In this document: piece after piece, positions 1 to 64,000 of the stretch
How the letters are laid out: each line of letters opens with the position of its first letter
Position numbering within the stretch: position 1 is the first letter of the stretch
Source of the DNA: Candidatus Dojkabacteria bacterium
GTDB taxonomy: Bacteria > Patescibacteriota > Dojkabacteria > SC72 > JAFGCJ01
NCBI GenBank assembly: GCA_016929645.1
Contig: JAFGIK010000003.1
Location: 6,913 to 70,912 of the forward strand
DNA: 64,000 bases
Reading direction: 5' to 3'
The notes under the pieces: model-generated
Database searches by the model: none
What the model saw: only the letters and a program-made list of their open reading frames with translations
Told to the model about the DNA's origin: nothing
Made by a program: the position numbers and the translations under genes

Positions 1-171
1 ACTTACAATTCAATATCCTCATAAGGGAATTATTCGAATGATAATAAAAAAATATTGACAGGTTGAATTATTCTTGAAATCTTGACTTTTTAGCCAAATA
101 GTTCAAAATCAGAAAATATTTGATAACAGAAAGTCGTTCTATATTGGACTTAATTTTATAAAGTAATACAA

Positions 172-1038
172 ATGAAGATAGCAGTGATCGGTTCAGAAGG
201 TTACGTTGGTAATGCGTTTTGTGAAATGGTAAAAAAACATTACGATGTTGTGAGATATGACTTAAAGTTAGAGGATAAGAATTCAACTGTAAAAGAGGTA
301 AATTCTGCAGATCTTGCAGTAATTGCCTTGCCTACACCTATGTCTCGTACCGAATTTATCGAAGTGGATGGGCTAAAAGTTTATAAATGTGATACTTCTA
401 TTCTCGAAGATGCAATTAAATGGATTGAAACTCCTGTTATTCTTATAAAAAGTACAATCCCTGTAGGGACTGTTGATAGGCTGAAGAAAGAAACAGGTAA
501 ACGGATTGTTTTCAGTCCTGAATACGTAGGGGAAACAAAGTATAGAGTAAATCCAGAACTAAATTTTCATACAGACATGGGTGCAACGCCATTTTTTATT
601 TTGGGTGGAGATGAAGAAGACTGTAATTATATTTTAGACATGCTTGTGCCTGTTTTAGGTCCTCAAAAGAAATATTATAAGGTGTCTGCTAAGACAGCAG
701 AATTTATTAAATACAAAGAAAATGACTATTTTGCCCATAAAGTTATATGGGCAAACGAGGCTAGGCAACAAGCTGAAGCTTTGGGTGTAGATTGGTATGA
801 GGCTTGGCAAGGTTGGGCTCTTGATCCTAGAGTTGACCCGATGCATACTGGAGTGTTCAAAGGCGACGAAGGATTCGCTGGATCTTGTTTTCCTAAGGAC
901 ACGAATGCTTTATGTTATTCTTTAATGGAAAAAGGTTTTAAATCTGATTTCCAAATTGCCATGCTTAAGAAGAATCTTAAGCTAAAAAAATGTAAAGATT
1001 ATCAAGAGCTGTCTGGTCGTAAGAAAAATCACAATTAA
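172..1038 (+). CDS. nucleotide-sugar (UDP-glucose/GDP-mannose) dehydrogenase family protein, short form lacking the C-terminal UDP-binding domain
   Basis: N-terminal Rossmann-like 'KIAVIGSEGYVGN'. Catalytic-Cys motif 'GFAGSCFPKD' near aa 243 matches the UDP-glucose dehydrogenase active site. Ends about 45 aa after the Cys; full-length enzymes carry about 130 aa more. Confidence 0.7.
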   Translation: MKIAVIGSEGYVGNAFCEMVKKHYDVVRYDLKLEDKNSTVKEVNSADLAVIALPTPMSRTEFIEVDGLKVYKCDTSILEDAIKWIETPVILIKSTIPVGTVDRLKKETGKRIVFSPEYVGETKYRVNPELNFHTDMGATPFFILGGDEEDCNYILDMLVPVLGPQKKYYKVSAKTAEFIKYKENDYFAHKVIWANEARQQAEALGVDWYEAWQGWALDPRVDPMHTGVFKGDEGFAGSCFPKDTNALCYSLMEKGFKSDFQIAMLKKNLKLKKCKDYQELSGRKKNHN

Positions 1039-1062
1039 GTTTTATAGAAGTATATATGAGTC

Positions 1063-1764
1063 GTGAACCTTCCATTTTTTAAGAAAAAAATAGCAATTTA
1101 TACTGCGATTTTTGGCGACGATTATGATTTTCTCAAGCCTCAGCCAAGGTTTCCGAATGTTGATTATTTCTGTTTTACTGATAATAAATCTACGAATTCT
1201 GATTTATTTAAAATTATCCATTTTGTTCCAACATCTGAGGATCCTGTTCGTAGTGCGAAGCTATTTAAGGTTGTTCCTCATTTGTTTCTTCCTGAATATG
1301 AATACACTATTTGGATAGATGCAACCGTAGTTATGAAGGATTATTCATTTATCAACTTGTTTCTAGACAAATTGCAAACTGCAGAAATTTCGTTTGTTAA
1401 GCACCCGGAAAGGAATTGTGTATATGAGGAGGCGAAAGCTTGTATTGAATTGAAAAAGGATAATAAAGAAGTGATAAATGCCCAAATGCTAAAATATACG
1501 AAAGAAGGTTATCCTAAGAATTACGGATTATTAGCTGGGGGTATAATCGCTAGAAAAAACAAATCGATGAAAATCATCAAATTCAATGAGCTTTGGTGGA
1601 ATGAAATTTTGCATAATAGTCGTAGAGATCAATTGAGTCTAGTATATTCTCTTTGGAAATTGGGTATTATACCTGGAGTTGTTGATGTTGAACTTCTTCA
1701 AAACGAATATTTTTACAATGACTATCTTGGAAGAAAAGAATTTAGAAACAAAAAATATGCTTAA
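1063..1764 (+). CDS. DUF616/TOD1-like putative glycosyltransferase
   Basis: N-terminal 'IAIYTAIFGDDYDFL' resembles the AIFGNYD motif of DUF616 capsule-synthesis glycosyltransferase-like proteins. Sits in a sugar-modification gene context. Confidence 0.5.
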   Translation: MNLPFFKKKIAIYTAIFGDDYDFLKPQPRFPNVDYFCFTDNKSTNSDLFKIIHFVPTSEDPVRSAKLFKVVPHLFLPEYEYTIWIDATVVMKDYSFINLFLDKLQTAEISFVKHPERNCVYEEAKACIELKKDNKEVINAQMLKYTKEGYPKNYGLLAGGIIARKNKSMKIIKFNELWWNEILHNSRRDQLSLVYSLWKLGIIPGVVDVELLQNEYFYNDYLGRKEFRNKKYA

Positions 1765-3073
1765 TCAAGTTGAAATTTCCAAGGAGCCTACACTAATTTC
1801 TGGGAAAAATCATTATTTACTCACTGATAAGAAACGGTTATGGCAGTGCTACATTGATGATTATGTAAATAATTTGGTAACAGAAGAGTCGTTCGATTCA
1901 CTTTATGGTCAGATTATAAAAAAAATCATTATTGATAATTTACAGATCTTTAAACATAAATCTCAGGAAATGAGACTTCCGTCGGTACCGTTAGTTTCAA
2001 TAATTGTTGTTAACTGGAATGGAGAGAAATATCTAGATGATTTTTTTAATTCACTATTAGTGCAAACGTATAAGAATTTTGAAGTCATTTTTGTTGATCA
2101 TGCTTCCATTGATAATTCTATAAGTATAGCTAAAAGCTACATTAATAAGGGTCTAGATGTAAAGATCATCAGGAGGAACAGGAATTATGGGTTTTCTCCT
2201 GGTAATAATCTTGGTGTCCTTCGCTCGAAAGGCAAGGTATTATTCTTATTAAATAATGATGTCAAACTTGATGAAAATTGTATTAACAATGCCTTATTTG
2301 CGATGCAAACTTATAAATGTAAAAAACTTGGTGCTATATTTCCGAAAGTTCTTTTTTGGGACAGACCTGGAGTAATTAACTCATTGGAGGCGAAGTGGAA
2401 TCACTTATACCAATGGATAGACTATTGTAATGGGAAGATTGATTGTAACGAAGATAACTCTATGAAGAAAATTTTCGGGACGATCTTCCCGGCTGTTTTT
2501 ATCGAGAGACAAACATTTATTGATATTGGTCTATTTGACAATATTTTCTTCAGTTACGCTGAAGATATGGATATTTCCTATCGCTTAAATGTACTTGGAT
2601 ACACAAATATTAGTGTGCCTTTTTCTTTTTTATATCATAAATATAGATCTTCTTCTCAAGAAAAAGTTCAGACTGAATTTTCGGTGTTTTGGGGGGTAAG
2701 AAATTATCTTTTTGTTTTGTTGAAAAATATGGAATTTATCCACCTCGCTAGAGTTTTTCCAAAGTTTTTTAAACGGATTGTTGTTAAACCTATGTACTAT
2801 AGTCTATTAAATTGTCAGTACAAAAGATTTTTTACATACGTAAAAATAATTTTAAGTGCAATTTTTTATACTCCATATGTGTTGTTTCAAAGATGGAAGA
2901 TAAATAAAAAGAGGGTTTGGAGTGATGATGAGTTTTTTGATCCTAAGGCTCGTGAAAATTATGATATATTTTTCTTTAATTCAAAGCCTGTAATAAGTAA
3001 ACTAAGTATAGATTCAGCGTTAAAAGGAAGTCAAAAATATGATGTATCAGGTATTGAATACGAGACTTATTAG
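1757..3073 (+). CDS. family 2 glycosyltransferase (GT-A fold)
   Basis: 'VSIIVVNWNGEKYLDDFFNSLLVQTYKNFEVIFVDHAS' is a classic GT2 N-terminus with DxD-type region. Start chosen at ATG 1757 (MLNQ...), overlapping the upstream stop by 8 nt; the ORF-track start 1679 lies inside the upstream gene. Confidence 0.8.
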   Translation: MLNQVEISKEPTLISGKNHYLLTDKKRLWQCYIDDYVNNLVTEESFDSLYGQIIKKIIIDNLQIFKHKSQEMRLPSVPLVSIIVVNWNGEKYLDDFFNSLLVQTYKNFEVIFVDHASIDNSISIAKSYINKGLDVKIIRRNRNYGFSPGNNLGVLRSKGKVLFLLNNDVKLDENCINNALFAMQTYKCKKLGAIFPKVLFWDRPGVINSLEAKWNHLYQWIDYCNGKIDCNEDNSMKKIFGTIFPAVFIERQTFIDIGLFDNIFFSYAEDMDISYRLNVLGYTNISVPFSFLYHKYRSSSQEKVQTEFSVFWGVRNYLFVLLKNMEFIHLARVFPKFFKRIVVKPMYYSLLNCQYKRFFTYVKIILSAIFYTPYVLFQRWKINKKRVWSDDEFFDPKARENYDIFFFNSKPVISKLSIDSALKGSQKYDVSGIEYETY

Positions 3074-4392
3074 GTGAGCTTTACAAGGCTCGTATACAAA
3101 TCCAGAATTTTTGAATTTTGTTCGTCAACCATCTCTATTTTGGTAGTAAATATTTCTTTTTGCATTTCTTTGTAAATATTTCGATCTTTGATAAAAGGCT
3201 CAATTGCTTGTATAAGTTCTTGCTCGAGTTGTTTATCGTGATTTGAACACCAATTAACAAGGATTGAGTTTTTATTATGTCTTACAATATTTTTTACTCC
3301 CCCTGCATTTGTAGCTATTACTGGAATTCCTCGTACAAGTGCTTCCCTGACTATTAGCCCGTAAGATTCTTTTACGACAGATGGTGCTAATAGTATATCA
3401 ATTTTATGAAAAACTTCGTTATCAATATTCTCAATGCTGTATCTTGTGTGAAACTCTATTGTTTTTGGAAGAAGAATTCTTCTCAATTCCCGAAGTATGT
3501 TGAATATAAATTTATCTTTAGTTTGTGGATGGTTATATATATGAAGCTGTAATCTGTTAGGATATTTTCTGCTTAATTCTTTTACTGCATTTATACATGC
3601 ATCTGATCCTTTTGTAACATTTTCTCCGGAAACAAACCCTAGATTGATCCTGTTTCCCAAATCTCTGTTCTTGTAGTACTTAATCTCTTCTGCTTTGGGA
3701 AATTGAACACCGACTGGTATTGAAATAAGCTTATTTTTAAAACCTATATTTGACTCAATGTCATTGCAGAATGATTTTGAAACACATATTATTTTGTCAA
3801 CTTTTTCTAGTATTGACTTAAGGTAATTATCTCTCTCTTGTATAAATTTCTCTGGGATTAATCCTTTGGTTTTCATGAAATCCTCAAAAAAGTATATAGA
3901 TTTTAGTTCTTCGTTTTTATCGATAATTTGATTTCTAAAAGGATAACCATTTGGTTTTAGCATAAATTCCCATGTTGAAAGCCACCAATAATCATGCATT
4001 GTTAATATTATAGGTATTTTTGGGAAGTTTTCTTTTAGAACTTTTACTGCATTTGCACCAATTACTTTGATTGAATGAAGATGGATGATGTCTGGTTTAA
4101 TCTTTTTTACAAGATCAATTAAAGGTTGACCTATTGATGGGTTGACATAATCCTCAATAGTATACATGTATTTTTTGTCTGTTAATGAGGATTCATGACA
4201 GGGTAAAAAATAACGTTTAATTTTGTTATGCGTGATCTCTGTTATGTGTTGCTCCGAAGAATCTTTATTTAATGAGATAATATTAACTTTGTGCTTGTTT
4301 TCTAATAAAAATCGAGATAAAAGTTCTATATGAGTTGAAACTCCATTAACGTATAAAGGGGCCGCACTATTGTGGATAAATAATATTTTCAT
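3070..4392 (-). CDS. GT4-type glycosyltransferase (GT-B, group 1)
   Basis: C-terminal 'ESYGLIVREALVRGIPVIATNAGG' matches the E-x7-E/GT1 signature. Start taken at the internal Met of 'MKILFIHNS'. Confidence 0.8.
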   Translation of the reverse strand: MKILFIHNSAAPLYVNGVSTHIELLSRFLLENKHKVNIISLNKDSSEQHITEITHNKIKRYFLPCHESSLTDKKYMYTIEDYVNPSIGQPLIDLVKKIKPDIIHLHSIKVIGANAVKVLKENFPKIPIILTMHDYWWLSTWEFMLKPNGYPFRNQIIDKNEELKSIYFFEDFMKTKGLIPEKFIQERDNYLKSILEKVDKIICVSKSFCNDIESNIGFKNKLISIPVGVQFPKAEEIKYYKNRDLGNRINLGFVSGENVTKGSDACINAVKELSRKYPNRLQLHIYNHPQTKDKFIFNILRELRRILLPKTIEFHTRYSIENIDNEVFHKIDILLAPSVVKESYGLIVREALVRGIPVIATNAGGVKNIVRHNKNSILVNWCSNHDKQLEQELIQAIEPFIKDRNIYKEMQKEIFTTKIEMVDEQNSKILDLYTSLVKLT

Positions 4393-4516
4393 ATATGGAA
4401 CAATAAATTTTGTCGTGCTAGAATGGGTAAACTTATAGGTATATTTTAACATAGTACATTTTTTTTGTAATGCACTATGCGTATCTAGTTTGGATTAGTT
4501 TTGCATCTGAAACCTG

Positions 4517-5980
4517 ATGAAGCACAAAAAAGAATTAAATAATAATGAAGAAAACTTTCAGAAGATTTTTACGATTTGCCTGTTTGCTTTGTTTGGAGTT
4601 ATTTTGTTTGTTCGGACAATATTAATAACTAATCATAGTGACTTTCTAAATACTTATAAGTACTTTACCAATGACAGTTATATGTGGATTGCTAATGGCA
4701 TATACTATTTTCGCGACAAAGCTATTGCGTATCCTAACCTAGGTTTGTCATTAGTAATCAAAATTTTATGGAATATCAAAGCGATAAGTATCCTTCCTTA
4801 TATATATTCCAGTATGCTTTTTTTGATAATCTTTTTTGTAAACAGATCTATTTATATACTAAATAAGAAAAAGAATGCTTTTTTTGTCTCGACTGTGGTC
4901 ACTATTGCAATGATGATTAATTATGATTTACTAGACTTTTCAAAGTATATTCTTGCGGATATCTTTGCTCATGCCTTTATTGCTATTTCGACTTATTTTG
5001 CAATAAAGAAGAAATTAAATTTGACCTTTCTTTTTTTAGGAATATCTGCACTTTTTCAAAATTATGCCTATTTTATAGCAACGATTTGGATCTTTCTTTC
5101 ATTCTGGGAATTTTTTAAGGAGAAAAAGCTAGATTTTAAATCATCGATTAAGAAAACTTTTTTGCTTGGCTTTGTATTTATCATCCCTAATTTACCTGTT
5201 CTTCTATATAAATTTATTGAATTTGGTAATCCTCTCTACACTAAGGTTATTCAGTTCCAACTCTTAGATTTTCATACAGATTCGATATTTTTTTATATTG
5301 TAAATCTAATTGATATCTACACTTTTCCTGTTATCTGTTTAGTCTTGTTTATGATAGCTATTCATGCGTTTCAAGGAAAATTTTTCAAATTTAAGTATCT
5401 TTATTCTGGATTATTGTGGGGGCTGTTTTTTTGGATATTCTGCTACGACTGGAATGATAAACGCTTTATGCTATATATACTACCCTTTGTTTACTTGATT
5501 GCTGGCAATGCAATGTCATATATTATTAATTTGATGGAAAAACTAAAGGATATAAGAGGGGCATTTTTGTTTTTCTTAATATCTATTCTATTTCTTCATT
5601 CTTTCAATAATGTTTCAGGATTCTTGACTCCTAATCAGGTTGTATTATTTCCTGATCTATCGGTAGCTTTTGAAAGACACCACAACGGTTCGAGTGGTGA
5701 TAATATAGATACATCTTTCGAGTTTCAGACGTGTAGCTATAAATCTATTGTAGAAAGAACAATTATAATTGATGAGTTCTCTAATAAAGATTTTTATCAG
5801 GGTTCCAAAAATGTATTTTATGTATACAGTGAATTTATTGATGATCGATATGATTATAAGAATAATTCAATATGTATATTACCAGAAGAGGACTTTGACA
5901 TGTATGTATTTAATTCTGTACTGAAAATTAAAACAGGAAAGTATTTAACAGATTTAGAATTGATTGAGAATTGTAAGTAA
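4517..5980 (+). CDS. polytopic membrane protein, possible ArnT/PMT-like glycosyltransferase or oligosaccharide polymerase
   Basis: More than 10 predicted hydrophobic segments, a large hydrophilic C-terminal domain, and embedded in a glycosyltransferase cluster. Confidence 0.45.
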   Translation: MKHKKELNNNEENFQKIFTICLFALFGVILFVRTILITNHSDFLNTYKYFTNDSYMWIANGIYYFRDKAIAYPNLGLSLVIKILWNIKAISILPYIYSSMLFLIIFFVNRSIYILNKKKNAFFVSTVVTIAMMINYDLLDFSKYILADIFAHAFIAISTYFAIKKKLNLTFLFLGISALFQNYAYFIATIWIFLSFWEFFKEKKLDFKSSIKKTFLLGFVFIIPNLPVLLYKFIEFGNPLYTKVIQFQLLDFHTDSIFFYIVNLIDIYTFPVICLVLFMIAIHAFQGKFFKFKYLYSGLLWGLFFWIFCYDWNDKRFMLYILPFVYLIAGNAMSYIINLMEKLKDIRGAFLFFLISILFLHSFNNVSGFLTPNQVVLFPDLSVAFERHHNGSSGDNIDTSFEFQTCSYKSIVERTIIIDEFSNKDFYQGSKNVFYVYSEFIDDRYDYKNNSICILPEEDFDMYVFNSVLKIKTGKYLTDLELIENCK

Positions 5981-6889
5981 TCATTTAAAGACTTTGTGTT
6001 TCGCAGCTCTGAATTTTTTAAACAAGGTCCATATTGATTTGTAAAAAGATGAATTTTGTAAAATATCAAATTCCATAAGTTCTCTTTGATATTTTTCCTT
6101 TTCTCTCATAAGTTCTGCGTTTTGTTTCTTTATTAACAGAAAAGATTTGTCAGCGACTAACATTGGTTTAAATTTGATGTTTATCTCTTCCCTTTTTACT
6201 ATCTTGTCTGATGGTTTAACTCTAAATATATATTGATAAGCTTGTGATTGAATGTCGCTTAATTTATTTACAAATCTGCTAGAAATCTTTAATCCTACAT
6301 TTTCCAACATTGATTTGATAATTTCTCTTGGTACATCTCTTTCAACATATTTTTTTTCAACTATTATATAGCCGGATTCTTTTAAAATATCTGAAAAGGA
6401 TTTCAGTGTGAAATAATGTAAGTGTGTATTATCTAAGATTCCCGTTAATTCAGGGTCGAAACTACCATTCAATAGTTCTAATCTGATAGATTGATGTGCG
6501 ATATTTGGTATAGATATAAGAATTTCCCCGTTAGGGTTTAGTATTTTTTTTGTATTCATAAGGATTCGGCTTGGATTTACTGTATGTTCAAGAACATCCG
6601 CAAATATTACATAGTCAAATTTTTCTTTTATCAGATCGAAAGTTATATCCTCATCAAGACTATTTGTCCAGACCTTTTTACAAATTTTTTGAGCCTTTTG
6701 CGCAACGGATTTATTGATTTCTAGGCCGTAAACTTCGCATTTTTTATTTTCTTTTAGTAATTTGCATAGACTTCCTGAATCACAACCCATATCTATTATG
6801 CGAGTAGATTCTGCAACCCAGTTATATATAATACTTAAGGAATCATTAGAATTATCAAGATCTATTTTTCGAACAGAGTACTTACTCAT
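5981..6889 (-). CDS. class I SAM-dependent methyltransferase
   Basis: 'IIDMGCDSGSLCKLL' (motif I) and 'VIFADVLEHTVNP' (motif II/post-I). Has a C-terminal coiled-coil-like tail. Confidence 0.75.
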   Translation of the reverse strand: MSKYSVRKIDLDNSNDSLSIIYNWVAESTRIIDMGCDSGSLCKLLKENKKCEVYGLEINKSVAQKAQKICKKVWTNSLDEDITFDLIKEKFDYVIFADVLEHTVNPSRILMNTKKILNPNGEILISIPNIAHQSIRLELLNGSFDPELTGILDNTHLHYFTLKSFSDILKESGYIIVEKKYVERDVPREIIKSMLENVGLKISSRFVNKLSDIQSQAYQYIFRVKPSDKIVKREEINIKFKPMLVADKSFLLIKKQNAELMREKEKYQRELMEFDILQNSSFYKSIWTLFKKFRAAKHKVFK

Positions 6890-6957
6890 TATTAGCCATT
6901 TACAAATATTTTTATGATATCATTGATAATATCATATATTAATCTCTTGAATAAATA

Positions 6958-7827
6958 ATGAAACGAAAAAAAATCCTAATTCTTGCAGATGCTCCGGGTT
7001 GGGTTGTTGATAAGTTTACTGATATCATGATTTCTCGAATGGATTTTGATTTCACTAAGCGATTTTATACTCAAATTTCATCAGAAGAGTTTATGGAAAT
7101 TTCTCCAAATTTTGATTTGATTCATTATCAGAATTGGGATATTCAGTATCATTTAGATGTTCTTAAGAGTATAAAGACTCCAAAGCTGGTGTCAGTGCGT
7201 TCCCATAGATATAATGATATTTTTGAGAATAACTATGGAATATTCGAAAATGTTCATGTTATAAATCCCGTCTTAGTTAAGGAATTTCCTGGTTCGACTT
7301 TTATCCCTGATGGAGTTGATGTGGATTTATTTAAGCCTAAACATAAATTTATCGTCGGTGGAGTAGGGAAAAAAGTTGATTATAACAACGAGTGTAAAGG
7401 CCTTTATCTTATCAAGCAGGCTTGTGATGAACTTGGTATTGAATTCAGACCTGCTGAAGGACAGTTTAAATATGAGGAAATGCCTGAATATTATAATTCT
7501 ATTGATGTATTGGTTTGCGCATCTTCTCGTATTGAAGGTCAATTTGCAGCTATTTTTGAATGTATGGCTATGAATAAACCCGTGATTACAGTTGATATAA
7601 ATTCTGTTCTAGATTTAAATCTGGTAAAAGTTGATCGTTCAGTAGAGGGTATAAAAGAAGGTATCCTCAAATTTTATAATAGACCTTTGATAGAAAAGCA
7701 ATATAGCTGGGAAGTTGTGTGTGAAAATTTTACTGATCTTTACAATGATACTATGATACAAACTGAATGTATTAATGATCGGATTGGTCTTTTGAAAAAG
7801 ATTTTCAGAAAAAGGTCTCGGGGATAG
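6958..7827 (+). CDS. small GT4-like glycosyltransferase (GT-B C-terminal domain protein)
   Basis: 'RIEGQFAAIFECMAMNKPVITVD' matches the E-x7-E motif of retaining GT1/GT4 enzymes. Confidence 0.5.
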   Translation: MKRKKILILADAPGWVVDKFTDIMISRMDFDFTKRFYTQISSEEFMEISPNFDLIHYQNWDIQYHLDVLKSIKTPKLVSVRSHRYNDIFENNYGIFENVHVINPVLVKEFPGSTFIPDGVDVDLFKPKHKFIVGGVGKKVDYNNECKGLYLIKQACDELGIEFRPAEGQFKYEEMPEYYNSIDVLVCASSRIEGQFAAIFECMAMNKPVITVDINSVLDLNLVKVDRSVEGIKEGILKFYNRPLIEKQYSWEVVCENFTDLYNDTMIQTECINDRIGLLKKIFRKRSRG

Positions 7828-7863
7828 TACTTCTTTCAAGAGAGGTTACGCTTTATTATTATT

Positions 7864-8727
7864 TCAGTTCTTTTTGAATAGATTTCGAGTCTTTGTATAG
7901 GTTTTCCACACGAGTGTATTTTCCATGTTTTGAATTTTCTGTTCTTTCTCATTAATTATTCCTAATAATTCTTCCTTATCTCTATCATTATTTTTGGAAT
8001 TTGCTAAATTAGAAATTTTTAGTATCTTCTCTAATAATTCATGGTTTCCTTGGGCCTTTATATATACAGCATGTCTTTTTTGATTAAATGGATTGAATGC
8101 TAGTACAAATCCAGAGTTTTCTATCTTCGTGATATCTATTGGTATATGATGCTCTTCAAATAATAGTATTTGTATCTTATCAAGAGCTTGGACAGATAAA
8201 TTTTTTATAATTTCTGCCTCGTATCCTTCAAGGTCTAGCTTTAGCATGAAAATAGATTTATCCGATTCTTCTATGATTCGATTTAGATTCACAACCTTTA
8301 CGGTTTGATACACAGTTGTGTCGCTTTTATCACTTTTGGATAGAGTGAAACGTCCAGTATGGCCTGAATCAATGGTTCCGTACAGTTTAGCTTCTGTATC
8401 CTTGGTTCCGAGGGCTTCGTTAAAGATACTTATTCGCTTAATGTCTTTCGTATTCTCTTTTAGAATTTTGAAATTTTCTAAATTAGGTTCATATGAAAGG
8501 AGATTGGCTCTTTGGGTTAAAAGGGCAGTCATCAATGTGAATGTTCCTATATGAGCACCACCATCTATTATAATTGAAGGTTTATCGGGTTCAAGTTTAC
8601 AAAGCTCTTTTAAGAAAAACATGTCATAATCAATAACTTCTGGTATTGTGAACTTTATGTCATCGGTGTTTTCCCTGTAATTGATCTTTGTTTTTAATCT
8701 TCCTATTTTTCTTGTCGTTGTAGGCAC
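7864..8727 (-). CDS. FkbM-family methyltransferase
   Basis: 'IIDGGAHIGTFT' is the FkbM-domain signature; C-terminal coiled coil. Confidence 0.75.
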   Translation of the reverse strand: MPTTTRKIGRLKTKINYRENTDDIKFTIPEVIDYDMFFLKELCKLEPDKPSIIIDGGAHIGTFTLMTALLTQRANLLSYEPNLENFKILKENTKDIKRISIFNEALGTKDTEAKLYGTIDSGHTGRFTLSKSDKSDTTVYQTVKVVNLNRIIEESDKSIFMLKLDLEGYEAEIIKNLSVQALDKIQILLFEEHHIPIDITKIENSGFVLAFNPFNQKRHAVYIKAQGNHELLEKILKISNLANSKNNDRDKEELLGIINEKEQKIQNMENTLVWKTYTKTRNLFKKN

Positions 8728-8824
8728 AGCAGCAGATTACTTAAAAATTATTATTGAAGAGTTTTATAATAAAAGCTTTCCGACAAATATATAAAAGTTG
8801 GGAAGCTTCTATTTTTTTTGTATT

Positions 8825-11482
8825 TTACTCTACATGGCCGTTGTATATTAACTTTCTGGTATAGATATTAGTGTTTCCACCTCGAACTGCTTGATAAAGT
8901 TCCAGATTAAATGCAATCATAGTAATGTTACCTGGAGTTTGCCCATGAGATTGCCAATTAGACCAATTTATACCATCATTTGTATACCTGGTATATATAT
9001 TAGTATTTCCTCCCCGAACTGCTTGGTATAGTTGTCCTCGAAATGAAGTCATCGTGATATTACCAGGAGTCTGTCCATTAGCAATCCAACTAGACCAATT
9101 TGTACCATCGCTGGTGGATCTGGTCATAATGTTAGAATTTGTTTCCGTTGCAGCTTGATATAGTGATCCATCGTGAACTATCATTGTTACGTCTCCGTAA
9201 GTGTGTCCGCTTGCGATCCAACTAGACCAAGTTGTACCATTATCTGTGTATCTTGTATAAATGCTAGTATTTCCGCCACGAACCGCCTGATATAATCTAC
9301 CACTGTATTCAGTCATAGTAATATTACCAGGAGTTTGTCCGTTAGCGATCCAAATAGACCAATTTGTGCCATCCGTTGTGGATCTTGTGTATATATTAGT
9401 ATTTCCTCCGCGAACGGCTTGATATAATTTACCATCAAATACAGTCATAGTAATATTACTTGGTGTTTGTCCGTTAGCAACCCAGCTAGACCAATTCGTA
9501 CCGTCAGTTGTGTATCTTGTGTATATATTGGTATTTCCACCTCGAACTGCTTGATATAGTCGACCATTAAAAACGGCCATTGTTATATCGCCAGGAGTTT
9601 GTCCATTTGCAACCCAGCTGGACCAGTTTGTACCATCAGCAGTGGATCTTGTGTATATATTAGTATTTCCACCGCGGACAGCCTGATATAATCTTCCATC
9701 GAATTCGATCATTGTTATGTTGCTTGGTGTTTGTCCGTTTGATATCCAATCACTCCAAACCATTATTCCGGAGCCTTCTTCTGTTTGCAGTAACAAAGCA
9801 TTTGATGCATTTAATACGCCGTTACCCGTTTCATTGTCAAATCCAGCGGCTCCGACGTCAACCGTTGATTCGTTGAGTATTGCTCTTATCTGGTTTATAC
9901 CAAAATCTGGATAGATGCTCTTCAACAGTGCCGCCACTCCTGCAACTTGAGGCGCTGCAAATGATGTTCCTCTCATACTATAGAAACTGAACGTTGTAAA
10001 CGAGTCAACAGTTGGATCCCAGTAAGGTGATGTTTTATAATCTGTACAAGGGTAAAGGTTAGAAGATGTAGATTGGGAGTTGCAAGTATAGTTGTACTGA
10101 TAAAATCCCTGATAACCAGCAGGCTCTCCTGAATCTCCGACTGGTGCAACAAGATCTATCCATGATCCATAAGTTGAGTAGTCGCTTCGTGTTCCATCTC
10201 GATTAACTGCTCCGACAGCGATAACAGATCCGTATCCCGCTGGATATTCTTTTACATTGCCTTTGCTAATTGCTCCGTTACCTGAAGAAGCTACGGAAAT
10301 TATTCCTTGTGAAGCAATTTCTGCAAATAGAGTGTCTTCAATAGCTGAATATTCTGAGCCACCAAGACTCATATTAATAACATCAGCACCGTTATTCATT
10401 GCATATTGTGCACTTGTTATTAGTGCTGGGCTATATGCTAAGCCTTTATGACTGAACATTTTTATTGGTATAATTGTTGTGTTAAATGCTATTCCAGCTC
10501 CATATGCTTCATTATTTGTATTTCCTGCAATAATTTCTGCTACATGGGTGCCATGACCTAAATCATCATCAGGATAGCCTTCTTCTGAGGATATCACACC
10601 ATAATTATCTGGATAAAAATAATAATCAAAGAAATTCACTCCATTGTAATCATCAATAACTCCGTTGTGGTCGTCATCTGAACCGTTATTTGGGGTTTCA
10701 TCTGTGTTAACCCAAAGGTTTACTGGTCTATCATATGGGTTATTAAAAGACCAATTATGATCATATGAAGGTCCACCATCATCAACGGTTGGTTGATCTA
10801 CTGCACGATCCTCATATGCAAGTCCTGAGTCGATTACTGCCACAATTACGGATGAGCTACCGCCGTAAGATCCTGATACATACTCTGTGTATTCCCATGC
10901 ATCTGGCATGTCAATTGAGTACCAACCTGTATCTGTTCTGTTTCCAAGTTGCCATTGATTTGGTGTATTTGTTCGGAAATTTGGGTCATTTGGATACCAT
11001 GCATGTAATTCTCTTTCATATGCTGGCTCTGCTATAAGGATGTCATCTCTTTGATTCAGCTCATATAAAAACTGGGTAACCGTTTGTCCTTCTGGAACAG
11101 CTAAAACGGAGTATCTTCCGCCTCCAACTTCTGGGGCATTTTCTGTTAGATTATTGTTTACTTCTGAGTCTAAGCTCTTTGCTATTCCTTTTATATCTAA
11201 TCCAGAGTTGTTCACAAATAAAACAGAAACAAAATCCTGAGAATAGTCATTGTTGTTCGTCATTGAGTAAATGTCCCATAAGGATTGATTTACTTTCTTG
11301 CCATCAAGCAATAACTGTGTATCTGCTGATACTTCTGAATTCATGCTTATGTCTGAACTTTGATCACTAGCTAAAACTTCTTTTGCTGGGAATAATATCC
11401 CTACGTATGAAAACGCAATAAAAGTTGCAAGGAAAGTCTTTAATAAAGATTTTCTTTTTTTACTCATAAATTTTTTTCTCAA
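8825..11482 (-). CDS. secreted subtilisin-like serine peptidase (S8) with C-terminal Asp-box-like tandem repeat (beta-propeller) domain
   Basis: Signal/TM at N-terminus. Catalytic triad contexts 'VIAVIDSGL' (Asp), 'HGTHVAEII' (His) and 'GTSFAAPQVAG' (Ser). C-terminal ~320 aa is about 6.5 copies of a 48-aa unit 'GQTPxNITMxxFxGRLYQAVRGGNTNIYTRSTxDGTNWSSWxAN'. Confidence 0.85.
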   Translation of the reverse strand: MRKKFMSKKRKSLLKTFLATFIAFSYVGILFPAKEVLASDQSSDISMNSEVSADTQLLLDGKKVNQSLWDIYSMTNNNDYSQDFVSVLFVNNSGLDIKGIAKSLDSEVNNNLTENAPEVGGGRYSVLAVPEGQTVTQFLYELNQRDDILIAEPAYERELHAWYPNDPNFRTNTPNQWQLGNRTDTGWYSIDMPDAWEYTEYVSGSYGGSSSVIVAVIDSGLAYEDRAVDQPTVDDGGPSYDHNWSFNNPYDRPVNLWVNTDETPNNGSDDDHNGVIDDYNGVNFFDYYFYPDNYGVISSEEGYPDDDLGHGTHVAEIIAGNTNNEAYGAGIAFNTTIIPIKMFSHKGLAYSPALITSAQYAMNNGADVINMSLGGSEYSAIEDTLFAEIASQGIISVASSGNGAISKGNVKEYPAGYGSVIAVGAVNRDGTRSDYSTYGSWIDLVAPVGDSGEPAGYQGFYQYNYTCNSQSTSSNLYPCTDYKTSPYWDPTVDSFTTFSFYSMRGTSFAAPQVAGVAALLKSIYPDFGINQIRAILNESTVDVGAAGFDNETGNGVLNASNALLLQTEEGSGIMVWSDWISNGQTPSNITMIEFDGRLYQAVRGGNTNIYTRSTADGTNWSSWVANGQTPGDITMAVFNGRLYQAVRGGNTNIYTRYTTDGTNWSSWVANGQTPSNITMTVFDGKLYQAVRGGNTNIYTRSTTDGTNWSIWIANGQTPGNITMTEYSGRLYQAVRGGNTSIYTRYTDNGTTWSSWIASGHTYGDVTMIVHDGSLYQAATETNSNIMTRSTSDGTNWSSWIANGQTPGNITMTSFRGQLYQAVRGGNTNIYTRYTNDGINWSNWQSHGQTPGNITMIAFNLELYQAVRGGNTNIYTRKLIYNGHVE
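8828..9775 (-). repeat. coding tandem repeat, about 6.5 copies of a near-identical 144-nt unit
   Basis: Recurrent 'ccaattgtaccatc...gtatatatattagtatttcc(a/t)cc(t/g)cgaac(t/g)gc(t/c)tgatata' blocks are visible directly in the DNA; they encode the Asp-box-like repeats of the S8 protein. Confidence 0.8.
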
Positions 11483-11802
11483 TTAAGATATTAAATTTCA
11501 ATATTGTTATTTTATAATATTTCGATTTATTATAAAAGTTGTCTAGACTATACAGATGAATGTTTGTAGAATATACTATTTTTTATTCTTGCAGTAAATA
11601 GTAAACTTAGTAAACCTAGTAAACCAAACTAGATTCTTCATATAAAAAATAATAGAAAAAACTTAAATTTATTAAAGTAAAAGACTTTGTTACGGCATTG
11701 CGTAATGGCCCAATCGTAAGATTGGGGATGAAGCTAATCTACCGCAGATGATCAATGCATTAACATTGAAATGTCATAACAATATACCATGTCTTTAATA
11801 TC

Positions 11803-12465
11803 GTGGTTGTTGACTTTCGAATAATGAGTATTGGAAAATTTGCACGAAAACTACTAGGAAGCAATTTCTATAAAATTGCAAAATATTACAAAGAGTTTTT
11901 CTTTCATATTCCTTCGTTTGTAGAGATTTTGCCTAAATTTCCAGCAAATACCACAATTCTAGATGTCGGTGGTGGAGACGGCGAAGTTCTTAACTATGTA
12001 TTATCAGGAAATCCTACATTGAAAGCTGTTCTTATAGATCCTAACGATAATATCGGTGGTATGATTTCTACATCTAATAGAAAAAGAGTAACCCTGTATC
12101 CAGGTTATTCTATGCAAAAATATAAAGAATCAAATATTTCGAAAGGATACCAGTTTGTACTAATATCAGATGTGCTTCACCATATTCCAGAAAAAGATAG
12201 AGATAGATTTATCAATGAATTGCTAGGCTTGTGCTTAAAAGATTCTACTTTGATAATAAAGGATATTCAACCAGGATATGTTAAATCCTGGCTGAGTTTA
12301 TTTTCGGATATTTTTATAAGCGGTGATAAGTCTACAAAATTAATCTCTATGGAAGAAATAACAAAGAAAATTAGAAATAAATATCCAAAAGTCCAAGTTA
12401 CTGATACAGGACTTCAAAAGAAAACTCCACCAAATTACTGTTTATTATTTTCAAATTTCAAATAA
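11803..12465 (+). CDS. class I SAM-dependent methyltransferase
   Basis: 'TILDVGGGDGEVLNYVL' glycine-rich SAM-binding motif and 'VLISDVLHHIPEKD' motif II-like. Confidence 0.7.
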   Translation: MVVDFRIMSIGKFARKLLGSNFYKIAKYYKEFFFHIPSFVEILPKFPANTTILDVGGGDGEVLNYVLSGNPTLKAVLIDPNDNIGGMISTSNRKRVTLYPGYSMQKYKESNISKGYQFVLISDVLHHIPEKDRDRFINELLGLCLKDSTLIIKDIQPGYVKSWLSLFSDIFISGDKSTKLISMEEITKKIRNKYPKVQVTDTGLQKKTPPNYCLLFSNFK

Positions 12466-12527
12466 TCTTTGTTTTTGTGCTAGACTGCAATATTGCATTG
12501 CCAATATATTGATTTTTAGTTTGATAT

Positions 12528-13310
12528 ATGAATCATACTTTTGTTATTCCTGCATACAATCGACCAAAATACTTAGCTGAATGTATAAGATCTCTTCAAA
12601 ATCAAAACATGAAGATTCCTATAATTATATCTACTTCAACTCCAAACGATTATGTTCGGAGAATTGCAAAAAAGTATTCAGTAACGCTTATAGAGCACAA
12701 TCAAGGTGGAAGTATTGCTAAAGATTGGAATTATGCCTACAAGATTGCTGATGCGAAATATGTGACGCTCGCACACGAGGATGATATATATCTACCTAAT
12801 TATTCTGAAGCAATTAAATATCATTGTTTAAGGTATGATCCATTATTAATTTCGACAAAATATCTCGATTATGTCGATGATATGCCTCGACGGACATACG
12901 CTCATATAATTAAGAATTTTATGAACTCGGTATTTTACTATCGAAAGAAAATTGGAAGTACGTTTTGGAAAAATTTTTCACTTATGTTTGGAAACTCAAT
13001 TTGTTGTCCGAGTGTGACATATAATAAAGAGATGATAGGGGATTTTAAATTCAGTAATAAATATAAAGTAAACTTAGATTGGGATGCCTGGGCTAGATTA
13101 TCAAAATTTAGCGGCTCATTTTTGTATGTAAATAGAGTCCTGATGTACCATAGAATCCATTCTAATGCCCAGACAAACATTGGTATTCATGATTCTACTC
13201 GATATCTTGAGGATAAAGAAATGTTTGAATATTTCTGGCCAGTACCGATTGCCAGATTGCTTTCATTTTTTTATAAATACTCATATACTAGCTCAACATC
13301 AGATCATTAA
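12528..13310 (+). CDS. family 2 glycosyltransferase
   Basis: 'FVIPAYNRPKYLAECIRSLQNQ' is a GT2 N-terminal signature, followed by 'AHEDDIY' (DxD-like). Confidence 0.75.
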   Translation: MNHTFVIPAYNRPKYLAECIRSLQNQNMKIPIIISTSTPNDYVRRIAKKYSVTLIEHNQGGSIAKDWNYAYKIADAKYVTLAHEDDIYLPNYSEAIKYHCLRYDPLLISTKYLDYVDDMPRRTYAHIIKNFMNSVFYYRKKIGSTFWKNFSLMFGNSICCPSVTYNKEMIGDFKFSNKYKVNLDWDAWARLSKFSGSFLYVNRVLMYHRIHSNAQTNIGIHDSTRYLEDKEMFEYFWPVPIARLLSFFYKYSYTSSTSDH

Positions 13311-13387
13311 TTATAATGATTGTCTTATGTACCAAGTTCTCCAAGCAAAGAAAACAATAATATTGTTATGATTTGAATCCTTAATCT

Positions 13388-15244
13388 ATGATTTATTTAA
13401 TTTTCATTACACTTTTAATTTTTGGATATTTTATTTCATCTCAGATTTTAGAAAGAAATAAAGTATTCAGGTTTCTTGCAATTGTCTTTTCTTTGTATGT
13501 ATTTTTCACATTTTGGTTTAATTTCCTTGGGATTTGTGTAGATTTCCTGTTTTTTGTAATGATCATTTCTTTTTATGATGTTGTAGTATCTGTGATTGTT
13601 CTACTGAAAAATAGTTTTGATCTCAATAAAATCCTTAAGCTTCTGATTAAGAGTAACTTACAAGAATTCAATTTTGGATTTGATAAATTTTTGTTAATTC
13701 TTGTTATTTTAAGTTTACTTGTATCTCTCTTATACTTTGGATCTAGTCATTTCGGTCCTCAGTTCGAATCATTAGACGCATCGCTTCACTATCTTCTAGG
13801 ACGGAGATTTTACGAAGAAGGTTTTATTCAGTATTTTTCCAAAAGTATTTTTTTCCCAGAAGCAACCAATATTTATTCTTATCCATTTGGTCATACTGTT
13901 CTTTTGAGTCTTTTTTTTCACGTGTTCCCAAGTATGGATCAAATTGCGACATTTAATATTTTTCATATTTTCTTTTTTGTCTTAATTAATTCTTATTTCT
14001 TCTCTGTTGTTCAAAGATTTTTAAAATTCAAAAACAAATTAGTGTTGCTAATTTTCATACTAATGCAAACTCTTGGTTTCTTTTTTAATTTAATGATCAT
14101 GGGATTTACTTCTCAACTGGTTGGGCTCTTTTTTTTACTTGCGGCTATTGATGTTTACTCATCGAAGAAATTTCGAAGTCACATATTAGGTGTTGCTATT
14201 CTAGGCTTGTTGGTTTCTAGTATTACGACAACATACTTTTACTGGCTTGCGATATTTGGTATTTTTCTTTTAATTGATAATTTGAAAAGTGTGCTGGCAC
14301 TAGGTATCAAAAAATATCTGAACAACAATTGGAAATTTATTTTATCGATTTTGTTTTTTTCTGTAATTTTCTCATTACATTATTTGTTGGTGATCTTTAA
14401 AAGTTCGATGATCGCATCAGCCAAGTCAGACGGTTCAAGTTATAAAATATTTCTGAGTAATTTTATCCTTTTCCTTCCTTTGATAATCAACTATTTTGTT
14501 TCTGAATTGAGGTTTGTCAAGAAACAAAATAAATTCCAGTCACTTATTCTTGCAGTATCAGTGTTTGTATGTGTTCTTGGATTTTTTTATGTGTTAAATT
14601 TTATTGAGCCATACACATTTTCAAAAAGTTTTTACTTATTTTTCCCGCTAATTTATGCAATTTCTCTAAAGGAATTAGAAAAGATTAGAGATTCACTAAA
14701 TAAAATTATTTATTTTTCAATTATTGGAATACTTTTAATCTTTGTGTTGTTACCATTCTTTGAGACCGATCCAACTTACACGCAAGCAAATTCTCTACAA
14801 CTTAAGTTTGATGATCTTAATGTCAAAGTTTTTGAAATATTTCACCATAATGCCCAGATGACAGTAAACCCCAACGTCCATCCGGTTAATGCATCTGCTC
14901 AAAAGATTGAATTTGCTCAGTCATTTCAACATAAAAAACACAATGGCAAGTCTCTTGATAAGATTGTTGTTGTTGGAAATGATTCTGAGTCACTTTGGTT
15001 CTATTCATTAAGCGATGTATTTCCTCGGGATAAATCAAATAATTACTCAGTGTCAATTCCTCCTAGTCCAGATTATAATGCCTGGATTTCTGGGCGTGAA
15101 AGTGATTATCTGATTTTTATCGACAATAAAGGGAAACTTGATTGGGCCAGAGATAATAATTTTGATATCAGTGAGTTCAAGGTTGTATACAAGGTCGGAG
15201 ATAACTACTTGTTAGAATATAACCCTAAGGTAAAGAAAATTTAG
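13388..15244 (+). CDS. polytopic membrane protein with C-terminal extracytoplasmic domain (possible oligosaccharide polymerase/ligase-like)
   Basis: About 12 hydrophobic helices then a hydrophilic ~150-aa tail; sits inside the glycosylation cluster. Confidence 0.45.
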   Translation: MIYLIFITLLIFGYFISSQILERNKVFRFLAIVFSLYVFFTFWFNFLGICVDFLFFVMIISFYDVVVSVIVLLKNSFDLNKILKLLIKSNLQEFNFGFDKFLLILVILSLLVSLLYFGSSHFGPQFESLDASLHYLLGRRFYEEGFIQYFSKSIFFPEATNIYSYPFGHTVLLSLFFHVFPSMDQIATFNIFHIFFFVLINSYFFSVVQRFLKFKNKLVLLIFILMQTLGFFFNLMIMGFTSQLVGLFFLLAAIDVYSSKKFRSHILGVAILGLLVSSITTTYFYWLAIFGIFLLIDNLKSVLALGIKKYLNNNWKFILSILFFSVIFSLHYLLVIFKSSMIASAKSDGSSYKIFLSNFILFLPLIINYFVSELRFVKKQNKFQSLILAVSVFVCVLGFFYVLNFIEPYTFSKSFYLFFPLIYAISLKELEKIRDSLNKIIYFSIIGILLIFVLLPFFETDPTYTQANSLQLKFDDLNVKVFEIFHHNAQMTVNPNVHPVNASAQKIEFAQSFQHKKHNGKSLDKIVVVGNDSESLWFYSLSDVFPRDKSNNYSVSIPPSPDYNAWISGRESDYLIFIDNKGKLDWARDNNFDISEFKVVYKVGDNYLLEYNPKVKKI

Positions 15245-15327
15245 AATCTAGTGTCTTCGCAGAGGTTATGTCAGTTTATCTGCTTCATTTCTAATACTAA
15301 AAAGGTATATAATGTTCACTCAACACA

Positions 15328-16575
15328 ATGAAAATCATTATTGATGCGACAACAACTCAAGATCAGTTTGCGAATAGGGGAATTGGAAGATATACCAACG
15401 AGGTTGTGTCTCGGATGATCGAGTATAGTAGTCAACAGGGTATGGGAGATACTTTTTACCTTTTGTTGTTTAAAAGTCCGACAACATTAACACCTGTTCT
15501 GAAAAAATATTCTGAAATTATTAAAACTATTGATCTTGGACCATTAAGGATATCTGGTTTTTTGAATGATTTATGGTGGAATCTTCAGATAAAACCAAAG
15601 ATCAAACGACTTATTAGAGAAGAGCATCCAGATGTCTATTTTTGCCCATATTTCTGGAGAAATTTTCCAGTAAAGAAGATTTCGACTGTTGTAGCTATCC
15701 ATGATTTAGCTTTTCCTATTTTAAATAGATATTCATTAAGACCTCATATTTTTGATTTGATACGAAAATTTCAGTACCATTCAACTCTGAATAGAGTCTC
15801 AAAAGTAGCTGGAGTGATAACTGATTCTGAAAACACGAAAAATGACTTATTAAAATATGTAAAGGCTGTAAATCGAGATAAAGTTTTTCCTATTCATCTT
15901 GGAATTTCAGATGAATTTCACAAAATTGAGGTTGATGAAGACGTTATTCTCAAGTATCTTCCTAAAAATGTTTTAGATCAGGGATATATTATTTATTATG
16001 GGGGGGTCGAAGTAAATAAAAACGTAGAAAATATTGTACGAGCATACTCTATGCTAGTCAGCAACTGGAAATCTAAATCTAATGAAGAGAACAAGAGTAA
16101 GTTGCCATATCTTGTCCTTGCAGGAGGAGATTTTACAAAGCTTGATATGCGGCATAAAGCTCTTGCTCAGGTCAGATATTTGATCGAGGAATTAAATCTA
16201 CAGGAATATGTTTATTTCACAGGATTTTTCGAAGATGAAGATTTGAATGATCTTTTGTCAGCAGCTAAATTGATGGTTCATATTTCACTTTACGAAGGGT
16301 TTGGATTTGCTGCTCTTGAAGCTATGAAATGCAGAGTTCCTGTTGTTGCCAGTGATAAATCTTTTTATCAGGAGGTCCTTGGTGATGGGGCCTTACTTGT
16401 TGATCCACAAAATCCTGATTTAATAGCTCAAGCTTTCTCTCGAGTTCTTTCTGATGAAGAAGTTGCAAAGAAACTTTCTGAGCTTGGTGGGAAAAAAGCT
16501 GACAGTTATACATGGGATAAGACATCTCAAAAGACCTATGATTTGTTTAGAAGTTTCGTCGGGTTAGAAAATTAA
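15328..16575 (+). CDS. GT4-type glycosyltransferase
   Basis: 'EGFGFAALEAMKCRVPVVASD' matches the GT1/GT4 E-x7-E motif. Size 415 aa. Confidence 0.85.
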   Translation: MKIIIDATTTQDQFANRGIGRYTNEVVSRMIEYSSQQGMGDTFYLLLFKSPTTLTPVLKKYSEIIKTIDLGPLRISGFLNDLWWNLQIKPKIKRLIREEHPDVYFCPYFWRNFPVKKISTVVAIHDLAFPILNRYSLRPHIFDLIRKFQYHSTLNRVSKVAGVITDSENTKNDLLKYVKAVNRDKVFPIHLGISDEFHKIEVDEDVILKYLPKNVLDQGYIIYYGGVEVNKNVENIVRAYSMLVSNWKSKSNEENKSKLPYLVLAGGDFTKLDMRHKALAQVRYLIEELNLQEYVYFTGFFEDEDLNDLLSAAKLMVHISLYEGFGFAALEAMKCRVPVVASDKSFYQEVLGDGALLVDPQNPDLIAQAFSRVLSDEEVAKKLSELGGKKADSYTWDKTSQKTYDLFRSFVGLEN

Positions 16576-16652
16576 TTAAAATCTAGGAAATGGACTCAAT
16601 TTAGCTTTGATAAAATATTAGCAATTAATTCAAATTACTATTTTTATAAAAG

Positions 16653-17093
16653 ATGGAGACAAAACATAAAGAAACTATTGTGAATGTTGATATTAATGGT
16701 AAAAATACAGCTTTTATTCCGATCAGGTTTGATCTAAGTCTCAGACATGCTTTCCAGGGTTTAATGCTGATTGTAAAAAACGAAAGAAATTTCAGAATTC
16801 AGCTTGGTTTCACTCTGTGTGTTATTATCCTTGGCCTTATTTTTAAAGTTACTCGACCAGATTGGATAGCTATCTTCATTGTTGTCTCGCTGGTACTTGT
16901 CTCTGAGTCGTTCAATAGTGTTGTTGAAGCTATGTGTGATGTTATTTATCAGAAATATAATGAACGGGTTAAGTATGCCAAAGATGTAAGTGCTGGTGCT
17001 GTTTTAGTTAGTACAATTATCGCTATTGTGACAGGGACTGTTGTATTCTTCCCATATTTCGTTGATTTGGTAGTCAATTTATTGAACCTTTAA
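16653..17093 (+). CDS. dgkA: DgkA-family lipid kinase (diacylglycerol/undecaprenol kinase)
   Basis: 'SESFNSVVEAMCD' matches the DgkA motif E-x2-NSA-E-x3-D; three TM helices; 146 aa. Confidence 0.7.
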   Translation: METKHKETIVNVDINGKNTAFIPIRFDLSLRHAFQGLMLIVKNERNFRIQLGFTLCVIILGLIFKVTRPDWIAIFIVVSLVLVSESFNSVVEAMCDVIYQKYNERVKYAKDVSAGAVLVSTIIAIVTGTVVFFPYFVDLVVNLLNL

Positions 17094-17096
17094 AAC

Positions 17097-17606
17097 ATGG
17101 TAAATCATAAACAGAAATCATCAAAAAATGGCGTAAAGTACCTTCTTTGGTCGTTAACTTTTATTGGGTTAGCCTTCCTTTCTTACAGAATATACGGACT
17201 TTTGTTAGTGACAAAGTCTTTCAATGAAGTAGAAAGTCTCTCTCTTATGATAGACGATTTGAACTTAACAATTGGTGATTCAGATGGTATCGAAATCGAT
17301 GTTGCTGATGAAGTTATTGATCAGGCTGAATCTGTTGAGTCTTTTCTCGATGAATCTTCAATCTGCTTGTCAACTTCATCCTTAACCAAAGAGCTTGATC
17401 AGTCAGAGTTATCTGTTTGTGAAAATGCCAGGGGTTATATTGACGTTGTAAAATCTCTAACAACGGATCTTCTTGATGGAAAAGATACAGTATCAGAGAA
17501 TTACAAATTGCATGATTCTTTCGATAAGTTGTCTAAAAGTTTTGATGAATACTATGATGAGCTCGATCAAAACCGGGAGAAGTATCTTATTTCTAGTGGC
17601 AATTGA
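17097..17606 (+). CDS. hypothetical membrane-anchored acidic protein
   Basis: N-terminal TM 'YLLWSLTFIGLAFLSY' then a D/E-rich soluble domain; no recognisable motif. Confidence 0.4.
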   Translation: MVNHKQKSSKNGVKYLLWSLTFIGLAFLSYRIYGLLLVTKSFNEVESLSLMIDDLNLTIGDSDGIEIDVADEVIDQAESVESFLDESSICLSTSSLTKELDQSELSVCENARGYIDVVKSLTTDLLDGKDTVSENYKLHDSFDKLSKSFDEYYDELDQNREKYLISSGN

Positions 17607-17643
17607 TTTTAGATTTTCGTATTTGGTATTATAAGTTATTAGT

Positions 17644-18684
17644 CTAAAGTTTGGGTTCCAGGATCCATAATTCCGAATAGTTATCAATAATTGCAAATTT
17701 CTTCATGTTTGAACTTGGTGTCAGGCTCATTATTCTTGTGAATGGCATGAATGATATTTGATCTTTAATTAATCTATGTGCATCAAAGATCAGTAAATTT
17801 GCTTGATTCTTGCTTTCGTAAATACATGAAGTCAGATTCACATTGTCAGTCATTGATGAAACTGAACAAATTTCATTTGTCTCTTGTATGAAAGGACTTC
17901 TTCCTGGCTGTATGATTAACTCATTTCTCATTGTTGCTACTTTTAGCACAGGGAATTTATTGCTTATAAATTTAATATCTGTAATAAATTTACTGGAAAC
18001 CGGGAATTCTGCCGTTTTCAGTGTTTTGGATCTGATATCAAAGACATACAGATTTTTTTCAAGTATTGGTATTGAAGTAACAAGATAAATATGAGATTTA
18101 AATAAGAATATTGGCTTGATTGACTTGCTAAAATCGATTTCTTCAATCAGCTGACCTTTTTGGTTAAACACTTTTGTTGTTGCTGCAATATCTTCAATAT
18201 CGTTTTTGGGGAATTGTTCAGTAGAAAATATATGTTTATTTGAAACAAAGACTTCTGTGTTCACAGGCAATTTCAAAAATGTAGAAATAGTAAATTCTTT
18301 GTCATTGTTGTCTTTATTCAGAATTGTTAGTTTGCTTTCATTCGCACTTTTTTCAAATACATACAATTGATTATTATCGTAAAAAAAATCATCGATACTA
18401 TAGTCTGGTTGCGATGTGTATATTCTTGAAGATTTTCTTTTCTCTGTGTCTAGTATTACTAGAAAACTATTTTCTGAAGCAGCGATCAAATCACGATCAA
18501 TCCATAAAATTTTAGAAGGGTGAATGTTTGTAAAAAAATAGTCATATTGAATAGGTGCAGTGTTAGTGTCTTGAGCCTTCTTATTTGATAGTGAGATTTT
18601 GATTGCAATTGCTGATAATATTAAAATAGAGATTATTACAACAATAGAAGTTTTCTTCTTGATATTTTGGTTTGTCTTTATCAT
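17644..18684 (-). CDS. hypothetical N-terminally anchored extracytoplasmic protein
   Basis: N-terminal TM 'SIVVIISILILSAIAI'; rest predicted beta-rich with no recognisable catalytic motif. Confidence 0.45.
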   Translation of the reverse strand: MIKTNQNIKKKTSIVVIISILILSAIAIKISLSNKKAQDTNTAPIQYDYFFTNIHPSKILWIDRDLIAASENSFLVILDTEKRKSSRIYTSQPDYSIDDFFYDNNQLYVFEKSANESKLTILNKDNNDKEFTISTFLKLPVNTEVFVSNKHIFSTEQFPKNDIEDIAATTKVFNQKGQLIEEIDFSKSIKPIFLFKSHIYLVTSIPILEKNLYVFDIRSKTLKTAEFPVSSKFITDIKFISNKFPVLKVATMRNELIIQPGRSPFIQETNEICSVSSMTDNVNLTSCIYESKNQANLLIFDAHRLIKDQISFMPFTRIMSLTPSSNMKKFAIIDNYSELWILEPKL

Positions 18685-18726
18685 TGTTGGACAACTTAAT
18701 TTAGTGATATGTTTTGGTAATCAGAT

Positions 18727-21700
18727 TTAATATCCTGGGTGAGGGTTATCTCCTGTTAATCTACCAGGATTCTGTTGCCATCCAAGTGTTGGTATTTGAT
18801 TCCAGTCTGTATCAATATATGGGACAGGATTGACATGGGTGGATTGATTGCGATTTTGTCGCAGCTCAAAATGTAGATGATATCCAAGAGCTTGGCAATT
18901 CCAAGCTCCTGTATTACCTGATGTTCCGACAATTTCCCCTTTTCTAATCCTTTCATTTATGCTCCAATTTGTCCCGTTATTTTTTTTGTAATTAGCCAGA
19001 TGGAAATAAACTGTGTTCATTCCGTTGTCATGTTCTATCCTGACAAAATTTCCTCCTGAAAAACACTGGCCATAATAACTATCCCAACCAACAGCTTTGA
19101 TGTATCCATCAGCTGGCGAGATAATTTTCTCGTTTACTGATCCGAAATCTATGCCCATATGCGGACTTTGATATGCCGTATATCCGTGCCATTGAGTTAC
19201 TCCGATTAACCTATTAAATATAAATGTAAAGAATTTTCCTTTATTTGGTGTGATACTTTTGGGAATGGATAAAACATTTGTGCGTCTAGTTGTAGTTTCA
19301 ACTTTTATCCAAATATTTTCTATTGATGCATATCCGATTTGTTTTGTCTCAAAGGCGATCTGTTTTCCTGTTTGGTCTGAGTGAGTCACTAGATTCAGTT
19401 GAAAATATCCTTGTGGATCAATTATTTTGGCAGATTCATATATTGTTCCACTATAGTCTTTTATTTTTGGGTAGAATATAGCCTTTGTTTGTACAATAGT
19501 TTTGGATGTATCATATTGTTCGTCAATACAGGTGAACCATGTTCTTGGATCGAGAAAGCTCTTAGCTTTGCATCTGTAATAATCGACCTGTAGAAGAATT
19601 TGTGGTTGTAGCGCTCCATAAATAGATATTGTGTAATCGCCTTGGGTATTCTTACCCTTGTTTATAACTTCAGAGAGATTAATCTCTGCAGATTTGCATT
19701 GATCCATATGAAATGAGTTGTTATCTTTATGCATTATCGCTGTGCATTTAGGAAGTTTAGGTATTTGAGGGAAGTTCTTAGTGTTATCAAATCCTGACCC
19801 TATGCCAATAGTCTTTTGGGGTGGAGTTTTAATTTCTTTGGTGTCAGCATATGGGCTTTTATTTAAAGCTTTATCTTCAAGATATGTAAACACAGAGTAT
19901 GTAGTATTATCTGCATATTTATGTATTATTTGGATTTTTTCTTGAGGCCTAGCCATTTTTACTGGTGTTAGTTTAATTCCGTTAACGAATATATATGCCA
20001 ATGTATCTATTTCTCCGTCAATATACATGTTTATTGTTCTACTTTGATTGTCGATTTCAAGACTGAATTCTGGTTTTTGAGGGGGTATTGTGTCTACAAC
20101 GAAATTTACGGTGGAATTGGACTTATTTTGTGCAAGATCTTTGCTTACAATTGTAAATTTATTGATTCCTTCATTAGCATAAGCATTTTTTGGTGTTTCA
20201 TTTCCAAGTAAGTACTGGTTTAGCATGTCATTTAGGTAGATTATTTGAGATGAACCCAATTCTACATTTAGACTGATTTGTACAGAATTCGTGTTGTAAT
20301 AATGATTGTTGATAGGGCTATGTATGACAGGTTTAGCCGGAGAAACGTTATCTATATATAATCTTATTGATTCTGATCTTGCTTTATGATCAAATTGATC
20401 TGTAGCCTCTAGATATGCGAAGTAGCTTCCATCTGGAACATCTGGATTAATTGGCCATTCAAAGTTTTCACTCTGACTTGTTATTTTGCCAAATGTTTTT
20501 TCGTGTTTATCGTTTACGATTACGAGTTCAATTTTTTTAAGAGTGGGATCTTCAATCATGACTTCTATTTGAGCAAAGTCGTTTTCTCCTTTGCTTGTTG
20601 TATTGCTGGGTGAAATATTTACTGGAGCAATGTTAAATTTTTTAATTTGTGGAATCCCACTGTCCTGAGTAGATTTTGTTGTCTCAGAGGATTGAGAGAT
20701 GTTGCCAGCGCTATCTCTGGCAAATACTCTGTAATAGTAAGTTTGGCCATCATTCAGGTTCGAGAATGTTGCAGAAGTACTTTTCTCCCATTCTGTTTGC
20801 TGAAAGATTTCAGAGAATTCCTTAGACAGTGATATTTGTGCTTGATAATCAATATTTCTCTGATCTGTGAAGTTATCTTTGGAATTTCTCCAGTTTATTT
20901 GATTACTATTTCCGTTTGTGAATGGAGGTTCAATAATTATTTCTGGTACACTTGGGGAAGTAATATCAACTGTTAAAGAATATATGTTCGATTTGGTTTG
21001 ACCTGTTGTTCCGCCGTGTTCGTCAAATGCAATCACCCTCCAGAAATAATTGTTTTCTTCAATATTATTTATGTAAAAAAAAGGTAATTTTTCAAGGTTA
21101 CTTTGATACATAATATTTTTAAAATCAGTATCAATTGCCAGTTCAAGTTTATACGAGACCTCTTCGTTATCTGGATCTGTTGTTGTCTGAGAACGGAAGA
21201 TCATGTTTGTATTATTAGTATGAATATTATTTTCTGGAGATAATAGATAAAAATTATATGGAGGATTGTTGGGTTTATAAGTGATAGAAATATATGGTTT
21301 TTGGTAAGGTTCGCAGGGATAAGGAGTAGGGGTATTTAAACATGAGATTGACCAGAAAATTGCTGCAGGATTGTATTGATCTGATAGCTTTAGCAAAAGA
21401 CCTTTATCTTCATGATCATACAGAATTGAAGTTTTTACATAATCTGTAATATCAATTGATTTCCAGGTGATTGTTGGCGAGATTATTGTTTGAGATATCA
21501 AGGTTCGTGGAGATGGCTGATTGTTCCAGTTGAGCGTTTGTTCCTGCCAGTCAGTAGATGGAATGTATGCATATAGGATTGTGTCGTTTGTGCCTTCATA
21601 TTCATACATATAAATATTCAATTTAGCGGATATGATATCTTTTGGTAATAGATCGGAAATATCTGAGAAATCGGCCTTGATAAAGGAGTTTGTCAGTTTC

Positions 21701-21894
21701 TTTGTATAATATGTATCGTACCCGACATAAAAGTTCCGATTATTCCAGGGAGAAATCGTTGGAAATCCTTCTTCCACATATGTATCCTGAGAAATCGGGA
21801 TTATGACATCTTCTGCATTGATTCCTTGTGGAAAAATACAGTAAAAAAGGATAGTTATAATTACAGTCAGAAAGAAGATGTTTTTTATTCTCAT
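18727..21894 (-). CDS. large secreted M23/LytM-family metallopeptidase with FN3-like modules
   Basis: Signal peptide. C-terminal 'HMGIDFG' (HxxxD) and 'GYHLHFELR' (HxH) motifs of M23 peptidases. Central FN3-like segments of about 90 aa ('YYYRVFARDSAGNIS'). Confidence 0.85.
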   Translation of the reverse strand: MRIKNIFFLTVIITILFYCIFPQGINAEDVIIPISQDTYVEEGFPTISPWNNRNFYVGYDTYYTKKLTNSFIKADFSDISDLLPKDIISAKLNIYMYEYEGTNDTILYAYIPSTDWQEQTLNWNNQPSPRTLISQTIISPTITWKSIDITDYVKTSILYDHEDKGLLLKLSDQYNPAAIFWSISCLNTPTPYPCEPYQKPYISITYKPNNPPYNFYLLSPENNIHTNNTNMIFRSQTTTDPDNEEVSYKLELAIDTDFKNIMYQSNLEKLPFFYINNIEENNYFWRVIAFDEHGGTTGQTKSNIYSLTVDITSPSVPEIIIEPPFTNGNSNQINWRNSKDNFTDQRNIDYQAQISLSKEFSEIFQQTEWEKSTSATFSNLNDGQTYYYRVFARDSAGNISQSSETTKSTQDSGIPQIKKFNIAPVNISPSNTTSKGENDFAQIEVMIEDPTLKKIELVIVNDKHEKTFGKITSQSENFEWPINPDVPDGSYFAYLEATDQFDHKARSESIRLYIDNVSPAKPVIHSPINNHYYNTNSVQISLNVELGSSQIIYLNDMLNQYLLGNETPKNAYANEGINKFTIVSKDLAQNKSNSTVNFVVDTIPPQKPEFSLEIDNQSRTINMYIDGEIDTLAYIFVNGIKLTPVKMARPQEKIQIIHKYADNTTYSVFTYLEDKALNKSPYADTKEIKTPPQKTIGIGSGFDNTKNFPQIPKLPKCTAIMHKDNNSFHMDQCKSAEINLSEVINKGKNTQGDYTISIYGALQPQILLQVDYYRCKAKSFLDPRTWFTCIDEQYDTSKTIVQTKAIFYPKIKDYSGTIYESAKIIDPQGYFQLNLVTHSDQTGKQIAFETKQIGYASIENIWIKVETTTRRTNVLSIPKSITPNKGKFFTFIFNRLIGVTQWHGYTAYQSPHMGIDFGSVNEKIISPADGYIKAVGWDSYYGQCFSGGNFVRIEHDNGMNTVYFHLANYKKNNGTNWSINERIRKGEIVGTSGNTGAWNCQALGYHLHFELRQNRNQSTHVNPVPYIDTDWNQIPTLGWQQNPGRLTGDNPHPGY

Positions 21895-22019
21895 GTTTCT
21901 TATTATATTTTTTGATTATTAAAAAAATATAAACTGCAATATATTTCTATCTGTATGCAAAATTTGATTATAACGAACCTTTATTTTCAAAAGAAAATTA
22001 TTTCGAAACTTGTCAGTCA

Positions 22020-22028
22020 TGATATAAT
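22020..22028 (+). promoter_or_regulatory. extended -10 promoter element (TGaTATAAT) for secA
   Basis: 'TGATATAAT' ends 8 nt upstream of the secA ATG at 22037, implying a leaderless or 1-2 nt-leader transcript. No good -35. Confidence 0.3.
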
Positions 22029-22036
22029 ACCTTCGT

Positions 22037-25000
22037 ATGTTTAAATTCCTTTCGAATCTTTTTGATTCAAATGAAAAACAATTGAATAAGTATCGTCCAC
22101 TTGTTGAGAAAATCAATGAACTAGATAGTTCTGTCAGTAAATTATCAGACGAGGAACTGTCCCAAAAAACTAAAGAACTAAGAGAAAAACTGGATATTGA
22201 TTTAGAAAAGGCAAGAGATATAAGAGATCCCTTTTTACCAGTTCTTACAAAAGCTGATATAGAAGGTGATACTCAAGATGTAAAAAGGAAATTGGATGAA
22301 GTATTAGTAGAAGCTTATGCGTATGTAAAGGAAGCTGCTAAAAGAAAAACACTACATAAACCTTTTGATGTCCAGGTGCTTGGAGGCATTTTCCTTGCAA
22401 ATGGGTTTGTTACGGAGCTGTTTACTGGAGAGGGAAAAACTCTTGTAGCTACAATGCCATTATTCTTATATGGTCTTTTTGGCAAAAGTGCACATCTTGT
22501 CACTGTTAATGATTATCTTGCAAAAAGAGATGGCGAGTGGTCTGGCCATATTTATAACGCTCTTGGTATGAGCCTTGGTATTATCACGCCTGGTGCTTCG
22601 TATAAGTTTGTTAGTGATGAGGAAATATTAAAGATAAAACCGGAAGAAGCTCAAAAAGGTATAGCAGAACGTAAAAAGATTATTGAAAAAAATGGAAGGC
22701 TTCTTATGAGTTCAATGAATGGTTTGAATCTTGTATCCTGTACTAAAAAAGAGGCTTATGATTGCGATATTGTTTATGGAACAAATAATGAATTCGGTTT
22801 TGATTATCTTCGAGATAATATGTCGAAAAGTCTTGAGCAGAGAGTTCAAAGTCCACTTTTTTACTCAATTGTTGATGAATGTGACTCTATTTTGATTGAT
22901 GAAGCACGAACTCCTTTGATAATCTCTTCGCCAGCAGCTGATACAAATGAACTATACCAAAAGTTTGCTTCAATTGTTAATAACTTAAAAGATGTTGATG
23001 ATTATGTTATTGATGAAAAATCTCATGCAGTAAATCTTACAGAGAAAGGTGTGGATAAGGTTGAAAAACTGCTTGGGATCGAAAATATCTGGGAAAATTA
23101 CGCATATGTTCATCATCTTGATAATGCATTGAAGGCAAAGGAACTTTATAAAAAAGATGATAAATATATTATTAAAGAAGGACAAATTTTAATTGTTGAC
23201 GAATTTACAGGTCGTGTTTTGGAAGGTCGTCGGTATAGCGAAGGTTTACATCAGGCAATAGAAGCAAAAGAAAACGTTCCTATAAAAAAAGAATCAAGGA
23301 CTCTTGCTACTATTACTTTTCAGAATTATTTTCGTTTGTATGACTTTCTTGCGGGTATGACCGGAACGGCATTAACTGAAGCAGAGGAGTTTGCAGATAT
23401 CTATGATCTTGAGGTTATTGTTGTTCCTACCGATAAGCCAGTTATAAGAAAAGATCTACCCGATTTTGTTTTCAGGACTCAGGCAGGCAAGTTTAACGCT
23501 GTTGTTGAAGAAATAAAGGAATTATACGAGTCTGGTCGACCAGTACTTGTTGGTACAACATCTGTTGAAAAATCAGAGTTGTTATCAAGTATGCTTAAAA
23601 AAGATGGTATTCCACACAATGTTCTTAATGCAAAGCAGCATCAAAAAGAAGCAATGATTGTCTCTCAAGCAGGGCAGAAAGGCCAAATCACAATAGCAAC
23701 TAATATGGCTGGTCGAGGAACAGATATCGCTTTAGGTTCCGGAGTAAAAGATCTTGGAGGTTTACATATTATTGGTACTGAACGTCATGAATCTCGAAGA
23801 ATTGATAACCAGCTTCGAGGTAGATCTGGACGTCTTGGAGATCCAGGATCTTCTCGTTTTTATGTGTCATTTCAGGACGATTTGATGAGGTTATTTGGTG
23901 GCGATTCTGTTACGAATTTGTTAGGTAACACTAAAATTGAAGATGATATACCTCTTGAACTTGGAATTGTTGGTCGATCTATTGAGAGTGCTCAGCGAAA
24001 AGTTGAATCCTACAACTTTGATATTCGAAAACATTTGGTTGAGTACGATGACGTGCTTAATCAGCAACGTGAGATTATTTATGACTGGCGTCGAAAAATT
24101 CTTACAATTGTTGCTAAAAATGTTGTTGATAATGAGAGGGAAAAAGATGTTCCTGAATTTGGTAAAAGGGAAATTGATTATGATTTTTCTGTTCTCGATA
24201 GAGAGTTTGCTCAAAATGTATATGATCAATTAATGAATTTTTCATTAAATAATCCTGATACCTGGACAGTTTCATTTGAATCAGAGGATAATGAAGAGGT
24301 TTTAACAAAACCATTGCGTTTATGGATTCTTAAAATCTCGCTCTCACAGGTGGATTTTGTTTTGTCTTCTCAGTTGAAGGATGATGCAAAAATTGATGAC
24401 CTGGAGGAAAGGAATATATTACAGGGATTTCTTGATATTGTCCCTCACGATCTTGCTGATTTTGCAAGCAGAAAAATTGGCTATAAAGGATGGGACGATT
24501 TTTCGGCAAAATTTTACGAGGGAGAAGATATTCAATCAAGGAAAATGGAGCTTGTTCGAGTTATTATCTCAGCATATATATGCCATATTATTAGCCTCAA
24601 AGATGTTGTAATTAGTAATGTAGAAAAACTATTAATCCTTCAAACTATTGATAATCTCTGGGTTGAACATCTCGATTTAATGACTGATCTTCGACAAGGC
24701 ATCACTTTAAGACAATATGCTCACAAAGATCCGCTAGTGGAGTACAAAAATGAGGGTTTTAATATGTTTGATAAAATGCTTAACCAAATTGAAGATAATA
24801 TTGTTAAGAGATTTTACAAAGTCAGACTTGTAAAAAAAACACCTGAGCCTGAGGTTTCTAAGGTGGCCGCACTTCATGAAGCACCTAAACAAAGTCTTAT
24901 TCGAGGAGGTGATAACAGACCTGGTGCTAATGTTTCAAAAATAAAGACTATTAAAAAGTCGGCTAGCGTAGGGCGTAATGACCCGTGTCCTTGTGGAAGT

Positions 25001-25045
25001 GGTAAGAAGTACAAAAAATGTTGTTACCCTCAGTATGGTAAATAG
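22037..25045 (+). CDS. secA: preprotein translocase ATPase SecA
   Basis: SecA N-terminus 'MFKFLSNLFDSNEKQLNKYRPLVEKIN'. DEAD-motor motifs ('MPLFLYGLFGKSAHLVTVNDYLAKRD', 'DECDSILIDEARTPLIIS', 'TNMAGRGTDI'). C-terminal zinc-binding tail 'CPCGSGKKYKKCC'. Confidence 0.97.
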   Translation: MFKFLSNLFDSNEKQLNKYRPLVEKINELDSSVSKLSDEELSQKTKELREKLDIDLEKARDIRDPFLPVLTKADIEGDTQDVKRKLDEVLVEAYAYVKEAAKRKTLHKPFDVQVLGGIFLANGFVTELFTGEGKTLVATMPLFLYGLFGKSAHLVTVNDYLAKRDGEWSGHIYNALGMSLGIITPGASYKFVSDEEILKIKPEEAQKGIAERKKIIEKNGRLLMSSMNGLNLVSCTKKEAYDCDIVYGTNNEFGFDYLRDNMSKSLEQRVQSPLFYSIVDECDSILIDEARTPLIISSPAADTNELYQKFASIVNNLKDVDDYVIDEKSHAVNLTEKGVDKVEKLLGIENIWENYAYVHHLDNALKAKELYKKDDKYIIKEGQILIVDEFTGRVLEGRRYSEGLHQAIEAKENVPIKKESRTLATITFQNYFRLYDFLAGMTGTALTEAEEFADIYDLEVIVVPTDKPVIRKDLPDFVFRTQAGKFNAVVEEIKELYESGRPVLVGTTSVEKSELLSSMLKKDGIPHNVLNAKQHQKEAMIVSQAGQKGQITIATNMAGRGTDIALGSGVKDLGGLHIIGTERHESRRIDNQLRGRSGRLGDPGSSRFYVSFQDDLMRLFGGDSVTNLLGNTKIEDDIPLELGIVGRSIESAQRKVESYNFDIRKHLVEYDDVLNQQREIIYDWRRKILTIVAKNVVDNEREKDVPEFGKREIDYDFSVLDREFAQNVYDQLMNFSLNNPDTWTVSFESEDNEEVLTKPLRLWILKISLSQVDFVLSSQLKDDAKIDDLEERNILQGFLDIVPHDLADFASRKIGYKGWDDFSAKFYEGEDIQSRKMELVRVIISAYICHIISLKDVVISNVEKLLILQTIDNLWVEHLDLMTDLRQGITLRQYAHKDPLVEYKNEGFNMFDKMLNQIEDNIVKRFYKVRLVKKTPEPEVSKVAALHEAPKQSLIRGGDNRPGANVSKIKTIKKSASVGRNDPCPCGSGKKYKKCCYPQYGK

Positions 25046-25201
25046 CGAGATTGGACTGTTTGTTAATTTTAATAAGTTATGTTTTAAATTCTTGCTAACA
25101 TAAACTTGACTCTGAATTTATTATAAACTTCCTAGTTCAAATTTTTCCCTATTTGTGATAATCTAATAAAATATTATTAGGTTAACTTTATTCATCAAAT
25201 A

Positions 25202-25639
25202 TTGATGCCTGGCAAAAAGAAAATATCAAAATCTGCCAAACAGAAAGTGAGAGTTTTGCACATTAAATGTACCAACTGTGGGGAAGAAGATGTAAAAGCA
25301 ATCTATTGTGACCATTGTGAAAGTCCATACCTTGATATTGAGATTGTAGAGAAGAATCTTGATGATGTCGAAAATGATGACTCAATTGTGAAGACTTCTT
25401 GTTCGCATGACATTAAAGCAACTGAGAAAGCTGCTACTGAGCCTGATGCCGAAGCTGATACCGAAAGTGATATTGTAGGGTCACCTGATGAAAATGATGT
25501 GTGGGAGAGTGGTCTTGGTGAAATATTTCCAGGCAGTGAATATGGTGATGACGAGGATGGTACACATGGAGATGACCATTCTGAAGGAGCTGATGATTTG
25601 GATTTGAACGATATGGTTGATATTCTGGATAACGAATGA
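25202..25639 (+). CDS. small acidic protein with N-terminal zinc-ribbon (CxxC...CxxC)
   Basis: 'CTNCGEEDVKAIYCDHCESP' followed by a strongly D/E-rich tail. Antisense ORFs over this region are compositional mirror artefacts. Confidence 0.5.
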   Translation: MMPGKKKISKSAKQKVRVLHIKCTNCGEEDVKAIYCDHCESPYLDIEIVEKNLDDVENDDSIVKTSCSHDIKATEKAATEPDAEADTESDIVGSPDENDVWESGLGEIFPGSEYGDDEDGTHGDDHSEGADDLDLNDMVDILDNE

Positions 25640-25829
25640 AGCCAAGGGAGATACATATTTTATACCGGTTTGACAATATATGATATCGAATTTTTTCGAT
25701 TCAGAACTTGTCATATGTGTTGGAGTATTGTTTAAGGTATTTGCTTCAAATTTTTCTCCGTTTTTGTCGAAATTGTAGTAAAATCATAATAACTCAGTAG
25801 AGAGGCTTTTTTAATTTGAGTTAAAATTT

Positions 25830-25903
25830 GGACCCTTAGCTCAGCTGGCTAGAGCACACGATTCACATTCGTGGGGTCACTGGTTCGATTCCAGTAGGGT
25901 CCA
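25830..25903 (+). tRNA. tRNA-Val (anticodon CAC), CCA not encoded
   Basis: Acceptor GGACCCT/AGGGTCC, D-arm 'GCTCagctggctaGAGC', anticodon stem CACGA/TCGTG with loop 'ttCACat', T-arm 'ACTGGttcgattCCAGT', discriminator A. Folded manually. Confidence 0.9.
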
Positions 25904-25947
25904 ATGAGGTCAAAATCCAAAACACATTTGGATTTTGACCTCATTGG
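25901..25947 (+). terminator. 21-bp perfect hairpin immediately 3' of tRNA-Val followed by T-rich tract
   Basis: 'ccaatgaggtcaaaatccaaa-acaca-tttggattttgacctcattgg' then 'tttcttt'. Left arm overlaps the last 3 nt of the tRNA. Confidence 0.5.
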
Positions 25948-26063
25948 TTTCTTTATGAGCGAACCAAGGTTCGCAACTGGAGGCCCGAGAATCCGAGCTA
26001 GCGAAGGATGATCGGCAGCCGACAGGAGTACTTCGAATACGAGAGATCACATGAATGAGAAGT

Positions 26064-26085
26064 GATTCCAGTAGGGTCCAATGAG
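26064..26085 (+). repeat. 22-nt direct repeat of the tRNA-Val 3' end (copy 2; copy 1 at 25887-25908)
   Basis: 'gattccagtagggtccaatgag' occurs at 25887-25908 (T-loop G57 through discriminator plus 5 nt) and again at 26064-26085, bracketing a ~155-nt insert. This is an att-site-like duplication. Confidence 0.8.
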
Positions 26086-26257
26086 AAATTTACGGTCAAT
26101 TGATAATGTTAAGTAAACCTTTTGATATAGATTCATTTCGTATTTTTACCTCAAAACATGTCAGTGTTATAAAATATGATTCTCCTTTTTATTAACTTTT
26201 GTGGTATATTGTTGTTTTCGCTATAAATCCTGAAGCTAAACTATAAATTCAAACATA

Positions 26258-26992
26258 TTGCCATTTGTTTATACCTTAATCTCAACAATACTTATCAGTC
26301 TGATTGCCTTTGTCGGATTAATAATCTTGTTTTTCAGTGATGACAAAATAAAGAAGATAGTCGAAGTCTTGCTAGCATTTTCAGCAGGAGCTCTAATAGG
26401 TGGAGCTTTTTTTCACCTTCTTCCGGAATCTGTTGATTCATTAGGTTCTGACATTTCATTTTTTACCGTTCTTGTTTCTTTTGTATTTTTTTTCATAATA
26501 GAGAAAACGTTATTTTGGCATCATTGTCATAATGGAAACTGTAATACTCACTCTTACGGGACAATGAATTTGATTGGGGATAGCTTTCATAATTTTATTG
26601 ATGGTTTGGTAATTGCTGCAGCATATGTTGCCAGTATTCCACTTGGAATAAGTACAACAATTGCGGTAATTATTCATGAAGTACCACAAGAGATCGGTGA
26701 TTTCGGTGCAATTATTCATTCGGGATGGGATAAGAAAAGAGCATTGATTATGAACTTTCTTGTAGCTTTGTTTGTTGTTTTGGGTGGTATTGTTGGCTTG
26801 GTTGCTACTGCTTATATAGATCAGATTGTCAGTTATTTGATGGCGTTTACTGCTGGTGGCTTCATTTATATTTCTTCTTCAGATTTGATTCCTGAGCTGA
26901 AAAAGGGGAGTAGTCTTAAAAAAAGTTTATTTACTGTGCTGGTCTTCGTGTTTGGTATTATGATGATGTATTTGTTGAAATATATTGAATAG
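26258..26992 (+). CDS. ZIP-family divalent metal (Zn/Fe) transporter
   Basis: 'HEVPQEIGDFGAIIHSG' is the ZIP/ZupT signature in a TM helix. 8 predicted TMs, histidine-rich loop 'HHCHNGNCNTH'. Confidence 0.8.
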   Translation: MPFVYTLISTILISLIAFVGLIILFFSDDKIKKIVEVLLAFSAGALIGGAFFHLLPESVDSLGSDISFFTVLVSFVFFFIIEKTLFWHHCHNGNCNTHSYGTMNLIGDSFHNFIDGLVIAAAYVASIPLGISTTIAVIIHEVPQEIGDFGAIIHSGWDKKRALIMNFLVALFVVLGGIVGLVATAYIDQIVSYLMAFTAGGFIYISSSDLIPELKKGSSLKKSLFTVLVFVFGIMMMYLLKYIE

Positions 26993-27019
26993 TCTTGAAT
27001 AAGTTGTTTTTTTCTAAAT

Positions 27020-27715
27020 TTATTCAAGTTTTCTTCCGACGATTTCCCAATTACTTAAGTCCATTGAATTTACCTTAATAACTTTCGAAAAGTTATTGAA
27101 AAATTTTGTGACCTTTGAATTCTGACCTGCTATTTTTGACAGAAGATTATTTATTGGGAAAACATGAAATGGAATTTTTCTATTCTCAAGTATTTGAAAT
27201 CCCTGATCTTTTATCGGTTTTAGAAGTTCTTCCTCTTGTCTATATTCGTGCTTGTGTTCTGGATGGAATTTATTCTCCGATATATTTTGTGGAGACGAAA
27301 AAAAGTTACTGGTTCTATATATTGTTGAGAGGTAAAGAATGCCATTAGGACTTAGAATATCGTATATCTGTTTAATTAGTTCTTTATCGTAATCAAGATG
27401 TTCGATAACCTGGTTGCATATGACGATGTCTATGGATTTTGTTTGAACGTAATTGATATTGCAGTAGTCATCGACCAAGAGGTTGCTGCTTTTCAACAAT
27501 GTATCAATAGATACCTTTTCTGAATTTGTATCAAGTAGATATATATCTTTGTTATCTAAATATCCCTTATCTTTTAATTGGTTTAATACTGATCCATGAC
27601 TACTATTGATGTCGGCTATTGTATCGAATTCGGTGGTTCTTAAATACTTTTCTAATAACTCGGGAATTTCTTGGATTTCGTAGCTGTAATGACTTTTGGG
27701 AGTCTTATTTCTCAT
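27020..27715 (-). CDS. class I SAM-dependent methyltransferase
   Basis: 'IVICNQVIEHLDYDKELIKQIYDILSPNGILYLS' (motif II/III region); N-terminal region carries the SAM-binding fold. Confidence 0.7.
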   Translation of the reverse strand: MRNKTPKSHYSYEIQEIPELLEKYLRTTEFDTIADINSSHGSVLNQLKDKGYLDNKDIYLLDTNSEKVSIDTLLKSSNLLVDDYCNINYVQTKSIDIVICNQVIEHLDYDKELIKQIYDILSPNGILYLSTIYRTSNFFSSPQNISENKFHPEHKHEYRQEEELLKPIKDQGFQILENRKIPFHVFPINNLLSKIAGQNSKVTKFFNNFSKVIKVNSMDLSNWEIVGRKLE

Positions 27716-27895
27716 ATCTGGATGTTAATTTTTATTATACATTCAAATTAGCATTAATATAAAAGTTTCGTCAAATAAAAAAGATGCTTTAATTTAAGGT
27801 TTTTCTTATAATTCTCTTTTATTTTATGATTCTGGTCTTGTTTTAAATCTATTTTTTTGTAACTATATCTTACTAACTTGTTTTGTTTTCTTCTT

Positions 27896-28825
27896 ATGAA
27901 AATCAATAAAGCAATAATTACTGCTGCTGGTAGGGGTACTCGATTTCTTCCTGTTGTTAAATCTTATGCTAAGGAAATGGTTCCTGTTATGGAAAAGCCT
28001 CAACTTCAGTATCTTTTTGAGGAGTTGATCGAGGCCGATATTCACGAAATTGCCGTTGTGGTAAGAGAAGGTTCAACCTCACTTCAGGATTACCTTAATG
28101 ATGATGATGACTTATGGGCGTTTCTTAAAGATTCTGGAAAAGAGGAGTTTATGGATAGTTGGAAATTTGTAAAAGAAAACTCTGAAATAAGAATTTTTGA
28201 ACAGAAAAAAACTGACCCCTATGGTAATGGTGTTCCTTTTATAATTGCAAGAGAATTTACTAACAATGAACCTGTTGCTGCTATGTTTGGCGATGGGATG
28301 ATGATTCAATTTGATGAATCTAAACCATCTGTGATATCTCAGATGATTGATTATTATCAAAAATACCTGCCAGTTTCAGTTATGTCTGTGGTCGAAGTCC
28401 CTGCTTCTGAGGTTTCTCGATATGGGATATTTGGTTATTATGGGGAGAACGAAGCAAAGTGCCCATATCATGCAAATCAGTTGATCGAAAAGCCAGAAAT
28501 AGATAAATCTCCATCGAACATGGCAAATGCTGATCATTTTGTATTGAGTCCTGAAGTATTTGAAGAACTTGAAAATAAAATTGAAGGGAAAGGTGGAGAG
28601 ATTTGGCTTACTGATGCAATTTCTCGTCTTATAGGTAAAGGTAAAGTTGTAATTGCTGCACCCTGGGAGGGAAGTACCTGGGTAACAACTGGGGATCCTC
28701 TTAGATGGCTAAAAGCAAATGTTGTTGTTGCTCTTAATAATTCTATATATAAAGATGATATAAAGACTTTTCTTGCGGAGATTTCTGATAGCATTAATTC
28801 CGAAAATATGCCAAAGAATATATGA
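27896..28825 (+). CDS. galU: UTP--glucose-1-phosphate uridylyltransferase-like sugar nucleotidyltransferase
   Basis: 'KAIITAAGRGTRFLPVVKSYAKEMVPVMEKPQLQYLFEE' closely parallels the GalU N-terminus '[33 protein letters not shown]'. About 310 aa. Confidence 0.75.
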   Translation: MKINKAIITAAGRGTRFLPVVKSYAKEMVPVMEKPQLQYLFEELIEADIHEIAVVVREGSTSLQDYLNDDDDLWAFLKDSGKEEFMDSWKFVKENSEIRIFEQKKTDPYGNGVPFIIAREFTNNEPVAAMFGDGMMIQFDESKPSVISQMIDYYQKYLPVSVMSVVEVPASEVSRYGIFGYYGENEAKCPYHANQLIEKPEIDKSPSNMANADHFVLSPEVFEELENKIEGKGGEIWLTDAISRLIGKGKVVIAAPWEGSTWVTTGDPLRWLKANVVVALNNSIYKDDIKTFLAEISDSINSENMPKNI

Positions 28826-28847
28826 CTTCATTTTAATTCAATTTAAT

Positions 28848-28876
28848 TTGACGAAATAGGGGTTTCGCTTTACTAT
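28848..28876 (+). promoter_or_regulatory. sigma70-like promoter upstream of the pilus operon (TTGACG-17-TACTAT)
   Basis: -35 'ttgacg' 28848-28853, 17-nt spacer, -10 'tactat' 28871-28876, about 30 nt upstream of the REC gene ATG. Confidence 0.35.
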
Positions 28877-28906
28877 GGATATATATATTTTTGACTATTT
28901 TGAATT

Positions 28907-29290
28907 ATGCCTGGTGATAAGAAAAAAATCTTAATTGCAGAGGATGACAAATCGATTGCGATGGCATTGGAATTGAAGCTAAAGAACGTAGGATTTGATG
29001 TCACAGTTGCTAACGATGGCGCAGAGGCTGTCGAATATCTTTCCAAGACGACTTACGATCTTGCTCTATTAGATCTCATTATGCCAAGGAAAGATGGATT
29101 TACTGTTTTAGAAGAGGTTGATCCTAAAAAATTACAAACCCCAATAATTGTTCTTACAAATCTTAGCTCTCTTGAAGATGAAGAAAAGGCATTGAAATTA
29201 GGTGCGAAAGATTATTTTGTTAAGTCAAATATGAGTCTTTCTGAAATCGTAGATTATATCAATAGATTCTTCACGCATGAAAATAAATGA
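28907..29290 (+). CDS. stand-alone receiver (REC/CheY-like) response regulator
   Basis: 'KKILIAEDDKSIAMALELKLKNVGFDV', phospho-acceptor context 'DLALLDLIMPRKDGF', 'KLGAKDYFVK'. No output domain; 127 aa. Confidence 0.85.
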   Translation: MPGDKKKILIAEDDKSIAMALELKLKNVGFDVTVANDGAEAVEYLSKTTYDLALLDLIMPRKDGFTVLEEVDPKKLQTPIIVLTNLSSLEDEEKALKLGAKDYFVKSNMSLSEIVDYINRFFTHENK

Positions 29291-30989
29291 TAAGCAGATA
29301 ATTCAGATCCTTCTTGATGGCAATTATATACCCAAAGATGTAGTACCTGATGCAGAGAAATATGCAAAACATGAAGGTGCATCAATTATTGATTATCTTC
29401 TGACTCAGGGTATTTTAAATAAAGATTTGTTAGGCCAGGCAATTGCAGAATTTTATGGAATTCCTTACGCTGATATAAACTCGAATACTCCTACAAGAGA
29501 AACGGTCCTAAAGATTCCGGAAGAAATTGCCAAAAAATATAATGTAGTATTGTTTTCTGTTGATAAGGAAAAGGTTGTTTTTGCTACAGATTCTCCTGCT
29601 AAACCAGGGATTCTTGAGGAATTACAAAGCTATTTTGTAGATAAAGATGACGAAATAGCTCAGAAAGAATTTGCGCTCGCTTACTGTCTTGAGGAGGATA
29701 TCAAGCCTCTTTTTGTTCATTACCGAAAACCATTACAAACTCGATTTTCTGAAATATCAGCTGATGCGAAGTTAACTGCAGCCTCAGATCTTATAGATGA
29801 TATTGTTGATGACGCTTTGGCATACAAATCATCTGATATCCATTTTGAACCACAGAAAAAAGATGTGATTATAAGATTTCGAATTGATGGTATTTTAAGT
29901 GAAGCAGGAAGAATCTCAAAAGCAATCTATGAAAATATATTGAATCGGATAAAAGTGTTGGCAAAGCTTCGTATAGATGAACATTCTGCTGCCCAGGATG
30001 GTGCTATTCGTTATGAGAGAGAGGGTAAATCTGTTGATTTACGTGTATCCGTTGTCCCAATTTATGATGGTGAAAAAATCGCAATTCGTATTTTGTCGAC
30101 TTACATTCAAGGTTTTGGATTGAATGATATTGGTCTTGGACCTGTTCATCAAGATATTTTAACAAAGGCATCAATGAAACCTTTTGGTATGATTCTTGTA
30201 ACAGGACCAACAGGATCTGGAAAAACAACAACATTGTATTCAATACTGAAATCATTAAATTCTCCGGAACGGAATATCACAACAATTGAGGACCCAGTTG
30301 AATATAAAATCGCAGGTGTTAATCAGATACAGGTTAATTCTTTGACTAATCTTACTTTTGCAAAAGGCCTGAGGTCTATTGTCCGTCAGGATCCTGATGT
30401 TATCCTTGTTGGAGAGATTCGAGATGAAGAGACTGCCGAGATTAGTGTGAATGCTGCACTTACTGGGCATCTGCTGCTATCTACTTTTCATGCTAATGAT
30501 GCAGCAACGGCAATTCCTAGGTTAATTGATATGAATATTGAACCGTTCTTATTGTCTTCAACCTTGGAAGTAATAATTGCTCAAAGATTAGTTCGAACAA
30601 TTTGCGAAAAGTGTAGATACAGCTATGAAGTTAATATTGATGATCTTAAGCGAGATTATCCTCAAGCTGCATTTTATTTTAGCGGTAAGAAAACTAATCT
30701 CTATAAAGGTAAAGGTTGTGATAAATGTAATCATACTGGCTATAGCGGCAGAACGGCACTCTTTGAATTTATTGTTGGAAGCAGGACGCTCAGAGATTTA
30801 ATTTTATTGAACCCTTCAGCTCAACAAGTTTGGGATGCTGCGAAAAAGCAAGGTTCCATATCAATGTTTGAAGATGGAATGACTAAGGTAAAAAATGGAT
30901 TAACAACAATTGAAGAAGTTCTTCGTGTTGCAAATCCAGAAGAAATGTCACTATATGCCCCGAAAAAATCAAGAATCAAAAACAAGTAA
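29277..30989 (+). CDS. pilB: type IV pilus assembly ATPase PilB (GspE family)
   Basis: N-terminal T2SSE_N-like domain, Walker A 'VTGPTGSGKTTTLYSIL', 'ITTIEDPVEY', Asp/His boxes, tetracysteine 'CEKC...CDKC'. Overlaps the REC gene by 14 nt. Confidence 0.95.
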   Translation: MKINDKQIIQILLDGNYIPKDVVPDAEKYAKHEGASIIDYLLTQGILNKDLLGQAIAEFYGIPYADINSNTPTRETVLKIPEEIAKKYNVVLFSVDKEKVVFATDSPAKPGILEELQSYFVDKDDEIAQKEFALAYCLEEDIKPLFVHYRKPLQTRFSEISADAKLTAASDLIDDIVDDALAYKSSDIHFEPQKKDVIIRFRIDGILSEAGRISKAIYENILNRIKVLAKLRIDEHSAAQDGAIRYEREGKSVDLRVSVVPIYDGEKIAIRILSTYIQGFGLNDIGLGPVHQDILTKASMKPFGMILVTGPTGSGKTTTLYSILKSLNSPERNITTIEDPVEYKIAGVNQIQVNSLTNLTFAKGLRSIVRQDPDVILVGEIRDEETAEISVNAALTGHLLLSTFHANDAATAIPRLIDMNIEPFLLSSTLEVIIAQRLVRTICEKCRYSYEVNIDDLKRDYPQAAFYFSGKKTNLYKGKGCDKCNHTGYSGRTALFEFIVGSRTLRDLILLNPSAQQVWDAAKKQGSISMFEDGMTKVKNGLTTIEEVLRVANPEEMSLYAPKKSRIKNK

Positions 30990-32481
30990 TCTGCAAAGTA
31001 AGTCAAAAAACAAAGCAGATTTAAATAAAACTAAATCTAAAACAGCCTCAAAAGGTTTGTATTCCTATCATTTGTCAGATATTTTGTATATTTTCTCTAA
31101 GGGCAAGGAACGTGATTTCTTTGTAGAACAACTATCAATTCTTCTTTTGTCAGGAATGGATTTACTTGCTTCTTTGATGTCGATACGTGATGAGATGAAA
31201 TCAACGTATATGAAGAATGCGTTGTCGATTGTTGTTGAGGGAGTAGAGAATGGAGCCAGCCTGTGGCAATCGCTTGAGCGTGCCAATATACTTAATCCTC
31301 ATTTTATATCACTTGTTAAGATTGGTGAGAAATCTGGCAAATTGATTGATAATTTGAAAGTTATATCGCTTCAATATCAGAAGGATAAAATGTTTCAATC
31401 AAAGGTTTTGTCAGCGGTTATTTACCCGGCAATTGTTTTGGGTTTAACATTTGTTGTTGCTACTGTTTCTGTTGTCTTTATTCTTCCAAGAATTTCTTTA
31501 ACTTTTGGAAGAATGAATCTTGATTTGAATATTCTTACAAAGACCTTAATGGCAGTTGGGGATTTTGTCTCTGCTCATGGAATTATCGCTATTCCATCCT
31601 TTCTAATATTAACTGTGCTTATGATATATTTTATTTTCTTTTTTTCAAAGACGAAATTTATTGGTCAGTGGATTTTGATGATTTTACCAGGTATAAAAAG
31701 AATGATATTGGAAGTTGAGCTATCAAGGTTTGGTTATGTTGTAGGAACTTTGCTCGATTCTGGAGTTCCTATTGTTGATGTTCTTTCGTTTTTATCATCT
31801 GTTTCAAGCTATGAGGCATACAAGAAATTCTATCGATATCTCAAGGAAAGAGTAGAAAATGGTAATTCATTTAAAAAAGCTTTTTCATCGTATAAACATG
31901 TGGATAGATTATTGCCTTTATCTTTCCAGAACTTAATTATAACTGCAGAGCAAGGAGGAAATCTTTCATTGTCGCTAAAAAAAGTTGGCGAGATATATGA
32001 AGAAAAGCTTGACGTTACAACGAAAAACATGTCTGTAATATTGGAACCTATATTGCTGATTATTGTATGGTTAGGTGTTGTACTTGTCGCACTGGCTGTC
32101 ATTATGCCTATTTATACAATGATAGGAAATGTAGACACGCTTTCTGGTAGTAATACAAATTCCAGCACTGTGGAGACAAGAAATGAAGAAGAAACGCCTA
32201 TCCTGCAGGATGCTCCTGATTCTGAACAAACGACGAATGATGGATCTACCCAAGCTGATTCAGAATCAACAGAACAATTAACTGATACGAAACGCCTTAC
32301 AATACTTGAAACATCTACTGGTTACTTGAATGTTCGAAGTAGTCCTATGGGTGAGGTAATTGGTGAAGTCTATCCTGGTGAAATTTATGAGTATACAGAA
32401 GAACAATCTGGTTGGTACAAGATTGTTGTTTCAGATGAGCTTTCAGGGTGGGTCTCTTCTGAGTATGTTAGTTTATTATAG
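30955..32481 (+). CDS. pilC: type IV pilus platform protein PilC (GspF family) with C-terminal SH3b-like domain
   Basis: Two GspF repeats ('FVEQLSILLLSGMDLLASL', 'YVVGTLLDSGVPIVDVL') and 3 TMs. C-terminal S/T-rich linker then 'YLNVRSSPMGEVIGEVYPGEIYEYTEEQSGWYKIVVSDELSGWVSSEYV' (SH3b-like). Start uncertain: first in-frame ATG 30955 overlaps pilB by 35 nt; a non-ATG start after 30989 is possible. Confidence 0.85.
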   Translation: MPRKNQESKTSNLQSKSKNKADLNKTKSKTASKGLYSYHLSDILYIFSKGKERDFFVEQLSILLLSGMDLLASLMSIRDEMKSTYMKNALSIVVEGVENGASLWQSLERANILNPHFISLVKIGEKSGKLIDNLKVISLQYQKDKMFQSKVLSAVIYPAIVLGLTFVVATVSVVFILPRISLTFGRMNLDLNILTKTLMAVGDFVSAHGIIAIPSFLILTVLMIYFIFFFSKTKFIGQWILMILPGIKRMILEVELSRFGYVVGTLLDSGVPIVDVLSFLSSVSSYEAYKKFYRYLKERVENGNSFKKAFSSYKHVDRLLPLSFQNLIITAEQGGNLSLSLKKVGEIYEEKLDVTTKNMSVILEPILLIIVWLGVVLVALAVIMPIYTMIGNVDTLSGSNTNSSTVETRNEEETPILQDAPDSEQTTNDGSTQADSESTEQLTDTKRLTILETSTGYLNVRSSPMGEVIGEVYPGEIYEYTEEQSGWYKIVVSDELSGWVSSEYVSLL

Positions 32482-32492
32482 TCAGAATATCT

Positions 32493-32942
32493 ATGCTTAA
32501 AAGATTTTCCCGAAAAAACGGTTTTACTTTGATAGAGATATTACTTGTAATCTCTCTAATGGGAATTATTTTCATTATTATTACTGGTGTTGATAGATCT
32601 GCAATTATTAGGAACGATCTAATTGTAGCTTCGGATATGGTTGCATCGTCAATTCGTAGAGCGCAGTCTTTGTCTCAAGCTATGCAGCAAGATAGTCAGT
32701 GGGGAGTGAGGATAGTAAATAATCAAATTATTGTTTTTAAAGGTGACTCATATGATACACGGGATTCTATTTATGATGATGTGTATGAGGTTCCAAGTTC
32801 AATATCAATTTCTGGTTTAGATGAGATCATTTTTGCAAAATTGACTGGGGATCCTGATATTACGGGTAGTATTGTTCTAAATACTTCAATTAATCAATCA
32901 AATACCATATCAATAAATGAAAAAGGAATTGTCGATTATTAA
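32493..32942 (+). CDS. type IV pilin/pseudopilin (class III signal peptide)
   Basis: Prepilin motif 'RKNG|FTLIEILLVISLMGIIF' (G-1, E+5) followed by a small beta-rich head. Confidence 0.8.
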   Translation: MLKRFSRKNGFTLIEILLVISLMGIIFIIITGVDRSAIIRNDLIVASDMVASSIRRAQSLSQAMQQDSQWGVRIVNNQIIVFKGDSYDTRDSIYDDVYEVPSSISISGLDEIIFAKLTGDPDITGSIVLNTSINQSNTISINEKGIVDY

Positions 32943-35838
32943 AAAAAAATGTAAAAGTGGAGATGATGAAATACAAGTAAGAAACAATTCTGGATTTTCT
33001 ATTGTAGAAGTTATTGTTGGAATCTCTGTCTTTGCTATGATCTCGCTATCTCTTATAAGTGCGTTTATATTTGGGCAAGATTCTATTATCTATTCAGGGA
33101 AGAGAGCACGGGCTACATTTTTAGCACAGGAGGGGATCAACGCAGTAAAATCGATAAGCGGAAAATACTGGAATGTATTAGATTTTGATCAAACTGGTCT
33201 TGAAGCAAACTCAAATCAATGGACATTTCTTGGAGAAGGTACAACTGAAACAATTGGGGATTATCAACGAATAGTCTCTTTTCAAGAAGTTTGTCGTGAC
33301 ACCACGGATTTAATCGTTGATTGTCCGGGTGATTATGTAGATTTACATATGAAGAAAGTTACTGTCTCGATAACATGGCAAGAGCGTGGTATTGAGCAAC
33401 TTGTAGAACGTTCAGCATTAATCAGTACCTGGGATAGTTCAGAATGGAAAGAAGATACAGTGGATGATTTTAGCGATGGTATTTTTAGTGATACTGTTGT
33501 GTCGTCGTATACGGGGGACGGTAATGGTGCTGTATCGCTTGCGTCTACGGGTTTCCTTCCTGGTTGGGAGTGCATTATTCCGACTTATACCTCATATGAT
33601 CTTCCAACCAATAATGATTCTTTTGCGCTAGAAATATTAAGTGGCATTGCATATATTGGACAGGAAGGACTTTTTAGAACTGTTGATGTCTCAAATATTT
33701 CTGCTCCTGTAATTCTAGATACCATAGATGTTGGTGACAGGATAAATAATATCGTTGTTTCTAACGGTTATGCGTATCTTGCTTCAGATGCAAATTCCTC
33801 TGAACTAATTGTTGTAAATGTTAACAATCCTTCAAATCTCAGTATTGCTAGTATGTATGATGCTGACTCTCAGGTTGATGGTCTGGATGTTATTGTGTCT
33901 GGGAATCGTGCTTATCTTGGAACAAGTATCAATACTTCTGGAGGTGTAAGTCCGGAATTCTATATTCTTGATATTACGAATCCAAACTCTGTCACTCTTG
34001 CCAATCCAAATTCTTACTTTGATATGAATGGTTCATGGTCTGCGATTGCTCTTGTCGGTGATTATGTTCTTGTAGGGAGTGATATAAGTAGTTCTGAGCT
34101 TATGGTCCTTGATATATCAGATGAGTCAAATATTATTTTGGCTGGTACATTAGACTTACCTGGAAATCAAAATGTTACCGATCTTTCTGTAAAAGGAAAT
34201 ATTGCGTATGCTTCGCTCTTATCTGGTAACTTACTTTCGATTAATGTAAGTGATTTAAATAATATTTCTGTAATTCAAACACTTTCTTTATCAGGAGCAT
34301 CATTAAATAATGTTTATGTAACAGGGGAACTTGCATTTATTGGTTCAAATGATGGAACTAGCCAATTGTTCATAATTGATGTTAGTAATCCATATGGAAT
34401 GTCTATCAGAAATACGTTTAGTGCGGGAAGTGTTGTGCATTATGCGCATTTTTTTGGTAGCAATGTCTTTCTTGCTACGGGTAATAATGCAGGAGAGTTA
34501 ATGATTCTTTCAGCAACTACGAGTAGTTCATGGACTTGTGTGAATACTGTTGGCACAATTGATATCTCTGGAAATCTTGATGCTCAAAAAGTTTATGTTC
34601 GAAATTTTGGAGGAGTTGATGTTGCTTATATTGCCGCAAGTGATAATCAGATGTATCTATATAATGTTACTAATCCTGCAAGTCCTGTTCTTTTGGACAC
34701 TTTTAATCCAGGTGCAACAATATATGATTTTGTCATTTCTGAAAATTATATGTATCTGGCTACAGCTTCTAATACGAAAGAGTTGATTGTTGTTGATGTC
34801 TCTGACTCTTCGAATATTAGTGAAGTAGGATCATATGATTCCGCTGGGAATACTGATGGGTCTGCAGTCTGGATTAATGGAATAAACTTGTTTTTAGGAA
34901 CTAAAAGTAGCTCTAGTACCGAATTATATGTTTTGAATATTTCTGATCCAGCAAGTGTTCTCTTGGTGTCAGGATTTGAAGTTGGCTCAGATATTAACAG
35001 TATTGATGGTGACGGTAATTATTTATATCTTGGTACAAGTAATAACTCAAAAGAACTTACAATTCTTAACGTTCAAAATCTTTTGAGCATATCAGAGGTT
35101 GGGTCCCTTGATATAGCTAGTAATAATGATACTGTTGATATTGATTTTGATTTCGGATATGTTTATTTGGTTAACGGTAATGGAAATGTTATGTCAATAA
35201 TCAATGTTAATAATCCTTCAGCACCAAACCTTTCAAGTACTTATTCTGCTGGAGGCAGTACATATGGAGTCTTTGTTGCTGGTGATGAAGTTCACTTGTC
35301 AACAGCTGTTGCTGCCAGACAGCATCAGATAATTGATGTTTCGAATAAATCAATACCTGTTTTACTTGGAGAATATTCTACAGAGGGGAATACGAGTTTT
35401 GGATCATATTTATATAATGGTACTGTTTATATTGCTAACGCTAATAATGCTCGTGAAATTTATATGATTCAGCAGAAAAATGTGAGTAGCTCTGGGGGCT
35501 CAGGATATGTATTATCTGGAAGCTATATTTCTTCTCCTTTTTATACTATTGATGGAGTTTCATATCAAATCCTCGAGTGGGATGAAGCCATACCTGTTTG
35601 TTCAACACCTTGTACGATTCAAGTACAGATTCGAGTGGCAGATGATGTGGCTGGTAGTCCTGGTACTTGGTCTTCGTGGTATGGTGTAACTGGAGTCGAT
35701 ACATATTTCGATTTAAGTTCTGGAAATCTATTATCTGTTGATCTAAATAATTATCCTTGGGTTCAATATCAAGTTTCTTTCTCTGGAGATGGGATTGAAA
35801 CACCAGTATTATCAGAGATGCGAATTAGCTATTATTAA
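32917..35838 (+). CDS. giant pilin-like protein: prepilin N-terminus fused to LVIVD-repeat beta-propeller(s)
   Basis: 'NNSG|FSIVEVIVGISVFAMISL' class III signal. At least 10 LVIVD-like repeats ('NSSELIVVNVNNPSNLS', 'KELIVVDVSDSSNISEVGS', 'SELMVLDISDESNIIL', 'SQLFIIDVSNPYGMS'). Confidence 0.7.
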   Translation: MKKELSIIKKKCKSGDDEIQVRNNSGFSIVEVIVGISVFAMISLSLISAFIFGQDSIIYSGKRARATFLAQEGINAVKSISGKYWNVLDFDQTGLEANSNQWTFLGEGTTETIGDYQRIVSFQEVCRDTTDLIVDCPGDYVDLHMKKVTVSITWQERGIEQLVERSALISTWDSSEWKEDTVDDFSDGIFSDTVVSSYTGDGNGAVSLASTGFLPGWECIIPTYTSYDLPTNNDSFALEILSGIAYIGQEGLFRTVDVSNISAPVILDTIDVGDRINNIVVSNGYAYLASDANSSELIVVNVNNPSNLSIASMYDADSQVDGLDVIVSGNRAYLGTSINTSGGVSPEFYILDITNPNSVTLANPNSYFDMNGSWSAIALVGDYVLVGSDISSSELMVLDISDESNIILAGTLDLPGNQNVTDLSVKGNIAYASLLSGNLLSINVSDLNNISVIQTLSLSGASLNNVYVTGELAFIGSNDGTSQLFIIDVSNPYGMSIRNTFSAGSVVHYAHFFGSNVFLATGNNAGELMILSATTSSSWTCVNTVGTIDISGNLDAQKVYVRNFGGVDVAYIAASDNQMYLYNVTNPASPVLLDTFNPGATIYDFVISENYMYLATASNTKELIVVDVSDSSNISEVGSYDSAGNTDGSAVWINGINLFLGTKSSSSTELYVLNISDPASVLLVSGFEVGSDINSIDGDGNYLYLGTSNNSKELTILNVQNLLSISEVGSLDIASNNDTVDIDFDFGYVYLVNGNGNVMSIINVNNPSAPNLSSTYSAGGSTYGVFVAGDEVHLSTAVAARQHQIIDVSNKSIPVLLGEYSTEGNTSFGSYLYNGTVYIANANNAREIYMIQQKNVSSSGGSGYVLSGSYISSPFYTIDGVSYQILEWDEAIPVCSTPCTIQVQIRVADDVAGSPGTWSSWYGVTGVDTYFDLSSGNLLSVDLNNYPWVQYQVSFSGDGIETPVLSEMRISYY

Positions 35839-35849
35839 AATTATAAAAT

Positions 35850-36401
35850 ATGAGCGTTAGTAAACCAAAGCAAAAGAAAATAAACAAACAACGAATCTCA
35901 AATAATTTTGGGTTTACTCTAATTGAGACACTTGTGTATATTGCTTTATCTGCAATGATAACTGTTACCATTGTCTTATTTCTTTTGATGATTTTGGGTG
36001 GTCGACAGAGAGCAACAGCAATATCAGAAGTAGACAGTCTGGGCAATCAAATGATGTATCAGCTTGAGTACTCGATCAAAAATTCTGATGGAATAAATTC
36101 TCCATTGCCTGGAGCTTCTGAAGATTCATTGTCGCTAATCTTTGATGATCCTGAACAAAATCCTACGTATTATTATATTGATAATTCGGCACTTGTCGTG
36201 AGTGAAGCTGCTTTGGATTCTGTTAGTCTTACGTCATCAAGAGTTGTTGTCTCTGATGTTTCTTTTACAAATCTTACTCTGAGTAATTCTCCAACAATTA
36301 TAAAAATTCAATTCACAATTACATATAAGAACCCTGATAATCGCAAAGAGCTTGACTATTCTCGAACTTTTTATAATTCTGTATTAGTTAATAATTACTG
36401 A
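35850..36401 (+). CDS. pseudopilin/minor pilin
   Basis: 'NNFG|FTLIETLVYIALSAMITVTIVL' prepilin signal with E+5. Confidence 0.75.
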   Translation: MSVSKPKQKKINKQRISNNFGFTLIETLVYIALSAMITVTIVLFLLMILGGRQRATAISEVDSLGNQMMYQLEYSIKNSDGINSPLPGASEDSLSLIFDDPEQNPTYYYIDNSALVVSEAALDSVSLTSSRVVVSDVSFTNLTLSNSPTIIKIQFTITYKNPDNRKELDYSRTFYNSVLVNNY

Positions 36402-36402
36402 A

Positions 36403-36843
36403 ATGAAAACCTGTCCGACAAATAATAATGAAATAAAGAAATCTTTAAAATTTCCAAACAAGGGGTTTGTTATTTTATCTGCTGTTTTAATAATTGGAAT
36501 TATTTCTTTGTCTGTCACTGTTTCATTACTCTTTTCTGGAATAAATGCTGCCTTATCTGGGCTTACAATAAGTCAATCGTCACGTGCTTCTATTATGGCT
36601 GATACTTGCGCTCAGGAAGCAATGGAAAGAATTCGCAGAGATAGTACATACATTGGAAATGAAACCATTTCGATGGGTGAGGATTCATGCGAAATTCTTC
36701 CTGTTCAAGATCTAGGTGCAGAATCAAGACTGGTTCAAATTCAAGGGAATTCCGGGGAAGTTAATAGAAAGGTTGAGATAAGGATAAGTCAAATAGAACC
36801 AGAAATAAGGGTTGATTACTGGTATGAAGTTGCGGATTTTTAA
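36403..36843 (+). CDS. minor pilin-like protein (PilX-like; non-canonical, S at +5)
   Basis: 'NKG|FVILSAVLIIGIISLSVTV' hydrophobic N-terminus after a Gly, located in the pilin cluster. Confidence 0.5.
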   Translation: MKTCPTNNNEIKKSLKFPNKGFVILSAVLIIGIISLSVTVSLLFSGINAALSGLTISQSSRASIMADTCAQEAMERIRRDSTYIGNETISMGEDSCEILPVQDLGAESRLVQIQGNSGEVNRKVEIRISQIEPEIRVDYWYEVADF

Positions 36844-36864
36844 TATTTAGATAAGATAATAAAA

Positions 36865-39800
36865 ATGAATACGTTTAACTCAATACTTCCTGTGATAGCA
36901 ATTATTTGTGTGATGGCACTTCTAGGTTTGTTGTTCGGACAGAAAAAAAAGAATGCACAGGTTCTGAGTCTTATCGCTGCATTAAGTTCTTCTGTTATTT
37001 GGCTGATTTGTGATTTTATGCTGATAAATGTGTTTAATTTTATAAATCAGGCTTTACTTTACAAAGTCACATTAGTATTTGCTGCACTATCAATAATATT
37101 TCTTATGCACTTCTTCATTTCATATTCACGAGTGAAGATTTCGAGTTTTATCAAAGCTATTGTTATTATAATGTTTATATTTTTTGTGGTCATTGATTTA
37201 TTTACAGATACCATTGTAGCTGGTGTGGCAGAGAGTATTGAATTCGGTTCTCAAAACTATATTCCTGGGTCTTTGTATCTTTTGTATATTTTCATGATAA
37301 TGATTCCTCTGCTATCATCGGTTTTTCTGTTAATCAGGAATTATATATATGCCAGGAGAGAAGAAGATAAAAAGTTTTCTAGGATTATGTTTTTATCGAC
37401 GGTTGCTTTTGCTGGTGTTGTTTTTGTGAATTCGGTTATAGTGCCAATGTTTTCGATGCAATCTCCAAGAATTGTCAGTGTAGCTGTTATTTTTCTTGTA
37501 ATAGTATTGTTGATCAGTATTGTTAAGTGGAATATTCTAGGTGTCAGTCTCGGGTTACTTAGTGTTAAAACAAAGATTTTCTTTTCGATTTTTATATTTT
37601 GTCTCGGACTTTTTTCTGTATTGATTATTGTTGCGTATTTTGTATCAAACCTTGTTATGAAAAGTCAGTCCATGACGTTTATTGATCTTTTGTATAAGGG
37701 TAAAAATCAGGATATTGATAATTATGTTGAAAACTATGTTCGGGATATCAAAAAATTTTCGAGTGACGGTGAGATCGTGTTATATTCCAATTCTGATCAA
37801 ATGGTCAAGATTGCCAATTATATTTATAACTCAGATCTTGAAAGCAAGACTGTTGTTGACAAGCTTTCCCAAACAATAGGTGGAGTAGAATTGGTTGTTG
37901 ATAAAGACTTTGAAACAAATCAAATTATTGATTTAAATAGGGCATGGAATAGTTCGTATTGCTGGCATGTTTGTGAAGTAACCGACAATGATCTTAACTT
38001 CTTCCAAGGTGATAGCTATATTGCTCAAAATGGGGAGTTGAGCCAGTGTCTAATTGAATCAATGAGCTCTTGCAACGTATATAGTAACCTTGGTGAATGG
38101 ACATTTAGAAATAACAATGCATATAAGATCGATCCTGTTAATAATTTATATACCAGTATTTTTGTTAGCAAAACTGATGATAATAAGCTTATTTTTCTTA
38201 CGTCAAACGCATATCTGTCATTTGATTCTGATTCACTCTATGCATACGATGATCAAAACACCTTTGCTAACAATCTTGATGAAATTTACGATGTGAAAGA
38301 TACAATGGTTTTCGATGTTGATGGAACTGTTGATTGGTCTTTGAACCATAAATATCTTATTAACGAAAATGTTAATTCAAATATCATAGATAGCAATTTT
38401 TGGCCACAGTTTATTTCAGATGTTGTAAATTCGAAAGAATCAATAATCCAGGTCAATTCTTATATTGATGGAGACTTCAGTGATGTCTTTGTTATTGGGT
38501 ACCCGATTGTTCGTGATGATAGAGTCGTTAAGATAATTGCTGTTGTAGAAGATACCCAGGAAATTGAAAATATTATTGCTCAAAATTTTGATGAAAGAGA
38601 TGATTTGGCAATATATCTCTTAAATTCAGATGGATCAATGCTTTATTCTTCCAGTAATAGATTTATCTCCCATGGGTATGATAAATCAGATATCAATGAA
38701 TTCAGTTGTGATATTGATAGCGATGTGTCGAGTAATCAATATTCTCGTTCTGGTGATCGAATATGGGGTATTTGCGGATTCGATTCAATATTAAATACTT
38801 ATCTCATTATTGAATATCGATTGTCGTTGTCATTTTTAGGCCCATCTTGGTCTGCTTATGTGATGATACTTTTTATATCTGTTGCTTCGCTTTGTATATC
38901 TTCGCTTTCTAATTTTATTGGAAATTATATCTCTGCTCCGATCAAAGATCTGGAAAATGGATGCAAGAAATTATTGAAAGGCGACTTCAGTCATGAATTC
39001 AAAAGTGATTCACAAGATGAAATTGGACAATTGTATCAGTCTTTTGGCAAGTTATCTGGATATATTCACCAAACGCAAGACGAGATAAACGCAAAGATTA
39101 AAGAACAAACAAGATATATTGAGAATCAGAAGAATGAGCTTGAAAATAATCAAAAAGAATTATCATTACTTCTTAAAAATGTTCAAACTGAAAAGGTCAA
39201 AGCACTGAAGGAGAGAAACACAATGAATGCTATCCTGTTCAGCATTGGTGACGGAGTTTTTGTAATTGACCAACATTTCAAGATAGTGATGTTTAACAAA
39301 AAAGCAGAAGATATTTCAGGCTTTAGTTTGGATGATGTTTTAGGGAAGCGTTACGATGAAGTGCTAAAGTTTCTTTTTGAGAAAAGTCGTTCGGTGAATG
39401 ACAATTTTATAAAAAATGCTATATCAGCTAAGGGTGGTAAATATGTAGACGAACCTACTGTTTTAATAAAAAAGAATGGTACAGAAATAGCTGTTTCTAA
39501 TAGTGCGGCTCCAATAAAAAATAAAGCTGGGAAAAAAATTGGATATGTTATTGTATTTCGTGATGTATCAAGGGAGCGTGAAGTTGATAGGATGAAATCA
39601 GAGTTTGTCTCTGTTGCTTCTCATCAGTTGCGAACTCCATTAACTGGGATGAAATGGTATATTGAGCTTTTGGCGGGAAATAATGCAGATAAGCTTAATA
39701 ACGAGCAGATGGATTTTATAAGAAATATTCGTGATAACAATGAGCGAATGATTTCTCTGGTTGATGATTTATTAAATGTTACACGAGTTGAATCAAATAA

Positions 39801-40275
39801 AAACTTTGAAATAAAGAGGAAGAAGGTTGATGTTGTTAGTATTCTTGATAAAGTTTTAAAAATTCAAAATGTTATCGGAACTATAAATAAAGTGAAAGTA
39901 TCTCTTGATTCCAGTATTCCTGAAGAATGTGTATTAAATGTCGATCCTGATAAAATCTTCGAAGTATTTAATAATGTAATTAATAATGCTGTTAAATATT
40001 CGAGGGAGAATGGAATTGTTCTTGTTGGAATGAAGGAAGATTCGAAGACTGTAACCTTTTGGATAAAAGACCGTGGTTATGGTATACCAAAGGATGTTCA
40101 AAAAAGAATATTTACACAATTTTTTAGGGCGGAAAATGTTATCAAGAGGGCCACTGAGGGAACTGGTCTTGGATTATACATCGTGAAGTCAATAATGGAT
40201 GCTCATTGTGGAAAAGTGTATTTTAAGTCCGTTGAAAATAAAGGTTCAACTTTTTTCTTGAGCTTTACAAAATAG
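36865..40275 (+). CDS. large membrane sensor histidine kinase (multi-TM N-terminus, extracytoplasmic domain, PAS, HisKA, HATPase_c)
   Basis: At least 7 N-terminal TMs, ~400-aa extracytoplasmic region, second TM, coiled coil, PAS-like region. H-box 'VSVASHQLRTPLTGM', N-box 'NVINNAVKYS', G-boxes 'DRGYGIP', 'GTGLGLYIVKSIM'. No REC domain. Confidence 0.85.
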   Translation: MNTFNSILPVIAIICVMALLGLLFGQKKKNAQVLSLIAALSSSVIWLICDFMLINVFNFINQALLYKVTLVFAALSIIFLMHFFISYSRVKISSFIKAIVIIMFIFFVVIDLFTDTIVAGVAESIEFGSQNYIPGSLYLLYIFMIMIPLLSSVFLLIRNYIYARREEDKKFSRIMFLSTVAFAGVVFVNSVIVPMFSMQSPRIVSVAVIFLVIVLLISIVKWNILGVSLGLLSVKTKIFFSIFIFCLGLFSVLIIVAYFVSNLVMKSQSMTFIDLLYKGKNQDIDNYVENYVRDIKKFSSDGEIVLYSNSDQMVKIANYIYNSDLESKTVVDKLSQTIGGVELVVDKDFETNQIIDLNRAWNSSYCWHVCEVTDNDLNFFQGDSYIAQNGELSQCLIESMSSCNVYSNLGEWTFRNNNAYKIDPVNNLYTSIFVSKTDDNKLIFLTSNAYLSFDSDSLYAYDDQNTFANNLDEIYDVKDTMVFDVDGTVDWSLNHKYLINENVNSNIIDSNFWPQFISDVVNSKESIIQVNSYIDGDFSDVFVIGYPIVRDDRVVKIIAVVEDTQEIENIIAQNFDERDDLAIYLLNSDGSMLYSSSNRFISHGYDKSDINEFSCDIDSDVSSNQYSRSGDRIWGICGFDSILNTYLIIEYRLSLSFLGPSWSAYVMILFISVASLCISSLSNFIGNYISAPIKDLENGCKKLLKGDFSHEFKSDSQDEIGQLYQSFGKLSGYIHQTQDEINAKIKEQTRYIENQKNELENNQKELSLLLKNVQTEKVKALKERNTMNAILFSIGDGVFVIDQHFKIVMFNKKAEDISGFSLDDVLGKRYDEVLKFLFEKSRSVNDNFIKNAISAKGGKYVDEPTVLIKKNGTEIAVSNSAAPIKNKAGKKIGYVIVFRDVSREREVDRMKSEFVSVASHQLRTPLTGMKWYIELLAGNNADKLNNEQMDFIRNIRDNNERMISLVDDLLNVTRVESNKNFEIKRKKVDVVSILDKVLKIQNVIGTINKVKVSLDSSIPEECVLNVDPDKIFEVFNNVINNAVKYSRENGIVLVGMKEDSKTVTFWIKDRGYGIPKDVQKRIFTQFFRAENVIKRATEGTGLGLYIVKSIMDAHCGKVYFKSVENKGSTFFLSFTK

Positions 40276-40302
40276 AAATTCATAAATCTATATTTCCTTA
40301 AT

Positions 40303-40617
40303 TTACACCGACCATGGAATTGATGAAATTTTTATTAAAAGACTCTTATTATCGTCTGGAGCAATGATATTAAAGACTAATTGTTTACATTTCTGACATT
40401 TATAAACGATTTGATCTTTTTGATTTTTTATTCGAAATCCAATAGGAATAAGTGTACCTTTACATGGATTTAGTCTATCACCAGGGTTAATATCAACATG
40501 AAGTGAATGTAGGCAGTAGTTACAATGGTCGCGACAACTATGCGGATGTTTATAAACAGTCTTGCCGCAGTTTGTACATATAAATTCTTCATTTCTCACT
40601 ACGAAATTTTGACTCAT
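40303..40617 (-). CDS. RNHCP-domain-like zinc-finger protein
   Basis: 'FICTNCGKTVYKHPHSCRDHCNYCLHSLH' and 'YKCQKCKQ' give a Cys/His cluster with a RDHC(N)YC core resembling the RNHCP domain. Confidence 0.45.
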   Translation of the reverse strand: MSQNFVVRNEEFICTNCGKTVYKHPHSCRDHCNYCLHSLHVDINPGDRLNPCKGTLIPIGFRIKNQKDQIVYKCQKCKQLVFNIIAPDDNKSLLIKISSIPWSV

Positions 40618-40636
40618 TGTGCTAGTATAAAATATT

Positions 40637-42052
40637 ATGAAAATTAGTGAAACTGTCCAATCAAGAAAGCAACCACTGAAAACTGTCTTTTGGGTCCTAT
40701 TTATTGCTGTTTTCGTTTCAGGAATCTGGTATTTATCTACTTTACCTGTATGGTCAAAAACAGATTATGATTTTGCTGTTACGAAAGAATTTTCTAATGA
40801 ACTTGAAACGGATAACGTTAATATCTATTTTCAGGGGGAAACTTATGATCTTGAAGATTTAGGAGTGGAGATCAAACCTGTTGAAGTTTCGATAAGTCAA
40901 AAGATTAAAGGTTTGTTTAGTAAAACATCATATTATGAAATAGCTGTTGATGACGAGGTGTTTCTTAGCAAAATTGAACAATTCAATAACGAATTTGGTA
41001 CTGAGCCAGTAAATTCCCAGCTTTATGTTGATAAAAAAGGAGATTTACAGATATCTGAATCATCTAGCGGAACTAAATATGTTGCCTCTGATATAAAAGA
41101 GGTTCTCGTTAATTCAATAAAAAGTGAATCTTCAAAGATCTATATTGTTCCAGAGACGGTTTTTCCTACCATAACCAAAGAGTCTCTTGCTGATGATTTA
41201 CAAATTCTTAATTATCTTACCAAACCTATTATTATTACAGGTGATGGCTCAACGCTTGTATTAACTCGAGAGCTTTTAATTTCATTTTGGAATTTAGAAT
41301 GTACAAGTGAAAGTGTAGACCAGGATATTGATAATACAAATGATACTCAGGTGTCATTAAATGTTTGTGTACAAAAAGATGTTGTGTCTTCGACTGTTAT
41401 TCCGATGTTAAATGATTTATATAATGATATTCTAAATAGCAAAAAAACAGTCAAAAACCATAATGGTAGTTTTGAGTATCGTACTTGTGATTATGGTCCT
41501 GACCTTGATCTCATAATTTCAGATTTAACAAACCTTCTCGAACGGCGTTTAGCATTGCTTAATGAATATAATGGAAGGATTGATGAAAGTAGGCTAATTG
41601 GTAATGATACGATAACTGTATCATTCATTGACCTTCCAGGAACTGATGGAACTTATGTAACAAGATATATTGAAATTGATCAAACTCAACAAAAGATGTA
41701 CTTATGGCAGGATGGTCAGCTATATAAATCATACGGAATTTCTGGATCTTACGATGATTACGCTGTGTATGGCGTTTATTCTGTCATGAATAAATCAACA
41801 AATGCATGGTCTGATGTTGCAAAAAAATGGATGCCATACTGGATGGCATATTATTATGATCCGAGGCAAAAGGCTATGCTTGGTATACATGAGCTGGTTT
41901 GGTGGGATGATGAAAATGGTGTACGACATGTTGAACCTTCTTCTAATATTGGTACTCCTAAAAGTACAGGATGTATACGTCTCGATAGAGGCGCTGCAAA
42001 GGAAGTTTATGATTGGGCTGAGATTGGAACGCCAATACTTATCCACCCATGA
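40637..42052 (+). CDS. membrane-anchored L,D-transpeptidase (YkuD) domain protein
   Basis: N-terminal TM. C-terminal 'LGIHELVWWDDENGVRHVEPSSNIGTPKSTGCIRLDRGAAKEVYDW' carries the catalytic His...Gly-Cys-x-Arg motif of LDTs. Confidence 0.8.
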   Translation: MKISETVQSRKQPLKTVFWVLFIAVFVSGIWYLSTLPVWSKTDYDFAVTKEFSNELETDNVNIYFQGETYDLEDLGVEIKPVEVSISQKIKGLFSKTSYYEIAVDDEVFLSKIEQFNNEFGTEPVNSQLYVDKKGDLQISESSSGTKYVASDIKEVLVNSIKSESSKIYIVPETVFPTITKESLADDLQILNYLTKPIIITGDGSTLVLTRELLISFWNLECTSESVDQDIDNTNDTQVSLNVCVQKDVVSSTVIPMLNDLYNDILNSKKTVKNHNGSFEYRTCDYGPDLDLIISDLTNLLERRLALLNEYNGRIDESRLIGNDTITVSFIDLPGTDGTYVTRYIEIDQTQQKMYLWQDGQLYKSYGISGSYDDYAVYGVYSVMNKSTNAWSDVAKKWMPYWMAYYYDPRQKAMLGIHELVWWDDENGVRHVEPSSNIGTPKSTGCIRLDRGAAKEVYDWAEIGTPILIHP

Positions 42053-42139
42053 TATGGATTTAGCAAATCAAAATATTTATATCCTTTTTCATAATTAATA
42101 TGTTAAAATTATAAATATAAAATTTAACCCGATATTTTA

Positions 42140-42313
42140 ATGACTTTATCAAAAGAATGGTTAATGGTCTCAAGTAATCTGCGAGCTCTTGCTCGAGCTG
42201 CTGATGAAGCTGCTGATGATGAATTAACACCATTTCAAATGCAAAAGTACTTTCGTGAGCTTGAGGAATGTGTTAATACTCTTGAAAGTCTTGTTCGCCG
42301 ATATTCTAAGTAG
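42140..42313 (+). CDS. unannotated small ORF (57 aa), predicted helical/coiled
   Basis: ATG...TAG frame 'MTLSKEWLMVSSNLRALARAADEAADDELTPFQMQKYFRELEECVNTLESLVRRYSK'. Below the 60-aa track cutoff; locally GC-richer than flanks; sits upstream of pspC. Confidence 0.3.
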   Translation: MTLSKEWLMVSSNLRALARAADEAADDELTPFQMQKYFRELEECVNTLESLVRRYSK

Positions 42314-42348
42314 GCCAAACATTATCTATTATCTGAAAAAAGTACTTT

Positions 42349-42876
42349 TTGCCCTTATTTCTAAACGTTTACTTAATTTTATTTTTAACTTATATGTCAG
42401 ATGTTGAATCTCAAAAGAAAAATCAACGGATTTATCGATCTGAGACGAACAAAGTAATTGCAGGTGTATGTGGTGGTCTTGGCGAGTTCTTTAATATCGA
42501 TCCTGTTATTATTCGTTTAATTTTCGTTCTTATGGTCTTGTTTGGTGGTAGTGGTATGTTAATCTACTTAATTATGTGGATCATTGTTCCTCTAAAGTCC
42601 AGTGTATCTCAAAGTACAGAAGCGACGATTAAGCAAAATGCTAAAGAATTTGAAAATAAAGCTAAGAAAGCAGCGGTTGATCTTGAAAAAACAGTGAAGA
42701 AAACAGATACAAAATTATGGTTCGGATTGATCATTTTATTTCTTGGATTCTTCTTTTTATTACAGAACTTTGGTATAAACTTAAATCCATTTAGGTTCAT
42801 TAATTTTTCAATATTATGGCCGATACTTATCATTTTCCTTGGTATATTAATTGTTATTAAGAAAAACGATGACTGA
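42349..42876 (+). CDS. PspC-domain membrane protein
   Basis: 'RIYRSETNKVIAGVCGGLGEFFNIDPVIIRLIFVLMVLFG' is the canonical PspC domain, followed by TMs. Confidence 0.8.
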   Translation: MPLFLNVYLILFLTYMSDVESQKKNQRIYRSETNKVIAGVCGGLGEFFNIDPVIIRLIFVLMVLFGGSGMLIYLIMWIIVPLKSSVSQSTEATIKQNAKEFENKAKKAAVDLEKTVKKTDTKLWFGLIILFLGFFFLLQNFGINLNPFRFINFSILWPILIIFLGILIVIKKNDD

Positions 42877-44110
42877 AAATAAATCAAAATCTTCGAAAAA
42901 AACTCAAAAATCTGACACCAAAAAAGTGAATGCAAAGAAGAATAAAACAATTCATAAGTCAGATAAAACCCGTCCAGTTTCTTCAGAAGCAGGATCGACT
43001 GAATCTCCATCTGCTAATCAGGCACAATCGGGAAATAGTAATTCTGAACAGAGTAAGTGTCGTCGTTCTGGTGGAGGGTCAATTTTTTGGGGAGGCTTGT
43101 TCATATTTATCGGCGCTATATTTTTACTCAATACACTGGGGTTATTATCCTGGTCGGTATGGTCTGTACTGTGGAGACTATGGCCAATCCTCTTGATATT
43201 AATTGGTATGCAAGTGATTTTGGGGAGGAGTTGGATAGGGAGATTACTTGTAGGATTAATCAGCTTGAGTATTTTTGCTTTAATTGCAATTATTGCTATT
43301 GCTGCTTTGGACTCAAGATTTAATAACTGGCTTGGAAACAGATTGAAATTCTGGAATGATCATGGTGAAAGTATTATTGATACCTGGGATAATGTAACTA
43401 CAGGAAATAAACTGAAAGATAGATTTACTGTTGCTAAAAATGATTACGATGGAGTTGATGAACTCAATGTCGATATATCGGTAGGTGAAGGGGAGTTCGA
43501 TTTAGGTAACTCAGGAGACGAGTATTTGATTGTTGATTCATCTTATTACAAAAATGTCGGAGTGCCAAAAATTAGAACAGAAAAGAATAATGATTCTCTG
43601 GATATAAAGTTCTGGACCGAAAAAAACATATCATCAGGGATGATTGATAGTCCTTATTATGATATTTCTCTTGGTAAAAATGAATTGGCAACAAATTTAA
43701 ATGTTGATCTTGGTGCTGGATCAGGTGATATATCTTTTAGCAAGTTGAACATAAAGGATTTTAATCTGGATATCGGTATGGGTTCTTGTAGTGTAGATTT
43801 GTCCCAAACGGATGTTAATTCAATGGATATTAGTATTGGTATGGGTTCTGCAGAGATGGAACTAGACGAAGAGTCAATTCCTGTTAATACAAGTACCGTT
43901 GAGATCGGTGCAGGATCGTTATCTATGGATGTTCCTGAGCGTGTAGGAATTAAAGTAATTTATAATATTGGACTTGGCTCTCTTGAAGTTGGAGGCAAAA
44001 CACTTACTGGGGATGGATCATATAAGACAAATAATTTTGATGATGCAAAAATTCAACTAGTTCTTAATGTAGATATTGGTACAGGAAGTATTGAAATTGA
44101 ACGAAGTTAG
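42851..44110 (+). CDS. DUF4097/LiaF-like membrane protein (beta-helical 'putative adhesin' domain)
   Basis: N-terminal K/S-rich region, 3-4 TMs, then repetitive 'DIS(V/I)G(M/E)GS..(V/M)DL' strands typical of DUF4097/LiaF C-terminal domains. Commonly paired with PspC-domain genes. Confidence 0.55.
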   Translation: MLLRKTMTENKSKSSKKTQKSDTKKVNAKKNKTIHKSDKTRPVSSEAGSTESPSANQAQSGNSNSEQSKCRRSGGGSIFWGGLFIFIGAIFLLNTLGLLSWSVWSVLWRLWPILLILIGMQVILGRSWIGRLLVGLISLSIFALIAIIAIAALDSRFNNWLGNRLKFWNDHGESIIDTWDNVTTGNKLKDRFTVAKNDYDGVDELNVDISVGEGEFDLGNSGDEYLIVDSSYYKNVGVPKIRTEKNNDSLDIKFWTEKNISSGMIDSPYYDISLGKNELATNLNVDLGAGSGDISFSKLNIKDFNLDIGMGSCSVDLSQTDVNSMDISIGMGSAEMELDEESIPVNTSTVEIGAGSLSMDVPERVGIKVIYNIGLGSLEVGGKTLTGDGSYKTNNFDDAKIQLVLNVDIGTGSIEIERS

Positions 44111-44162
44111 TTTTATGCGACTTTTACCAACATATATTAAGGAAATTTGATAATTGGATTTG

Positions 44163-45191
44163 TTAGTCCTTGATTACTACAATTGCCATATTTTCAAGGT
44201 TTTGAAATCCTGTTCTAAACTCCGGATAACTTACTGCATCGTATGTCCCAAATCCGACATCCATAAGGTAGATTTTTTCGGGATCTATTCCATGGATGAC
44301 CAAGGCATGTTCATCTTCTATCCATGGATTTTCTTCTCCATCTGGACCGATCATTGTCCCAACTGTCTTGGGCTTAAAATCATTTGATACCCATACAATT
44401 ACTGGGTAACCTTGACGTACGTAATTGAATAATTCATCTACGTCCCAGTTTGTTTTAGAAATACTGGAAGAAAACCCATGATTGGCAAGTACTTTATATA
44501 CTGGTTCATTGTATACGCCATATCCATCAACATAGACAACTTCGCCATCAATATTTCCGACAAATGAACGTTGAGGGTTTCCCCAGTGAAGATTTCCTTG
44601 ATCATCAAAATATCTAGTACTTGTTGTATCAGCACCAATTTCTGCTATGATCTGATCCTCAGTAACATCTACTCCAAAATATTTCATCAGAATGTGTGCA
44701 CTTGCTGACTCACAGGAAGCTGGATGGGTTTGTTTGTATGTTTCGACATTCATGATTACTGTTGAGGGATATGTGTTGAGTCTTGGTGGATTTGAGGTTG
44801 AGTTTATCTGGTCTTCTAGCTCTAAAATCTTGAGTTGCAATGAGGTAATTTCTTGTTCATAATCTTCAATCTGTGATTCTTGTTCTTCTTCTGTGTAACA
44901 ATCTTTAGCACGTTGTATTGCTATGAATTTGGTAACGAAATAATAAATCAGGAATGAGAGAGCGGCTAATGCTAGGAAAAGCGGAACTATCATCCATCTA
45001 TTTTTTTCGTTTTTAGCCTTTGTTGGCTTTTCTTCAACGAAATTGATATTTTGTGGAAGATCGAAATTCTTTGTCTGTTGTGGATTAATCATATGATCTA
45101 TTATCTCAATTAATTTGCTATTTGCAATAGGAATCCTTCGTATTATATAGTTAAAGATATAAATTAATAAGTATTTTTTATGGCTGATCAA
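44163..45191 (-). CDS. membrane-anchored protein with C-terminal C39-like (papain-fold) cysteine peptidase domain
   Basis: TM 'WMIVPLFLALAALSFLIYYFV', heptad coiled coil, then 'YKQTHPASCESASAHILMKYFGV' (Gln...Cys nucleophile context) and later His/Asp candidates 'HALVIHGID'. Confidence 0.55.
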   Translation of the reverse strand: MISHKKYLLIYIFNYIIRRIPIANSKLIEIIDHMINPQQTKNFDLPQNINFVEEKPTKAKNEKNRWMIVPLFLALAALSFLIYYFVTKFIAIQRAKDCYTEEEQESQIEDYEQEITSLQLKILELEDQINSTSNPPRLNTYPSTVIMNVETYKQTHPASCESASAHILMKYFGVDVTEDQIIAEIGADTTSTRYFDDQGNLHWGNPQRSFVGNIDGEVVYVDGYGVYNEPVYKVLANHGFSSSISKTNWDVDELFNYVRQGYPVIVWVSNDFKPKTVGTMIGPDGEENPWIEDEHALVIHGIDPEKIYLMDVGFGTYDAVSYPEFRTGFQNLENMAIVVIKD

Positions 45192-45992
45192 AATAAAAAG
45201 GGAAAATCAGAAATGAAAGATAATAAGAGTAAAAAATCTTCCGTCAATGTGCTTGTATCTCTACTGATAGCAATTCTTGCACTTATTGTCGGCTGTGCTG
45301 GTGGAGCATTGGTTTTATGGCTTGTTGTGAATTTCTCAAAAGATGCTTTCTGTTCTGAGTATAATGTTCCTGAGGTTAGTGATAGTGAAGACATATCAGA
45401 ACCAGAGAGTAATAATGATGACAATGAGTATATAGGTGAGAGCTATAAACTTCTGGTTGATGATGGGTATGTTACTGTTCCTGAAGGATGGAAGGTTACT
45501 GAAGTAGATAGTTATTTTGATTATTTGAGTGATTCAGAAATAGCTGAGATTGGTCTTTCTGGCGGTGCCTGGCCAATTCATGATTACAATCAGATCGTAA
45601 TTTCAAACGACGATGCGTCTATCACCTATGAGAGACAGGCTCTATATGTCCCTGGTGGATTCGGGGGCACGTCCTCCATGCTGAATGACTCATTTACTGT
45701 TGTTGTTGAGCCAACAGAAGTTTTGGACTATGATAATTCTGATTCAGATATGTATGGTTTTGCTGTAAAGGAAGTTAATTCTAATGAATTTGAATATCAT
45801 ATTATTTGCATAAATGAATATTATGATCCAGCTTCTAGTAATCCAGATGAATCTGAATTTTTTGATCTTTCTGCAGGACTTGAGGTATACCCGATATTGG
45901 TACTTGAAGGAGATGAAACGTATAAAAATGTAGCAGAGACATTTCTAGCCGAGGCTTGTATCGAAAATTCATCTGGATGGTGTGAACAATAA
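45180..45992 (+). CDS. hypothetical membrane-anchored acidic extracytoplasmic protein
   Basis: TM 'VNVLVSLLIAILALIVGCAGGALVLWLVV' then a D/E/S-rich domain. Alternative start at Met-12 (45213) would avoid the divergent overlap. Confidence 0.5.
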   Translation: MADQNKKGKSEMKDNKSKKSSVNVLVSLLIAILALIVGCAGGALVLWLVVNFSKDAFCSEYNVPEVSDSEDISEPESNNDDNEYIGESYKLLVDDGYVTVPEGWKVTEVDSYFDYLSDSEIAEIGLSGGAWPIHDYNQIVISNDDASITYERQALYVPGGFGGTSSMLNDSFTVVVEPTEVLDYDNSDSDMYGFAVKEVNSNEFEYHIICINEYYDPASSNPDESEFFDLSAGLEVYPILVLEGDETYKNVAETFLAEACIENSSGWCEQ

Positions 45993-46021
45993 ACTTTTTT
46001 AGTTCCTTATATCATAGTTAG

Positions 46022-46050
46022 AAAAAGAGGGCGGAATTCCGCCCTCTTTT
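46022..46050. terminator. bidirectional intrinsic terminator (12-bp GC-rich stem, AATT loop, flanking A/T runs)
   Basis: 'aaaaagagggcgg-aatt-ccgccctctttt' sits between convergent genes 45180-45992 (+) and 46077-46931 (-). Symmetric A5/T4 flanks allow function on both strands. Confidence 0.75.
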
Positions 46051-46076
46051 AAATTCTAAAAACCTTTAAACGAAAA

Positions 46077-46931
46077 TCATGCACTGCACCTTGGACATGG
46101 CTTTACATATCCAAAGGAACTTTCTTCTGGCTCATCTTCATAAGCAACATCCTTTACGAGATTCTCCATCATTTTTTCTGTTAACTCTGGCATAAATTTG
46201 TACAAGAAGGAATAACTTTTTGACATACTAGGGACAAGTATTTTCCTGGTATTCGTAAAGATAGCCTTATACACCGCTTCAGCAACAATTTCTGGTGTGA
46301 CAACTTGACTACTATCCATCTGCGAGATATCTATATTTGCCTTATCTTTTGAGAAGAAGGCTGTGTTTACTGCACCTGGATGAAGAGAGGAGACCTTTAT
46401 TCCAAATGGTTTCAATTCCTGTCGAATCGCATCAGTAAGTCCGGTAATGGCCCATTTTGAAGCTACGTAAACAGACCATTGAGGAATTGTAATCAAACCG
46501 GCAAGCGAGGAGGTATTAATGAGGTGTCCATTTTTTTGTTCTTTGAAAATCTGAGAAGCGTATTTAGCTACGTAAATTTCACCTTTTACGTTTACATCTA
46601 TTGTTTTAGCAATCTCGTCATCGGTAATTTCGTATATTCGCTTAACAAACCCAAGCCCAGCATTATTAAACACAACATCGACACATCCAAGATTCTCAAT
46701 TGCATTTTCGAACATTTTTTTAACTTGATCTGGTTGAGTTACATCAACTTTGAAATAAAAACCTTTCCCGCCTAGGGAATTAATTTCATCAACAACTTTT
46801 GAAAGTTTTTCCTCGTCACGTGCGGCAACTAGTACTTTAGCCCCATCTTTTGCGCAACGTAAAGCAACAGCTTTTCCAATGCCGCTTGATCCGCCAGTGA
46901 TCAGAATTGATTTATCCTTAAGCTTAATCAT
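46077..46931 (-). CDS. short-chain dehydrogenase/reductase (SDR) with C-terminal extension ending in CPRC
   Basis: 'ILITGGSSGIGKAVA' (TGxxxGxG), 'NNAG', catalytic 'YVASKWA' (YxxxK). Last gene of the OFOR operon. Confidence 0.85.
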   Translation of the reverse strand: MIKLKDKSILITGGSSGIGKAVALRCAKDGAKVLVAARDEEKLSKVVDEINSLGGKGFYFKVDVTQPDQVKKMFENAIENLGCVDVVFNNAGLGFVKRIYEITDDEIAKTIDVNVKGEIYVAKYASQIFKEQKNGHLINTSSLAGLITIPQWSVYVASKWAITGLTDAIRQELKPFGIKVSSLHPGAVNTAFFSKDKANIDISQMDSSQVVTPEIVAEAVYKAIFTNTRKILVPSMSKSYSFLYKFMPELTEKMMENLVKDVAYEDEPEESSFGYVKPCPRCSA

Positions 46932-46943
46932 AAGTAATTTTGC

Positions 46944-47222
46944 TTATTTTATTTTTTTCTTTTCTACACGGATGGCACCTTCTGGGCATCTTCTTTGGCA
47001 TATTTGACATGCTGTGCATTTGCTTATGTCGCATTGGACTATTTTGTTGTTGTAGACACCTCTTACTGTTGGATTTATTCCTATACATTTTTGAGGACAG
47101 ACTTCTTGACAAATTCGACAGCCCTTGCAAAGACCTGCAAAGACAGTGTGTGATTGAATTTCGTTTTCTGTTGTTTCTGGCTTGAAGTCTTTTAATTTTT
47201 TATTTGTATTTTTTTTGTTCAT
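46944..47222 (-). CDS. 2-oxoacid:ferredoxin oxidoreductase delta subunit (2x[4Fe-4S] ferredoxin)
   Basis: Two 'CxxCxxCxxxCP' clusters: 'CKGCRICQEVCP' and 'CTACQICQRRCP'. Confidence 0.8.
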   Translation of the reverse strand: MNKKNTNKKLKDFKPETTENEIQSHTVFAGLCKGCRICQEVCPQKCIGINPTVRGVYNNKIVQCDISKCTACQICQRRCPEGAIRVEKKKIK

Positions 47223-47238
47223 TTTTTCCAGTCTTTAA

Positions 47239-47817
47239 TTATTTTGTTAGACTTATTCCGTGTAAAAATGCTGAGTCATTATTTTTTTTAAGGCTTTCAT
47301 TTTTTTGATAATATTTACCAAATTTTTTATCCATTAATTTTTGGATATCCTGAACTAACTCTTTATCAATTATCCCAGTTAACAGTCCAAGCAAGATTAT
47401 ATTAAAGCTCCGTTCTGAAAACTTTTCTGTTGCAATCTTAAATGCGTCTGCAGGTAAAATACACCCAGTTTTTTTCTTGATTTTGTCTACTACACTTTGA
47501 TTAACAAGACTACTGTCATAAATAACATTTGACTGGGGTGAAATGTATCTTAATGACCTCTCAATGTTTCTGCTTGATGTAATTATGAAAACATTTGAAG
47601 TTGTGAACTTGGGTGATACTATTTCGTTTTTAGAAATTGTTATAAAAGATAAGGATAATCCTCCTCTTTGTTCTGTTCCAAAATTTGGAATATATGTTGC
47701 ATGATAACCAAAATTTGAGGAAGCCTGAGCAAACAGTTTTGCTATCGTCTGAATTCCCTGTCCTCCCTCGCCAACAATGATTATTCTTATTGTTTGAGTT
47801 GGTATAGTGCAGCTCAT
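47239..47817 (-). CDS. 2-oxoacid:ferredoxin oxidoreductase gamma subunit
   Basis: 'IRIIIVGEGGQGIQTIAKLFAQAS' matches the POR/KOR gamma N-terminal GxGGQG motif. Confidence 0.8.
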   Translation of the reverse strand: MSCTIPTQTIRIIIVGEGGQGIQTIAKLFAQASSNFGYHATYIPNFGTEQRGGLSLSFITISKNEIVSPKFTTSNVFIITSSRNIERSLRYISPQSNVIYDSSLVNQSVVDKIKKKTGCILPADAFKIATEKFSERSFNIILLGLLTGIIDKELVQDIQKLMDKKFGKYYQKNESLKKNNDSAFLHGISLTK

Positions 47818-48596
47818 TTTATTTTATGTGTATCTTCGAAATTAGGATAATATTTCTTGAATTTCTCAAGTGATTGAATTGTTTCTTGAGCATTTGTTTT
47901 CCAGTTTGTAGGGCAGTATGATAATGCTTCAACAAAACTGAATCCCTTGTTATCAATCTGATGCATAATTGCTCTTTGAATTGTCATTTGCAGTTGGATT
48001 GGATTGTTGACTGCACTTCGGGCAATAAACTGATTCTCAATTCCAAGATTATTGAGCATTTCTGGACCATTTATTGGATTTCCATGGTATTTTCTATCTC
48101 TACCAAGCGGTGCTGTTGTTGTTTCTGGTTGGTCGCTGATTGTGGTTGGTGCCATTTGTCCACCTGTCATGCCATAATTAAGATTATTTACAATTATTGT
48201 AGTTATAGCTTCATTTCTTAAAGTTGCATGAATTAAATGCTGTAAGCCAATTGCATATCCACCTCCGTCACCAAGATAGGCGATGACAATTGAATTTGGA
48301 TTTGCTCTCTTAAATCCTGTAGCAACAGGAATAGTTCGACCATGATGTGTCTGAGTTGTATCAACGTCAAAATAATTCCATGCAAGGAGTGAACAACCAA
48401 TGTCAATTAAAAATACAGTTTCGTTTTTTATCCCGAGTTTATCAATTACTGATCCCAAGGCGTTTAGCACTATTGGATGACCACAGCCAGGACAAAAGCT
48501 ATGAGGTTTAGTTGATAAATTAACACATTCAGGCAATATTGGTTGTAGCTGTTGTGTTTTATTAATGTTTTGTTTTAAAGTGTTTTGCAAACTCAT
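47814..48596 (-). CDS. 2-oxoacid:ferredoxin oxidoreductase beta subunit (TPP-binding)
   Basis: 'FCPGCGHPIV' (Cys motif) and 'GDGGGYAIGLQHLIHA' (TPP-binding GDG...N region). Confidence 0.9.
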   Translation of the reverse strand: MSLQNTLKQNINKTQQLQPILPECVNLSTKPHSFCPGCGHPIVLNALGSVIDKLGIKNETVFLIDIGCSLLAWNYFDVDTTQTHHGRTIPVATGFKRANPNSIVIAYLGDGGGYAIGLQHLIHATLRNEAITTIIVNNLNYGMTGGQMAPTTISDQPETTTAPLGRDRKYHGNPINGPEMLNNLGIENQFIARSAVNNPIQLQMTIQRAIMHQIDNKGFSFVEALSYCPTNWKTNAQETIQSLEKFKKYYPNFEDTHKIK

Positions 48597-49747
48597 TCAT
48601 TATTTTGTACAAATTTAACGATTTCTTCAGGCGTAATTCCTATTGCAGGTCTAAACATTTCTCTTATTTGAGTGTTCTTTTTAAAATTGTTTCTTGCGGT
48701 ATCTGTGTCAGTGCTTCGTTTAAATAATCCCGAAACTATTTCATCGTTGATCAATCGAGCCATCTGACCAAGAGCTGATTCAACATAGATGATTTGCTTT
48801 TTGTGGCTGATATTTTTTAGTAGCGAATGCCGATCAAGCGGTCTGAGTGTTATTGGTCGCCATAGCCCTATTTTCATTCCTTCTTTGCGCAATGAGTTTA
48901 TTGCATCTTTTGCCGCTGTCGCAACTATTCCATGAGCAATTATTAAAACATCAGCGTCTTTTGCTTTATATGTTTCTGATTCCGCGATCTCCAAAGAATC
49001 TCTCTCAAAATCTTTTTGATAATTATTTATAATTTCATTCATCTCTTCTTCCTGGTCATAGCAATTCCTCATATTTGTTGATATTCCTTTTTTTCTGTTT
49101 TCTCCAAGAAGAATAGGAGATGGTTTGGTGTAAAAATTTTTATTCATTTCTTTAATTACTACCTCTCCTTGCATTTTGCCTTGATATCCATCAGATAGTA
49201 CGAATGTTGGATATCGATATTTCCATGCAGTATTGAATGCTTTTATTGTATAGTTGTAAACTTCTTGAAGTCCTGATGGGGAATAAACTATTCTAAATCC
49301 TTCTCCATTACCACCAAAACAAGTCAATGTTACTTCTTCTTGTGAATAAATTACTGTTGATGTTGAAAGACCTCCTCTTTGGACAATTAAAGCAACCGTT
49401 GGGATTCTTAAAGCTTCCGCTGCTGAGAATGCGTCCTGCATTAAGATATTTCCTGGTCCTGCTGTAGCAGTAAAAGCTTTCTTCCCTGCAAGACATGCAC
49501 CTGTGACTGCAAAGCCTGAAGCCATCTCATCTTCTAATTGAAGATAGCCTATTGGCTCGTTTGTTATTGGACTTTTATGGGGCTTGTCAGGGTCTCCGGT
49601 CAATTCAACCCAAGTTTCAAATATCTCTGAGGAAGGAGTTATTGGGTAACCAAAGAAATTTGTAGCGCCTGCATTAAGAGCAGCATAGGCAGATATCACA
49701 TTTCCTTGTAAAAATTGTTTTTCTTTTTTTTGACTGGGTTCTTTCAT
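48593..49747 (-). CDS. 2-oxoacid:ferredoxin oxidoreductase alpha subunit
   Basis: 'GNVISAYAALNAGATNFFGYPITPSSEI' is the POR/KOR alpha N-terminal signature; 384 aa. Confidence 0.9.
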   Translation of the reverse strand: MKEPSQKKEKQFLQGNVISAYAALNAGATNFFGYPITPSSEIFETWVELTGDPDKPHKSPITNEPIGYLQLEDEMASGFAVTGACLAGKKAFTATAGPGNILMQDAFSAAEALRIPTVALIVQRGGLSTSTVIYSQEEVTLTCFGGNGEGFRIVYSPSGLQEVYNYTIKAFNTAWKYRYPTFVLSDGYQGKMQGEVVIKEMNKNFYTKPSPILLGENRKKGISTNMRNCYDQEEEMNEIINNYQKDFERDSLEIAESETYKAKDADVLIIAHGIVATAAKDAINSLRKEGMKIGLWRPITLRPLDRHSLLKNISHKKQIIYVESALGQMARLINDEIVSGLFKRSTDTDTARNNFKKNTQIREMFRPAIGITPEEIVKFVQNNE

Positions 49748-49860
49748 TAATTTGAGGGCAAATTTGGAATAATTCCATTTAATATCAATAAGACTTAACT
49801 GTCAAATTGAACAAATGGTTGCCTGTTTGATCGTTAATCTGTGATAAAATACTTTTTACT

Positions 49861-50979
49861 ATGAAGATAGCAATTGTAACAGATTCAATGGCTGCATTCG
49901 GTGGTTCGGATAGATATTTGTTGTCTCTGCTGAAAGCTTTCCCTGAAAGTGAACTCTACACATCGATTTATGACCCAGATATATACACAACTTGCAACTT
50001 ACCAAAGGTTCATTCGTCATTTATTCAGAATTTACCGTTCAATAAATTCTGGAAACGGCACTATACCGTTATTTCACCAATGGCTTTCGAGATGTTTGAC
50101 TTTTCGAAATATGATCTTGTGATAAGTTGTTCTGCTGGTTGTTCAAAAGGCGTGATCACTTCTCCTGATACACTTCATGTCGGAATAGTATTTACACCTC
50201 CAAGATATCAATGGGGTGGGGATCCAAATACGAAAAGAGTTAAGTTCAGATCGATCTATTCGTTTTTTATGCCACTTGTAGACCATTACCTTCGCATTTG
50301 GGATTTTGAAGCAGCTAAAAGACCAGATTTTCTTGTAAGTATTTCAAAATATGTTGAGTCCAGAGTTGAAAAATATTATAAACGTGATTCGAGTGTGATT
50401 TATCCTGGAATTAATACGGATTTTTGGAAGCCAATAATTCAGCACGATAAAGAAAATCAAACCTGTAAAGGTAAAGAAGATTTTTTTGTTATCGTTTCAA
50501 GATTATTCGAATACAAACGCATAGATTTGGCTATTCAGGCATGTAACAAGTTAAATAAGAGGCTTGTAATAATTGGTACTGGACCTGATGAAAATTACTT
50601 GCGATCTATAGCTGGTGAAAATGTATCATTTTTAGGGTTTCTCGACGATGAACTAGTTAGAGATTATTTTCGTAGGGCTAAGGGATTTCTTTTTTGTGGA
50701 CTTGATGATTTTGGTTTAACTCCTGTTGAAGCTATGGCTTGTGGTACTCCTGTAATAGCTTATAATAAAGGTGGAGCAACGGAAAGTGTTGTTGATGAAG
50801 TTTCTGGAATTTTGTTTAATAATCAAACAGTTGAAGATGTAGTAGGTGCAATTAAAAATTTTGAAACAATTAAATTTAACTCTCAGGAAATAATCAGTAG
50901 AGCTCATGTTTTCTCTGAAAAAGTATTTATCAAAAATATAAGGAACTATATTTATGGAAAACTTAAAAAAAACAAATAG
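49861..50979 (+). CDS. GT4-type glycosyltransferase
   Basis: 'DDFGLTPVEAMACGTPVIAYNKGGATE' E-x7-E motif. Confidence 0.85.
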   Translation: MKIAIVTDSMAAFGGSDRYLLSLLKAFPESELYTSIYDPDIYTTCNLPKVHSSFIQNLPFNKFWKRHYTVISPMAFEMFDFSKYDLVISCSAGCSKGVITSPDTLHVGIVFTPPRYQWGGDPNTKRVKFRSIYSFFMPLVDHYLRIWDFEAAKRPDFLVSISKYVESRVEKYYKRDSSVIYPGINTDFWKPIIQHDKENQTCKGKEDFFVIVSRLFEYKRIDLAIQACNKLNKRLVIIGTGPDENYLRSIAGENVSFLGFLDDELVRDYFRRAKGFLFCGLDDFGLTPVEAMACGTPVIAYNKGGATESVVDEVSGILFNNQTVEDVVGAIKNFETIKFNSQEIISRAHVFSEKVFIKNIRNYIYGKLKKNK

Positions 50980-52129
50980 TATAGGTTCTGGCAAATTGAA
51001 TGTCAGTAATCTAAAAAAACTTAAAGTCGCTTTAGTTGATGATTTTTTAACTGTTGATGGTGGTGCGCAAAAGGTTTTACGGGCAATGCATGAAATCTGG
51101 CCAGACGCTCCGGTTTATACAACAACTTATTTTCCAGATAAGTTCCATCCCAAACTTGAAGGTTGGGACATAAGACAATCATTTGTTTCTAAGTTCCCGT
51201 TTCGAGAAACTTTTGAAAATCAGTACAAGCTTTTTTATCAACTTGCTATGGAGCAATTCAAGTTTGATGGCTATGATCTTGTTATTAGTAGTACATATGC
51301 GGGTTATGCCAAGGGTATAATTGTTCCGGAATCTACTTTGCACTTAAGTTATATTCATACTGTTCCCCGTTACTTGTGGAAACTTCCAACACAAAGACAT
51401 GAAAAACTAAATCCAATTTATAAGAATATAATTCTTCCTCCTCTGGAACATTTTTGGAGAATATGGGACAGGCAAACTGCAGACAGACCTGATTATCTTA
51501 TTAGTAACTCGAATCTTGTACAGAGCCGAGTCAAAAAGTTCTATAGAAGGGACTCTTTTGTCATTTATCCTCCAGTTGAAGTTGATGATTTAGCTAAAGT
51601 ATCCAATAGCAAAGAAGATTATTTCGTGTATTTTGGGCGGCTTGAAAGTTACAAAAAAGTTCATTGGGCTATTAAAGCATGTATTCGGGCCAGGTCGAAA
51701 TTAAAGATAATTGGAGATGGTACATATCTCTCTGAGCTTGAAAGTCTTGTAACAAAGATGAAAGGACAGAAGTATGTTCAATTTCTTGGTAGAACATCTG
51801 ACAAGGTGCGTAACGATGTTGTTTCTAAGGCAAAAGCTTTTATATTTCCTTGTCCTACTGAAGATTTCGGTATTGTCCCTGTAGAATCGATGGCACTTGG
51901 TACCCCTGTTATTGCTTTTAAATCTGGTGGAGTTATGGAAACAGTAGAGAATGGAAAGACAGGGATATTGACAAGTGATATCTCTGTAAATGGACTTGTC
52001 GAGGCAATAGAAAAATTTGACGCTGATAAATTTAGGCCAGAAATTTGCAGAAAAGTTGCGTTGTCGTTTAGTAAAGAATCGTTTACCAACTGCTTATTGA
52101 ATTTTGTAGGTTCAGTATATGGTAAGTAG
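50954..52129 (+). CDS. GT4-type glycosyltransferase
   Basis: 'EDFGIVPVESMALGTPVIAFKSGGVME'. Paralogous to the upstream gene ('YLRIWDFEAAKRPDFLVS' vs 'FWRIWDRQTADRPDYLIS'). Confidence 0.85.
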   Translation: MENLKKTNSIGSGKLNVSNLKKLKVALVDDFLTVDGGAQKVLRAMHEIWPDAPVYTTTYFPDKFHPKLEGWDIRQSFVSKFPFRETFENQYKLFYQLAMEQFKFDGYDLVISSTYAGYAKGIIVPESTLHLSYIHTVPRYLWKLPTQRHEKLNPIYKNIILPPLEHFWRIWDRQTADRPDYLISNSNLVQSRVKKFYRRDSFVIYPPVEVDDLAKVSNSKEDYFVYFGRLESYKKVHWAIKACIRARSKLKIIGDGTYLSELESLVTKMKGQKYVQFLGRTSDKVRNDVVSKAKAFIFPCPTEDFGIVPVESMALGTPVIAFKSGGVMETVENGKTGILTSDISVNGLVEAIEKFDADKFRPEICRKVALSFSKESFTNCLLNFVGSVYGK

Positions 52130-52778
52130 TTTAGCTTATCCTTATTTGAAAAGACTTCTTGATATTGTCGGATCTCTTGTTGCTCTGTTTTTCCTCTCCC
52201 CCTTATTTGCTTTAATTTCTTTGGTGATCTGGCTTGATGGAACAGGTGGACCGATCTTTGCTGAATCTCAGAGTAGGGTCGGCTTAAGAGGAAGTTCTTT
52301 TAACATGCTAAAATTTCGAACAATGGTGCCAAATGCACATGAACTATTACATTCAAATTCTGAATATGACTATTTGTTGAGATTAATGCATCAGAATGGT
52401 GGAAAAATTAAAACCGAGGAAGATCCACGAGTTACAAATCTGGGCAAATTCTTAAGAAAATGGAGTCTTGATGAATTGCCGCAGTTTATCAATATTTTTT
52501 GGGGAGAAATGAGTCTTGTTGGTCCACGCCCATATTTTCAATATGAGCTTGAAGATTTGAATAGAAAGTTGCTAAACGGTAAGACTTTAGTTGACGGAGT
52601 ATTATCTGTGAAACCTGGATTAACAGGATTGTGGCAGGTTTCTGGTAGAAATAATCTTGGATTGAAGAAGCGTATTGCGTTGGATTTCTCATATTCTTAC
52701 AATAAATCTATACTATATGATATTAAATTGTTATTAAAAACTCCTGAAGTTGTTATCACACGTGATGGTGCGTGGTGA
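52119..52778 (+). CDS. initiating sugar-phosphate transferase (bacterial sugar transferase, WbaP/PglC-like)
   Basis: 'LDELPQFINIFWGEMSLVGPRP' is the hallmark motif of polyprenyl-phosphate hexose-1-phosphate transferases; N-terminal TM. Confidence 0.85.
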   Translation: MVSSLAYPYLKRLLDIVGSLVALFFLSPLFALISLVIWLDGTGGPIFAESQSRVGLRGSSFNMLKFRTMVPNAHELLHSNSEYDYLLRLMHQNGGKIKTEEDPRVTNLGKFLRKWSLDELPQFINIFWGEMSLVGPRPYFQYELEDLNRKLLNGKTLVDGVLSVKPGLTGLWQVSGRNNLGLKKRIALDFSYSYNKSILYDIKLLLKTPEVVITRDGAW

Positions 52779-52782
52779 TATT

Positions 52783-52833
52783 GAGACCGAGACTGAGGTT
52801 CATTAGCTTTTAATGAACCTCAGTCTCGGTCTC
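52783..52833 (+). terminator. 23-bp perfect palindrome (hairpin) after the sugar-transferase operon
   Basis: 'gagaccgagactgaggttcatta-gcttt-taatgaacctcagtctcggtctc' followed by 'cacctttt'. Confidence 0.55.
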
Positions 52834-52853
52834 CACCTTTTGAGTTAAAAATC

Positions 52854-53390
52854 ATGGCTGTTTATCGGGATGAGGTTGCAATCCTAAAATCAAGAGATAT
52901 TAACGAATATGACAAGATCGTTACGTTATTTGGCCGTTGGCATGGCAAGTTTAGTGCCATTGCAAAAGGTGTTCGAAGGCTTTCAAGCCGAAAGCGAGGC
53001 CATCTTGAGACTTTTAATCTTTGCCGAGTCAGTTGTGCCCAGGGTAAGAGTCTGGATTTAATTCTTGAGGCACAATCGTACTTTTCCATTGATACCAAGG
53101 ATACAAAATATGATGAATATGAAAGGGTTGGGTTTGCAGGTTTTGTTGTAGATAAATTTGTCCCTGACAATGTGCAGGAGGGTAAGATTTTTGATATGTG
53201 GACTGACTTTATTCAGGGGCAACACGGCAAGACCGAGACTATCGATTTTATTCTAAATATCCTTTTGTTGCAGGGTTTTGTAAGCGAAGAAAATATCGAA
53301 AAGTTGAGACTCGGTCAGGTGAATCAAGTGAATCAGCTGACCTTTGAAAAAATAAAGTTATTTGTTCAAAAAATTATCCATGAAATTTAG
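52854..53390 (+). CDS. recO: DNA repair protein RecO (compact form, no C-terminal zinc finger)
   Basis: 'AVYRDEVAILKSRDINEYDKIVTLFGRWHGKFSAIAKGVRRLSSRKRG' matches the RecO N-terminal OB-fold consensus (LRSRDYGEADRIL.LFTREHGK...AKGARR..SR). Confidence 0.7.
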   Translation: MAVYRDEVAILKSRDINEYDKIVTLFGRWHGKFSAIAKGVRRLSSRKRGHLETFNLCRVSCAQGKSLDLILEAQSYFSIDTKDTKYDEYERVGFAGFVVDKFVPDNVQEGKIFDMWTDFIQGQHGKTETIDFILNILLLQGFVSEENIEKLRLGQVNQVNQLTFEKIKLFVQKIIHEI

Positions 53391-53545
53391 TTTTTACTGT
53401 GATTTTAGTTGAGAATTGATGTTTTGTTTGCTTGATTTCGTTACCTTTGATATGTTTTGCCATAAATGCTTTTCTGCTTTATAATTGCTTTGTTACCAGG
53501 TTTACTGCCTGTTTGCTTCATTATACAAACGAAAAGTCATTTTTC

Positions 53546-53618
53546 GGGCGCGTAGCTCAACTGGCAGAGCAAGCGACTCTTAATCGCTAGGTTCAGGGTT
53601 CGATTCCCTGCGCGCCCA
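53546..53618 (+). tRNA. tRNA-Lys (anticodon CTT), CCA not encoded
   Basis: Acceptor GGGCGCG/CGCGCCC, D-arm 'GCTCaactggcaGAGC', anticodon stem AGCGA/TCGCT with loop 'ctCTTaa', T-arm 'CAGGGttcgattCCCTG', discriminator A. Folded manually. The minus-strand ORF 53537-53791 is spurious. Confidence 0.9.
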
Positions 53619-53653
53619 AGGGAAAAGAGATCAAAATTGATCTCTTTTCCCTT
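53618..53653 (+). terminator. 16-bp perfect hairpin starting at the tRNA-Lys discriminator
   Basis: 'aagggaaaagagatca-aaat-tgatctcttttccctt'. Confidence 0.45.
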
Positions 53654-53759
53654 GAAATGTATGTAATCGAACAAGTTCGTAGGGACGTATCCCGAGAGCG
53701 AAGCGATCGGAAGATACGACCACATGCAATTCAGAGACGAGTGTAATGAGTCCTGAATT

Positions 53760-53784
53760 GATTCCCTGCGCGCCCAAGGGAAAA
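53760..53784 (+). repeat. 25-nt direct repeat of the tRNA-Lys 3' end (copy 2; copy 1 at 53602-53626)
   Basis: 'gattccctgcgcgcccaagggaaaa' at 53602-53626 (T-loop G57 through discriminator plus 8 nt) and again at 53760-53784. Confidence 0.8.
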
Positions 53785-53926
53785 ATTTCATACGAATCTC
53801 TAAATCATATTAAAATTCACGGAAAATATTCATTCCTAGTTTTACTTAATATTCCAAAAACTAATAATTAGTCGAGCAATTATTTTTCCGTTTTGTGTGG
53901 TTGTTATTTGATAAATATATCTAACA

Positions 53927-54619
53927 ATGCTTGAATCCAACGAATCTTTTGACTGGTTACAAATTGGCTTACAATCTGGTCCTATGACTGAGGTTACGTC
54001 TGCTATACGTGCTGTTTCTTTGGGGATTGGTGGTGAGGGACTTCAATTTATTGAGAATGCCTGCAAATATATTCATTTAAACTTTGCAACTCCGAAGGAA
54101 AAGCCTGACAAGATGAAAAGAACAGCTGATGAAATTTTATCTGGGGCACCTGATCCGTCAATTGGTAATAAAAAACCGATTGCACATTGTACCGAGTGGG
54201 GTAAGTTGTTGAGGACGATTTTTCTTGCAAAAGGATATCCAACAATATGGGTAAATAGTATTCCTGAGGATTGGATACGAGCAGAAGGAGAATGGTCAAA
54301 TCCTGATAATTACAGTAATCATGTTTTTCTTGATATTTATGTAAATGGTGGATGGGTTACATTGAATACCACAGGGGCTCCCGATCTTGAAAAGGGGCTT
54401 ATCCGAAGAGGTGCAACAGATAATGAGAAATATTACTTAGACACTAATGCCGGTCGAACTTATTATAGACCGTACATGAGAGGTTTAGATCATATGCATG
54501 CATGGACTCCAGATGAACGACTAATTAGCTCATCGGATAAGAAGCAATGGCATATTTTTATTAATCATGAATTTCCTGAACGGATTGAGCGCTTGGAGAG
54601 AAACCCAGTAGATTATTGA
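53927..54619 (+). CDS. transglutaminase-like cysteine peptidase superfamily protein
   Basis: 'GNKKPIAHCTEWGKLLRTIFLAKGYPTIWVNSI' (G-x-C...R..GIP-like core) and 'NHVFLDIYVNGGWVTLNTTG' (His then Asp) fit a Cys-His-Asp transglutaminase core. Confidence 0.5.
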   Translation: MLESNESFDWLQIGLQSGPMTEVTSAIRAVSLGIGGEGLQFIENACKYIHLNFATPKEKPDKMKRTADEILSGAPDPSIGNKKPIAHCTEWGKLLRTIFLAKGYPTIWVNSIPEDWIRAEGEWSNPDNYSNHVFLDIYVNGGWVTLNTTGAPDLEKGLIRRGATDNEKYYLDTNAGRTYYRPYMRGLDHMHAWTPDERLISSSDKKQWHIFINHEFPERIERLERNPVDY

Positions 54620-54810
54620 GTTTGTATTTTGTGTAACTTTGTTCACAAAAAGACTTGTTCGGATTAAAATTTCATATAGGAAAATCGAAAACACTGATAT
54701 ATAAACAATTTTCGAAAACTATAACAAATTAATTTCTGTAAAGATCCCTTTTCCTTATCCATCCTACCGAATTTGCTATAATTACCATATAAATTTATGC
54801 TATATCTTTT

Positions 54811-55812
54811 ATGAAAATCATCCGGACAATTTGTCAGTTCAAGAAAGATTCTAAAGACCTTGAACTAGATCGAATTTCTCAGATTGAAATGAAATTACAG
54901 CAAATAGGTTTTACAATCCAAACTAAACGTGTTTGTCATGCTGGTAATTTCGGGGAATGTGAAAATCTTTCTGCTGATATCATGGTCAGTGTTGGTACCA
55001 AAAAACTTGAGTATGTAAAAACTAACATCAATGACTTCTTTAAAACACGGGATAACTTTAATATTGAACTTTCTTCAGAAAATATTGATATTACGCATGT
55101 GGAAATTTTATTTGAGATAATTAAAAATGCACCTCATAAAACTTTTAACTTTACTTATGTATTTAACAATACGCCTTCAAGTCCATATATGCCGTCAGCT
55201 CAATATGCTCGGGATGGATTTGCGATTGGTCTGCAGCCGACAGATCTTGCAAAAGAGGCAAGAAATCTGAACGAGTGGCTTGATATTTTAAAAAATACAT
55301 ATAACGAAATTAATGATGTGCTTTCAAATGATAACGATTACTTAGGAATTGATACATCAATTGCTCCACTTTTTGAAGGGGATTCATCACTTATTAATAT
55401 TGTTAACCGATTTTGCAAGGGTGGATTTGAAGCATCTGTTACGACTAATTTTTACACAAGGATTACAAATTTTATTAAAAATCAGAATGTTAAGACTATT
55501 GGACTTTGCGGCATTATGTTGCCATGCCTTGAGGATTTTGAGCTTGCAAAAGAATATGAAAAAGGCAATTTTAACATAGAGCGAAATATTTACTTATCAT
55601 TACACTCAGGTCTTGGTATTGATACATATCCAATTGGTGTAGATGAATCTCCTGATAGAGTTCTTGATATTTTGAAATTAATACAAGCGTTATCAAATAA
55701 ATATAAGAAATCATTATCTGTAAGATTTGTTTCAGACGGGGTGGCAAAAATTTCTGAAAAATCAAATTTCAAGAATCAATATCTATACGACGTAGTCATT
55801 AAAGGTCTTTAA
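54811..55812 (+). CDS. DUF711/UPF0210-like protein (short form)
   Basis: 'TIGLCGIMLPCLEDFE' and 'SLHSGLGIDTYPIGVDESPDRVLDIL' resemble the C-terminal blocks of UPF0210 proteins (GLSGAFIPVSED..., SVGLDMIAIPEDTPAETIA). Alignment done by eye. Confidence 0.4.
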   Translation: MKIIRTICQFKKDSKDLELDRISQIEMKLQQIGFTIQTKRVCHAGNFGECENLSADIMVSVGTKKLEYVKTNINDFFKTRDNFNIELSSENIDITHVEILFEIIKNAPHKTFNFTYVFNNTPSSPYMPSAQYARDGFAIGLQPTDLAKEARNLNEWLDILKNTYNEINDVLSNDNDYLGIDTSIAPLFEGDSSLINIVNRFCKGGFEASVTTNFYTRITNFIKNQNVKTIGLCGIMLPCLEDFELAKEYEKGNFNIERNIYLSLHSGLGIDTYPIGVDESPDRVLDILKLIQALSNKYKKSLSVRFVSDGVAKISEKSNFKNQYLYDVVIKGL

Positions 55813-55912
55813 TGTGAATATATGCTTGGAGAGGCGAGCGATAGAAGGGTCTTTTTAACCTTCCCACGAGTATTCAATCAGAATACTCGTGGGTGGAATA
55901 ACAGATTACGAA

Positions 55913-56953
55913 TTACTCTGCATTATCATATAAATTTTCAATCTCTTTGCTTGATTTCTCAAGATCTGTCAGTCGGTCAAGATAATCAATATATGTATTA
56001 TCAAGATACTCATAAAGACTATCAGATAAATCTTGCAACCCTGTGTCATAATTATCGTTAGCAGTGGATTCTTCTTCAACTATGGCATTATATGCATTTG
56101 CATCTTGATTCTGTAATGCTGTTTTCTCTCTCTCGTAAAAAGAAATCCAGGTATTTAAATGGTCAATATATTGTTGTACCCAATCAAGGTAAACTTGTTT
56201 GTGATCATCGGTCTGGGATGTCGAGTCGATATTCTCAACATCTGTTTTTAATGCTTCCATCTCTGCAAGTTCATCTTTTGTAGCTTGCATTTCAGTATCT
56301 ATTTCCTCTATGGTTGCTCGATCACTGTCATAATACTGTTCATATGTAGCAGCAATTTCATCGTATTTTGCATCAATAAGTAACATCTCACTGTAATATT
56401 TTGTATATTCCTTATAATCGCTAACTAGAGACTCTGCATCATCGTAATATGAGGTTAATGCCGAATCAAGTTCGTCAACTGAGCTTGGTGCCGAATCTGG
56501 AATATTATCCTTAGCATCTTTTATGTCACTAAGTAATGTGTCGGCATCTTTACTAATTCCGACTAAAATCTCGCTTTGTTCTGTGTATGATTCAGAAATT
56601 TCCTCATATTCAAATACATAGTCTAGCTCATTGTCAATTACGGTTGTTATGTCAGCATTTACTTGATCAAAATCATCCTTGGTTGCATCGATATACTCAC
56701 TTTCCGTTACTGATGTTCCAAAAGTTGAACTTCCCCCAGTTTGCGTGAGTAGGAGAAATCCTCCTGTAATACAACAACAAAGAAGAAGTAAAGCCCCAAC
56801 AACAACCAGAACAATTAATAATGTATTGTTCTTTTTCTGTGGTTGTGCTGAAGTTGTTGATGCTGTCTGAGTTGCTTGTGGTGAAGCAGTCTGACTTGTA
56901 CTTGAAGTTGGTACATTAATTGTACCTGAATTTTGATTTGGAGCAGATTCCAT
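55913..56953 (-). CDS. membrane-anchored acidic coiled-coil protein with S/T/Q-rich N-terminus
   Basis: Low-complexity 'TSSTSQTASPQATQTASTTSAQ', TM 'LLIVLVVVGALLLLCCCITGGFLLL', then a ~250-aa D/E-rich heptad-repeat region. Confidence 0.5.
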   Translation of the reverse strand: MESAPNQNSGTINVPTSSTSQTASPQATQTASTTSAQPQKKNNTLLIVLVVVGALLLLCCCITGGFLLLTQTGGSSTFGTSVTESEYIDATKDDFDQVNADITTVIDNELDYVFEYEEISESYTEQSEILVGISKDADTLLSDIKDAKDNIPDSAPSSVDELDSALTSYYDDAESLVSDYKEYTKYYSEMLLIDAKYDEIAATYEQYYDSDRATIEEIDTEMQATKDELAEMEALKTDVENIDSTSQTDDHKQVYLDWVQQYIDHLNTWISFYEREKTALQNQDANAYNAIVEEESTANDNYDTGLQDLSDSLYEYLDNTYIDYLDRLTDLEKSSKEIENLYDNAE

Positions 56954-57175
56954 TTCTTATTATATTAATTTTAAATATATTAAATTTTAATTAACTAAAA
57001 TCAGTATAAGGTATTAAATGAATTACGTCTATAATACTTATGTAGATGTAGGCTTTTTGTAATTTGAAAAACAAGATTGTCATAAATTTGTTTTCATATA
57101 GAGTTGTCTCCATATAATTAGTCATCTTGTTGTTTTTATGCTAATAATAGTTATATTAAAAAATTAAATTCACAT

Positions 57176-60100
57176 GTGATATTTATGGCGAACAATAAGC
57201 CTTTATTTAAAGGAAAAATGGGATTAACAAATAGATCAATTAACAGAAATTCTACTCACAAAAATAATAAAGTAGGAGATAAACCCAACTTTTTTGTAAA
57301 GAATTCAAAATTATTAGTAATTCTTGGGGTCATACTTGTCGTTATTTCTGTTGTTGCTGGAGGTATTTTCATTTTTTCCCGAATCAATAAAAATTTACAG
57401 TATTCTGGGAAAATTACCATTGATGATGCTGACGAGGCAAACGTCGATGCTCTTGCATCACAGATCGTTTACGGTTCTGTCGGAGCAGATAATGAATATT
57501 ATTCACCAAACCTTGACTTGGCCTTTACATATAATGGAAACGAATTTTTGGTTTCTGATTCTACTGACTATGTATTTTTGCATCCGGTGGGTTTTGGTAG
57601 TTTGAATTTTTATGCAAATCTTAAAATTATTGATAAAAGTGTTGTTGGTGATGATGTAAAACAATACTATCTATCAGATTTTCAACTAAGCTATCCTGAC
57701 GCAGAAGTTGTAGAAGACACAACGATTGGTAAATTAACCAAAATAGTTATTAAATACACACAGGCATCTTTCCTTGACGAAAATAATCCGACTAAAGTTG
57801 CATACCATACAATTCTTGTTAGTGACGCAAGTGATCAGTTAATTGTTATGGATATTCGTGAAGATGGAGCAAATGACTCAACAGAGAGTATTCTTGGTAA
57901 GTTTGTTGATATTATAAATTCTGTGAGACTACATCCAGAAGATATCGATGAAAATATAGTTGTTGCAAAACATAATGGTTCTGTTTCTTTTACGATGAAT
58001 CGCTCGAAGTGGGAGGTTTATTCACAAACAGATGAAAGAATATCTTTGCAATTTAGAAGTGATACTTATGAAGAAAAGGATACATATAAAAGTGCATATG
58101 CTGCATTTTCTCTTGACGTTTATCCTGTTTCTGGTGAAGTAACAGAGGATTATGCATCTCAGCGTGCGTCAAGTGATTTGGAAAGTACCCAAACGATCTA
58201 TGCTACTAATGGTTTCTCTTTGGTTTCGGAAGTTCAGTCAAAGAAAATTGGAGGTATAGATTTTTATTACTATCAATTTGAAAAAAACGCTTTTGGTACA
58301 ACTGATCAAAAAGAGACGAATATAAGATACTTTGGCTATGATTCATCATCAAAAATTCTTATGGAGATCAGAGCTACATTTCCTGGGTCAGATAGTGCTG
58401 CTTTTGCTGAGTGTGAGTCTATTCTTGAATCTATTTCAATTGACTCTTCAAAGACTGAGGATAGCTCATCTGGTGATCAGAGTGTTCTTGGTGCTTCTTC
58501 GATTCAAATTGATAAAGCTGCATTAATTGGGAAACCTGCCGTGGTCCATCTATTTAGTAGATCTTGCGTTGATGTACATGTCGATTCATCAGATGCACTT
58601 TATTATTCATCTGGGAATACCTATACCGTATGTAGTGCCGGACTTGGTTCTGGATTTTACGTAAATTCAGACGGTACGATTGCTACAAATGCACATGTGG
58701 CTGCACCAAATCCTGTTGATACTGCTATTGATGGTACTTTGTACGGCTATGATCCGGATGAGCTTTTTTACGATCTTGGAGTAGATGCTCTTACGATCCT
58801 GGAAAAAGATTCTCCAGGCTTGGTTAAGAACGCAAGTAATGATGAACTCTCGATACTTCTTGAAAGCGCAATTCAAATCCTTATAACAGATGGAGTTCAA
58901 AATGGATATATTCAAGTAAGTAATCAGACATATGAAACATATGTACAGACAGATACACCTTTTGATATCAATATGGATGATTTAAGCTTGAATAATACAG
59001 AAGATCATTATTCTACTGAGCTTGTTGGCAATAAAGAGATTGATTCTTTTTATGAGCTTGCTGTGAATTTATCAACAGGCGAGGAAGATGGTATATCCGT
59101 TCCCGATTTAGCTGTATTGAAAGTCACTGATCAGGAAAGTAATAACTTTGTTGCTGTTGAGTTGGCTAGTTCAGATGAAATTACTACAGGAATTGATATT
59201 TATGTAGTAGGATTTCCAGGCTCAGCGGAAGAAGATGTAATATTTTCTGATGCTGCCTCAATTATTCCTACCGTTACCACTGGTACAATAAGTGCAGTAA
59301 AGCCAAATTACGATAATAAATTCGATTTGGTGCAAATGGATGCTTCGATTTCTCACGGAAATAGTGGTGGTCCAATATTTAATAGTGAAGGAAAAGTTGT
59401 TGGTATAAGCACTTATGGTTTGAATGAAGCAGAATCTGCAGATTTTAATGCTGGTGTTTCTGCCGTTGAACTCTCATCTTTTCTTGGTGAGCTTGGCATA
59501 AACAACGAAGTTGGTGAGGTTTCAACATTAATTGCAGAAGGAGCGGATGATTATTCAAGTAAGTATTACATTTGGGCTGTGGAGAAATTCGAGAAAGCAA
59601 AAGAACTGAATCCTGATGTGGCAGGAGTTTTGGATCCATTAATCAATATTGCAAATGATAAGATTGATGCTGGGGAGGATGATACACCAGTCTTTGTATT
59701 ATTCGATATACCTGTACATAAAAATGAAGCAGTTATTGTTGGTATAGTAGTGGGTGCGCTAGTCCTTGGTATTGTATTAATTATTCTTGTCTCTATTGTT
59801 AGCTGGGCTGTAAGAAATGGTCGGAACAAAAGAGCTCTCAAAATGGATCAACCGCAAATTCCGTCATCGGCACAACAGATTCCTGTATCTGCCCCGTCTT
59901 TACCTGAAGTCGATAGTAATCCTGTAGCTCCAGTACCTGGTGTATCAAGTGCCAATCCAGAAGAATCAGTTGAACAGAAAAATGTTCAAACAAATCAAGT
60001 CTCAAGTCAACCTGTTATGCCTATTCAACCACAACAAGATGTGTCTGGTGTTTCTGATAATTCTGCGGAAATGCAAAGTCCGACTAGTCCAATGAGTCAA

Positions 60101-60694
60101 GTAGATACAACGAGTGCCTCGATTCCTGCTGATTCTGTGTTACCTGAAAATGATACTCAAGTAATGGCTTCTGGGTCTTTTCAAGAAATGAACCCTCAAC
60201 AATCTGTTGTTCCTACTCAAGAAGTTGTATCGGAAACTCCTTTATCTCCTGTTTCCGAAGTTACCGTTCCTTTATCTGATAAAGATTCTACATTTGTTGA
60301 GCCTGTTGCATCTGCTGACCAGCAAGTTGGGTCCGATGAAAATGTTGTGCAAAATATAGCTGAGAATTCAGCTTTAAATCAAGATTCAAATTTGAATGTT
60401 CCTCCTGATCTGAATATGCCTCAGGAATCTGATTATCAGACTACTCCACCTGAAAGTGGGTTAGATCAATTGCAAAATCAAGAGCAAGCGCAAGTAGAAA
60501 ATTCAGCTCAATCATTGGGAGGAACTGTCTCTCAGTCACTAGATCAGCCTGTAAATCAAGTTGATAGTTCACCGATGGAGCCTTCTATGGGTCAGCCGAC
60601 AATGCCGTCTAATTCCGTTAATCCTGTGAACCCTTCATCAGGTGTTATTTCAGGAGGTGACGTTCCTGTTGATTCTGGAACCAATCCTGTATAG
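57176..60694 (+). CDS. giant two-TM trypsin-fold (S1/HtrA-like) serine protease with P/Q/S-rich C-terminal tail
   Basis: TM1 'LLVILGVILVVISVVAGGIFIF'. Protease His 'GSGFYVNSDGTIATNAHV' and Ser 'GNSGGPIFNSEGKVVGISTYG'. TM2 'AVIVGIVVGALVLGIVLIILVSIV' then 'RNGRNKR'. ~290-aa low-complexity P/Q/S/V tail. Confidence 0.8.
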   Translation: MIFMANNKPLFKGKMGLTNRSINRNSTHKNNKVGDKPNFFVKNSKLLVILGVILVVISVVAGGIFIFSRINKNLQYSGKITIDDADEANVDALASQIVYGSVGADNEYYSPNLDLAFTYNGNEFLVSDSTDYVFLHPVGFGSLNFYANLKIIDKSVVGDDVKQYYLSDFQLSYPDAEVVEDTTIGKLTKIVIKYTQASFLDENNPTKVAYHTILVSDASDQLIVMDIREDGANDSTESILGKFVDIINSVRLHPEDIDENIVVAKHNGSVSFTMNRSKWEVYSQTDERISLQFRSDTYEEKDTYKSAYAAFSLDVYPVSGEVTEDYASQRASSDLESTQTIYATNGFSLVSEVQSKKIGGIDFYYYQFEKNAFGTTDQKETNIRYFGYDSSSKILMEIRATFPGSDSAAFAECESILESISIDSSKTEDSSSGDQSVLGASSIQIDKAALIGKPAVVHLFSRSCVDVHVDSSDALYYSSGNTYTVCSAGLGSGFYVNSDGTIATNAHVAAPNPVDTAIDGTLYGYDPDELFYDLGVDALTILEKDSPGLVKNASNDELSILLESAIQILITDGVQNGYIQVSNQTYETYVQTDTPFDINMDDLSLNNTEDHYSTELVGNKEIDSFYELAVNLSTGEEDGISVPDLAVLKVTDQESNNFVAVELASSDEITTGIDIYVVGFPGSAEEDVIFSDAASIIPTVTTGTISAVKPNYDNKFDLVQMDASISHGNSGGPIFNSEGKVVGISTYGLNEAESADFNAGVSAVELSSFLGELGINNEVGEVSTLIAEGADDYSSKYYIWAVEKFEKAKELNPDVAGVLDPLINIANDKIDAGEDDTPVFVLFDIPVHKNEAVIVGIVVGALVLGIVLIILVSIVSWAVRNGRNKRALKMDQPQIPSSAQQIPVSAPSLPEVDSNPVAPVPGVSSANPEESVEQKNVQTNQVSSQPVMPIQPQQDVSGVSDNSAEMQSPTSPMSQVDTTSASIPADSVLPENDTQVMASGSFQEMNPQQSVVPTQEVVSETPLSPVSEVTVPLSDKDSTFVEPVASADQQVGSDENVVQNIAENSALNQDSNLNVPPDLNMPQESDYQTTPPESGLDQLQNQEQAQVENSAQSLGGTVSQSLDQPVNQVDSSPMEPSMGQPTMPSNSVNPVNPSSGVISGGDVPVDSGTNPV

Positions 60695-60730
60695 CCAGTA
60701 TAGGATTATTGAGGTGTGAAATATGTTGTG

Positions 60731-60767
60731 GCGTGGAGGTCGGGGGATTTTCCCCCGACCTCCACGC
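60731..60767 (+). terminator. intrinsic terminator, 16-bp very GC-rich hairpin
   Basis: 'gcgtggaggtcggggg-atttt-cccccgacctccacgc', 36 nt after the protease stop; stands out against AT-rich flanks. Confidence 0.7.
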
Positions 60768-60839
60768 TCAAGGCCTTGTTGCAACAAACCCTCTCTGATA
60801 AACTGGAATTGTTAGTAAATAAACTGCTCCGACGCAATT

Positions 60840-62105
60840 ATGGAATTTACTGTCTTGTTTAACTTTTTGATTGCTACCGCCATTGGTGGTTTAGTTGGGT
60901 TGGAGAGAGAAATTAACCAGAAACGAACAGGACGTAGCTTTGCTGGAATAAGGACATATATTCTAGTAGCTTTTCTTGGTGCTGTAATATCATATCTTTC
61001 CTTTGATATTGCCTGGTATCTTATTCTTGCCGGACTTTTCGTACTAATTGCTGTGACTTATTATACGTCATCATTTAAGGGGTTTAAGGGTGTTACAACT
61101 GAACTTAGTCTTGTTGCTGTTTACATAATATCCTCGATGGCAATGTATAACCAATATCAGAAATTGGCAATTATTTTTGGTGTACTTCTTGCAATATTGC
61201 TTTCTACGAAAAAGCTTCTTCATGGTTTTGCACAAAGAACTAAACCCCAGATCTGGTATGATGCACTTGTTTTTATTTTTATGATATTTGTTGTTTTGCC
61301 GTTAATTCCTAATAAAGAGTATTCATTTCTTGGAATTCAGAATTGTTTTAATCCATATCAAACGTGGATAATGGTAATTCTTGTTTCTGGTATAAGTTTT
61401 GTTGGTTACTTCTTAAGCAAAGTTGTAGGAACCTCTTATGGCATAGGTCTTTCTGGAGTACTTGGTGGTTTGGTATCAAGTACGGCTGTAACAGAATCGA
61501 TGGCTCATGACAGTAAAGATAATCCGAAGTTATTGAATGCCTATATATTTGCATCAATATCCGCAAATGTTGTTCTTGGATTAAGGGTAATTCTTGAATC
61601 CTGGATTGTGGATTCCTCACTTTTAACTATTGGAATTATTCCGATTTTGGTTATGACCGCAGTTGGCTTAATTATAATGATACGATGGAGCATTGTTGGA
61701 AAACAAAATGGAAGTTCAAACTTAGAGCTCAACAGTCCGCTATCTTTGAAACCAGCGCTTATATTTGGCTTAATATATTCTTTTGTAGTTTTTTTAACAA
61801 AGTTTATGCTTAGTTTGGGGTTCAGTTCATCAGGGTTTATTGCTGTAGCGTTTTTTGCTGGCTCTGTAAATCTTGATGCAATAACTTTGTCTATGGCATC
61901 CCTGTATGCTAATGGTGATATGAGTGCTTCAGTTGTTTGGTTTTCTATTATTGCTGCTATTTTCAGCAATACTCTATTTAAGATAGTACTTTCGAGGATA
62001 TTTGGTTCAAAAGATTTCTTTTGGAAATATACAATATCGATGTTGATAATAATCCTAGTCGGGATGATTTCACTTGGTTTATCTCTTTTCTTTGCATTTG
62101 TTTGA
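60840..62105 (+). CDS. MgtC/SapB-family membrane protein with DUF4010-like C-terminal TM domain
   Basis: 'IGGLVGLEREINQKRTGRSFAGIRTYILVAFLGA' is the MgtC-family signature; about 10 TMs. Confidence 0.75.
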   Translation: MEFTVLFNFLIATAIGGLVGLEREINQKRTGRSFAGIRTYILVAFLGAVISYLSFDIAWYLILAGLFVLIAVTYYTSSFKGFKGVTTELSLVAVYIISSMAMYNQYQKLAIIFGVLLAILLSTKKLLHGFAQRTKPQIWYDALVFIFMIFVVLPLIPNKEYSFLGIQNCFNPYQTWIMVILVSGISFVGYFLSKVVGTSYGIGLSGVLGGLVSSTAVTESMAHDSKDNPKLLNAYIFASISANVVLGLRVILESWIVDSSLLTIGIIPILVMTAVGLIIMIRWSIVGKQNGSSNLELNSPLSLKPALIFGLIYSFVVFLTKFMLSLGFSSSGFIAVAFFAGSVNLDAITLSMASLYANGDMSASVVWFSIIAAIFSNTLFKIVLSRIFGSKDFFWKYTISMLIIILVGMISLGLSLFFAFV

Positions 62106-62132
62106 TATCTTTCCTGAAGTTCTCGATTTTAA

Positions 62133-63239
62133 TTAAATATTGAATTTTCCATTAACAAGAACCTTTTTCCCATCAACCTCAACGAAGCTTCCTTTTCTTC
62201 TAGTATCTTTTACGATGTCCCAGTGGATAGCAGATTGATTTTTCCCCCATCCTTTTTCATCATCATATGACATGCCTAGAGCAAGATGAATTGTTCCTCC
62301 TATTTTTTCATCAAATAGAGTTTCTTTCATGTGTTCTGTGATTCCATAATTCGTTCCGAATGAAAATTCGCCGAGTCTTAATGCTCCTTCATCTGTACCT
62401 AGTATTGAGTCCAAATCCTCCTGGTTGCTATTACATTCATATTTAATGACTTTGCCATCCTTGAATTCAAGATATATTCCATATACTTCCTTGCCAGAAT
62501 AAACGCCAGGAAATTCAAAATATATGTGACCTTGGGTTTTATTTTCAACTGGACCAGTAAAAACTTCTCCGTCCGGGATATTTCTTTCTCCAAAACACTT
62601 TTTGGCTGTGCGTCCCTTTATTGATAGAGTTAGATCTGTTTTCTCCCCAACAATATGTACTTCATTTCCATTGTCAATTATTTTTTCTAACTTGCTTTGT
62701 TCTTTTTCCATTTTGTCATAGTCTACAAGTACTGATTTAAAATAAAAATCCAACATTTCCTCGTATGATTTATTAGCGTTTTGAGCCATTGCATTTGTAG
62801 GATAGTAGGTAAGTACCCAATCTTTTTTAATTACTTGGTCAAACCATGGCTTGATGACTTTTGATTTAGCTTGAATTTTACCTGAGTCAATGCGGGATAA
62901 ATGTTTGTAATTATCCATTGTTGTGATACGAATAAATTTGTCACCCCAGTCAGCTATCTGTTTGTAGATTACGGGTGGGTTTTCGATCTGTCTTTTATTA
63001 GCATTTTTGTAAAATGTATTAACAAGATCTCCGAAAGAAGATCGATCTAGAATGAAATTAAACCCCATGATATCTAGGTAAACATCAGCATCTTTTTGAA
63101 GCAGATAGGAGTATATTTCTCGTATTAAATCTATTGGAAGTAGATCTGAGGTGCTTATTACGACCCTGTCTTTTTTCTTAACTTTAATTGAGTGGTCAAC
63201 AAATATTTGAGCAAGTTTTTTATTTCTCTGATCATTCAT
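62133..63239 (-). CDS. M29-family aminopeptidase (AmpS/PepS-like)
   Basis: 'LRLGEFSFGTNYGITEHM', 'IGGTIHLALGMSYD' and overall size (368 aa) fit thermophilic-type M29 aminopeptidases. Confidence 0.7.
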   Translation of the reverse strand: MNDQRNKKLAQIFVDHSIKVKKKDRVVISTSDLLPIDLIREIYSYLLQKDADVYLDIMGFNFILDRSSFGDLVNTFYKNANKRQIENPPVIYKQIADWGDKFIRITTMDNYKHLSRIDSGKIQAKSKVIKPWFDQVIKKDWVLTYYPTNAMAQNANKSYEEMLDFYFKSVLVDYDKMEKEQSKLEKIIDNGNEVHIVGEKTDLTLSIKGRTAKKCFGERNIPDGEVFTGPVENKTQGHIYFEFPGVYSGKEVYGIYLEFKDGKVIKYECNSNQEDLDSILGTDEGALRLGEFSFGTNYGITEHMKETLFDEKIGGTIHLALGMSYDDEKGWGKNQSAIHWDIVKDTRRKGSFVEVDGKKVLVNGKFNI

Positions 63240-63556
63240 ATTGGATGCTATTAAAATTTAATGAATGTATTTAATATATTATAACTTTTAAAGATCAATT
63301 TCGAGCTTTATCTCTGTATTTATTTACTTTTGTTAATTTATCATTATGTTCGCTAATCAGAGCTTACTAAGTTTCTTTTCAAATTATACTTTGTAAAGCC
63401 CTTAATATTTTCTTATGTACTCGTGTAATATTTGTTATTCCTGTATTAAACTTTAACTCAAATCTCATCTGGGTTATATTGAATATAGTATTTTTTATTT
63501 GACTGTCTATCACCAGTTTTGGTGAACCTCTATATAATTTTATATACATAATATAA

Positions 63557-64000
63557 ATGTTGAGTTTTCAAAACATAAAAAGAAAACTTGTAATTGCAGC
63601 TATATCAATTGTTGCTTCTTTTGCAACTTTGTACGCTGTTTCTGGGGTTAGCCCTGTACAAGCTGCTGTTGCAGGTGAGGTAAAGGAGTATGTTGGCGTT
63701 TTGGAAGTTAATTCAAATGCTGCATATACCCATAAAGTTGGCAATATTGATCTTATATTGAACAGCTCTTATGATAAATATTTGGGCCAATCCGTAAAGG
63801 TCGATGTTCAATATTATAATTCTGTAGAATTTACAGTTTTATCAGTTACACCTGTTTATGACTATACATATTTACCTTCCTATTATTATAACTATGGTAG
63901 AGTTCGAAAATACCAAGGTGTTTTAGAGAAGAATGATGACGAGAGTTATACTCATAAAGTAGATGGATTGGATTTGATATTGAATGATTCCGTTGCTGAT
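63557..64000 (+). CDS. secreted repeat protein (5' partial; runs off the window end)
   Basis: Signal peptide 'MLSFQNIKRKLVIAAISIVASFATLYAVSGVSPVQAAVA', then an internal ~95-aa repeat marked by 'YTHKVGNIDLILNSS' / 'YTHKVDGLDLILNDS'. Open to the window edge. Confidence 0.6.
   Translation, partial: MLSFQNIKRKLVIAAISIVASFATLYAVSGVSPVQAAVAGEVKEYVGVLEVNSNAAYTHKVGNIDLILNSSYDKYLGQSVKVDVQYYNSVEFTVLSVTPVYDYTYLPSYYYNYGRVRKYQGVLEKNDDESYTHKVDGLDLILNDSVAD

What the first reader, a model, noticed from the sequence alone, without database searches (positions are those of the whole stretch)
25830..26085. tRNA-Val followed by a hairpin, a conserved ~115-nt element and a 22-nt duplication of the tRNA 3' end: a miniature att-flanked insert
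Directly visible:
- 'gattccagtagggtccaatgag' (T-loop G57 through discriminator plus 5 nt) occurs at 25887-25908 and again at 26064-26085.
- The ~155 nt between the copies begins with a 21-bp perfect hairpin (25901-25947) plus T-tract.
- It also contains a 7-bp stem 'gcgaacc-aa-ggttcgc' and a GC-rich core 'cccgagaatccgagctagcgaaggatgatcgg...atacgagagatcacatgaatgag'.

A duplicated tRNA 3' end is the classic footprint of site-specific integration into a tRNA gene (established for tyrosine/serine integrase elements). Here the bracketed DNA is far too small to encode anything, and an equivalent, apparently homologous unit sits at tRNA-Lys (53546-53784). That points to a family of miniature, non-autonomous tRNA-targeting elements, or to a conserved tRNA-trailer structured RNA. 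I know of neither as a described class.
Basis: partly seen in the sequence, partly recalled or inferred. Interest (0 to 1): 0.7.

Follow-up and report, generated by a model that had tools for sequence, protein, structure and literature searches.

The report
tRNA-linked repeat-like trailer RNA modules
Both tRNA genes in this stretch of a Candidatus Dojkabacteria (CPR) genome are followed by a hairpin, a folded GC-rich ~110-nt segment and an exact copy of the tRNA's own 3' end, which is the layout of the little-studied "tRNA-linked repeats" of E. coli rather than a new kind of mobile insert.

Summary
tRNA-Val(CAC) and tRNA-Lys(CTT) are the only tRNAs in the window. Each is followed by a perfect 21- or 18-bp hairpin, a GC-rich ~110-nt core, and an exact 22- or 25-nt copy of the tRNA 3' end that starts at T-loop G57.

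The two cores are related. Single-sequence covariance models pick each other out as the top non-self hit over 128 kb. All 56 scored base-pair cells pair, with 8 compensatory pairs. In both units a 5' segment pairs with the copied T-stem strand (helix P1) and tracks the tRNA's identity.

This layout is not undescribed. It matches the E. coli tRNA-linked repeats (TLR; Rfam RtT; rrnB T1-rrB-T2). I confirmed there the same T-loop repeat boundary, the P1 helix and the tRNA-terminator-core-repeat order. Sequence homology to E. coli TLRs is not demonstrable.

The att-insert reading has little support. No integrase or transposase domain was detected in the 64 kb, the repeat lengths differ, and no phage or viral counterpart exists.

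Three distantly related Dojkabacteria have plain tRNAs at the syntenic sites. The best reading is a co-transcribed, processed tRNA-trailer RNA module, a TLR analogue in a CPR bacterium. Its function is unknown.

The parts
25830..25903 (+). tRNA-Val(CAC) gene, no encoded CCA
   Evidence: ARAGORN; Rfam tRNA 66.4 bits
25887..25908 (+). Val repeat copy 1: T-loop G57 to the discriminator (17 nt) plus 5 nt of trailer
   Evidence: the repeat finder, 22/22 identical to 26064-26085
25901..25947 (+). Val hairpin T1: 21-bp perfect stem starting in the last 3 nt of the tRNA, followed by TTTCTTT. It looks like a leaky terminator and/or a processing stem.
25959..25974 (+). Val small hairpin (GCGAAC-CAAG-GUUCGC)
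   Evidence: sequence; MFE fold; helix 1 in the model alignment
25976..25982 (+). Val P1 5' strand (ACUGGAG). It pairs with UUCCAGU at 26066-26072, which is the end of the copied T loop plus the T-stem 3' strand.
25982..26020 (+). Val hairpin A: GGC-CCGA-[GA]-AUCC-loop-GGAU-[GA]-UCGG-CA-GCC, with a tandem G.A internal loop
   Evidence: MFE and centroid folds; compensatory pairs against the Lys copy
26030..26063 (+). Val hairpin B (ACUUC/GAAGU) enclosing the conserved ACGAG...AAUGAG motif. Its 3' strand ends at the repeat.
26064..26085 (+). Val repeat copy 2 (the 3' end of the unit)
53546..53618 (+). tRNA-Lys(CTT) gene, no encoded CCA. A promoter-like site (TTGCCA-17-TATAAT) lies at 53457-53485.
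53602..53626 (+). Lys repeat copy 1: T-loop G57 to the discriminator (17 nt) plus 8 nt of trailer
53617..53654 (+). Lys hairpin T1: 18-bp perfect stem starting in the last 2 nt of the tRNA, with no T tract after it
53668..53679 (+). Lys small hairpin (CGAA-CAAG-UUCG)
53678..53685 (+). Lys P1 5' strand (CGUAGGGA). It pairs with UCCCUGCG at 53763-53770 in repeat copy 2.
53686..53718 (+). Lys hairpin A: CGUAUC-CCGA-[GA]-GC-GAA-GC-[GA]-UCGG-AA-GAUACG
   Evidence: MFE and centroid folds
53727..53760 (+). Lys hairpin B (CAAUUCAG/CUGAAUUG) enclosing ACGAG...AAUGAG. Its last base is the first base of the repeat.
53760..53784 (+). Lys repeat copy 2 (the 3' end of the unit)
   Evidence: reproduced in Logan contig L151

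Best explanation
Each locus is a tRNA transcription unit with a structured trailer module of the tRNA-linked-repeat (TLR) type.

Proposed mechanism:
1. Transcription from the tRNA promoter passes, at least partly, the long hairpin that abuts the tRNA 3' end. The Lys hairpin has no U tract. The Val hairpin has one and may act as a leaky terminator.
2. The next ~110 nt fold into a small hairpin plus two hairpins (A and B). These are closed by helix P1, whose 3' strand is the copied T-stem strand of the same tRNA.
3. The module therefore ends in a mimic of the tRNA's T-stem and acceptor 3' strand.
4. That mimic gives the trailer the same 3'-end determinants as the tRNA. The tRNA 3'-end-processing machinery could then release a discrete RNA of about 110-135 nt.

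Shown here: the anatomy, the relatedness of the two units, P1 and hairpin covariation, the GC anomaly, and the correspondence with E. coli TLRs.

Inferred only: read-through, processing at repeat copy 2, and any function of the released RNA.

The units are TLR-like in design but are not demonstrably homologous to E. coli TLRs.
For: - Both of the window's two tRNAs carry the unit. A covariance model finds no further copy elsewhere in the window or in the 8 kb beyond it.
- Models built from one copy each find the other copy as the top non-self hit, full length, over 128 kb. The scores are 16.0 bits (E 0.06) and 19.4 bits (E 0.0035), against background hits of 11.8 bits or less.
- In the model alignment, 56/56 cells pair and 8 pairs show changes on both sides. 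Only 4/500 shuffles reach this, and slid controls give 0-1.
- The P1 5' strand matches each tRNA's T-stem strand: ACUGGAG/UUCCAGU for Val and CGUAGGGA/UCCCUGCG for Lys.
- The two highest-GC 110-nt windows in the 33%-GC window are exactly these two cores plus repeat (0.527).
- E. coli TLRs share the defining layout. The literature describes 18-19 nt of the upstream tRNA or 5S 3' end at the unit's 3' end, a dual-terminator arrangement in rrnB with 150-bp repeat spacing, transcription by read-through of T1, and processing to defined ends (PMC8144298).
- On MG1655 sequence I confirmed three things: the repeats start in the T loop (A58/A59); lysQ and lysV have the order tRNA, terminator hairpin, core, repeat; and P1 helices of 8-10 bp track Tyr, Lys and Arg identity.
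Against: - There are only two copies, so the covariation evidence is thin. The A5 alignment was also fitted to the model.
- Almost all pairs are Watson-Crick (one G.U in P1 of Lys), so DNA-level hairpins are not excluded.
- No expression data exist.
- No terminator-like site is predicted after repeat copy 2.
- Sequence homology to E. coli TLRs fails in profile tests.
- The function of TLRs is itself unknown.
- Three other Dojkabacteria lack the unit at syntenic tRNAs. It is therefore a lineage-specific gain or loss and not essential.
Confidence: 0.55

Rival explanations
1. Miniature non-autonomous integrative element, or the scar of one. A site-specific recombinase acting in trans inserted a ~160-180-bp module carrying its own copy of the tRNA 3' end plus a terminator. 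The direct repeats would then be attL and attR.
For: - A direct repeat of a tRNA 3' end is the classic integration footprint (established knowledge).
- The hairpin lies wholly inside the putative element, as expected if the element restores the tRNA end and brings a terminator.
- Syntenic tRNA-Val and tRNA-Lys in three other Dojkabacteria have no hairpin, core or repeat.
- The repeats are perfect although the two cores have diverged.
Against: - No integrase, recombinase or transposase domain was found in any scanned ORF of 100 aa or more in the 64 kb.
- One family of cores sits at two different tRNAs with unrelated repeat sequences. That would need two specificities or a homology-guided enzyme.
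- Repeat lengths of 22 and 25 nt rule out a fixed-length target duplication.
- Identity begins at G57, inside the T loop. A crossover across the whole T loop between the T-stem arms is therefore not possible as the sequence stands.
- No viral or phage sequence has the repeats or cores.
- An interior segment complementary to the copied T-stem strand in both units is not predicted by this model.
- The E. coli counterparts sit inside tRNA operons and in tandem arrays.
Confidence: 0.2
2. Neutral by-product of local DNA rearrangement at tRNA genes, with no function of its own. Examples are remnants of unequal crossing-over in former tandem arrays, or replication template switching. The repeat would be kept identical by gene conversion from the tRNA.
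For: - The E. coli tyrT array is 3.14 copies of a 178-bp unit that ends with the partial copy. In that sense the present units are '1.1 copies'.
- Long perfect palindromes and perfect repeats are features a DNA-level process could produce.
- The unit is absent in relatives.
Against: - Both units start the repeat at the same tRNA position, and both keep all helices through 8 compensatory changes.
- GC is about 50% in a 33%-GC genome, where neutral DNA should decay towards AT.
- The cores show no significant similarity to the 5' parts of their tRNAs, so they are not decayed tRNA duplicates.
Confidence: 0.15
3. Cis-regulatory leader of the downstream genes (the ZIP transporter and the unknown 230-aa protein), or an antisense RNA from the minus strand that pairs with the pre-tRNA 3' end.
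For: - The units lie 170 and 140 nt upstream of plus-strand ORFs.
- No terminator is predicted after repeat copy 2.
- A minus-strand transcript of copy 2 would be complementary to the pre-tRNA 3' end including its trailer.
Against: - The two downstream genes are unrelated.
- No Rfam riboswitch or leader family matches.
- Promoter-like sites lie after the Lys unit rather than within it.
- The one G.U pair in P1 favours the plus strand.
Confidence: 0.05

Closest known systems
E. coli tRNA-linked repeats (TLR): RtT/rttR units of tyrT-tyrV (Rfam RF00391), the TLRs of the lysT, valU-lysV and serV-arg operons, and rrA, rrB and rrF between T1 and T2 of rrnA, rrnB and rrnD
   Same: - The unit lies directly 3' of a tRNA (or 5S) gene on the same strand.
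- The unit ends with an exact copy of the 3' end of that RNA, starting inside the T loop (E. coli A58/A59; here G57).
- Repeat spacing is similar (E. coli 133-178 nt; here 158 and 177).
- A terminator-like hairpin sits between the gene and the core (rrnB T1, lysQ, lysV).
- Helix P1 pairs a 5' segment with the copied T-stem strand and changes with tRNA identity.
- One core family is attached to different tRNAs.
Sources: PMC8144298.
   Different: - No demonstrable sequence homology. A TLR HMM and a tyr-type HMM find nothing in the window. The CPR covariance model finds no E. coli TLR. Rfam RtT does not hit.
- Only weak hints of relatedness exist: Val against the tyrV unit gives z 3.5-4.6, and each unit shares an 11-mer with the E. 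coli set at p of about 0.03.
- The inner hairpins differ.
- The repeat lacks CCA, which is not encoded here, and runs 5-8 nt into the trailer.
- T1 is a very long perfect stem that overlaps the repeat.
- The units are single, not tandem.
- The host is a CPR bacterium, not an enterobacterium.
tRNA-gene-targeting integrative elements (tyrosine-integrase islands and prophages with attL/attR repeats of the tRNA 3' end)
   Same: A direct repeat of the tRNA 3' portion brackets the extra DNA, and the tRNA gene stays intact.
   Different: The bracketed DNA is only 155-180 bp with no gene. No integrase was found in the window. The same core sits at two tRNAs with different repeats. No inverted core sites lie around a T-loop crossover. 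An internal helix pairs with the repeat.
3' external transcribed spacer sRNAs of tRNA operons (e.g. 3'ETS-leuZ of glyW-cysT-leuZ)
   Same: A functional small RNA is cut out of a tRNA primary transcript downstream of the last tRNA (described in the introduction of PMC8144298).
   Different: 3'ETS-leuZ is not described there as carrying a copy of the tRNA 3' end. Its target pairing with sRNAs has no counterpart tested here.

Membership tests
tRNA-linked repeats (TLR), defined by architecture | Located immediately downstream of a tRNA or rRNA gene, on the same strand and in the same operon | tested here: met
   The units start at the last nucleotides of tRNA-Val and tRNA-Lys on the plus strand. 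Operon membership is inferred from promoter-like sites upstream of the tRNAs.
tRNA-linked repeats (TLR), defined by architecture | The 3' end of the unit is identical to the 3' end of the upstream RNA gene (18-19 bp in E. coli) | tested here: met
   22/22 and 25/25 identical, of which 17 nt are tRNA (G57 to the discriminator). The E. coli reference values were re-derived.
tRNA-linked repeats (TLR), defined by architecture | A helix between a 5' segment of the unit and the copied T-stem strand (P1 of Rfam RtT), tracking tRNA identity | tested here: met
   Val 7 bp and Lys 8 bp, with 3 compensatory positions between them. E. coli Tyr 10 bp, LysW 10 bp and ArgV 8 bp.
tRNA-linked repeats (TLR), defined by architecture | Several units per genome with a related core but tRNA-specific 3' ends | tested here: met
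   Two of the two tRNAs in the window carry the unit, and the cores are related. The rest of the genome could not be reached.
E. coli TLR / Rfam RtT (RF00391), defined by sequence | Sequence and structure homology to the conserved core (AACGUUGC-N-GCAACG-GCCCGAAGGGCGAG...) | tested here: not met
   No RtT hit at E<=10. nhmmer with TLR HMMs found nothing at either locus. The R3 model found no E. coli TLR. Pairwise tests were mostly not significant.
E. coli TLR / rrB-type sRNA | [quoted passage not shown] | not testable with these tools
   No expression data are available for this organism. These properties are reported for rrA, rrB and rrF only (PMC8144298).
Integrative element in a tRNA gene | Integrase or recombinase gene within or next to the element | tested here: not met
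   The element has no ORF of that kind. Pfam scans of 46 window ORFs of 100 aa or more (the rest are the POR operon, seen, or overlap larger ORFs on the opposite strand) gave no integrase, resolvase, transposase or reverse-transcriptase domain.
Integrative element in a tRNA gene | attL/attR direct repeats of the tRNA 3' part | tested here: met
Integrative element in a tRNA gene | Empty site in close relatives, or a free or circular form with attP | tested here: inconclusive
   Plain syntenic tRNAs exist only in relatives with about 50% RecO identity. No close relative is present in any collection. No viral attP-like match was found.
Transposon or casposon with target-site duplication | Fixed-length target duplication and terminal inverted repeats | tested here: not met
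   The repeats are 22 and 25 nt. Both start at the same tRNA position but end at different ones. The unit ends are not inverted repeats of each other.

The most novel reading that the evidence does not exclude
TLR-type modules may be a general class that recurs across distant bacterial phyla (Proteobacteria and CPR). The module is a structured insert placed at T-loop position 57-59 of a tRNA gene, with regeneration of the 3' end and a helix that pairs with the copied T-stem strand.

They could be spread by an unrecognised, tRNA-guided insertion or conversion mechanism. Alternatively they could be selected repeatedly because a minihelix-like 3' end recruits the tRNA-processing or CCA-adding machinery to a regulatory RNA.

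The weak Val-RtT similarity and the shared 11-mers would then be traces of common descent.
Probability: 0.15. Interest if true: 0.75.

Novelty: new variant of a known kind. Interest (0 to 1): 0.45.

Why it matters
tRNA-linked repeats have been known in E. coli since 1978 and still have no accepted function or origin. In the paper read here their conservation is described only within Enterobacteriales.

The same design now turns up in a reduced CPR genome, built from unrelated sequence. The design is a hairpin, a folded core, a helix with the copied T-stem strand, and a repeat starting in the T loop. This argues that the layout itself is selected or is produced by a general mechanism. It is then less likely to be an accident of enterobacterial history.

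It also suggests a simple genome-wide search rule: a tRNA 3'-end copy 100-250 nt downstream, plus a complementary 5' segment. That rule could show how widespread such trailer RNAs are. Finally, it warns annotators not to read every duplicated tRNA 3' end as an integration scar.

Tried and rejected
- **Known RNA family for the core.** Rfam gathering and E<=10 scans gave only tRNA hits and spurious microRNA-hairpin hits.
- **More copies by DNA pattern.** This is the yield expected by chance for an 18-base pattern with two wide gaps, and the loci were not examined individually. A stricter pattern gave one chance hit, inside a GC-rich coding region, in metagenomes and none in viral contigs.
- **More of the source genome.** It is not in genome contigs. 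Several exact-protein look-ups were not on record. One Logan contig extended 8 kb past the window but holds no tRNA.
- **Orthologous sites.** Only distant Dojkabacteria could be reached. Their syntenic tRNAs are plain.
- **Core as a decayed copy of the cognate tRNA.** There is no similarity to the 5' parts of the tRNAs.
- **Conserved peptide.** The short Arg-rich ORFs in the two cores (18 and 29 aa) are in different frames relative to the shared motifs. The likeness of the Lys ORF to E. coli Tpr (29 aa each) is not supported at nucleotide level, with 35/97 identities.
- **Homology to E. coli TLRs.** HMM, covariance-model and BLAST tests were negative or marginal.
- **Phage or viral attP.** No matches.
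- **Assembly artefact.** Rejected for the Lys locus.

Full report
**What is there**

The window is low-GC (about 33%). It comes from a Candidatus Dojkabacteria (CPR) MAG: the RecO protein at 52854-53390 is identical to an NCBI protein of that name on an 82,183-bp contig. ARAGORN and Rfam find two tRNAs, tRNA-Val(CAC) at 25830-25903 and tRNA-Lys(CTT) at 53546-53618. Neither encodes CCA.

Both tRNAs are followed by the same arrangement:
- A perfect hairpin that begins in the last 2-3 nt of the tRNA. The Val hairpin is 25901-25947 with 21 bp. The Lys hairpin is 53617-53654 with 18 bp.
- About 105-116 nt of GC-rich sequence.
- An exact copy of the tRNA 3' end. For Val this is 22 nt at 25887-25908 and 26064-26085. 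For Lys it is 25 nt at 53602-53626 and 53760-53784.

Both repeats start at T-loop G57 and extend 5 or 8 nt beyond the discriminator into the 5' arm of the hairpin.

An independent Logan assembly of the same sequencing run reproduces the complete Lys unit, with no mismatch over 10.4 kb.

**Are the two units related?**

Strict local alignment of the cores does not beat shuffles (133/1000 reach the observed score). Alignment with permissive gaps does (z 3.6-4.7, 0-4/1000).

The better test uses structure. I built one covariance model from each copy alone and searched all 64 kb on both strands with filters off.
- The Lys model's best non-self hit is 25958-26074 (16.0 bits, E 0.06).
- The Val model's best non-self hit is 53665-53768 (19.4 bits, E 0.0035).
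- Both hits are full length and on the plus strand. Background hits score 11.8 bits or less.

In the resulting alignment all 56 cells pair. Eight pairs differ on both sides between the copies: 3 in P1, 4 in hairpin A and 1 in hairpin B. Only 4/500 shuffles reach this, and slid controls give 0-1. With two sequences and a model-fitted alignment this is supportive, not conclusive.

The common fold has four elements:
- A small hairpin with a CAAG loop.
- Helix P1.
- Hairpin A, in which a CCGA/UCGG stem is interrupted by a tandem G.A loop.
- Hairpin B, which encloses ACGAG...AAUGAG and ends exactly at the repeat.

The 3' strand of P1 is the copied T-stem strand of the tRNA. Its 5' strand differs between the loci accordingly: ACUGGAG/UUCCAGU for Val and CGUAGGGA/UCCCUGCG for Lys.

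The two highest-GC 110-nt windows in the whole 64 kb are these two cores plus repeat, at 0.527 against a mean of 0.339. That is typical of structured RNA in an AT-rich genome.

No other copy exists in the window, in the 8 kb beyond its right end, or in related genomes.

**Context and relatives**

Pfam scans covered 46 of the window's ORFs of 100 aa or more. The ones left out are the pyruvate:ferredoxin oxidoreductase operon, identified through, and ORFs overlapping larger ones on the opposite strand. The scans show ordinary CPR genes, including SecA, RecO, glycosyltransferases, type IV pilus genes and proteases. None has an integrase, resolvase, transposase or reverse-transcriptase domain.

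The closest RecO relatives are only about 50% identical. Three such Dojkabacteria genomes have tRNA-Lys(CTT) a few kb downstream of recO. One also has tRNA-Val(CAC) downstream of secA. All lack the hairpin, core and repeat. The unit is therefore lineage-specific. At this evolutionary distance, gain and loss cannot be told apart.

The source genome is not in the genome collection. Closer relatives are absent from every collection searched.

**Comparison with what is known**

The layout is that of the E. coli tRNA-linked repeats (TLR). According to PMC8144298:
- There are 22 TLRs at ten loci.
- In rrnB, the 5S 3' end is followed by terminator T1, the rrB sequence, a second copy of an 18-bp stretch 150 bp after the first, and terminator T2.
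- rrA, rrB and rrF are transcribed by read-through of T1 and processed to defined ends.
- The authors propose that the repeated 3' end is an RNase E processing signal.
- TLRs otherwise have no known function.

I checked this on MG1655 sequence.
- tyrV is followed by 178-bp units, each ending in AATCCTTCCCCCACCACCA.
- lysT, lysW, lysY, lysZ, lysQ, lysV, argQ, argZ and argV carry units ending in ATCC plus their own 3' end.
- The repeat therefore starts in the T loop at A58/A59, one or two positions from the G57 seen here.
- lysQ and lysV have the order tRNA, terminator hairpin, core, repeat.
- The consensus structure of Rfam RtT pairs a 5' segment with the repeat. That helix is 10 bp for Tyr, 10 bp for LysW and 8 bp for ArgV, each matching its own tRNA.

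In design, then, the Dojkabacteria units work like TLRs.

They are not demonstrably members of the E. coli sequence family.
- HMMs built from twelve TLRs, or from the tyr-type units only, find nothing at either locus.
- The combined CPR model finds no E. coli TLR.
- Rfam RtT gives no hit at E<=10.
- Of 16 pairwise tests, only Val against the tyrV unit stands out, at z 3.5 locally and 4.6 globally. After correction for multiple tests this is marginal.
- Each unit shares one 11-mer with the E. coli set, ACCAAGGTTCG and GAGCGAAGCGA, at p of about 0.03 each.

I record these as hints only.

**Mechanism**

The best-supported account is a co-transcribed trailer module. The hairpin after the tRNA is a leaky terminator and/or a processing stem. 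The Val hairpin has a U-rich tail and the Lys hairpin has none. The core folds into the P1-closed domain. The copied T-stem and acceptor 3' strand gives the RNA the same 3'-end determinants as the tRNA, so it would be trimmed at or just after the discriminator of copy 2. The steps from transcription onward are inferred by analogy with rrB. They are not shown here.

The att-insert model explains the repeats and the absence in relatives. It does not explain several other facts:
- The same core family sits at two tRNAs with unrelated repeats.
- The repeat lengths are unequal.
- Identity starts inside the T loop.
- No recombinase or viral counterpart was found.
- An interior strand tracks the copied T-stem.

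A neutral DNA-rearrangement origin fits poorly with the preserved helices and the GC content. A decayed tRNA duplicate is not supported.

**Verdict**

This is a new variant of a known but poorly understood kind. Interest is moderate. The main value is that the TLR design recurs in a very distant, reduced genome with unrelated sequence, which makes the class worth a systematic search.

Noticed in passing
window 60731-60767 and 46023-46050: Two further long perfect hairpins lie in intergenic DNA. One is a 17-bp GC-rich stem after the 1172-aa trypsin-like protease gene, with no T tract. The other is a 14-bp palindrome between convergent genes. Together with the two tRNA hairpins they are the only long perfect hairpins I found in the 64 kb (the scan itself omitted the Val hairpin), so this genome may use such stems as terminators.
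   Followed up: partly
L002/L003 12904-13176 and tRNA-Lys 13167-13242: In a related Dojkabacteria genome (GCA_054920395.1), a 90-aa GIY-YIG-domain ORF ends inside the first bases of tRNA-Lys(CTT). This is a homing-endonuclease-like gene abutting the syntenic tRNA that is plain there.
   Followed up: no
window 53580-53585 (L001 end, L151 start): The Logan assembly of SRR13394437 breaks inside tRNA-Lys. One contig ends at 53580 and the next starts at 53585. The MAG contig bridges the gap.
   Followed up: partly
window 53657-53746 and 25955-26011; L143 488-577 (-): The Lys core holds a 29-codon Arg-rich ORF (MYVIEQVRRDVSRERSDRKIRPHAIQRRV). It has the same length and character as the E. coli 'protamine-like' Tpr ORF inside rttR (MRSFDQGSTRAPARERCRRQRPEGRSAQR). 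The Val core has only an 18-codon ORF in another frame. The resemblance is probably a by-product of GA/CG-rich structured sequence.
   Followed up: partly
window 25963-25990 vs E. coli tyrV RtT unit: A permissive BLASTN of the E. coli RtT unit against the whole window gives its best hit, at a non-significant E of 2.2, on the Val element's small hairpin (CGAACCAAGGTTCG...). Shared 11-mers with E. coli TLRs occur in both units.
   Followed up: yes
L005 1-10528: In GCA_016932785.1, secA, tRNA-Val, the pyruvate:ferredoxin oxidoreductase genes and recO lie within 10 kb. In this window the secA-tRNA-Val and recO-tRNA-Lys blocks are 28 kb apart, separated by a type IV pilus and two-component gene block.
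   Followed up: no

Follow-up and report, generated by a model that had tools for sequence, protein, structure and literature searches.

PilR, the regulator of the PilS-PilR systems, is an NtrC-type sigma54 activator of pilA transcription, with AAA+ and HTH domains. In Xanthomonas oryzae pv. oryzicola the single-domain regulator EmvR, which requires its Asp-15, Asp-59 and Thr-87, attaches to PilB and reduces the ATPase activity of this motor (PMC11973254). DrdR of X. campestris, a REC-only tandem regulator, has both PilB and PilT as binding partners and makes them more active (PMC13507683). The binding partners of PatA-type regulators (PixG/PixE) are PilB1 and the PilC N-terminal domain; the output of PixE is its PATAN domain rather than its REC, and CheY-type regulators failed to bind the motor (bioRxiv 10.1101/2021.06.11.447907). 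For TM7x, a member of the Saccharibacteria with the pili T4P-1 and T4P-2, the beta-propeller minor pilin PilX2 was found to be needed for host binding, in a paper where a term search gives no mention of a response regulator, a histidine kinase or a two-component system and which calls the regulation of extension and retraction open (PMC11623550).

The present work examines a type IV pilus (T4P) operon of Candidatus Dojkabacteria (Patescibacteria/CPR), situated in a contig stretch of 64 kb, the whole of which is termed the window. The main new result is that its arrangement of REC, pilB and kinase genes is conserved across the Patescibacteria.

The operon and its surroundings

The operon comprises eight genes on the same strand, spaced by -35 to +21 nt, in the order REC-only regulator, PilB, PilC, four pilin-like genes and a 1136-aa histidine kinase; the gene 3' of the kinase is convergent. 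All eight open reading frames agree in position and order with an earlier description made from the DNA letters (the sequence-only reading), and the catalytic and phospho-acceptor residues of the operon proteins are all intact. The features are:

28848..28876, + strand: sigma-70-like hexamer pair TTGACG-17-TACTAT, possible operon promoter (9/12 consensus match)
28907..29290, + strand: REC1, stand-alone receiver (REC-only response regulator), 127 aa (PF00072)
29277..30989, + strand: PilB-type T4P extension ATPase, 570 aa (MshEN-like N-domain and T2SSE, E=4.5e-119)
30955..32481, + strand: PilC platform protein (two T2SSF and a C-terminal SH3_3, Pfam)
32493..32942, + strand: minor pilin, GspH/FimU/ComGD-like, 149 aa (class III signal, GFTLIE)
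32917..35838, + strand: giant minor pilin, 973 aa (N_methyl and LVIVD, Pfam)
35850..36401, + strand: minor pilin, 183 aa (class III signal, GFTLIE)
36403..36843, + strand: pilin-like protein, 146 aa (hydrophobic N-terminal segment)
36865..40275, + strand: sensor histidine kinase, 1136 aa (HAMP, PAS, HisKA, HATPase_c, Pfam)

The hexamer pair, which sits in the 81-nt gap preceding REC1 and had been read as a promoter, is at chance level, with 58 such 9/12 sites in the region vs 58.1 +/- 7.9 in shuffles, and thus lacks statistical support. By phmmer, the whole window contains one REC, one histidine kinase, one PilB-like ATPase and one PilC, and therefore no PilT. Pfam scans of its 40 other large ORFs revealed neither PilM/N/O/Q/D nor a DNA-binding regulator, and the same holds for the 10 kb past its 3' end. 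The absence of PilM/N/O/Q and PilT was hence read correctly, as was that of an output-domain regulator near the kinase, there being no conventional DNA-binding regulator within at least 23 kb on each side. No HPt and no second REC occur in 74 kb; PilZ, GGDEF and EAL proteins, CheA-type kinases, MCPs and CheW are all absent from the 64 kb. Directly downstream of the operon lie envelope genes, coding for a YkuD transpeptidase, a PspC-domain protein and a LiaF-like protein.

The receiver and the motor

The sole Pfam domain of REC1 is PF00072 (E=3e-24), and by motif the protein is phospho-competent, with D13, D14, D56, T84 and K106 present. Its stop overlaps the start of pilB by 14 nt, as the nucleotides themselves show (...CAT GAA AAT AAA TGA in the REC frame and ATG AAA ATA AAT GAT in that of pilB), and this pilB start matches the homologue consensus. 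REC1 is thus, as originally described, a REC-only, phospho-competent protein tightly coupled to pilB. The term "CheY-like" suits its architecture but not its lineage: the nearest solved receivers are 6ont, YycF/WalR, CtrA and RR468 (structure 3dge, E=8e-17), and by its sequence REC1 is closest to receivers of the OmpR/WalR lineage and to RR468. The family shares the motif LSNL(S/G)QEED..A..LGA.DY.VKS.

The Walker A and B motifs, Asp box and tetracysteine (Zn) motif of PilB are intact. The protein aligns over its full length with T4aP PilB/PilF and scores under the cut-off of the ComGA model, and the "competence-pilus-like" machine of the sequence-only reading lacks support. The 24-residue c-di-GMP-binding motif of MshEN is absent from its N-domain; among the matches listed, the motif occurs in none of the 26 REC-adjacent PilBs scored and in 17 of 116 other PilBs. 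The PilC frame opens at TTG 30910; translation more likely begins at ATG 30955. At its C-terminus an S/T/D/E-rich linker leads to the SH3_3 domain, which had gone unmentioned; the PilCs of three related loci (L084, L085 and L166) are comparably long (488-528 aa), and SH3_3 is also recorded in those of L084 and L166.

The minor pilins

Pilin-like genes are present as proposed, yet all four code for minor or tip pilins, and the major pilin seen in the cassettes of relatives is absent from the operon. The 149-aa pilin shares 41% identity with the first pilin of a Dojkabacteria relative (L081). In the 973-aa protein, a pilin helix with its head (aa 29-170) is followed by a disordered linker, then by tandem beta-propellers made up of LVIVD repeats (aa ~220-853), and a beta-sandwich forms the C-terminus. 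Its AF2 model (mean pLDDT 82) is matched in Foldseek by the tandem-propeller proteins PorZ, BT4663 and Utp21, and the protein is likely the tip adhesin. The 146-aa protein lacks Glu5 and has no Pfam or NCBIfam match; ORFs of ~130 aa with no detected pilin motif stand at the same position in relatives. From its position, it would fill the GspK/PilX slot of the minor-pilin set.

The histidine kinase

The kinase is built of HisKA_7TM-like TM1-7, TM8, an ectodomain, TM9, HAMP, PAS, HisKA (H920) and HATPase_c, and both H920 and the N, G1, F and G2 boxes are intact. Eight TM helices, a ~400-aa ectodomain (aa 257-654) and a ninth TM ahead of HAMP bear out the 7-plus-TM N-terminus and ~400-aa extracytoplasmic domain reported before. 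A domain search of this N-terminus, for which 7TMR-DISM or Cache had been guessed, gives the HisKA_7TM-like region and a Cache-type ectodomain. The ectodomain is divergent dCache-like, a type that suggests sensing of a small molecule and not of the surface or host contact formerly envisaged. Soluble PAS-only kinases occur in related cassettes, so the input of the kinase would be lineage-specific. The core resembles WalK/PhoR/PnpS. T4P-linked kinases have a common PAS-HisKA-HATPase core and H-box, whether they lie 5' (HK-REC-pilB) or 3', and those of the Patescibacteria score 200-257 bits against the kinase of the window.

Conservation of the cassette

The linkage of REC and pilB, defined as a REC-only gene <=400 nt upstream of pilB, was followed in loci from a genome scan, a sample of the matches listed that is neither random nor a full census. 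Among these matches, 21 of the 26 loci in the window's PilB clade show the linkage (18/23 once identical PilBs are dropped), compared with 2 of 106 PilB loci outside it (Fisher p=1.2e-17). Beyond these loci, the REC1 orthologue is directly upstream of pilB in three more Patescibacteria contexts (L166-L168). Where PilB is at least 55% identical, a REC lies upstream in 10/10 contexts among the matches listed, the lineage labels being Dojka-, Lipton-, Jackson- and Buchananbacteria as well as Saccharimonadales. The genes flanking the cassette vary among loci, and the conserved unit is thus the cassette itself.

A kinase with the same PAS-HisKA core lies either 3', as in the window, or just 5' in the order HK-REC-pilB. 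Many relatives have a second REC beside the kinase (L001, L084, L085, L081), which the window lacks. In another PilB clade (L104, L110, L119) the REC is located between pilB and pilT or pilC, and the order in L005 is HK-REC-pilC. The association of REC and kinase with the pilus genes, noted at first in a single operon, is thus kept across many lineages of the Patescibacteria.

Co-variation of receiver, kinase and motor

Co-variation was assessed in 16 loci by partial Mantel tests of divergence, which are liberal with related sequences. The divergence of the REC follows that of the kinase, given PilB (r=0.62, p=2e-4) or PilC (r=0.56, p=2e-4), and more weakly those of PilB given the kinase (r=0.49, p=4e-4) and of PilC given PilB (r=0.38, p=0.003), while kinase and PilB show none given the REC (r=0.00, p=0.49). 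Such a pattern is expected if the REC bridges kinase and motor. The order HK-REC-pilB in sister lineages and the co-variation of REC and kinase indicate that the kinase, formerly called an orphan, is probably not one, with REC1 as its likely cognate receiver.

With PilC controlled, REC and PilB do not co-vary significantly (r=0.13, p=0.15), and once phylogeny is accounted for, the REC does not co-vary with the PilB N-domain (partial r=-0.005). Natural fusions of REC and PilB were not encountered; the long homologue P0094 carries only a K/E-rich extension. As regards the proposal of phospho-control directly at PilB, the tight coupling of REC to pilB stands, but PilB itself becomes a candidate target, as the weak co-variation signal is no stronger for it than for PilC. 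PilC may be a contact of the REC, or the signal may be phylogenetic.

Proposed mechanism and alternatives

With moderate confidence, the operon is viewed here as a type IVa-like motor and tip-complex module with a built-in, dedicated two-component system. The membrane kinase (TM helices, dCache-like ectodomain, HAMP, PAS) would bind a lineage-specific extracellular ligand, autophosphorylate on H920, and then phosphorylate the stand-alone REC1 on D56. Since REC1 is without an output domain and its synthesis is tied to that of PilB by the overlapping stop and start, REC~P would act by protein-protein contact with the extension motor, PilB and perhaps PilC as well, and gate pilus assembly there, whether by activation or by inhibition. 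The four minor pilins would prime the fibre and place the tandem-beta-propeller adhesin at its tip. The arrangement suggests that cells switch attachment pili on or off directly at the motor.

REC1 could instead serve as a sink for phosphate or as an intermediate in a relay, the real output of the kinase being a DNA-binding regulator or second REC elsewhere that acts on pilus-gene transcription in the manner of PilS-PilR. Two REC-only genes per cassette are indeed common in relatives (L001, L084, L085, L081, L096, L006) and recall the PilG/PilH and CheY sink arrangements, and the second REC beside the kinase in relatives could be its true or an additional substrate. This is nevertheless unlikely for the window, where there is one REC and where 74 kb contain neither an HPt nor another REC nor a DNA-binding regulator. 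A pure sink needs no adjacency to pilB, yet 21/26 clade loci have it among the matches listed, nor does it need the position between pilB and pilT/pilC of other clades, and the PilSR-type kinase and NtrC-type regulator of other phyla (L022, L066) are distinct proteins. That the two-component system serves another target (envelope, cell wall or another machine), its linkage to the pilus being one of co-expression, is distinctly improbable: the envelope genes just downstream and the WalK/PhoR/PnpS resemblance of the kinase core would fit, as would the nil co-variation of REC and PilB N-domain, but these genes are not kept beside the kinase in relatives, whereas the invariant neighbour of REC1, among the matches listed, is pilB, or pilC/pilT, and REC co-varies significantly with both PilB given the kinase and PilC given PilB.

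It is very doubtful that the 3' kinase and 5' receiver are unpaired, with the kinase a true orphan whose regulator lies elsewhere and REC1 phosphorylated by another kinase or acetyl phosphate. Kinases of the same core and H-box lie immediately 5' of REC1 in seven loci (L004, L008, L089, L094, L098, L096, L086), REC and kinase co-vary with either PilB or PilC controlled, and the two are the only REC and only kinase in 64 kb; for such a separation speak the 7.6 kb between them, at opposite operon ends, and the adjacent REC2 that the 3' kinase of L001, L084 and L085 has of its own.

Comparison with known systems

The PilS-PilR loci of Pseudomonas, Geobacter and Myxococcus likewise encode a membrane kinase and a response regulator with pilB and pilC, for pilus control, but REC1 lacks an output domain and the kinase of the window is matched by PilS-like kinases from other phyla at no more than 44-62 bits; loci of PilS-PilR type were seen in L022 and L066. 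In the Pil-Chp (PilG/PilH) and PatA-type systems single-domain or small response regulators steer pilus extension, and the two RECs of many relatives recall PilG/PilH. These systems, however, rely on CheA-type kinases, MCPs and CheW, which are all absent from the window, and its kinase is a classical HisKA protein with a receiver of OmpR/WalR lineage. In this the pair resembles HK853-RR468 of Thermotoga maritima, a classical HisKA/HATPase kinase with a receiver-only regulator of ~120 aa, which is not known to be linked to pili and whose RR468 has no established output. The PilB of the window has the N-terminal MshEN-type domain that is the regulatory input site in MshEN/PilZ/FimX control, yet without the c-di-GMP-binding motif and without PilZ, GGDEF or EAL in the window.

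TM7x shares with the window a Patescibacteria pilus with a large propeller minor pilin, the 973-aa one having tandem propellers. Among the matches listed, 8 of 9 loci labelled Saccharibacteria or Saccharimonadales lack a REC, with PilBs 36-39% identical to that of the window; the exception, L002 (PilB 55% identical), has one. Precedents are EmvR and DrdR, in which an output-less receiver controls the T4P at the motor ATPase, a contact that REC1 is predicted to share. Their genes are "orphans" unlinked to pilB, whereas REC1 overlaps it, and their hosts are diderm proteobacteria with PilZ/FimX/c-di-GMP and Pil-Chp control. REC1, by contrast, has a probable dedicated kinase within its own operon, in an arrangement conserved across the Patescibacteria.

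Operon organization and genomic neighbourhood

All eight ORFs of the pilus operon lie on the + strand at the coordinates assigned to them in the sequence-only reading. The two genes at the centre of this analysis are:

28907-29290, + strand: REC1, a stand-alone receiver of 127 aa whose stop overlaps the pilB start
36865-40275, + strand: HK, a sensor histidine kinase of 1136 aa at the 3' end of the operon

Genes within the operon lie between -35 and +21 nt apart and HK is followed by a convergent gene, such that the pilus genes, REC1 and HK are likely to form a single transcription unit. The 14-nt overlap between REC1 and pilB, proposed earlier, can be read directly in the sequence; the pilB start agrees with the N-terminus of its homologues, and all catalytic and phospho-acceptor residues are intact. 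The promoter that had set the start coordinate of the operon did not hold up, being a 9/12 consensus match of a kind as frequent in this region as in shuffled sequence, and a scan of the region 3' of HK revealed no convincing terminator.

The entire 64-kb window codes for one receiver, one histidine kinase, one PilB-family ATPase and one PilC. Its other 40 large ORFs, which code for glycosyltransferases, SecA, large proteases, PFOR, envelope-stress-type proteins and similar, include no DNA-binding regulator, PilT, PilM/N/O, PilD or chemosensory protein, and the 10 kb past the 3' end of the window are likewise devoid of such genes. Directly after the kinase, at 40303-44110, come envelope-stress-type genes: a convergent gene for an RNHCP zinc ribbon, and genes for a YkuD L,D-transpeptidase, a protein with a PspC domain and a LiaF-like protein, without LiaS or LiaR. 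The LiaF and PspC genes were considered as the true partners of HK and rejected, since this neighbourhood is not conserved beside the kinase in relatives. Dense clusters of genes flank the operon at 1-17000 and 49861-52778; they code for glycosyltransferases and methyltransferases, a fragment of a UDP-glucose dehydrogenase and a priming transferase (Bac_transf), and have the appearance of surface-polysaccharide or glycosylation loci. Three enzymes of very large size, probably secreted or located in the envelope, are also encoded in the window and may serve as tools against a host cell wall:

8825-11482, - strand: S8 subtilase, 885 aa
18727-21894, - strand: CBM96, Ig-like and M23 peptidase protein, 1055 aa
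57176-60694, + strand: trypsin-like protease, 1172 aa

The receiver and its linkage to pilB

REC1 consists of a receiver domain alone (PF00072 spans aa 8-117 of 127). Residues D13, D14, D56, T84 and K106 are present, and are conserved in all pilB-proximal receivers; orthologues of REC1 are marked by the motif LSNLxQEED...VKS. The protein had been described as CheY-like; its closest matches are instead receivers of the OmpR/WalR family.

For comparison, 168 loci were fetched by genome scan, metagenome scan and exact-protein look-ups. The scan of the genome collection with a PilB profile gave about 15 Patescibacteria loci among the matches listed, and was supplemented by the metagenome scan and by contig look-ups for PilB homologues. 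In 164 of the loci, ORFs were called mechanically and searched with the window REC, PilB, PilC and kinase core, and the three added last (L166-L168) were judged by their called genes and Pfam annotations. Some MAG labels may be wrong, such as "Gammaproteobacteria" for L006, L007 and L010.

In this sample, which is neither random nor complete, 21 of the 26 loci in the window's PilB clade (at least 410 bits) carry a REC-only ORF of 118-139 aa on the same strand, at most 400 nt upstream of pilB, as compared to 2 of 106 other PilB loci (Fisher p=1.2e-17). The synteny of the receiver with the pilus genes is thus conserved among relatives, and it persists after identical PilBs are dropped (18/23). 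The other 106 loci comprise Firmicutes, Actinobacteria, Omnitrophota, others and eight loci labelled Saccharibacteria or Saccharimonadales; of the nine that bear such a label, L002 alone is a member of the window's clade. An upstream receiver accompanies pilB in all ten contexts where PilB is at least 55% identical, and three further look-ups (Jacksonbacteria, Buchananbacteria and another lineage) all show the order REC-pilB-pilC. The spacing between receiver and pilB is -14 to +41 nt in most loci. The flanking genes vary from locus to locus, which marks the cassette itself as the conserved unit. One of the five exceptions in the clade has the order HK-REC-pilC (L005), and pilT is next to pilB in no member of the clade.

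In a more distant PilB clade (~37-39% identity) the receiver lies between pilB and pilT or pilC. The REC-only gene of these loci (L104:9639-14142, L110:4053-7278 and L119:3917-7417) codes for 130 aa and carries LTNL(S/G)Q..(D/E), as does the window's receiver family. A natural REC-PilB fusion was also sought and rejected: the sole clearly longer close homologue, the 683-aa protein P0094, owes its length to a K/E-rich low-complexity extension and contains no receiver.

The kinase and its probable pairing with the receiver

HK contains HisKA (E=1e-16) and HATPase_c (E=3e-22) domains as well as HAMP and PAS, with the phospho-accepting motif SHQLRTP at H920, the N box at 1035, G1 at 1069, F at 1083 and G2 at 1099. 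A same-strand kinase is present in at least 18 of 27 distinct cassettes, either directly 5' in the order HK-REC-pilB (L004, L008, L089, L094, L098, L096, L086, L081) or behind the pilin genes at the 3' end (the window, L083, L084, L085, L001, L002, L166). Kinases in both positions share the PAS-HisKA-HATPase core, at 200-257 bits to the window HK, and have a distinctive H-box in common, ASHQLRTPL...W..E.LL; for PilS-like kinases beside pilC in other phyla the scores are 44-62 bits (62 in L022, 44 in L066). Conservation does not extend to the N-terminal sensor parts, which range from none, in the soluble kinases of 371-409 aa (L084, L085, L166), up to the 9-TM, 1136-aa form of the window. The closest 3'-kinase cassettes also code for a second REC-only gene after or overlapping the kinase (L001:16095-18765, L084:16959-18516, L085:9483-11097), which is missing from the window; such two-receiver cassettes recall PilG/PilH and phosphate-sink architectures.

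Co-variation among the components was assessed by partial Mantel tests, which are liberal for related sequences.

Partial Mantel correlations among cassette components (5000 permutations, 16 non-redundant loci)
REC and HK, given PilB: r=0.62, p=2e-4
REC and PilB, given HK: r=0.49, p=4e-4
HK and PilB, given REC: r=0.00, p=0.49
REC and PilC, given PilB: r=0.38, p=0.003
REC and PilB, given PilC: r=0.13, p=0.15

These values support a pairing of kinase and receiver, with the receiver as the putative link to the motor genes, and do not separate PilB from PilC as its partner. A mirror-tree analysis of a REC/PilB N-domain interface detected nothing beyond phylogeny (partial r=-0.005, given the PilB C-domain). 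The putative specific phosphotransfer from HK to REC1 is supported indirectly, by the adjacency of the two genes in sister loci and by their co-variation.

The sensor region of the kinase

Hydropathy and the positive-inside rule predict an N-out topology, with TM1-7 at aa 7-221, TM8 at 238-256, an ectodomain at 257-654 and TM9 at 660-681, followed by HAMP. The ectodomain has no Pfam match. A word-indexed search with this N/D/S-rich segment (window 37633-38829, aa 257-654) returned nothing, not even the self-match, and negatives of indexed searches on such low-complexity queries are untrustworthy. When HK aa 1-700 were searched exhaustively against 1.84 billion representatives, the self-match was recovered together with only 26 weak relatives, mostly over the TM region (27 clusters). 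These relatives of the N-terminus are HisKA_7TM + dCache_1 + HAMP + PAS kinases. Among eight that were scanned, seven have a dCache_1 ectodomain (P0136 excepted), five have HisKA_7TM at E<=1e-4, all have HAMP, HisKA and HATPase_c, and seven have PAS.

The AF2 model of aa 257-700 is poor (mean pLDDT 57.5), the proximal module reaching 70-89 and the distal one remaining below 50. Its best Foldseek matches in the PDB are the dCache sensors KinD, McpH, Tlp3, DctB, Mlp24 and PctB, the first four at E=4e-7 to 1e-5 with a TM-score of about 0.5 relative to the target. The ectodomain is best read, tentatively, as a dCache domain that is divergent and enlarged, which would point to a small molecule as the ligand of the kinase.

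The pilus machinery

The window PilB matches T2SSE (Pfam, E=4.5e-119) and includes an MshEN-like N-domain. Its alignment with the TIGR02538 PilB model is full-length and scores 467 bits, under the equivalog cut-off of 675, and the solved structures nearest to it are those of Thermus PilF, GspE and Geobacter/Myxococcus PilB. Walker A and B, the Asp box and the two CxxC pairs of the tetracysteine motif were matched by regex; the His box (LTGHLLLSTFHAN) was not, and was read directly in the sequence. The 120 best relatives are ~60% identical and, where a source is named, mostly from Patescibacteria. PilC contains two T2SSF domains (PF00482, two stretches, E=2e-43). Its C-terminus (window 32200-32481, aa ~410-523) consists of an S/T/D/E-rich linker and an SH3_3 domain (aa 472-521, E=9e-12), which the known PilC/GspF topology would place outside the membrane, where it perhaps anchors the platform to the cell wall. 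The PilCs of L084, L085 and L166 are likewise long (488-528 aa), with SH3_3 recorded in L084 and L166.

The window thus displays features of type IVa machinery, namely a PilB-type ATPase, a PilC platform and class III-signal pilins and core minor pilins. The machine had been compared to a competence pilus, a likeness that the family models do not bear out: ComGA scores 253.5 bits against a cut-off of 300 and covers aa 175-440 only, ComGB scores 116 against 240, and the ComGD/E/F matches are far under their cut-offs. Both the competence-pilus and T2SS readings were rejected on the basis of model scores and of the major pilin of T4a type that the cassettes of relatives encode.

N_methyl/GFTLIE-type motifs occur in three ORFs, and the fourth pilin-like ORF lacks Glu5. 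The first pilin is GspH/FimU/ComGD-like. The 973-aa pilin with LVIVD repeats is modelled by AF2 at pLDDT 82: its pilin helix and head are joined by a linker to ~630 residues of beta-propeller, and a beta-sandwich forms the C-terminus. The model matches tandem-propeller proteins, among them PorZ and BT4663, which senses glycans. Full-length homologues exist, and the single one with a source name is labelled Patescibacteria. Relatives carry fn3 or laminin-G modules instead in the protein at this position, which suggests that the tip adhesin is swapped rapidly between lineages. Large minor pilins at the second pilin position (L083:13193-14737, L084:13597-15492, L166:13736-15124, L168:13347-16961) are 462-1204 aa long, with a module that differs by lineage (fn3, LVIVD propeller, Laminin_G_3).

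In the cassettes of relatives, a conserved T4a-type major-pilin-like gene (GFTLLEILLVVAAIAILAGIVIIAINPGK...) precedes the kinase. It has no counterpart in the window, which therefore encodes the motor, platform and tip or priming complex but not the fibre subunit. The major pilin, PilD, PilM/N/O and PilT are found neither in the window nor in the 10 kb that follow its 3' end, and presumably have their genes in other parts of the genome. PilM and the prepilin peptidase PilD occur elsewhere on the contig of L167 (Buchananbacteria), in a second pilus cluster that lies 8 kb upstream of the REC-pilB-pilC genes (L167:1-3566) and also comprises a 271-aa MshEN/T2SSE protein, a further REC-only gene and one unknown gene.

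Mechanism and comparison with known systems

The best-supported mechanism is a dedicated HisKA kinase acting on a REC-only regulator, whose output would be control of the extension motor through protein-protein contact. HK would phosphorylate REC1, and the phosphorylated form would act by contact on PilB or PilC, either activating or inhibiting. This reading is favoured because REC1 lacks an output domain and keeps its place by pilB or between motor genes across deep lineages, and because PilB is without a c-di-GMP motif and there are precedents in Xanthomonas. A transcriptional mechanism or a phosphate sink would reduce the cassette to an ordinary operon-linked two-component system.

Many PilBs are regulated via a c-di-GMP motif, the tandem MshEN form of which was reportedly described by Wang et al. 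in 2016 as RLGxx(L/V/I)(L/V/I)xxG(L/V/I)(L/V/I)xxxxLxxxLxxQ. Neither the window PilB nor any of the 26 REC-adjacent PilBs from the fetched loci contains a strict or loose regex match to it, and on this evidence PilB appears to receive no c-di-GMP input. The motif is also absent from 99 of 116 other PilBs, so that complementarity with c-di-GMP is only a weak argument for control by the receiver.

Control by c-di-GMP through MshEN and a ComG competence pilus were ruled out as readings of the cassette, as were three known regulatory designs. PilS-PilR differs in its regulator, which has an NtrC-type output (REC + sigma54 AAA+ + HTH), whereas that of the window is REC-only and 127 aa long. The Pil-Chp system (PilG/PilH) would involve a CheA-type kinase (HPt, P5), MCP and CheW, none of which is found in the scanned window ORFs. 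The PatA-type regulators of Synechocystis bind PilB1 and PilC via a PATAN domain (bioRxiv 10.1101/2021.06.11.447907); the receiver domain fills aa 8-117 of REC1 and leaves no room for PATAN.

Type IV pili are near-universal in Patescibacteria and mediate host binding in cultivated Saccharibacteria, and the episymbionts of this group appear to have few transcription factors. The control of pilus extension and retraction in Patescibacteria has been stated as an open question (PMC11623550), and the cassette provides a concrete hypothesis for when episymbionts of reduced genome deploy their attachment pili. In its most extended form, which is offered tentatively and is somewhat improbable as a whole, the hypothesis would be of a hard-wired "attachment switch" throughout the CPR phylum. 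A receiver of OmpR/WalR lineage, minus its DNA-binding domain and co-translated with PilB, would be phosphorylated by the operon kinase, bind the PilB/PilC motor and start or stop extension. The kinase core would be conserved, while the sensor (8TM + dCache or soluble PAS) and the tip adhesin (LVIVD propellers, fn3 or laminin-G) would be swapped by lineage, each lineage thereby coupling a host cue and a host adhesin of its own; where no PilT is linked, the switch might even toggle PilB between extension and retraction.

Full-text literature searches of incomplete coverage retrieved no paper that describes a pilB-linked two-component system from Patescibacteria, and a regulator of this kind goes unmentioned in a 2024 review of PilB cofactors. 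For the propeller minor pilin of the window, the closest functional analogue is PilX2 of TM7x, a beta-propeller minor pilin required for host binding (PMC11623550). For the regulator, the closest in presumed mode of action are two output-less response regulators of Xanthomonas, a likeness drawn from gene linkage and weak co-variation on the side of the window system. EmvR binds PilB and inhibits its ATPase, for which the phospho-site residues are needed (PMC11973254), and DrdR binds and activates both PilB and PilT (PMC13507683). Contact of REC1 with the motor, if true, would extend the Xanthomonas finding beyond unlinked "orphan" genes to an operon-encoded system conserved across many lineages. 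In contrast to EmvR and DrdR, the receiver of the window is encoded in the operon and overlaps pilB, is accompanied by its own kinase with lineage-specific sensors, and is conserved across Patescibacteria.

Follow-up and report, generated by a model that had tools for sequence, protein, structure and literature searches.

A two-propeller minor pilin in a pilus operon of Candidatus Dojkabacteria, a candidate host-contacting tip subunit

The window analysed here (a 64-kb stretch of a Candidatus Dojkabacteria genome) carries a pilus operon on the forward strand, in which the genes for REC, pilB, pilC, four pilins and a histidine kinase form a tight co-oriented run, overlapping or abutting one another. 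[quoted passage not shown] The first gene of the operon encodes a single-domain response regulator (REC; 28907..29290; Pfam Response_reg, E = 3e-24), followed by a PilB/GspE-type assembly ATPase with an MshEN domain (29277..30989; Pfam T2SSE, E = 4.5e-119, and MshEN; TIGR02538 pilB at 467 bits, under the curated cut-off) and a PilC/GspF platform protein with a C-terminal SH3_3 domain (annotated at 30910..32481; T2SSF, E = 2e-43; SH3_3, E = 9e-12), which has 508 aa in the Logan gene call and whose true start probably lies near 30955. Directly downstream of pilB-pilC, a block of four pilin genes begins with a GspH/ComGD-like minor pilin of 149 aa (32493..32942; KNG/FTLIE, with a slash for the predicted cleavage site; N_methyl, 26.1 bits; ComGD, E = 1e-7 over aa 8-130; GspH, E = 5e-4) and continues with the GspI/PilV/ComGE-like protein of 973 aa on which this study focuses (32917..35838), a GspJ/ComGF-like minor pilin of 183 aa (35850..36401; NFG/FTLIE; N_methyl, 20.7 bits) and a pilin-like protein of 146 aa (36403..36843; NKG/FVILS). 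GspK/ComGG-type tip subunits are known to lack E+5, and this residue is absent from the fourth protein in all three sequences read (the window, L002 and L001); it had no family matches in the profile scan and is a candidate GspK/ComGG-type capping subunit. A multi-pass membrane HAMP-PAS histidine kinase lies 21 nt downstream of the block in the same orientation (36865..40275; Pfam HATPase_c, HisKA, PAS and HAMP, with a weak HisKA_7TM match).

The same block of four, in the same order after pilB-pilC, was found in five further independent Patescibacteria locus types (L001, L002-4, L005-6, L007-8 and L019, the last a Saccharibacteria MAG locus), where pilB has one to four REC genes in front of it and sensor kinases on its upstream side, and where the block is followed by pilM and then by a canonical major pilin. 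The position downstream of the block that pilM holds there is occupied by the histidine kinase in the Dojkabacteria window. Orthologues of the first, third and fourth block genes occur in both L002 (36%, 37% and 32% identity, respectively) and L001. Among orthologues of the first gene, that of L019 passes the Pfam GspH gathering score and that of L007 matches GspH weakly, and those of the third gene match ComGF in 4/5 cases, HpsC in 4/5 and GspJ in 1/5. These weak, slot-specific matches, all under curated thresholds except the L019 GspH match, are consistent with a putative H-I-J-K order. The first-pass annotation had placed the 973-aa gene between a major pilin and two minor pilins, downstream of pilB/pilC; its position relative to pilB/pilC holds, but the 149-aa gene encodes a minor pilin, since the related loci place the real major pilin after pilM. 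The conserved minor-pilin block adjoining pilB/pilC thus supports the incorporation of the 973-aa protein into a pilus.

The 64-kb window, a fraction of the whole genome, contains no gene for a prepilin peptidase, for PilM/N/O, for PilT or for a major pilin, and none of the scanned ORFs of at least 110 aa matched Peptidase_A24 (prepilin peptidase, PilD). The lack of a major pilin, PilM and PilT, together with the replacement of pilM by a histidine kinase and the approximately equal scores of PilB against GspE and PilB models, would fit a surface display without any fibre, in which the class III signal and the alpha1N helix would serve as a membrane anchor or a very short pseudopilus stub (cf. 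archaeal bindosome sugar-binding proteins and T2SS pseudopili), holding the propellers at the cell surface. However, the five related locus types continue with pilM and a canonical major pilin, the genome extends beyond the window, and pilus formation is known from Patescibacteria (PMC12206443), so that we regard a fibreless display as unlikely.

The ORF at 32917-35838 (ATG start) was confirmed exactly as first described, and its product is identical to JW887_00320, which NCBI lists as a hypothetical protein from a Candidatus Dojkabacteria bacterium MAG. From the N- to the C-terminus, the protein consists of a 26-aa leader, a pilin module of ~150 aa, a linker of ~40 aa, two LVIVD propellers (~640 aa, ~70 kDa) and a jelly-roll domain of ~115 aa, so that the propellers are enclosed by the pilin module on one side and the jelly-roll on the other. 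The initial description of ~900 aa dominated by repeats, with a signal standing in place of a pilin head, therefore needs correction on both points, as a pilin module is present and the C-terminal domain is separate from the repeats. The mature protein (101 kDa) is extremely acidic, with a pI of 4.05, 102 D+E against 28 K+R and a pI of at most 4.5 for every domain. The AlphaFold2 (AF2) model of the whole protein has a mean pLDDT of 82; because of its low pTM (0.53), it does not predict how the head and the pilin module are oriented to each other.

The basic leader peptide (32917..32994) ends in G26, the predicted site of prepilin peptidase cleavage, and forms with the following residues a class III (prepilin) signal, KKKCKSGDDEIQVRNNSG26/F27SIVE31, with a hydrophobic residue at +1 and E31 at +5, after which comes a hydrophobic alpha1N of ~20 residues (F-S-I-V-E31-VIVGISVFAMISLSLISAFIF). 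In the family alignment, E+5 is invariant and G-1 is at least 90% conserved. The pattern [GAS]xxxxE was found in 137 of the 150 best family representatives (~91%; G at -1 in 130, A or S in 7), the other 13 being mostly truncated gene calls; this conservation bears out the proposed prepilin signal against an ordinary Sec or transmembrane anchor. The pilin module itself (aa 27-175; 32995..33441) comprises F+1, E+5, the alpha1N segment and a conserved C126...C136 pair, and is predicted to form a long alpha1 helix and an antiparallel sheet; two AF2 models, of the full-length and of the cargo-deleted protein, place the helix at residues 30-87 and the beta-strands at 92-170, with a pLDDT of 85-96 for the module in the cargo-deleted model. 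It is joined to the repeats by a linker (aa 176-218; 33442..33570) that is modelled poorly (pLDDT < 70) but is conserved, with the pattern W-x-E-D...DF-x-DG...GDG-x-V-x-L in the family alignment. Taken alone, the N-terminal module matched ComGE (E = 2e-4), XpsI (E = 0.011) and GspI (E = 0.014), all under curated cut-offs, and 11 family N-terminal modules gave weak, sub-threshold but consistent matches to GspI, ComGE and XpsI in 8/11 and to PilV in 4/11. These matches and the gene order suggest that the module belongs to the GspI/PilV/ComGE class.

One could still suppose that JW887_00320 is no pilin but an ordinary LVIVD surface protein, exported by Sec or anchored in the membrane, with an N-terminus that is prepilin-like by chance only. 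Pfam N_methyl (PF07963) indeed narrowly misses its gathering score (19.1 bits against 21.2; in a sample of 52 relatives, 26 match N_methyl at E <= 1e-3), TIGR02532 falls slightly under its cut-off (13.5 against 16.3 bits), the leader is unusually long (26 aa against a family median of 11) and long for a type IVa pilin, and the LVIVD proteins retrieved by homology mostly have other anchors (e.g., T9SS sorting domains). Against this supposition stand the G-1/E+5 conservation mentioned above, the ~150-aa module common to hundreds of proteins with other cargo and the fixed place inside the pilin block by pilB/pilC in all loci examined; this explanation is already disfavoured, and we give it hardly any weight.

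The repeats themselves are well supported, as Pfam LVIVD (PF08309) matched the protein with 81.2 bits (E = 3.2e-23; gathering score 20.2), five stretches passing singly, and a self-trained HMM delineated 14 units of ~45 aa each between aa ~225 and 858, which exceeds the at least 10 units noticed at first. The units are predicted to fold as four-stranded blades of closed propellers, since the AF2 model of the repeat region (pLDDT ~90) contains ~56 strands, ~28 per half, corresponding to two 7-bladed propellers. We place the first propeller at aa 219-553 (33571..34575) and the second, which includes the best Pfam LVIVD stretch (aa 605-641), at aa 554-858 (34576..35490), in both cases from the HMM units, the AF2 strands and the Foldseek results, whose top matches for the 973-aa model were tandem double 7-bladed propellers (E <= 1e-15). 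As an example, PorZ of the T9SS and the periplasmic sensor domain of BT4663, both described as glycan-binding, likewise have a head in which a beta-sandwich comes after two 7-bladed propellers (Foldseek E ~1e-15, TM <= 0.42 on the target); however, with 11-13% identity, no pilin module and other cellular contexts, this resemblance is one of fold only. Note that LVIVD repeats have no known function on record, which we counted against the adhesin reading.

The C-terminal jelly-roll (aa 859-973 plus the stop codon; 35491..35838) is conserved and corresponds to no Pfam family. An exhaustive profile search at E <= 1e-30 retrieved 772 cluster representatives, 171 to 2414 aa long, in which the pilin module and the jelly-roll form a constant scaffold and the segment between them (hereafter cargo) varies among members; in minimal members of 300-330 aa, the pilin module is joined straight to the jelly-roll, without cargo. 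From sequence comparison, the two terminal domains define a very large CPR family whose central cargo is swapped between members, and the five related locus types include members with non-LVIVD cargo. LVIVD accounts for ~7% of the family, and the cargo recognised by Pfam in 52 sampled members consists mostly of lectin or other binding modules, lectin-like ones being commonest (e.g., Laminin_G_3, H_lectin, Pentaxin, MAM, CBM_4_9 and a trans-sialidase lectin domain).

The existence of minimal members without cargo and the high variability of the cargo could also mean that the protein is mainly a structural or priming subunit, whose pilin module and jelly-roll initiate the pilus and whose cargo acts not as an adhesin but as a spacer, a shield or a decoy, antigenic or for phages. 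It would be in keeping with such a role that members of the LVIVD subgroup differ no more in their propellers than in their scaffold (25-41% against 21-42% identity). Nevertheless, the recognisable cargo belongs overwhelmingly to ligand-binding folds, and deletion of the minor pilin PilX2 of TM7x (see below) affects host binding and does not abolish filaments (PMC12206443), so that a mainly structural role appears improbable to us. A competence-pilus DNA receptor, like the Thermus pilin ComZ, in which a large inserted beta-solenoid provides a precedent for DNA binding by an inserted pilin module (PMC8179133), might be considered as well, given that Patescibacteria are naturally competent and that the N-terminal module weakly matches ComGE models. 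Yet a mature protein of such acidity, and profile scans of the 973-aa protein that returned no DNA-binding family match, make this very unlikely.

JW887_00320 is a modular pilin in the sense of Raynaud et al. 2021 (PMC8179133), that is, a protein with an N-terminal pilin motif and at least one domain that is not pilus-specific. As in the examples of that study (e.g., the pilin-vWA PilB and the pilin-lectin PilC of S. sanguinis), an N-terminal pilin module is combined with a bulky non-pilus module in a minor pilin of a pilus locus, for which a role as tip adhesin is argued; from the S. sanguinis PilB case, bulky modular pilins were argued to fit the pilus tip only. Unlike them, the graft is not simply C-terminal, as the cargo precedes a conserved jelly-roll, and the protein is a putative GspI/PilV/ComGE-class subunit of a four-gene block. 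Dataset S1 of the same paper lists ~30 proteins with N_methyl and 1-13 LVIVD repeats (IPR012902 + IPR013211, the latter confirmed to be LVIVD), and its text cites one from Candidatus Falkowbacteria that is 860 aa long and has 12 LVIVD copies; none of these LVIVD pilins was studied there. The 973-aa protein would probably be missed by such an InterPro-based census because its N_methyl match is sub-threshold.

A further parallel comes from Saccharibacteria, in which PilX2 of Nanosynbacter lyticus TM7x, a minor pilin with a seven-bladed beta-propeller, was proposed to be the adhesin of the T4P-2 pilus; its deletion approximately halved early host binding and impaired competition (PMC12206443). 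Judged by its published description, PilX2 is likewise a Patescibacteria minor pilin with an added propeller, but it has one RCC1-type propeller, no predicted PilD signal and a pilin-only locus, whereas the 973-aa protein has two LVIVD propellers, a canonical G/F...E signal and a position directly after pilB-pilC. An analogy with PilY1 had also been offered, as inference. The PilY1/PilC adhesin of Pseudomonas, Neisseria and Myxococcus type IVa pili does present a propeller at the pilus tip together with four priming minor pilins (PMC8179133, PMC12206443); however, PilY1 is itself no pilin, is bound to the minor pilins by non-covalent docking and belongs to another propeller family (IPR008707), whereas the propellers described here are covalently part of a pilin, and no PilY1-family Pfam model matched the protein at E <= 0.1. 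The analogy may therefore hold for the way of working and not for family membership.

With respect to gene order, the block resembles the GspH-I-J-K, FimU-PilV-W-X and ComGD-E-F-G sets, in that the genes for the ATPase and the platform protein are followed by a run of four pilin-like genes, the last of them without E+5. The smallest subunit of such a set is normally the I-class one (~100-130 aa, against 973 aa here), and classical sets carry the extra domain on the K or X subunit, or on PilY1, instead of on the I-class subunit. ETEC CofB, V. cholerae TcpB and Thermus ComZ similarly combine tip pilin modules with extra beta-rich domains for ligand, phage or DNA binding (PMC8179133), but with other folds (beta-repeat/beta-sandwich, beta-solenoid) and in other pilus classes, and no sequence relation between them and the 973-aa protein was detected.

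Altogether, we consider it rather likely that the 973-aa protein is a GspI/PilV/ComGE-class minor type IV pilin of the Dojkabacteria pilus operon, whose head is displayed at the tip as a binding device. The tip position is favoured because of the bulk of the protein, and display there as an adhesin is our best reading from this bulk, the minor-pilin block and the published precedents (PMC8179133, PMC12206443). According to the proposed mechanism, the preprotein would be inserted into the membrane by its hydrophobic alpha1N helix and cut after G26 by a prepilin peptidase (PilD), and would then assemble with the GspH-like, the GspJ-like and the E+5-less capping subunit into a priming complex on PilC. 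PilB would then drive the polymerisation of a major pilin whose gene lies elsewhere, and this would lift the complex to the pilus tip, where the very acidic propeller-propeller-jelly-roll head of ~85 kDa could bind to another cell or to a surface through a ligand there, which would probably be a glycan or a surface protein, and thereby mediate long-range attachment.

The pilin-LVIVD architecture is already catalogued (Raynaud et al. 2021, PMC8179133) and a propeller-bearing minor pilin with a host-binding role is already known (TM7x PilX2, PMC12206443); JW887_00320 as a single gene would not surprise a pilus specialist. Type IV pili are the best-supported apparatus by which Patescibacteria find and hold their hosts, and a propeller-bearing minor pilin matters for this in one cultivated species (PMC12206443); JW887_00320 represents a concrete candidate for a host-contacting tip subunit in an uncultivated lineage. 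We also put forward, tentatively and as a possibility rather than an expectation, that the pilus operon of Patescibacteria encodes, as its second minor pilin, a lineage-wide cassette-exchange device, with a constant scaffold and a recombination-tolerant slot whose cargo (LVIVD, lectins, CBMs and unannotated folds) would set the host cell, much as phage receptor-binding proteins set host range; the Dojkabacteria protein would then be what determines the host specificity of its pilus in such an episymbiont. The family analysis flags a widespread C-terminal domain without Pfam annotation, and the conserved scaffold with its exchangeable cargo slot could be mined across thousands of genomes for predictions of attachment specificity.

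The ATG-initiated open reading frame at 32917-35838 (+), hereafter the target, was recovered by ORF listing and translation exactly as the first-pass annotation had placed it, and its 973-aa product is identical to the hypothetical protein JW887_00320 (NCBI) of a Candidatus Dojkabacteria MAG, so that the organism falls within the Patescibacteria (CPR); the window itself is AT-rich (G+C about 30-38%). The N-terminus reads MKKELSIIKKKCKSGDDEIQVRNNSG|FSIVEVIVGISVFAMISLSLISAF, and since the only in-frame alternative start downstream of the ATG is a TTG at codon 5 (with no ATG or GTG), the leader measures 22-26 aa. The Pfam check proposed for this ORF was positive for LVIVD (PF08309; 81.2 bits, E = 3.2e-23, gathering score 20.2) but not for N_methyl (PF07963), which reached 19.1 bits on residues 22-46, slightly below its gathering score of 21.2; likewise, in NCBIfam, TIGR02532 scored 13.5 against a cut-off of 16.3 and the ComGE match was weak. 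The G-1/E+5 pair, on which the prepilin reading had been staked, is kept in homologues. Indeed, in an exhaustive profile search, [GAS]xxxxE followed by hydrophobic residues was found in 137 of the 150 best representatives (G in 130), the 13 others being mostly gene calls truncated at the motif. In addition, G|(F/Q)S-x-x-E is present in all full-length homologues (P0002, 36% identity; P0006, P0007, P0008 and P0010, 26-29%) and in more distant relatives, and across 11 aligned N-terminal modules E31 never varies, with G26 and S28 conserved at 90% or above. Note that the residue after a prepilin cleavage site (+1) is usually Phe or Met; among the 137 family members with the motif, it is Gln in 77 (G|Q-S-x-x-E), which could be a reason why signal predictors miss such pilins. 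The pilins PilX1 and PilX2 of TM7x were reported to have no predicted PilD signal (PMC12206443).

Two AlphaFold2 models gave the pilin module an alpha1 helix of 55-58 residues (aa ~30-87) and, after it, an antiparallel sheet (aa 92-170), with a pLDDT of 85-96 in the cargo-deleted model, which was built with natural short family members. Against PDB sequences, the N-terminal-module profile aligned with pilins in the first ~35 residues only, and the whole target had no phmmer match. For the repeat region, an HMM trained on the target itself delimited 14 units of about 45 aa (at least 10 had been anticipated), seven at aa ~225-553 and seven at 555-858; the full-length AlphaFold2 model (mean pLDDT 82.3, about 90 across the repeats, pTM 0.53) contains about 28 strands per half, and a Foldseek search of the PDB matched the tandem double propellers of Utp21, COPI, PorZ and the BT4663 sensor domain (E 1e-15 to 1e-18). 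These three lines of evidence indicate two seven-bladed propellers, which bears out the first-pass claim of LVIVD repeats forming propellers, although the repeats cover about 640 aa in total and not about 900. A separate domain occupies the C-terminal ~115 aa (pLDDT 85-95 in the cargo-deleted model); it has no Pfam match, and its top Foldseek match, CBM6, is weak (E about 3e-3). One cysteine pair (C126/C136) sits on the pilin module's conserved 'VCRD...CPG' loop, 'W-x-C' opens each propeller (C219, C541), as in P0002, and the C-terminal domain carries a 'C-x3-C' (C895/C899); read from the sequence, the placement of the pairs 126/136, 219/541 and 895/899 suggests possible disulfides. The classical tip adhesin with a propeller, PilY1, is no pilin itself, and membership of its family was rejected, as Pfam gave the target no PilY1-family match. 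The mature protein (101 kDa, pI 4.05) counts 102 D+E versus 28 K+R, and this strong negative charge argues against a ComZ-like DNA-binding role. All 19 of its N-x-S/T sequons are located within the propellers.

Within the window, the target belongs to a tight co-oriented run on the forward strand, in which REC (28907-29290) overlaps PilB (29277-30989) and PilB overlaps PilC (30910-32481); after an 11-nt gap comes a 149-aa pilin (slot 1, 32493-32942), which overlaps the target (slot 2) by 26 nt, and the target is separated by 11 nt from a 183-aa pilin (slot 3, 35850-36401), itself 1 nt from a 146-aa pilin-like protein (slot 4, 36403-36843), with a HAMP-PAS histidine kinase (36865-40275) closing the run after a further 21 nt. 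A six-frame scan of the whole window returned three canonical prepilin motifs and no more, each of them in this pilin block, and the slot 4 N-terminus (KG|FVILS) is prepilin-like without E+5. Among the tested window ORFs of at least 110 aa, Pfam recognized neither a prepilin peptidase nor PilM/N/O, PilT or an additional pilin; a promoter/terminator scan of the window gave chance-level results only, and a second, 48.8-kb assembly of this locus stops within the window region. Elsewhere in the window, the minus strand encodes a 1055-aa protein with CBM96, Ig-like/fn3 and C-terminal Peptidase_M23 domains (18727-21894), which from its domains is probably a large secreted peptidoglycan endopeptidase and could act on a host cell wall, a very large predicted protease (885-aa S8 subtilase, 8825-11482) and a Peptidase_C39_2 protein (44163-45191), and the plus strand a 1172-aa predicted protease with a trypsin-like domain (57176-60694). 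Moreover, positions 1-17000 and 49861-52778 hold dense clusters of glycosyltransferase and methyltransferase genes with a UDP-glucose dehydrogenase-like gene and a Bac_transf priming transferase, which probably serve surface polysaccharide or glycoconjugate synthesis and, should the pilins be glycosylated, could matter for them.

The pilin block is conserved in contigs carrying homologues of the target, which we compared at L001 (with P0002), L002-4 (P0008), L005-6 (P0012), L007-8 (P0011) and L019 (a Saccharibacteria MAG). Their gene order runs from sensor kinase/REC through PilB, PilC, a ~145-160-aa gene, the large family member, a ~170-aa gene and a ~130-160-aa gene to PilM (often with SH3_3) and one to three strong-N_methyl pilins, and this holds even where the family member carries cargo other than LVIVD (L005-6 and L007-8). 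According to BLASTP, the three small window proteins each have their orthologue at the same position of L002 (32-37% identity) and of L001, and none resembles the post-PilM pilins past the first ~17 residues. By their sequence, it is the post-PilM pilins (GFTLIELLIVIAIIAIIAA...) that look like major pilins. The 149-aa gene, orthologous to the first gene of the block and unlike the post-PilM pilins, is therefore not the major pilin. Thus, the first-pass interpretation was largely right, inferential on function, correct in placing the target downstream of pilB/pilC but wrong on its upstream neighbour, which is ComGD/GspH-like.

Slot by slot, the 149-aa protein matches ComGD across almost its whole length (E = 1e-7) as well as GspH, its L019 orthologue exceeds the Pfam GspH gathering score and its L007 orthologue matches GspH weakly. 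Slot 2 N-terminal modules match GspI, ComGE and XpsI in 8 of 11 cases and PilV in 4 of 11, all below curated cut-offs; slot 3 orthologues match ComGF (4/5), HpsC (4/5) and GspJ (1/5); and slot 4 yielded no family matches and lacks E+5 in the three sequences read. The block thus resembles an H-I-J-K (ComGD-E-F-G) set in which the target takes the I position. In type IV filaments, sets of this kind build the priming and tip complex, and their K/ComGG-type subunits have no E5.

Components around the block vary. The window PilC bears a C-terminal SH3_3 domain (E = 9e-12), whereas in L002, L007 and L019 PilC is without it and SH3_3 domain(s) occur on PilM instead, so this putative cell-wall-binding module seems mobile between machine components. 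In the window and in three of the five locus types (L002-4, L005-6 and L007-8), the operon is flanked by a sensor histidine kinase together with one to four single-domain response regulators, and the sensor type differs among pilus loci (CHASE, dCache, multi-pass membrane). The window kinase, downstream of the minor pilins, occupies the position of pilM and the major pilin in relatives, which suggests a rearrangement.

On a larger scale, an exhaustive search of 1.84 billion cluster representatives with the ~200-aa N-terminal profile retrieved 772 proteins at E <= 1e-30 (4555 at E <= 1e-10). A narrower alignment gave 45 related loci. The 150 best matches range from 171 to 2414 aa; the same C-terminal domain occurs in 114 of them (at the very C-terminus in 111), and only 11 have four or more LVIVD-like units. 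Members of 300-330 aa fuse the pilin module straight to the C-terminal domain. Considering these short and differently loaded relatives, the target propellers fill a slot (aa ~215-~857) of the scaffold, i.e., the pilin module plus the C-terminal domain, that holds other cargo in relatives. Among 52 random members, Pfam recognized Laminin_G_3 (6), LVIVD (3), H_lectin (3), BNR (2), Beta_propel (2), Pentaxin (2), Laminin_G_2 (2), and MAM, CBM_4_9 and a trans-sialidase lectin domain (1 each), most cargo being without annotation. The architecture is hence one of exchangeable cargo, mostly lectin-like where recognizable. A ~300-aa unannotated module ('...SVSTDESWMQVNLQNNYINPVIV...') lies within the pilin module of P0005, whereas P0004 and P0009 have it in their C-terminal cargo region; by sequence, more than one scaffold site apparently accepts cargo.

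Nearly all specifically named members are Patescibacteria (Dojka-, Magasanik-, Harrison-, Falkow-, Pacei-, Sung-, Uhr-, Nomura-, Niyogi-, Wolfe-, Kerfeld-, Doudna- and Saccharibacteria), the other matches being several TPA MAGs labelled Proteobacteria and one 45-aa match in a Caldilineaceae MAG. The TPA MAG contigs in question (L010, L012, L013, L021, L029 and L038) are titled 'uncultured Gammaproteobacteria bacterium' or 'Pseudomonadales' and carry family members typical of Patescibacteria; these titles are probably record-level taxonomy errors and not true non-CPR occurrences. The target as query found no relative in species-representative genomes, its closest relative in the searched collections shares 36% identity (its 90% cluster has one member), and in the LVIVD subgroup propeller divergence does not exceed that of the scaffold.

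Neither this architecture nor the tip-adhesin idea is new. Raynaud et al. (2021) established modular pilins, in which a pilin carrier bears a grafted effector module at the tip (PMC8179133), and their Dataset S1 contains about 30 proteins with an N_methyl motif followed by 1-13 repeats of IPR013211, which is the LVIVD repeat and has no known function; as an example, an 860-aa Candidatus Falkowbacteria pilin has 12 copies 'of unknown function' (PMC8179133). In TM7x (Saccharibacteria), PilX1 carries a beta-jelly-roll and the minor pilin PilX2 a seven-bladed RCC1 propeller, and deletion of PilX2 halved early host binding and impaired competition (PMC12206443). Since RCC1 cargo of the PilX2 type was absent (Pfam) from the 52 sampled members, a direct homology link to PilX2 is unproven. 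Our analysis adds the assignment of the target to the I-class slot, the conserved architecture of a scaffold with a slot, a C-terminal domain lacking annotation and the corrected 'major pilin' label.

Altogether, the target joins a pilin-type N-terminus to a double-propeller and jelly-roll head, within a conserved minor-pilin block beside the ATPase and platform genes. We propose that a prepilin peptidase encoded elsewhere would cleave it, and that it would co-assemble with its three neighbours into a priming complex and sit at the pilus tip, since the filament body has no room for a head of ~85 kDa, an argument also made for S. sanguinis PilB (PMC8179133). The head would then bind a ligand and thereby mediate attachment; fold analogues and sister cargos suggest a glycan or surface protein. 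The target is a good candidate for the pilus tip with which an uncultivated CPR lineage would contact its host.
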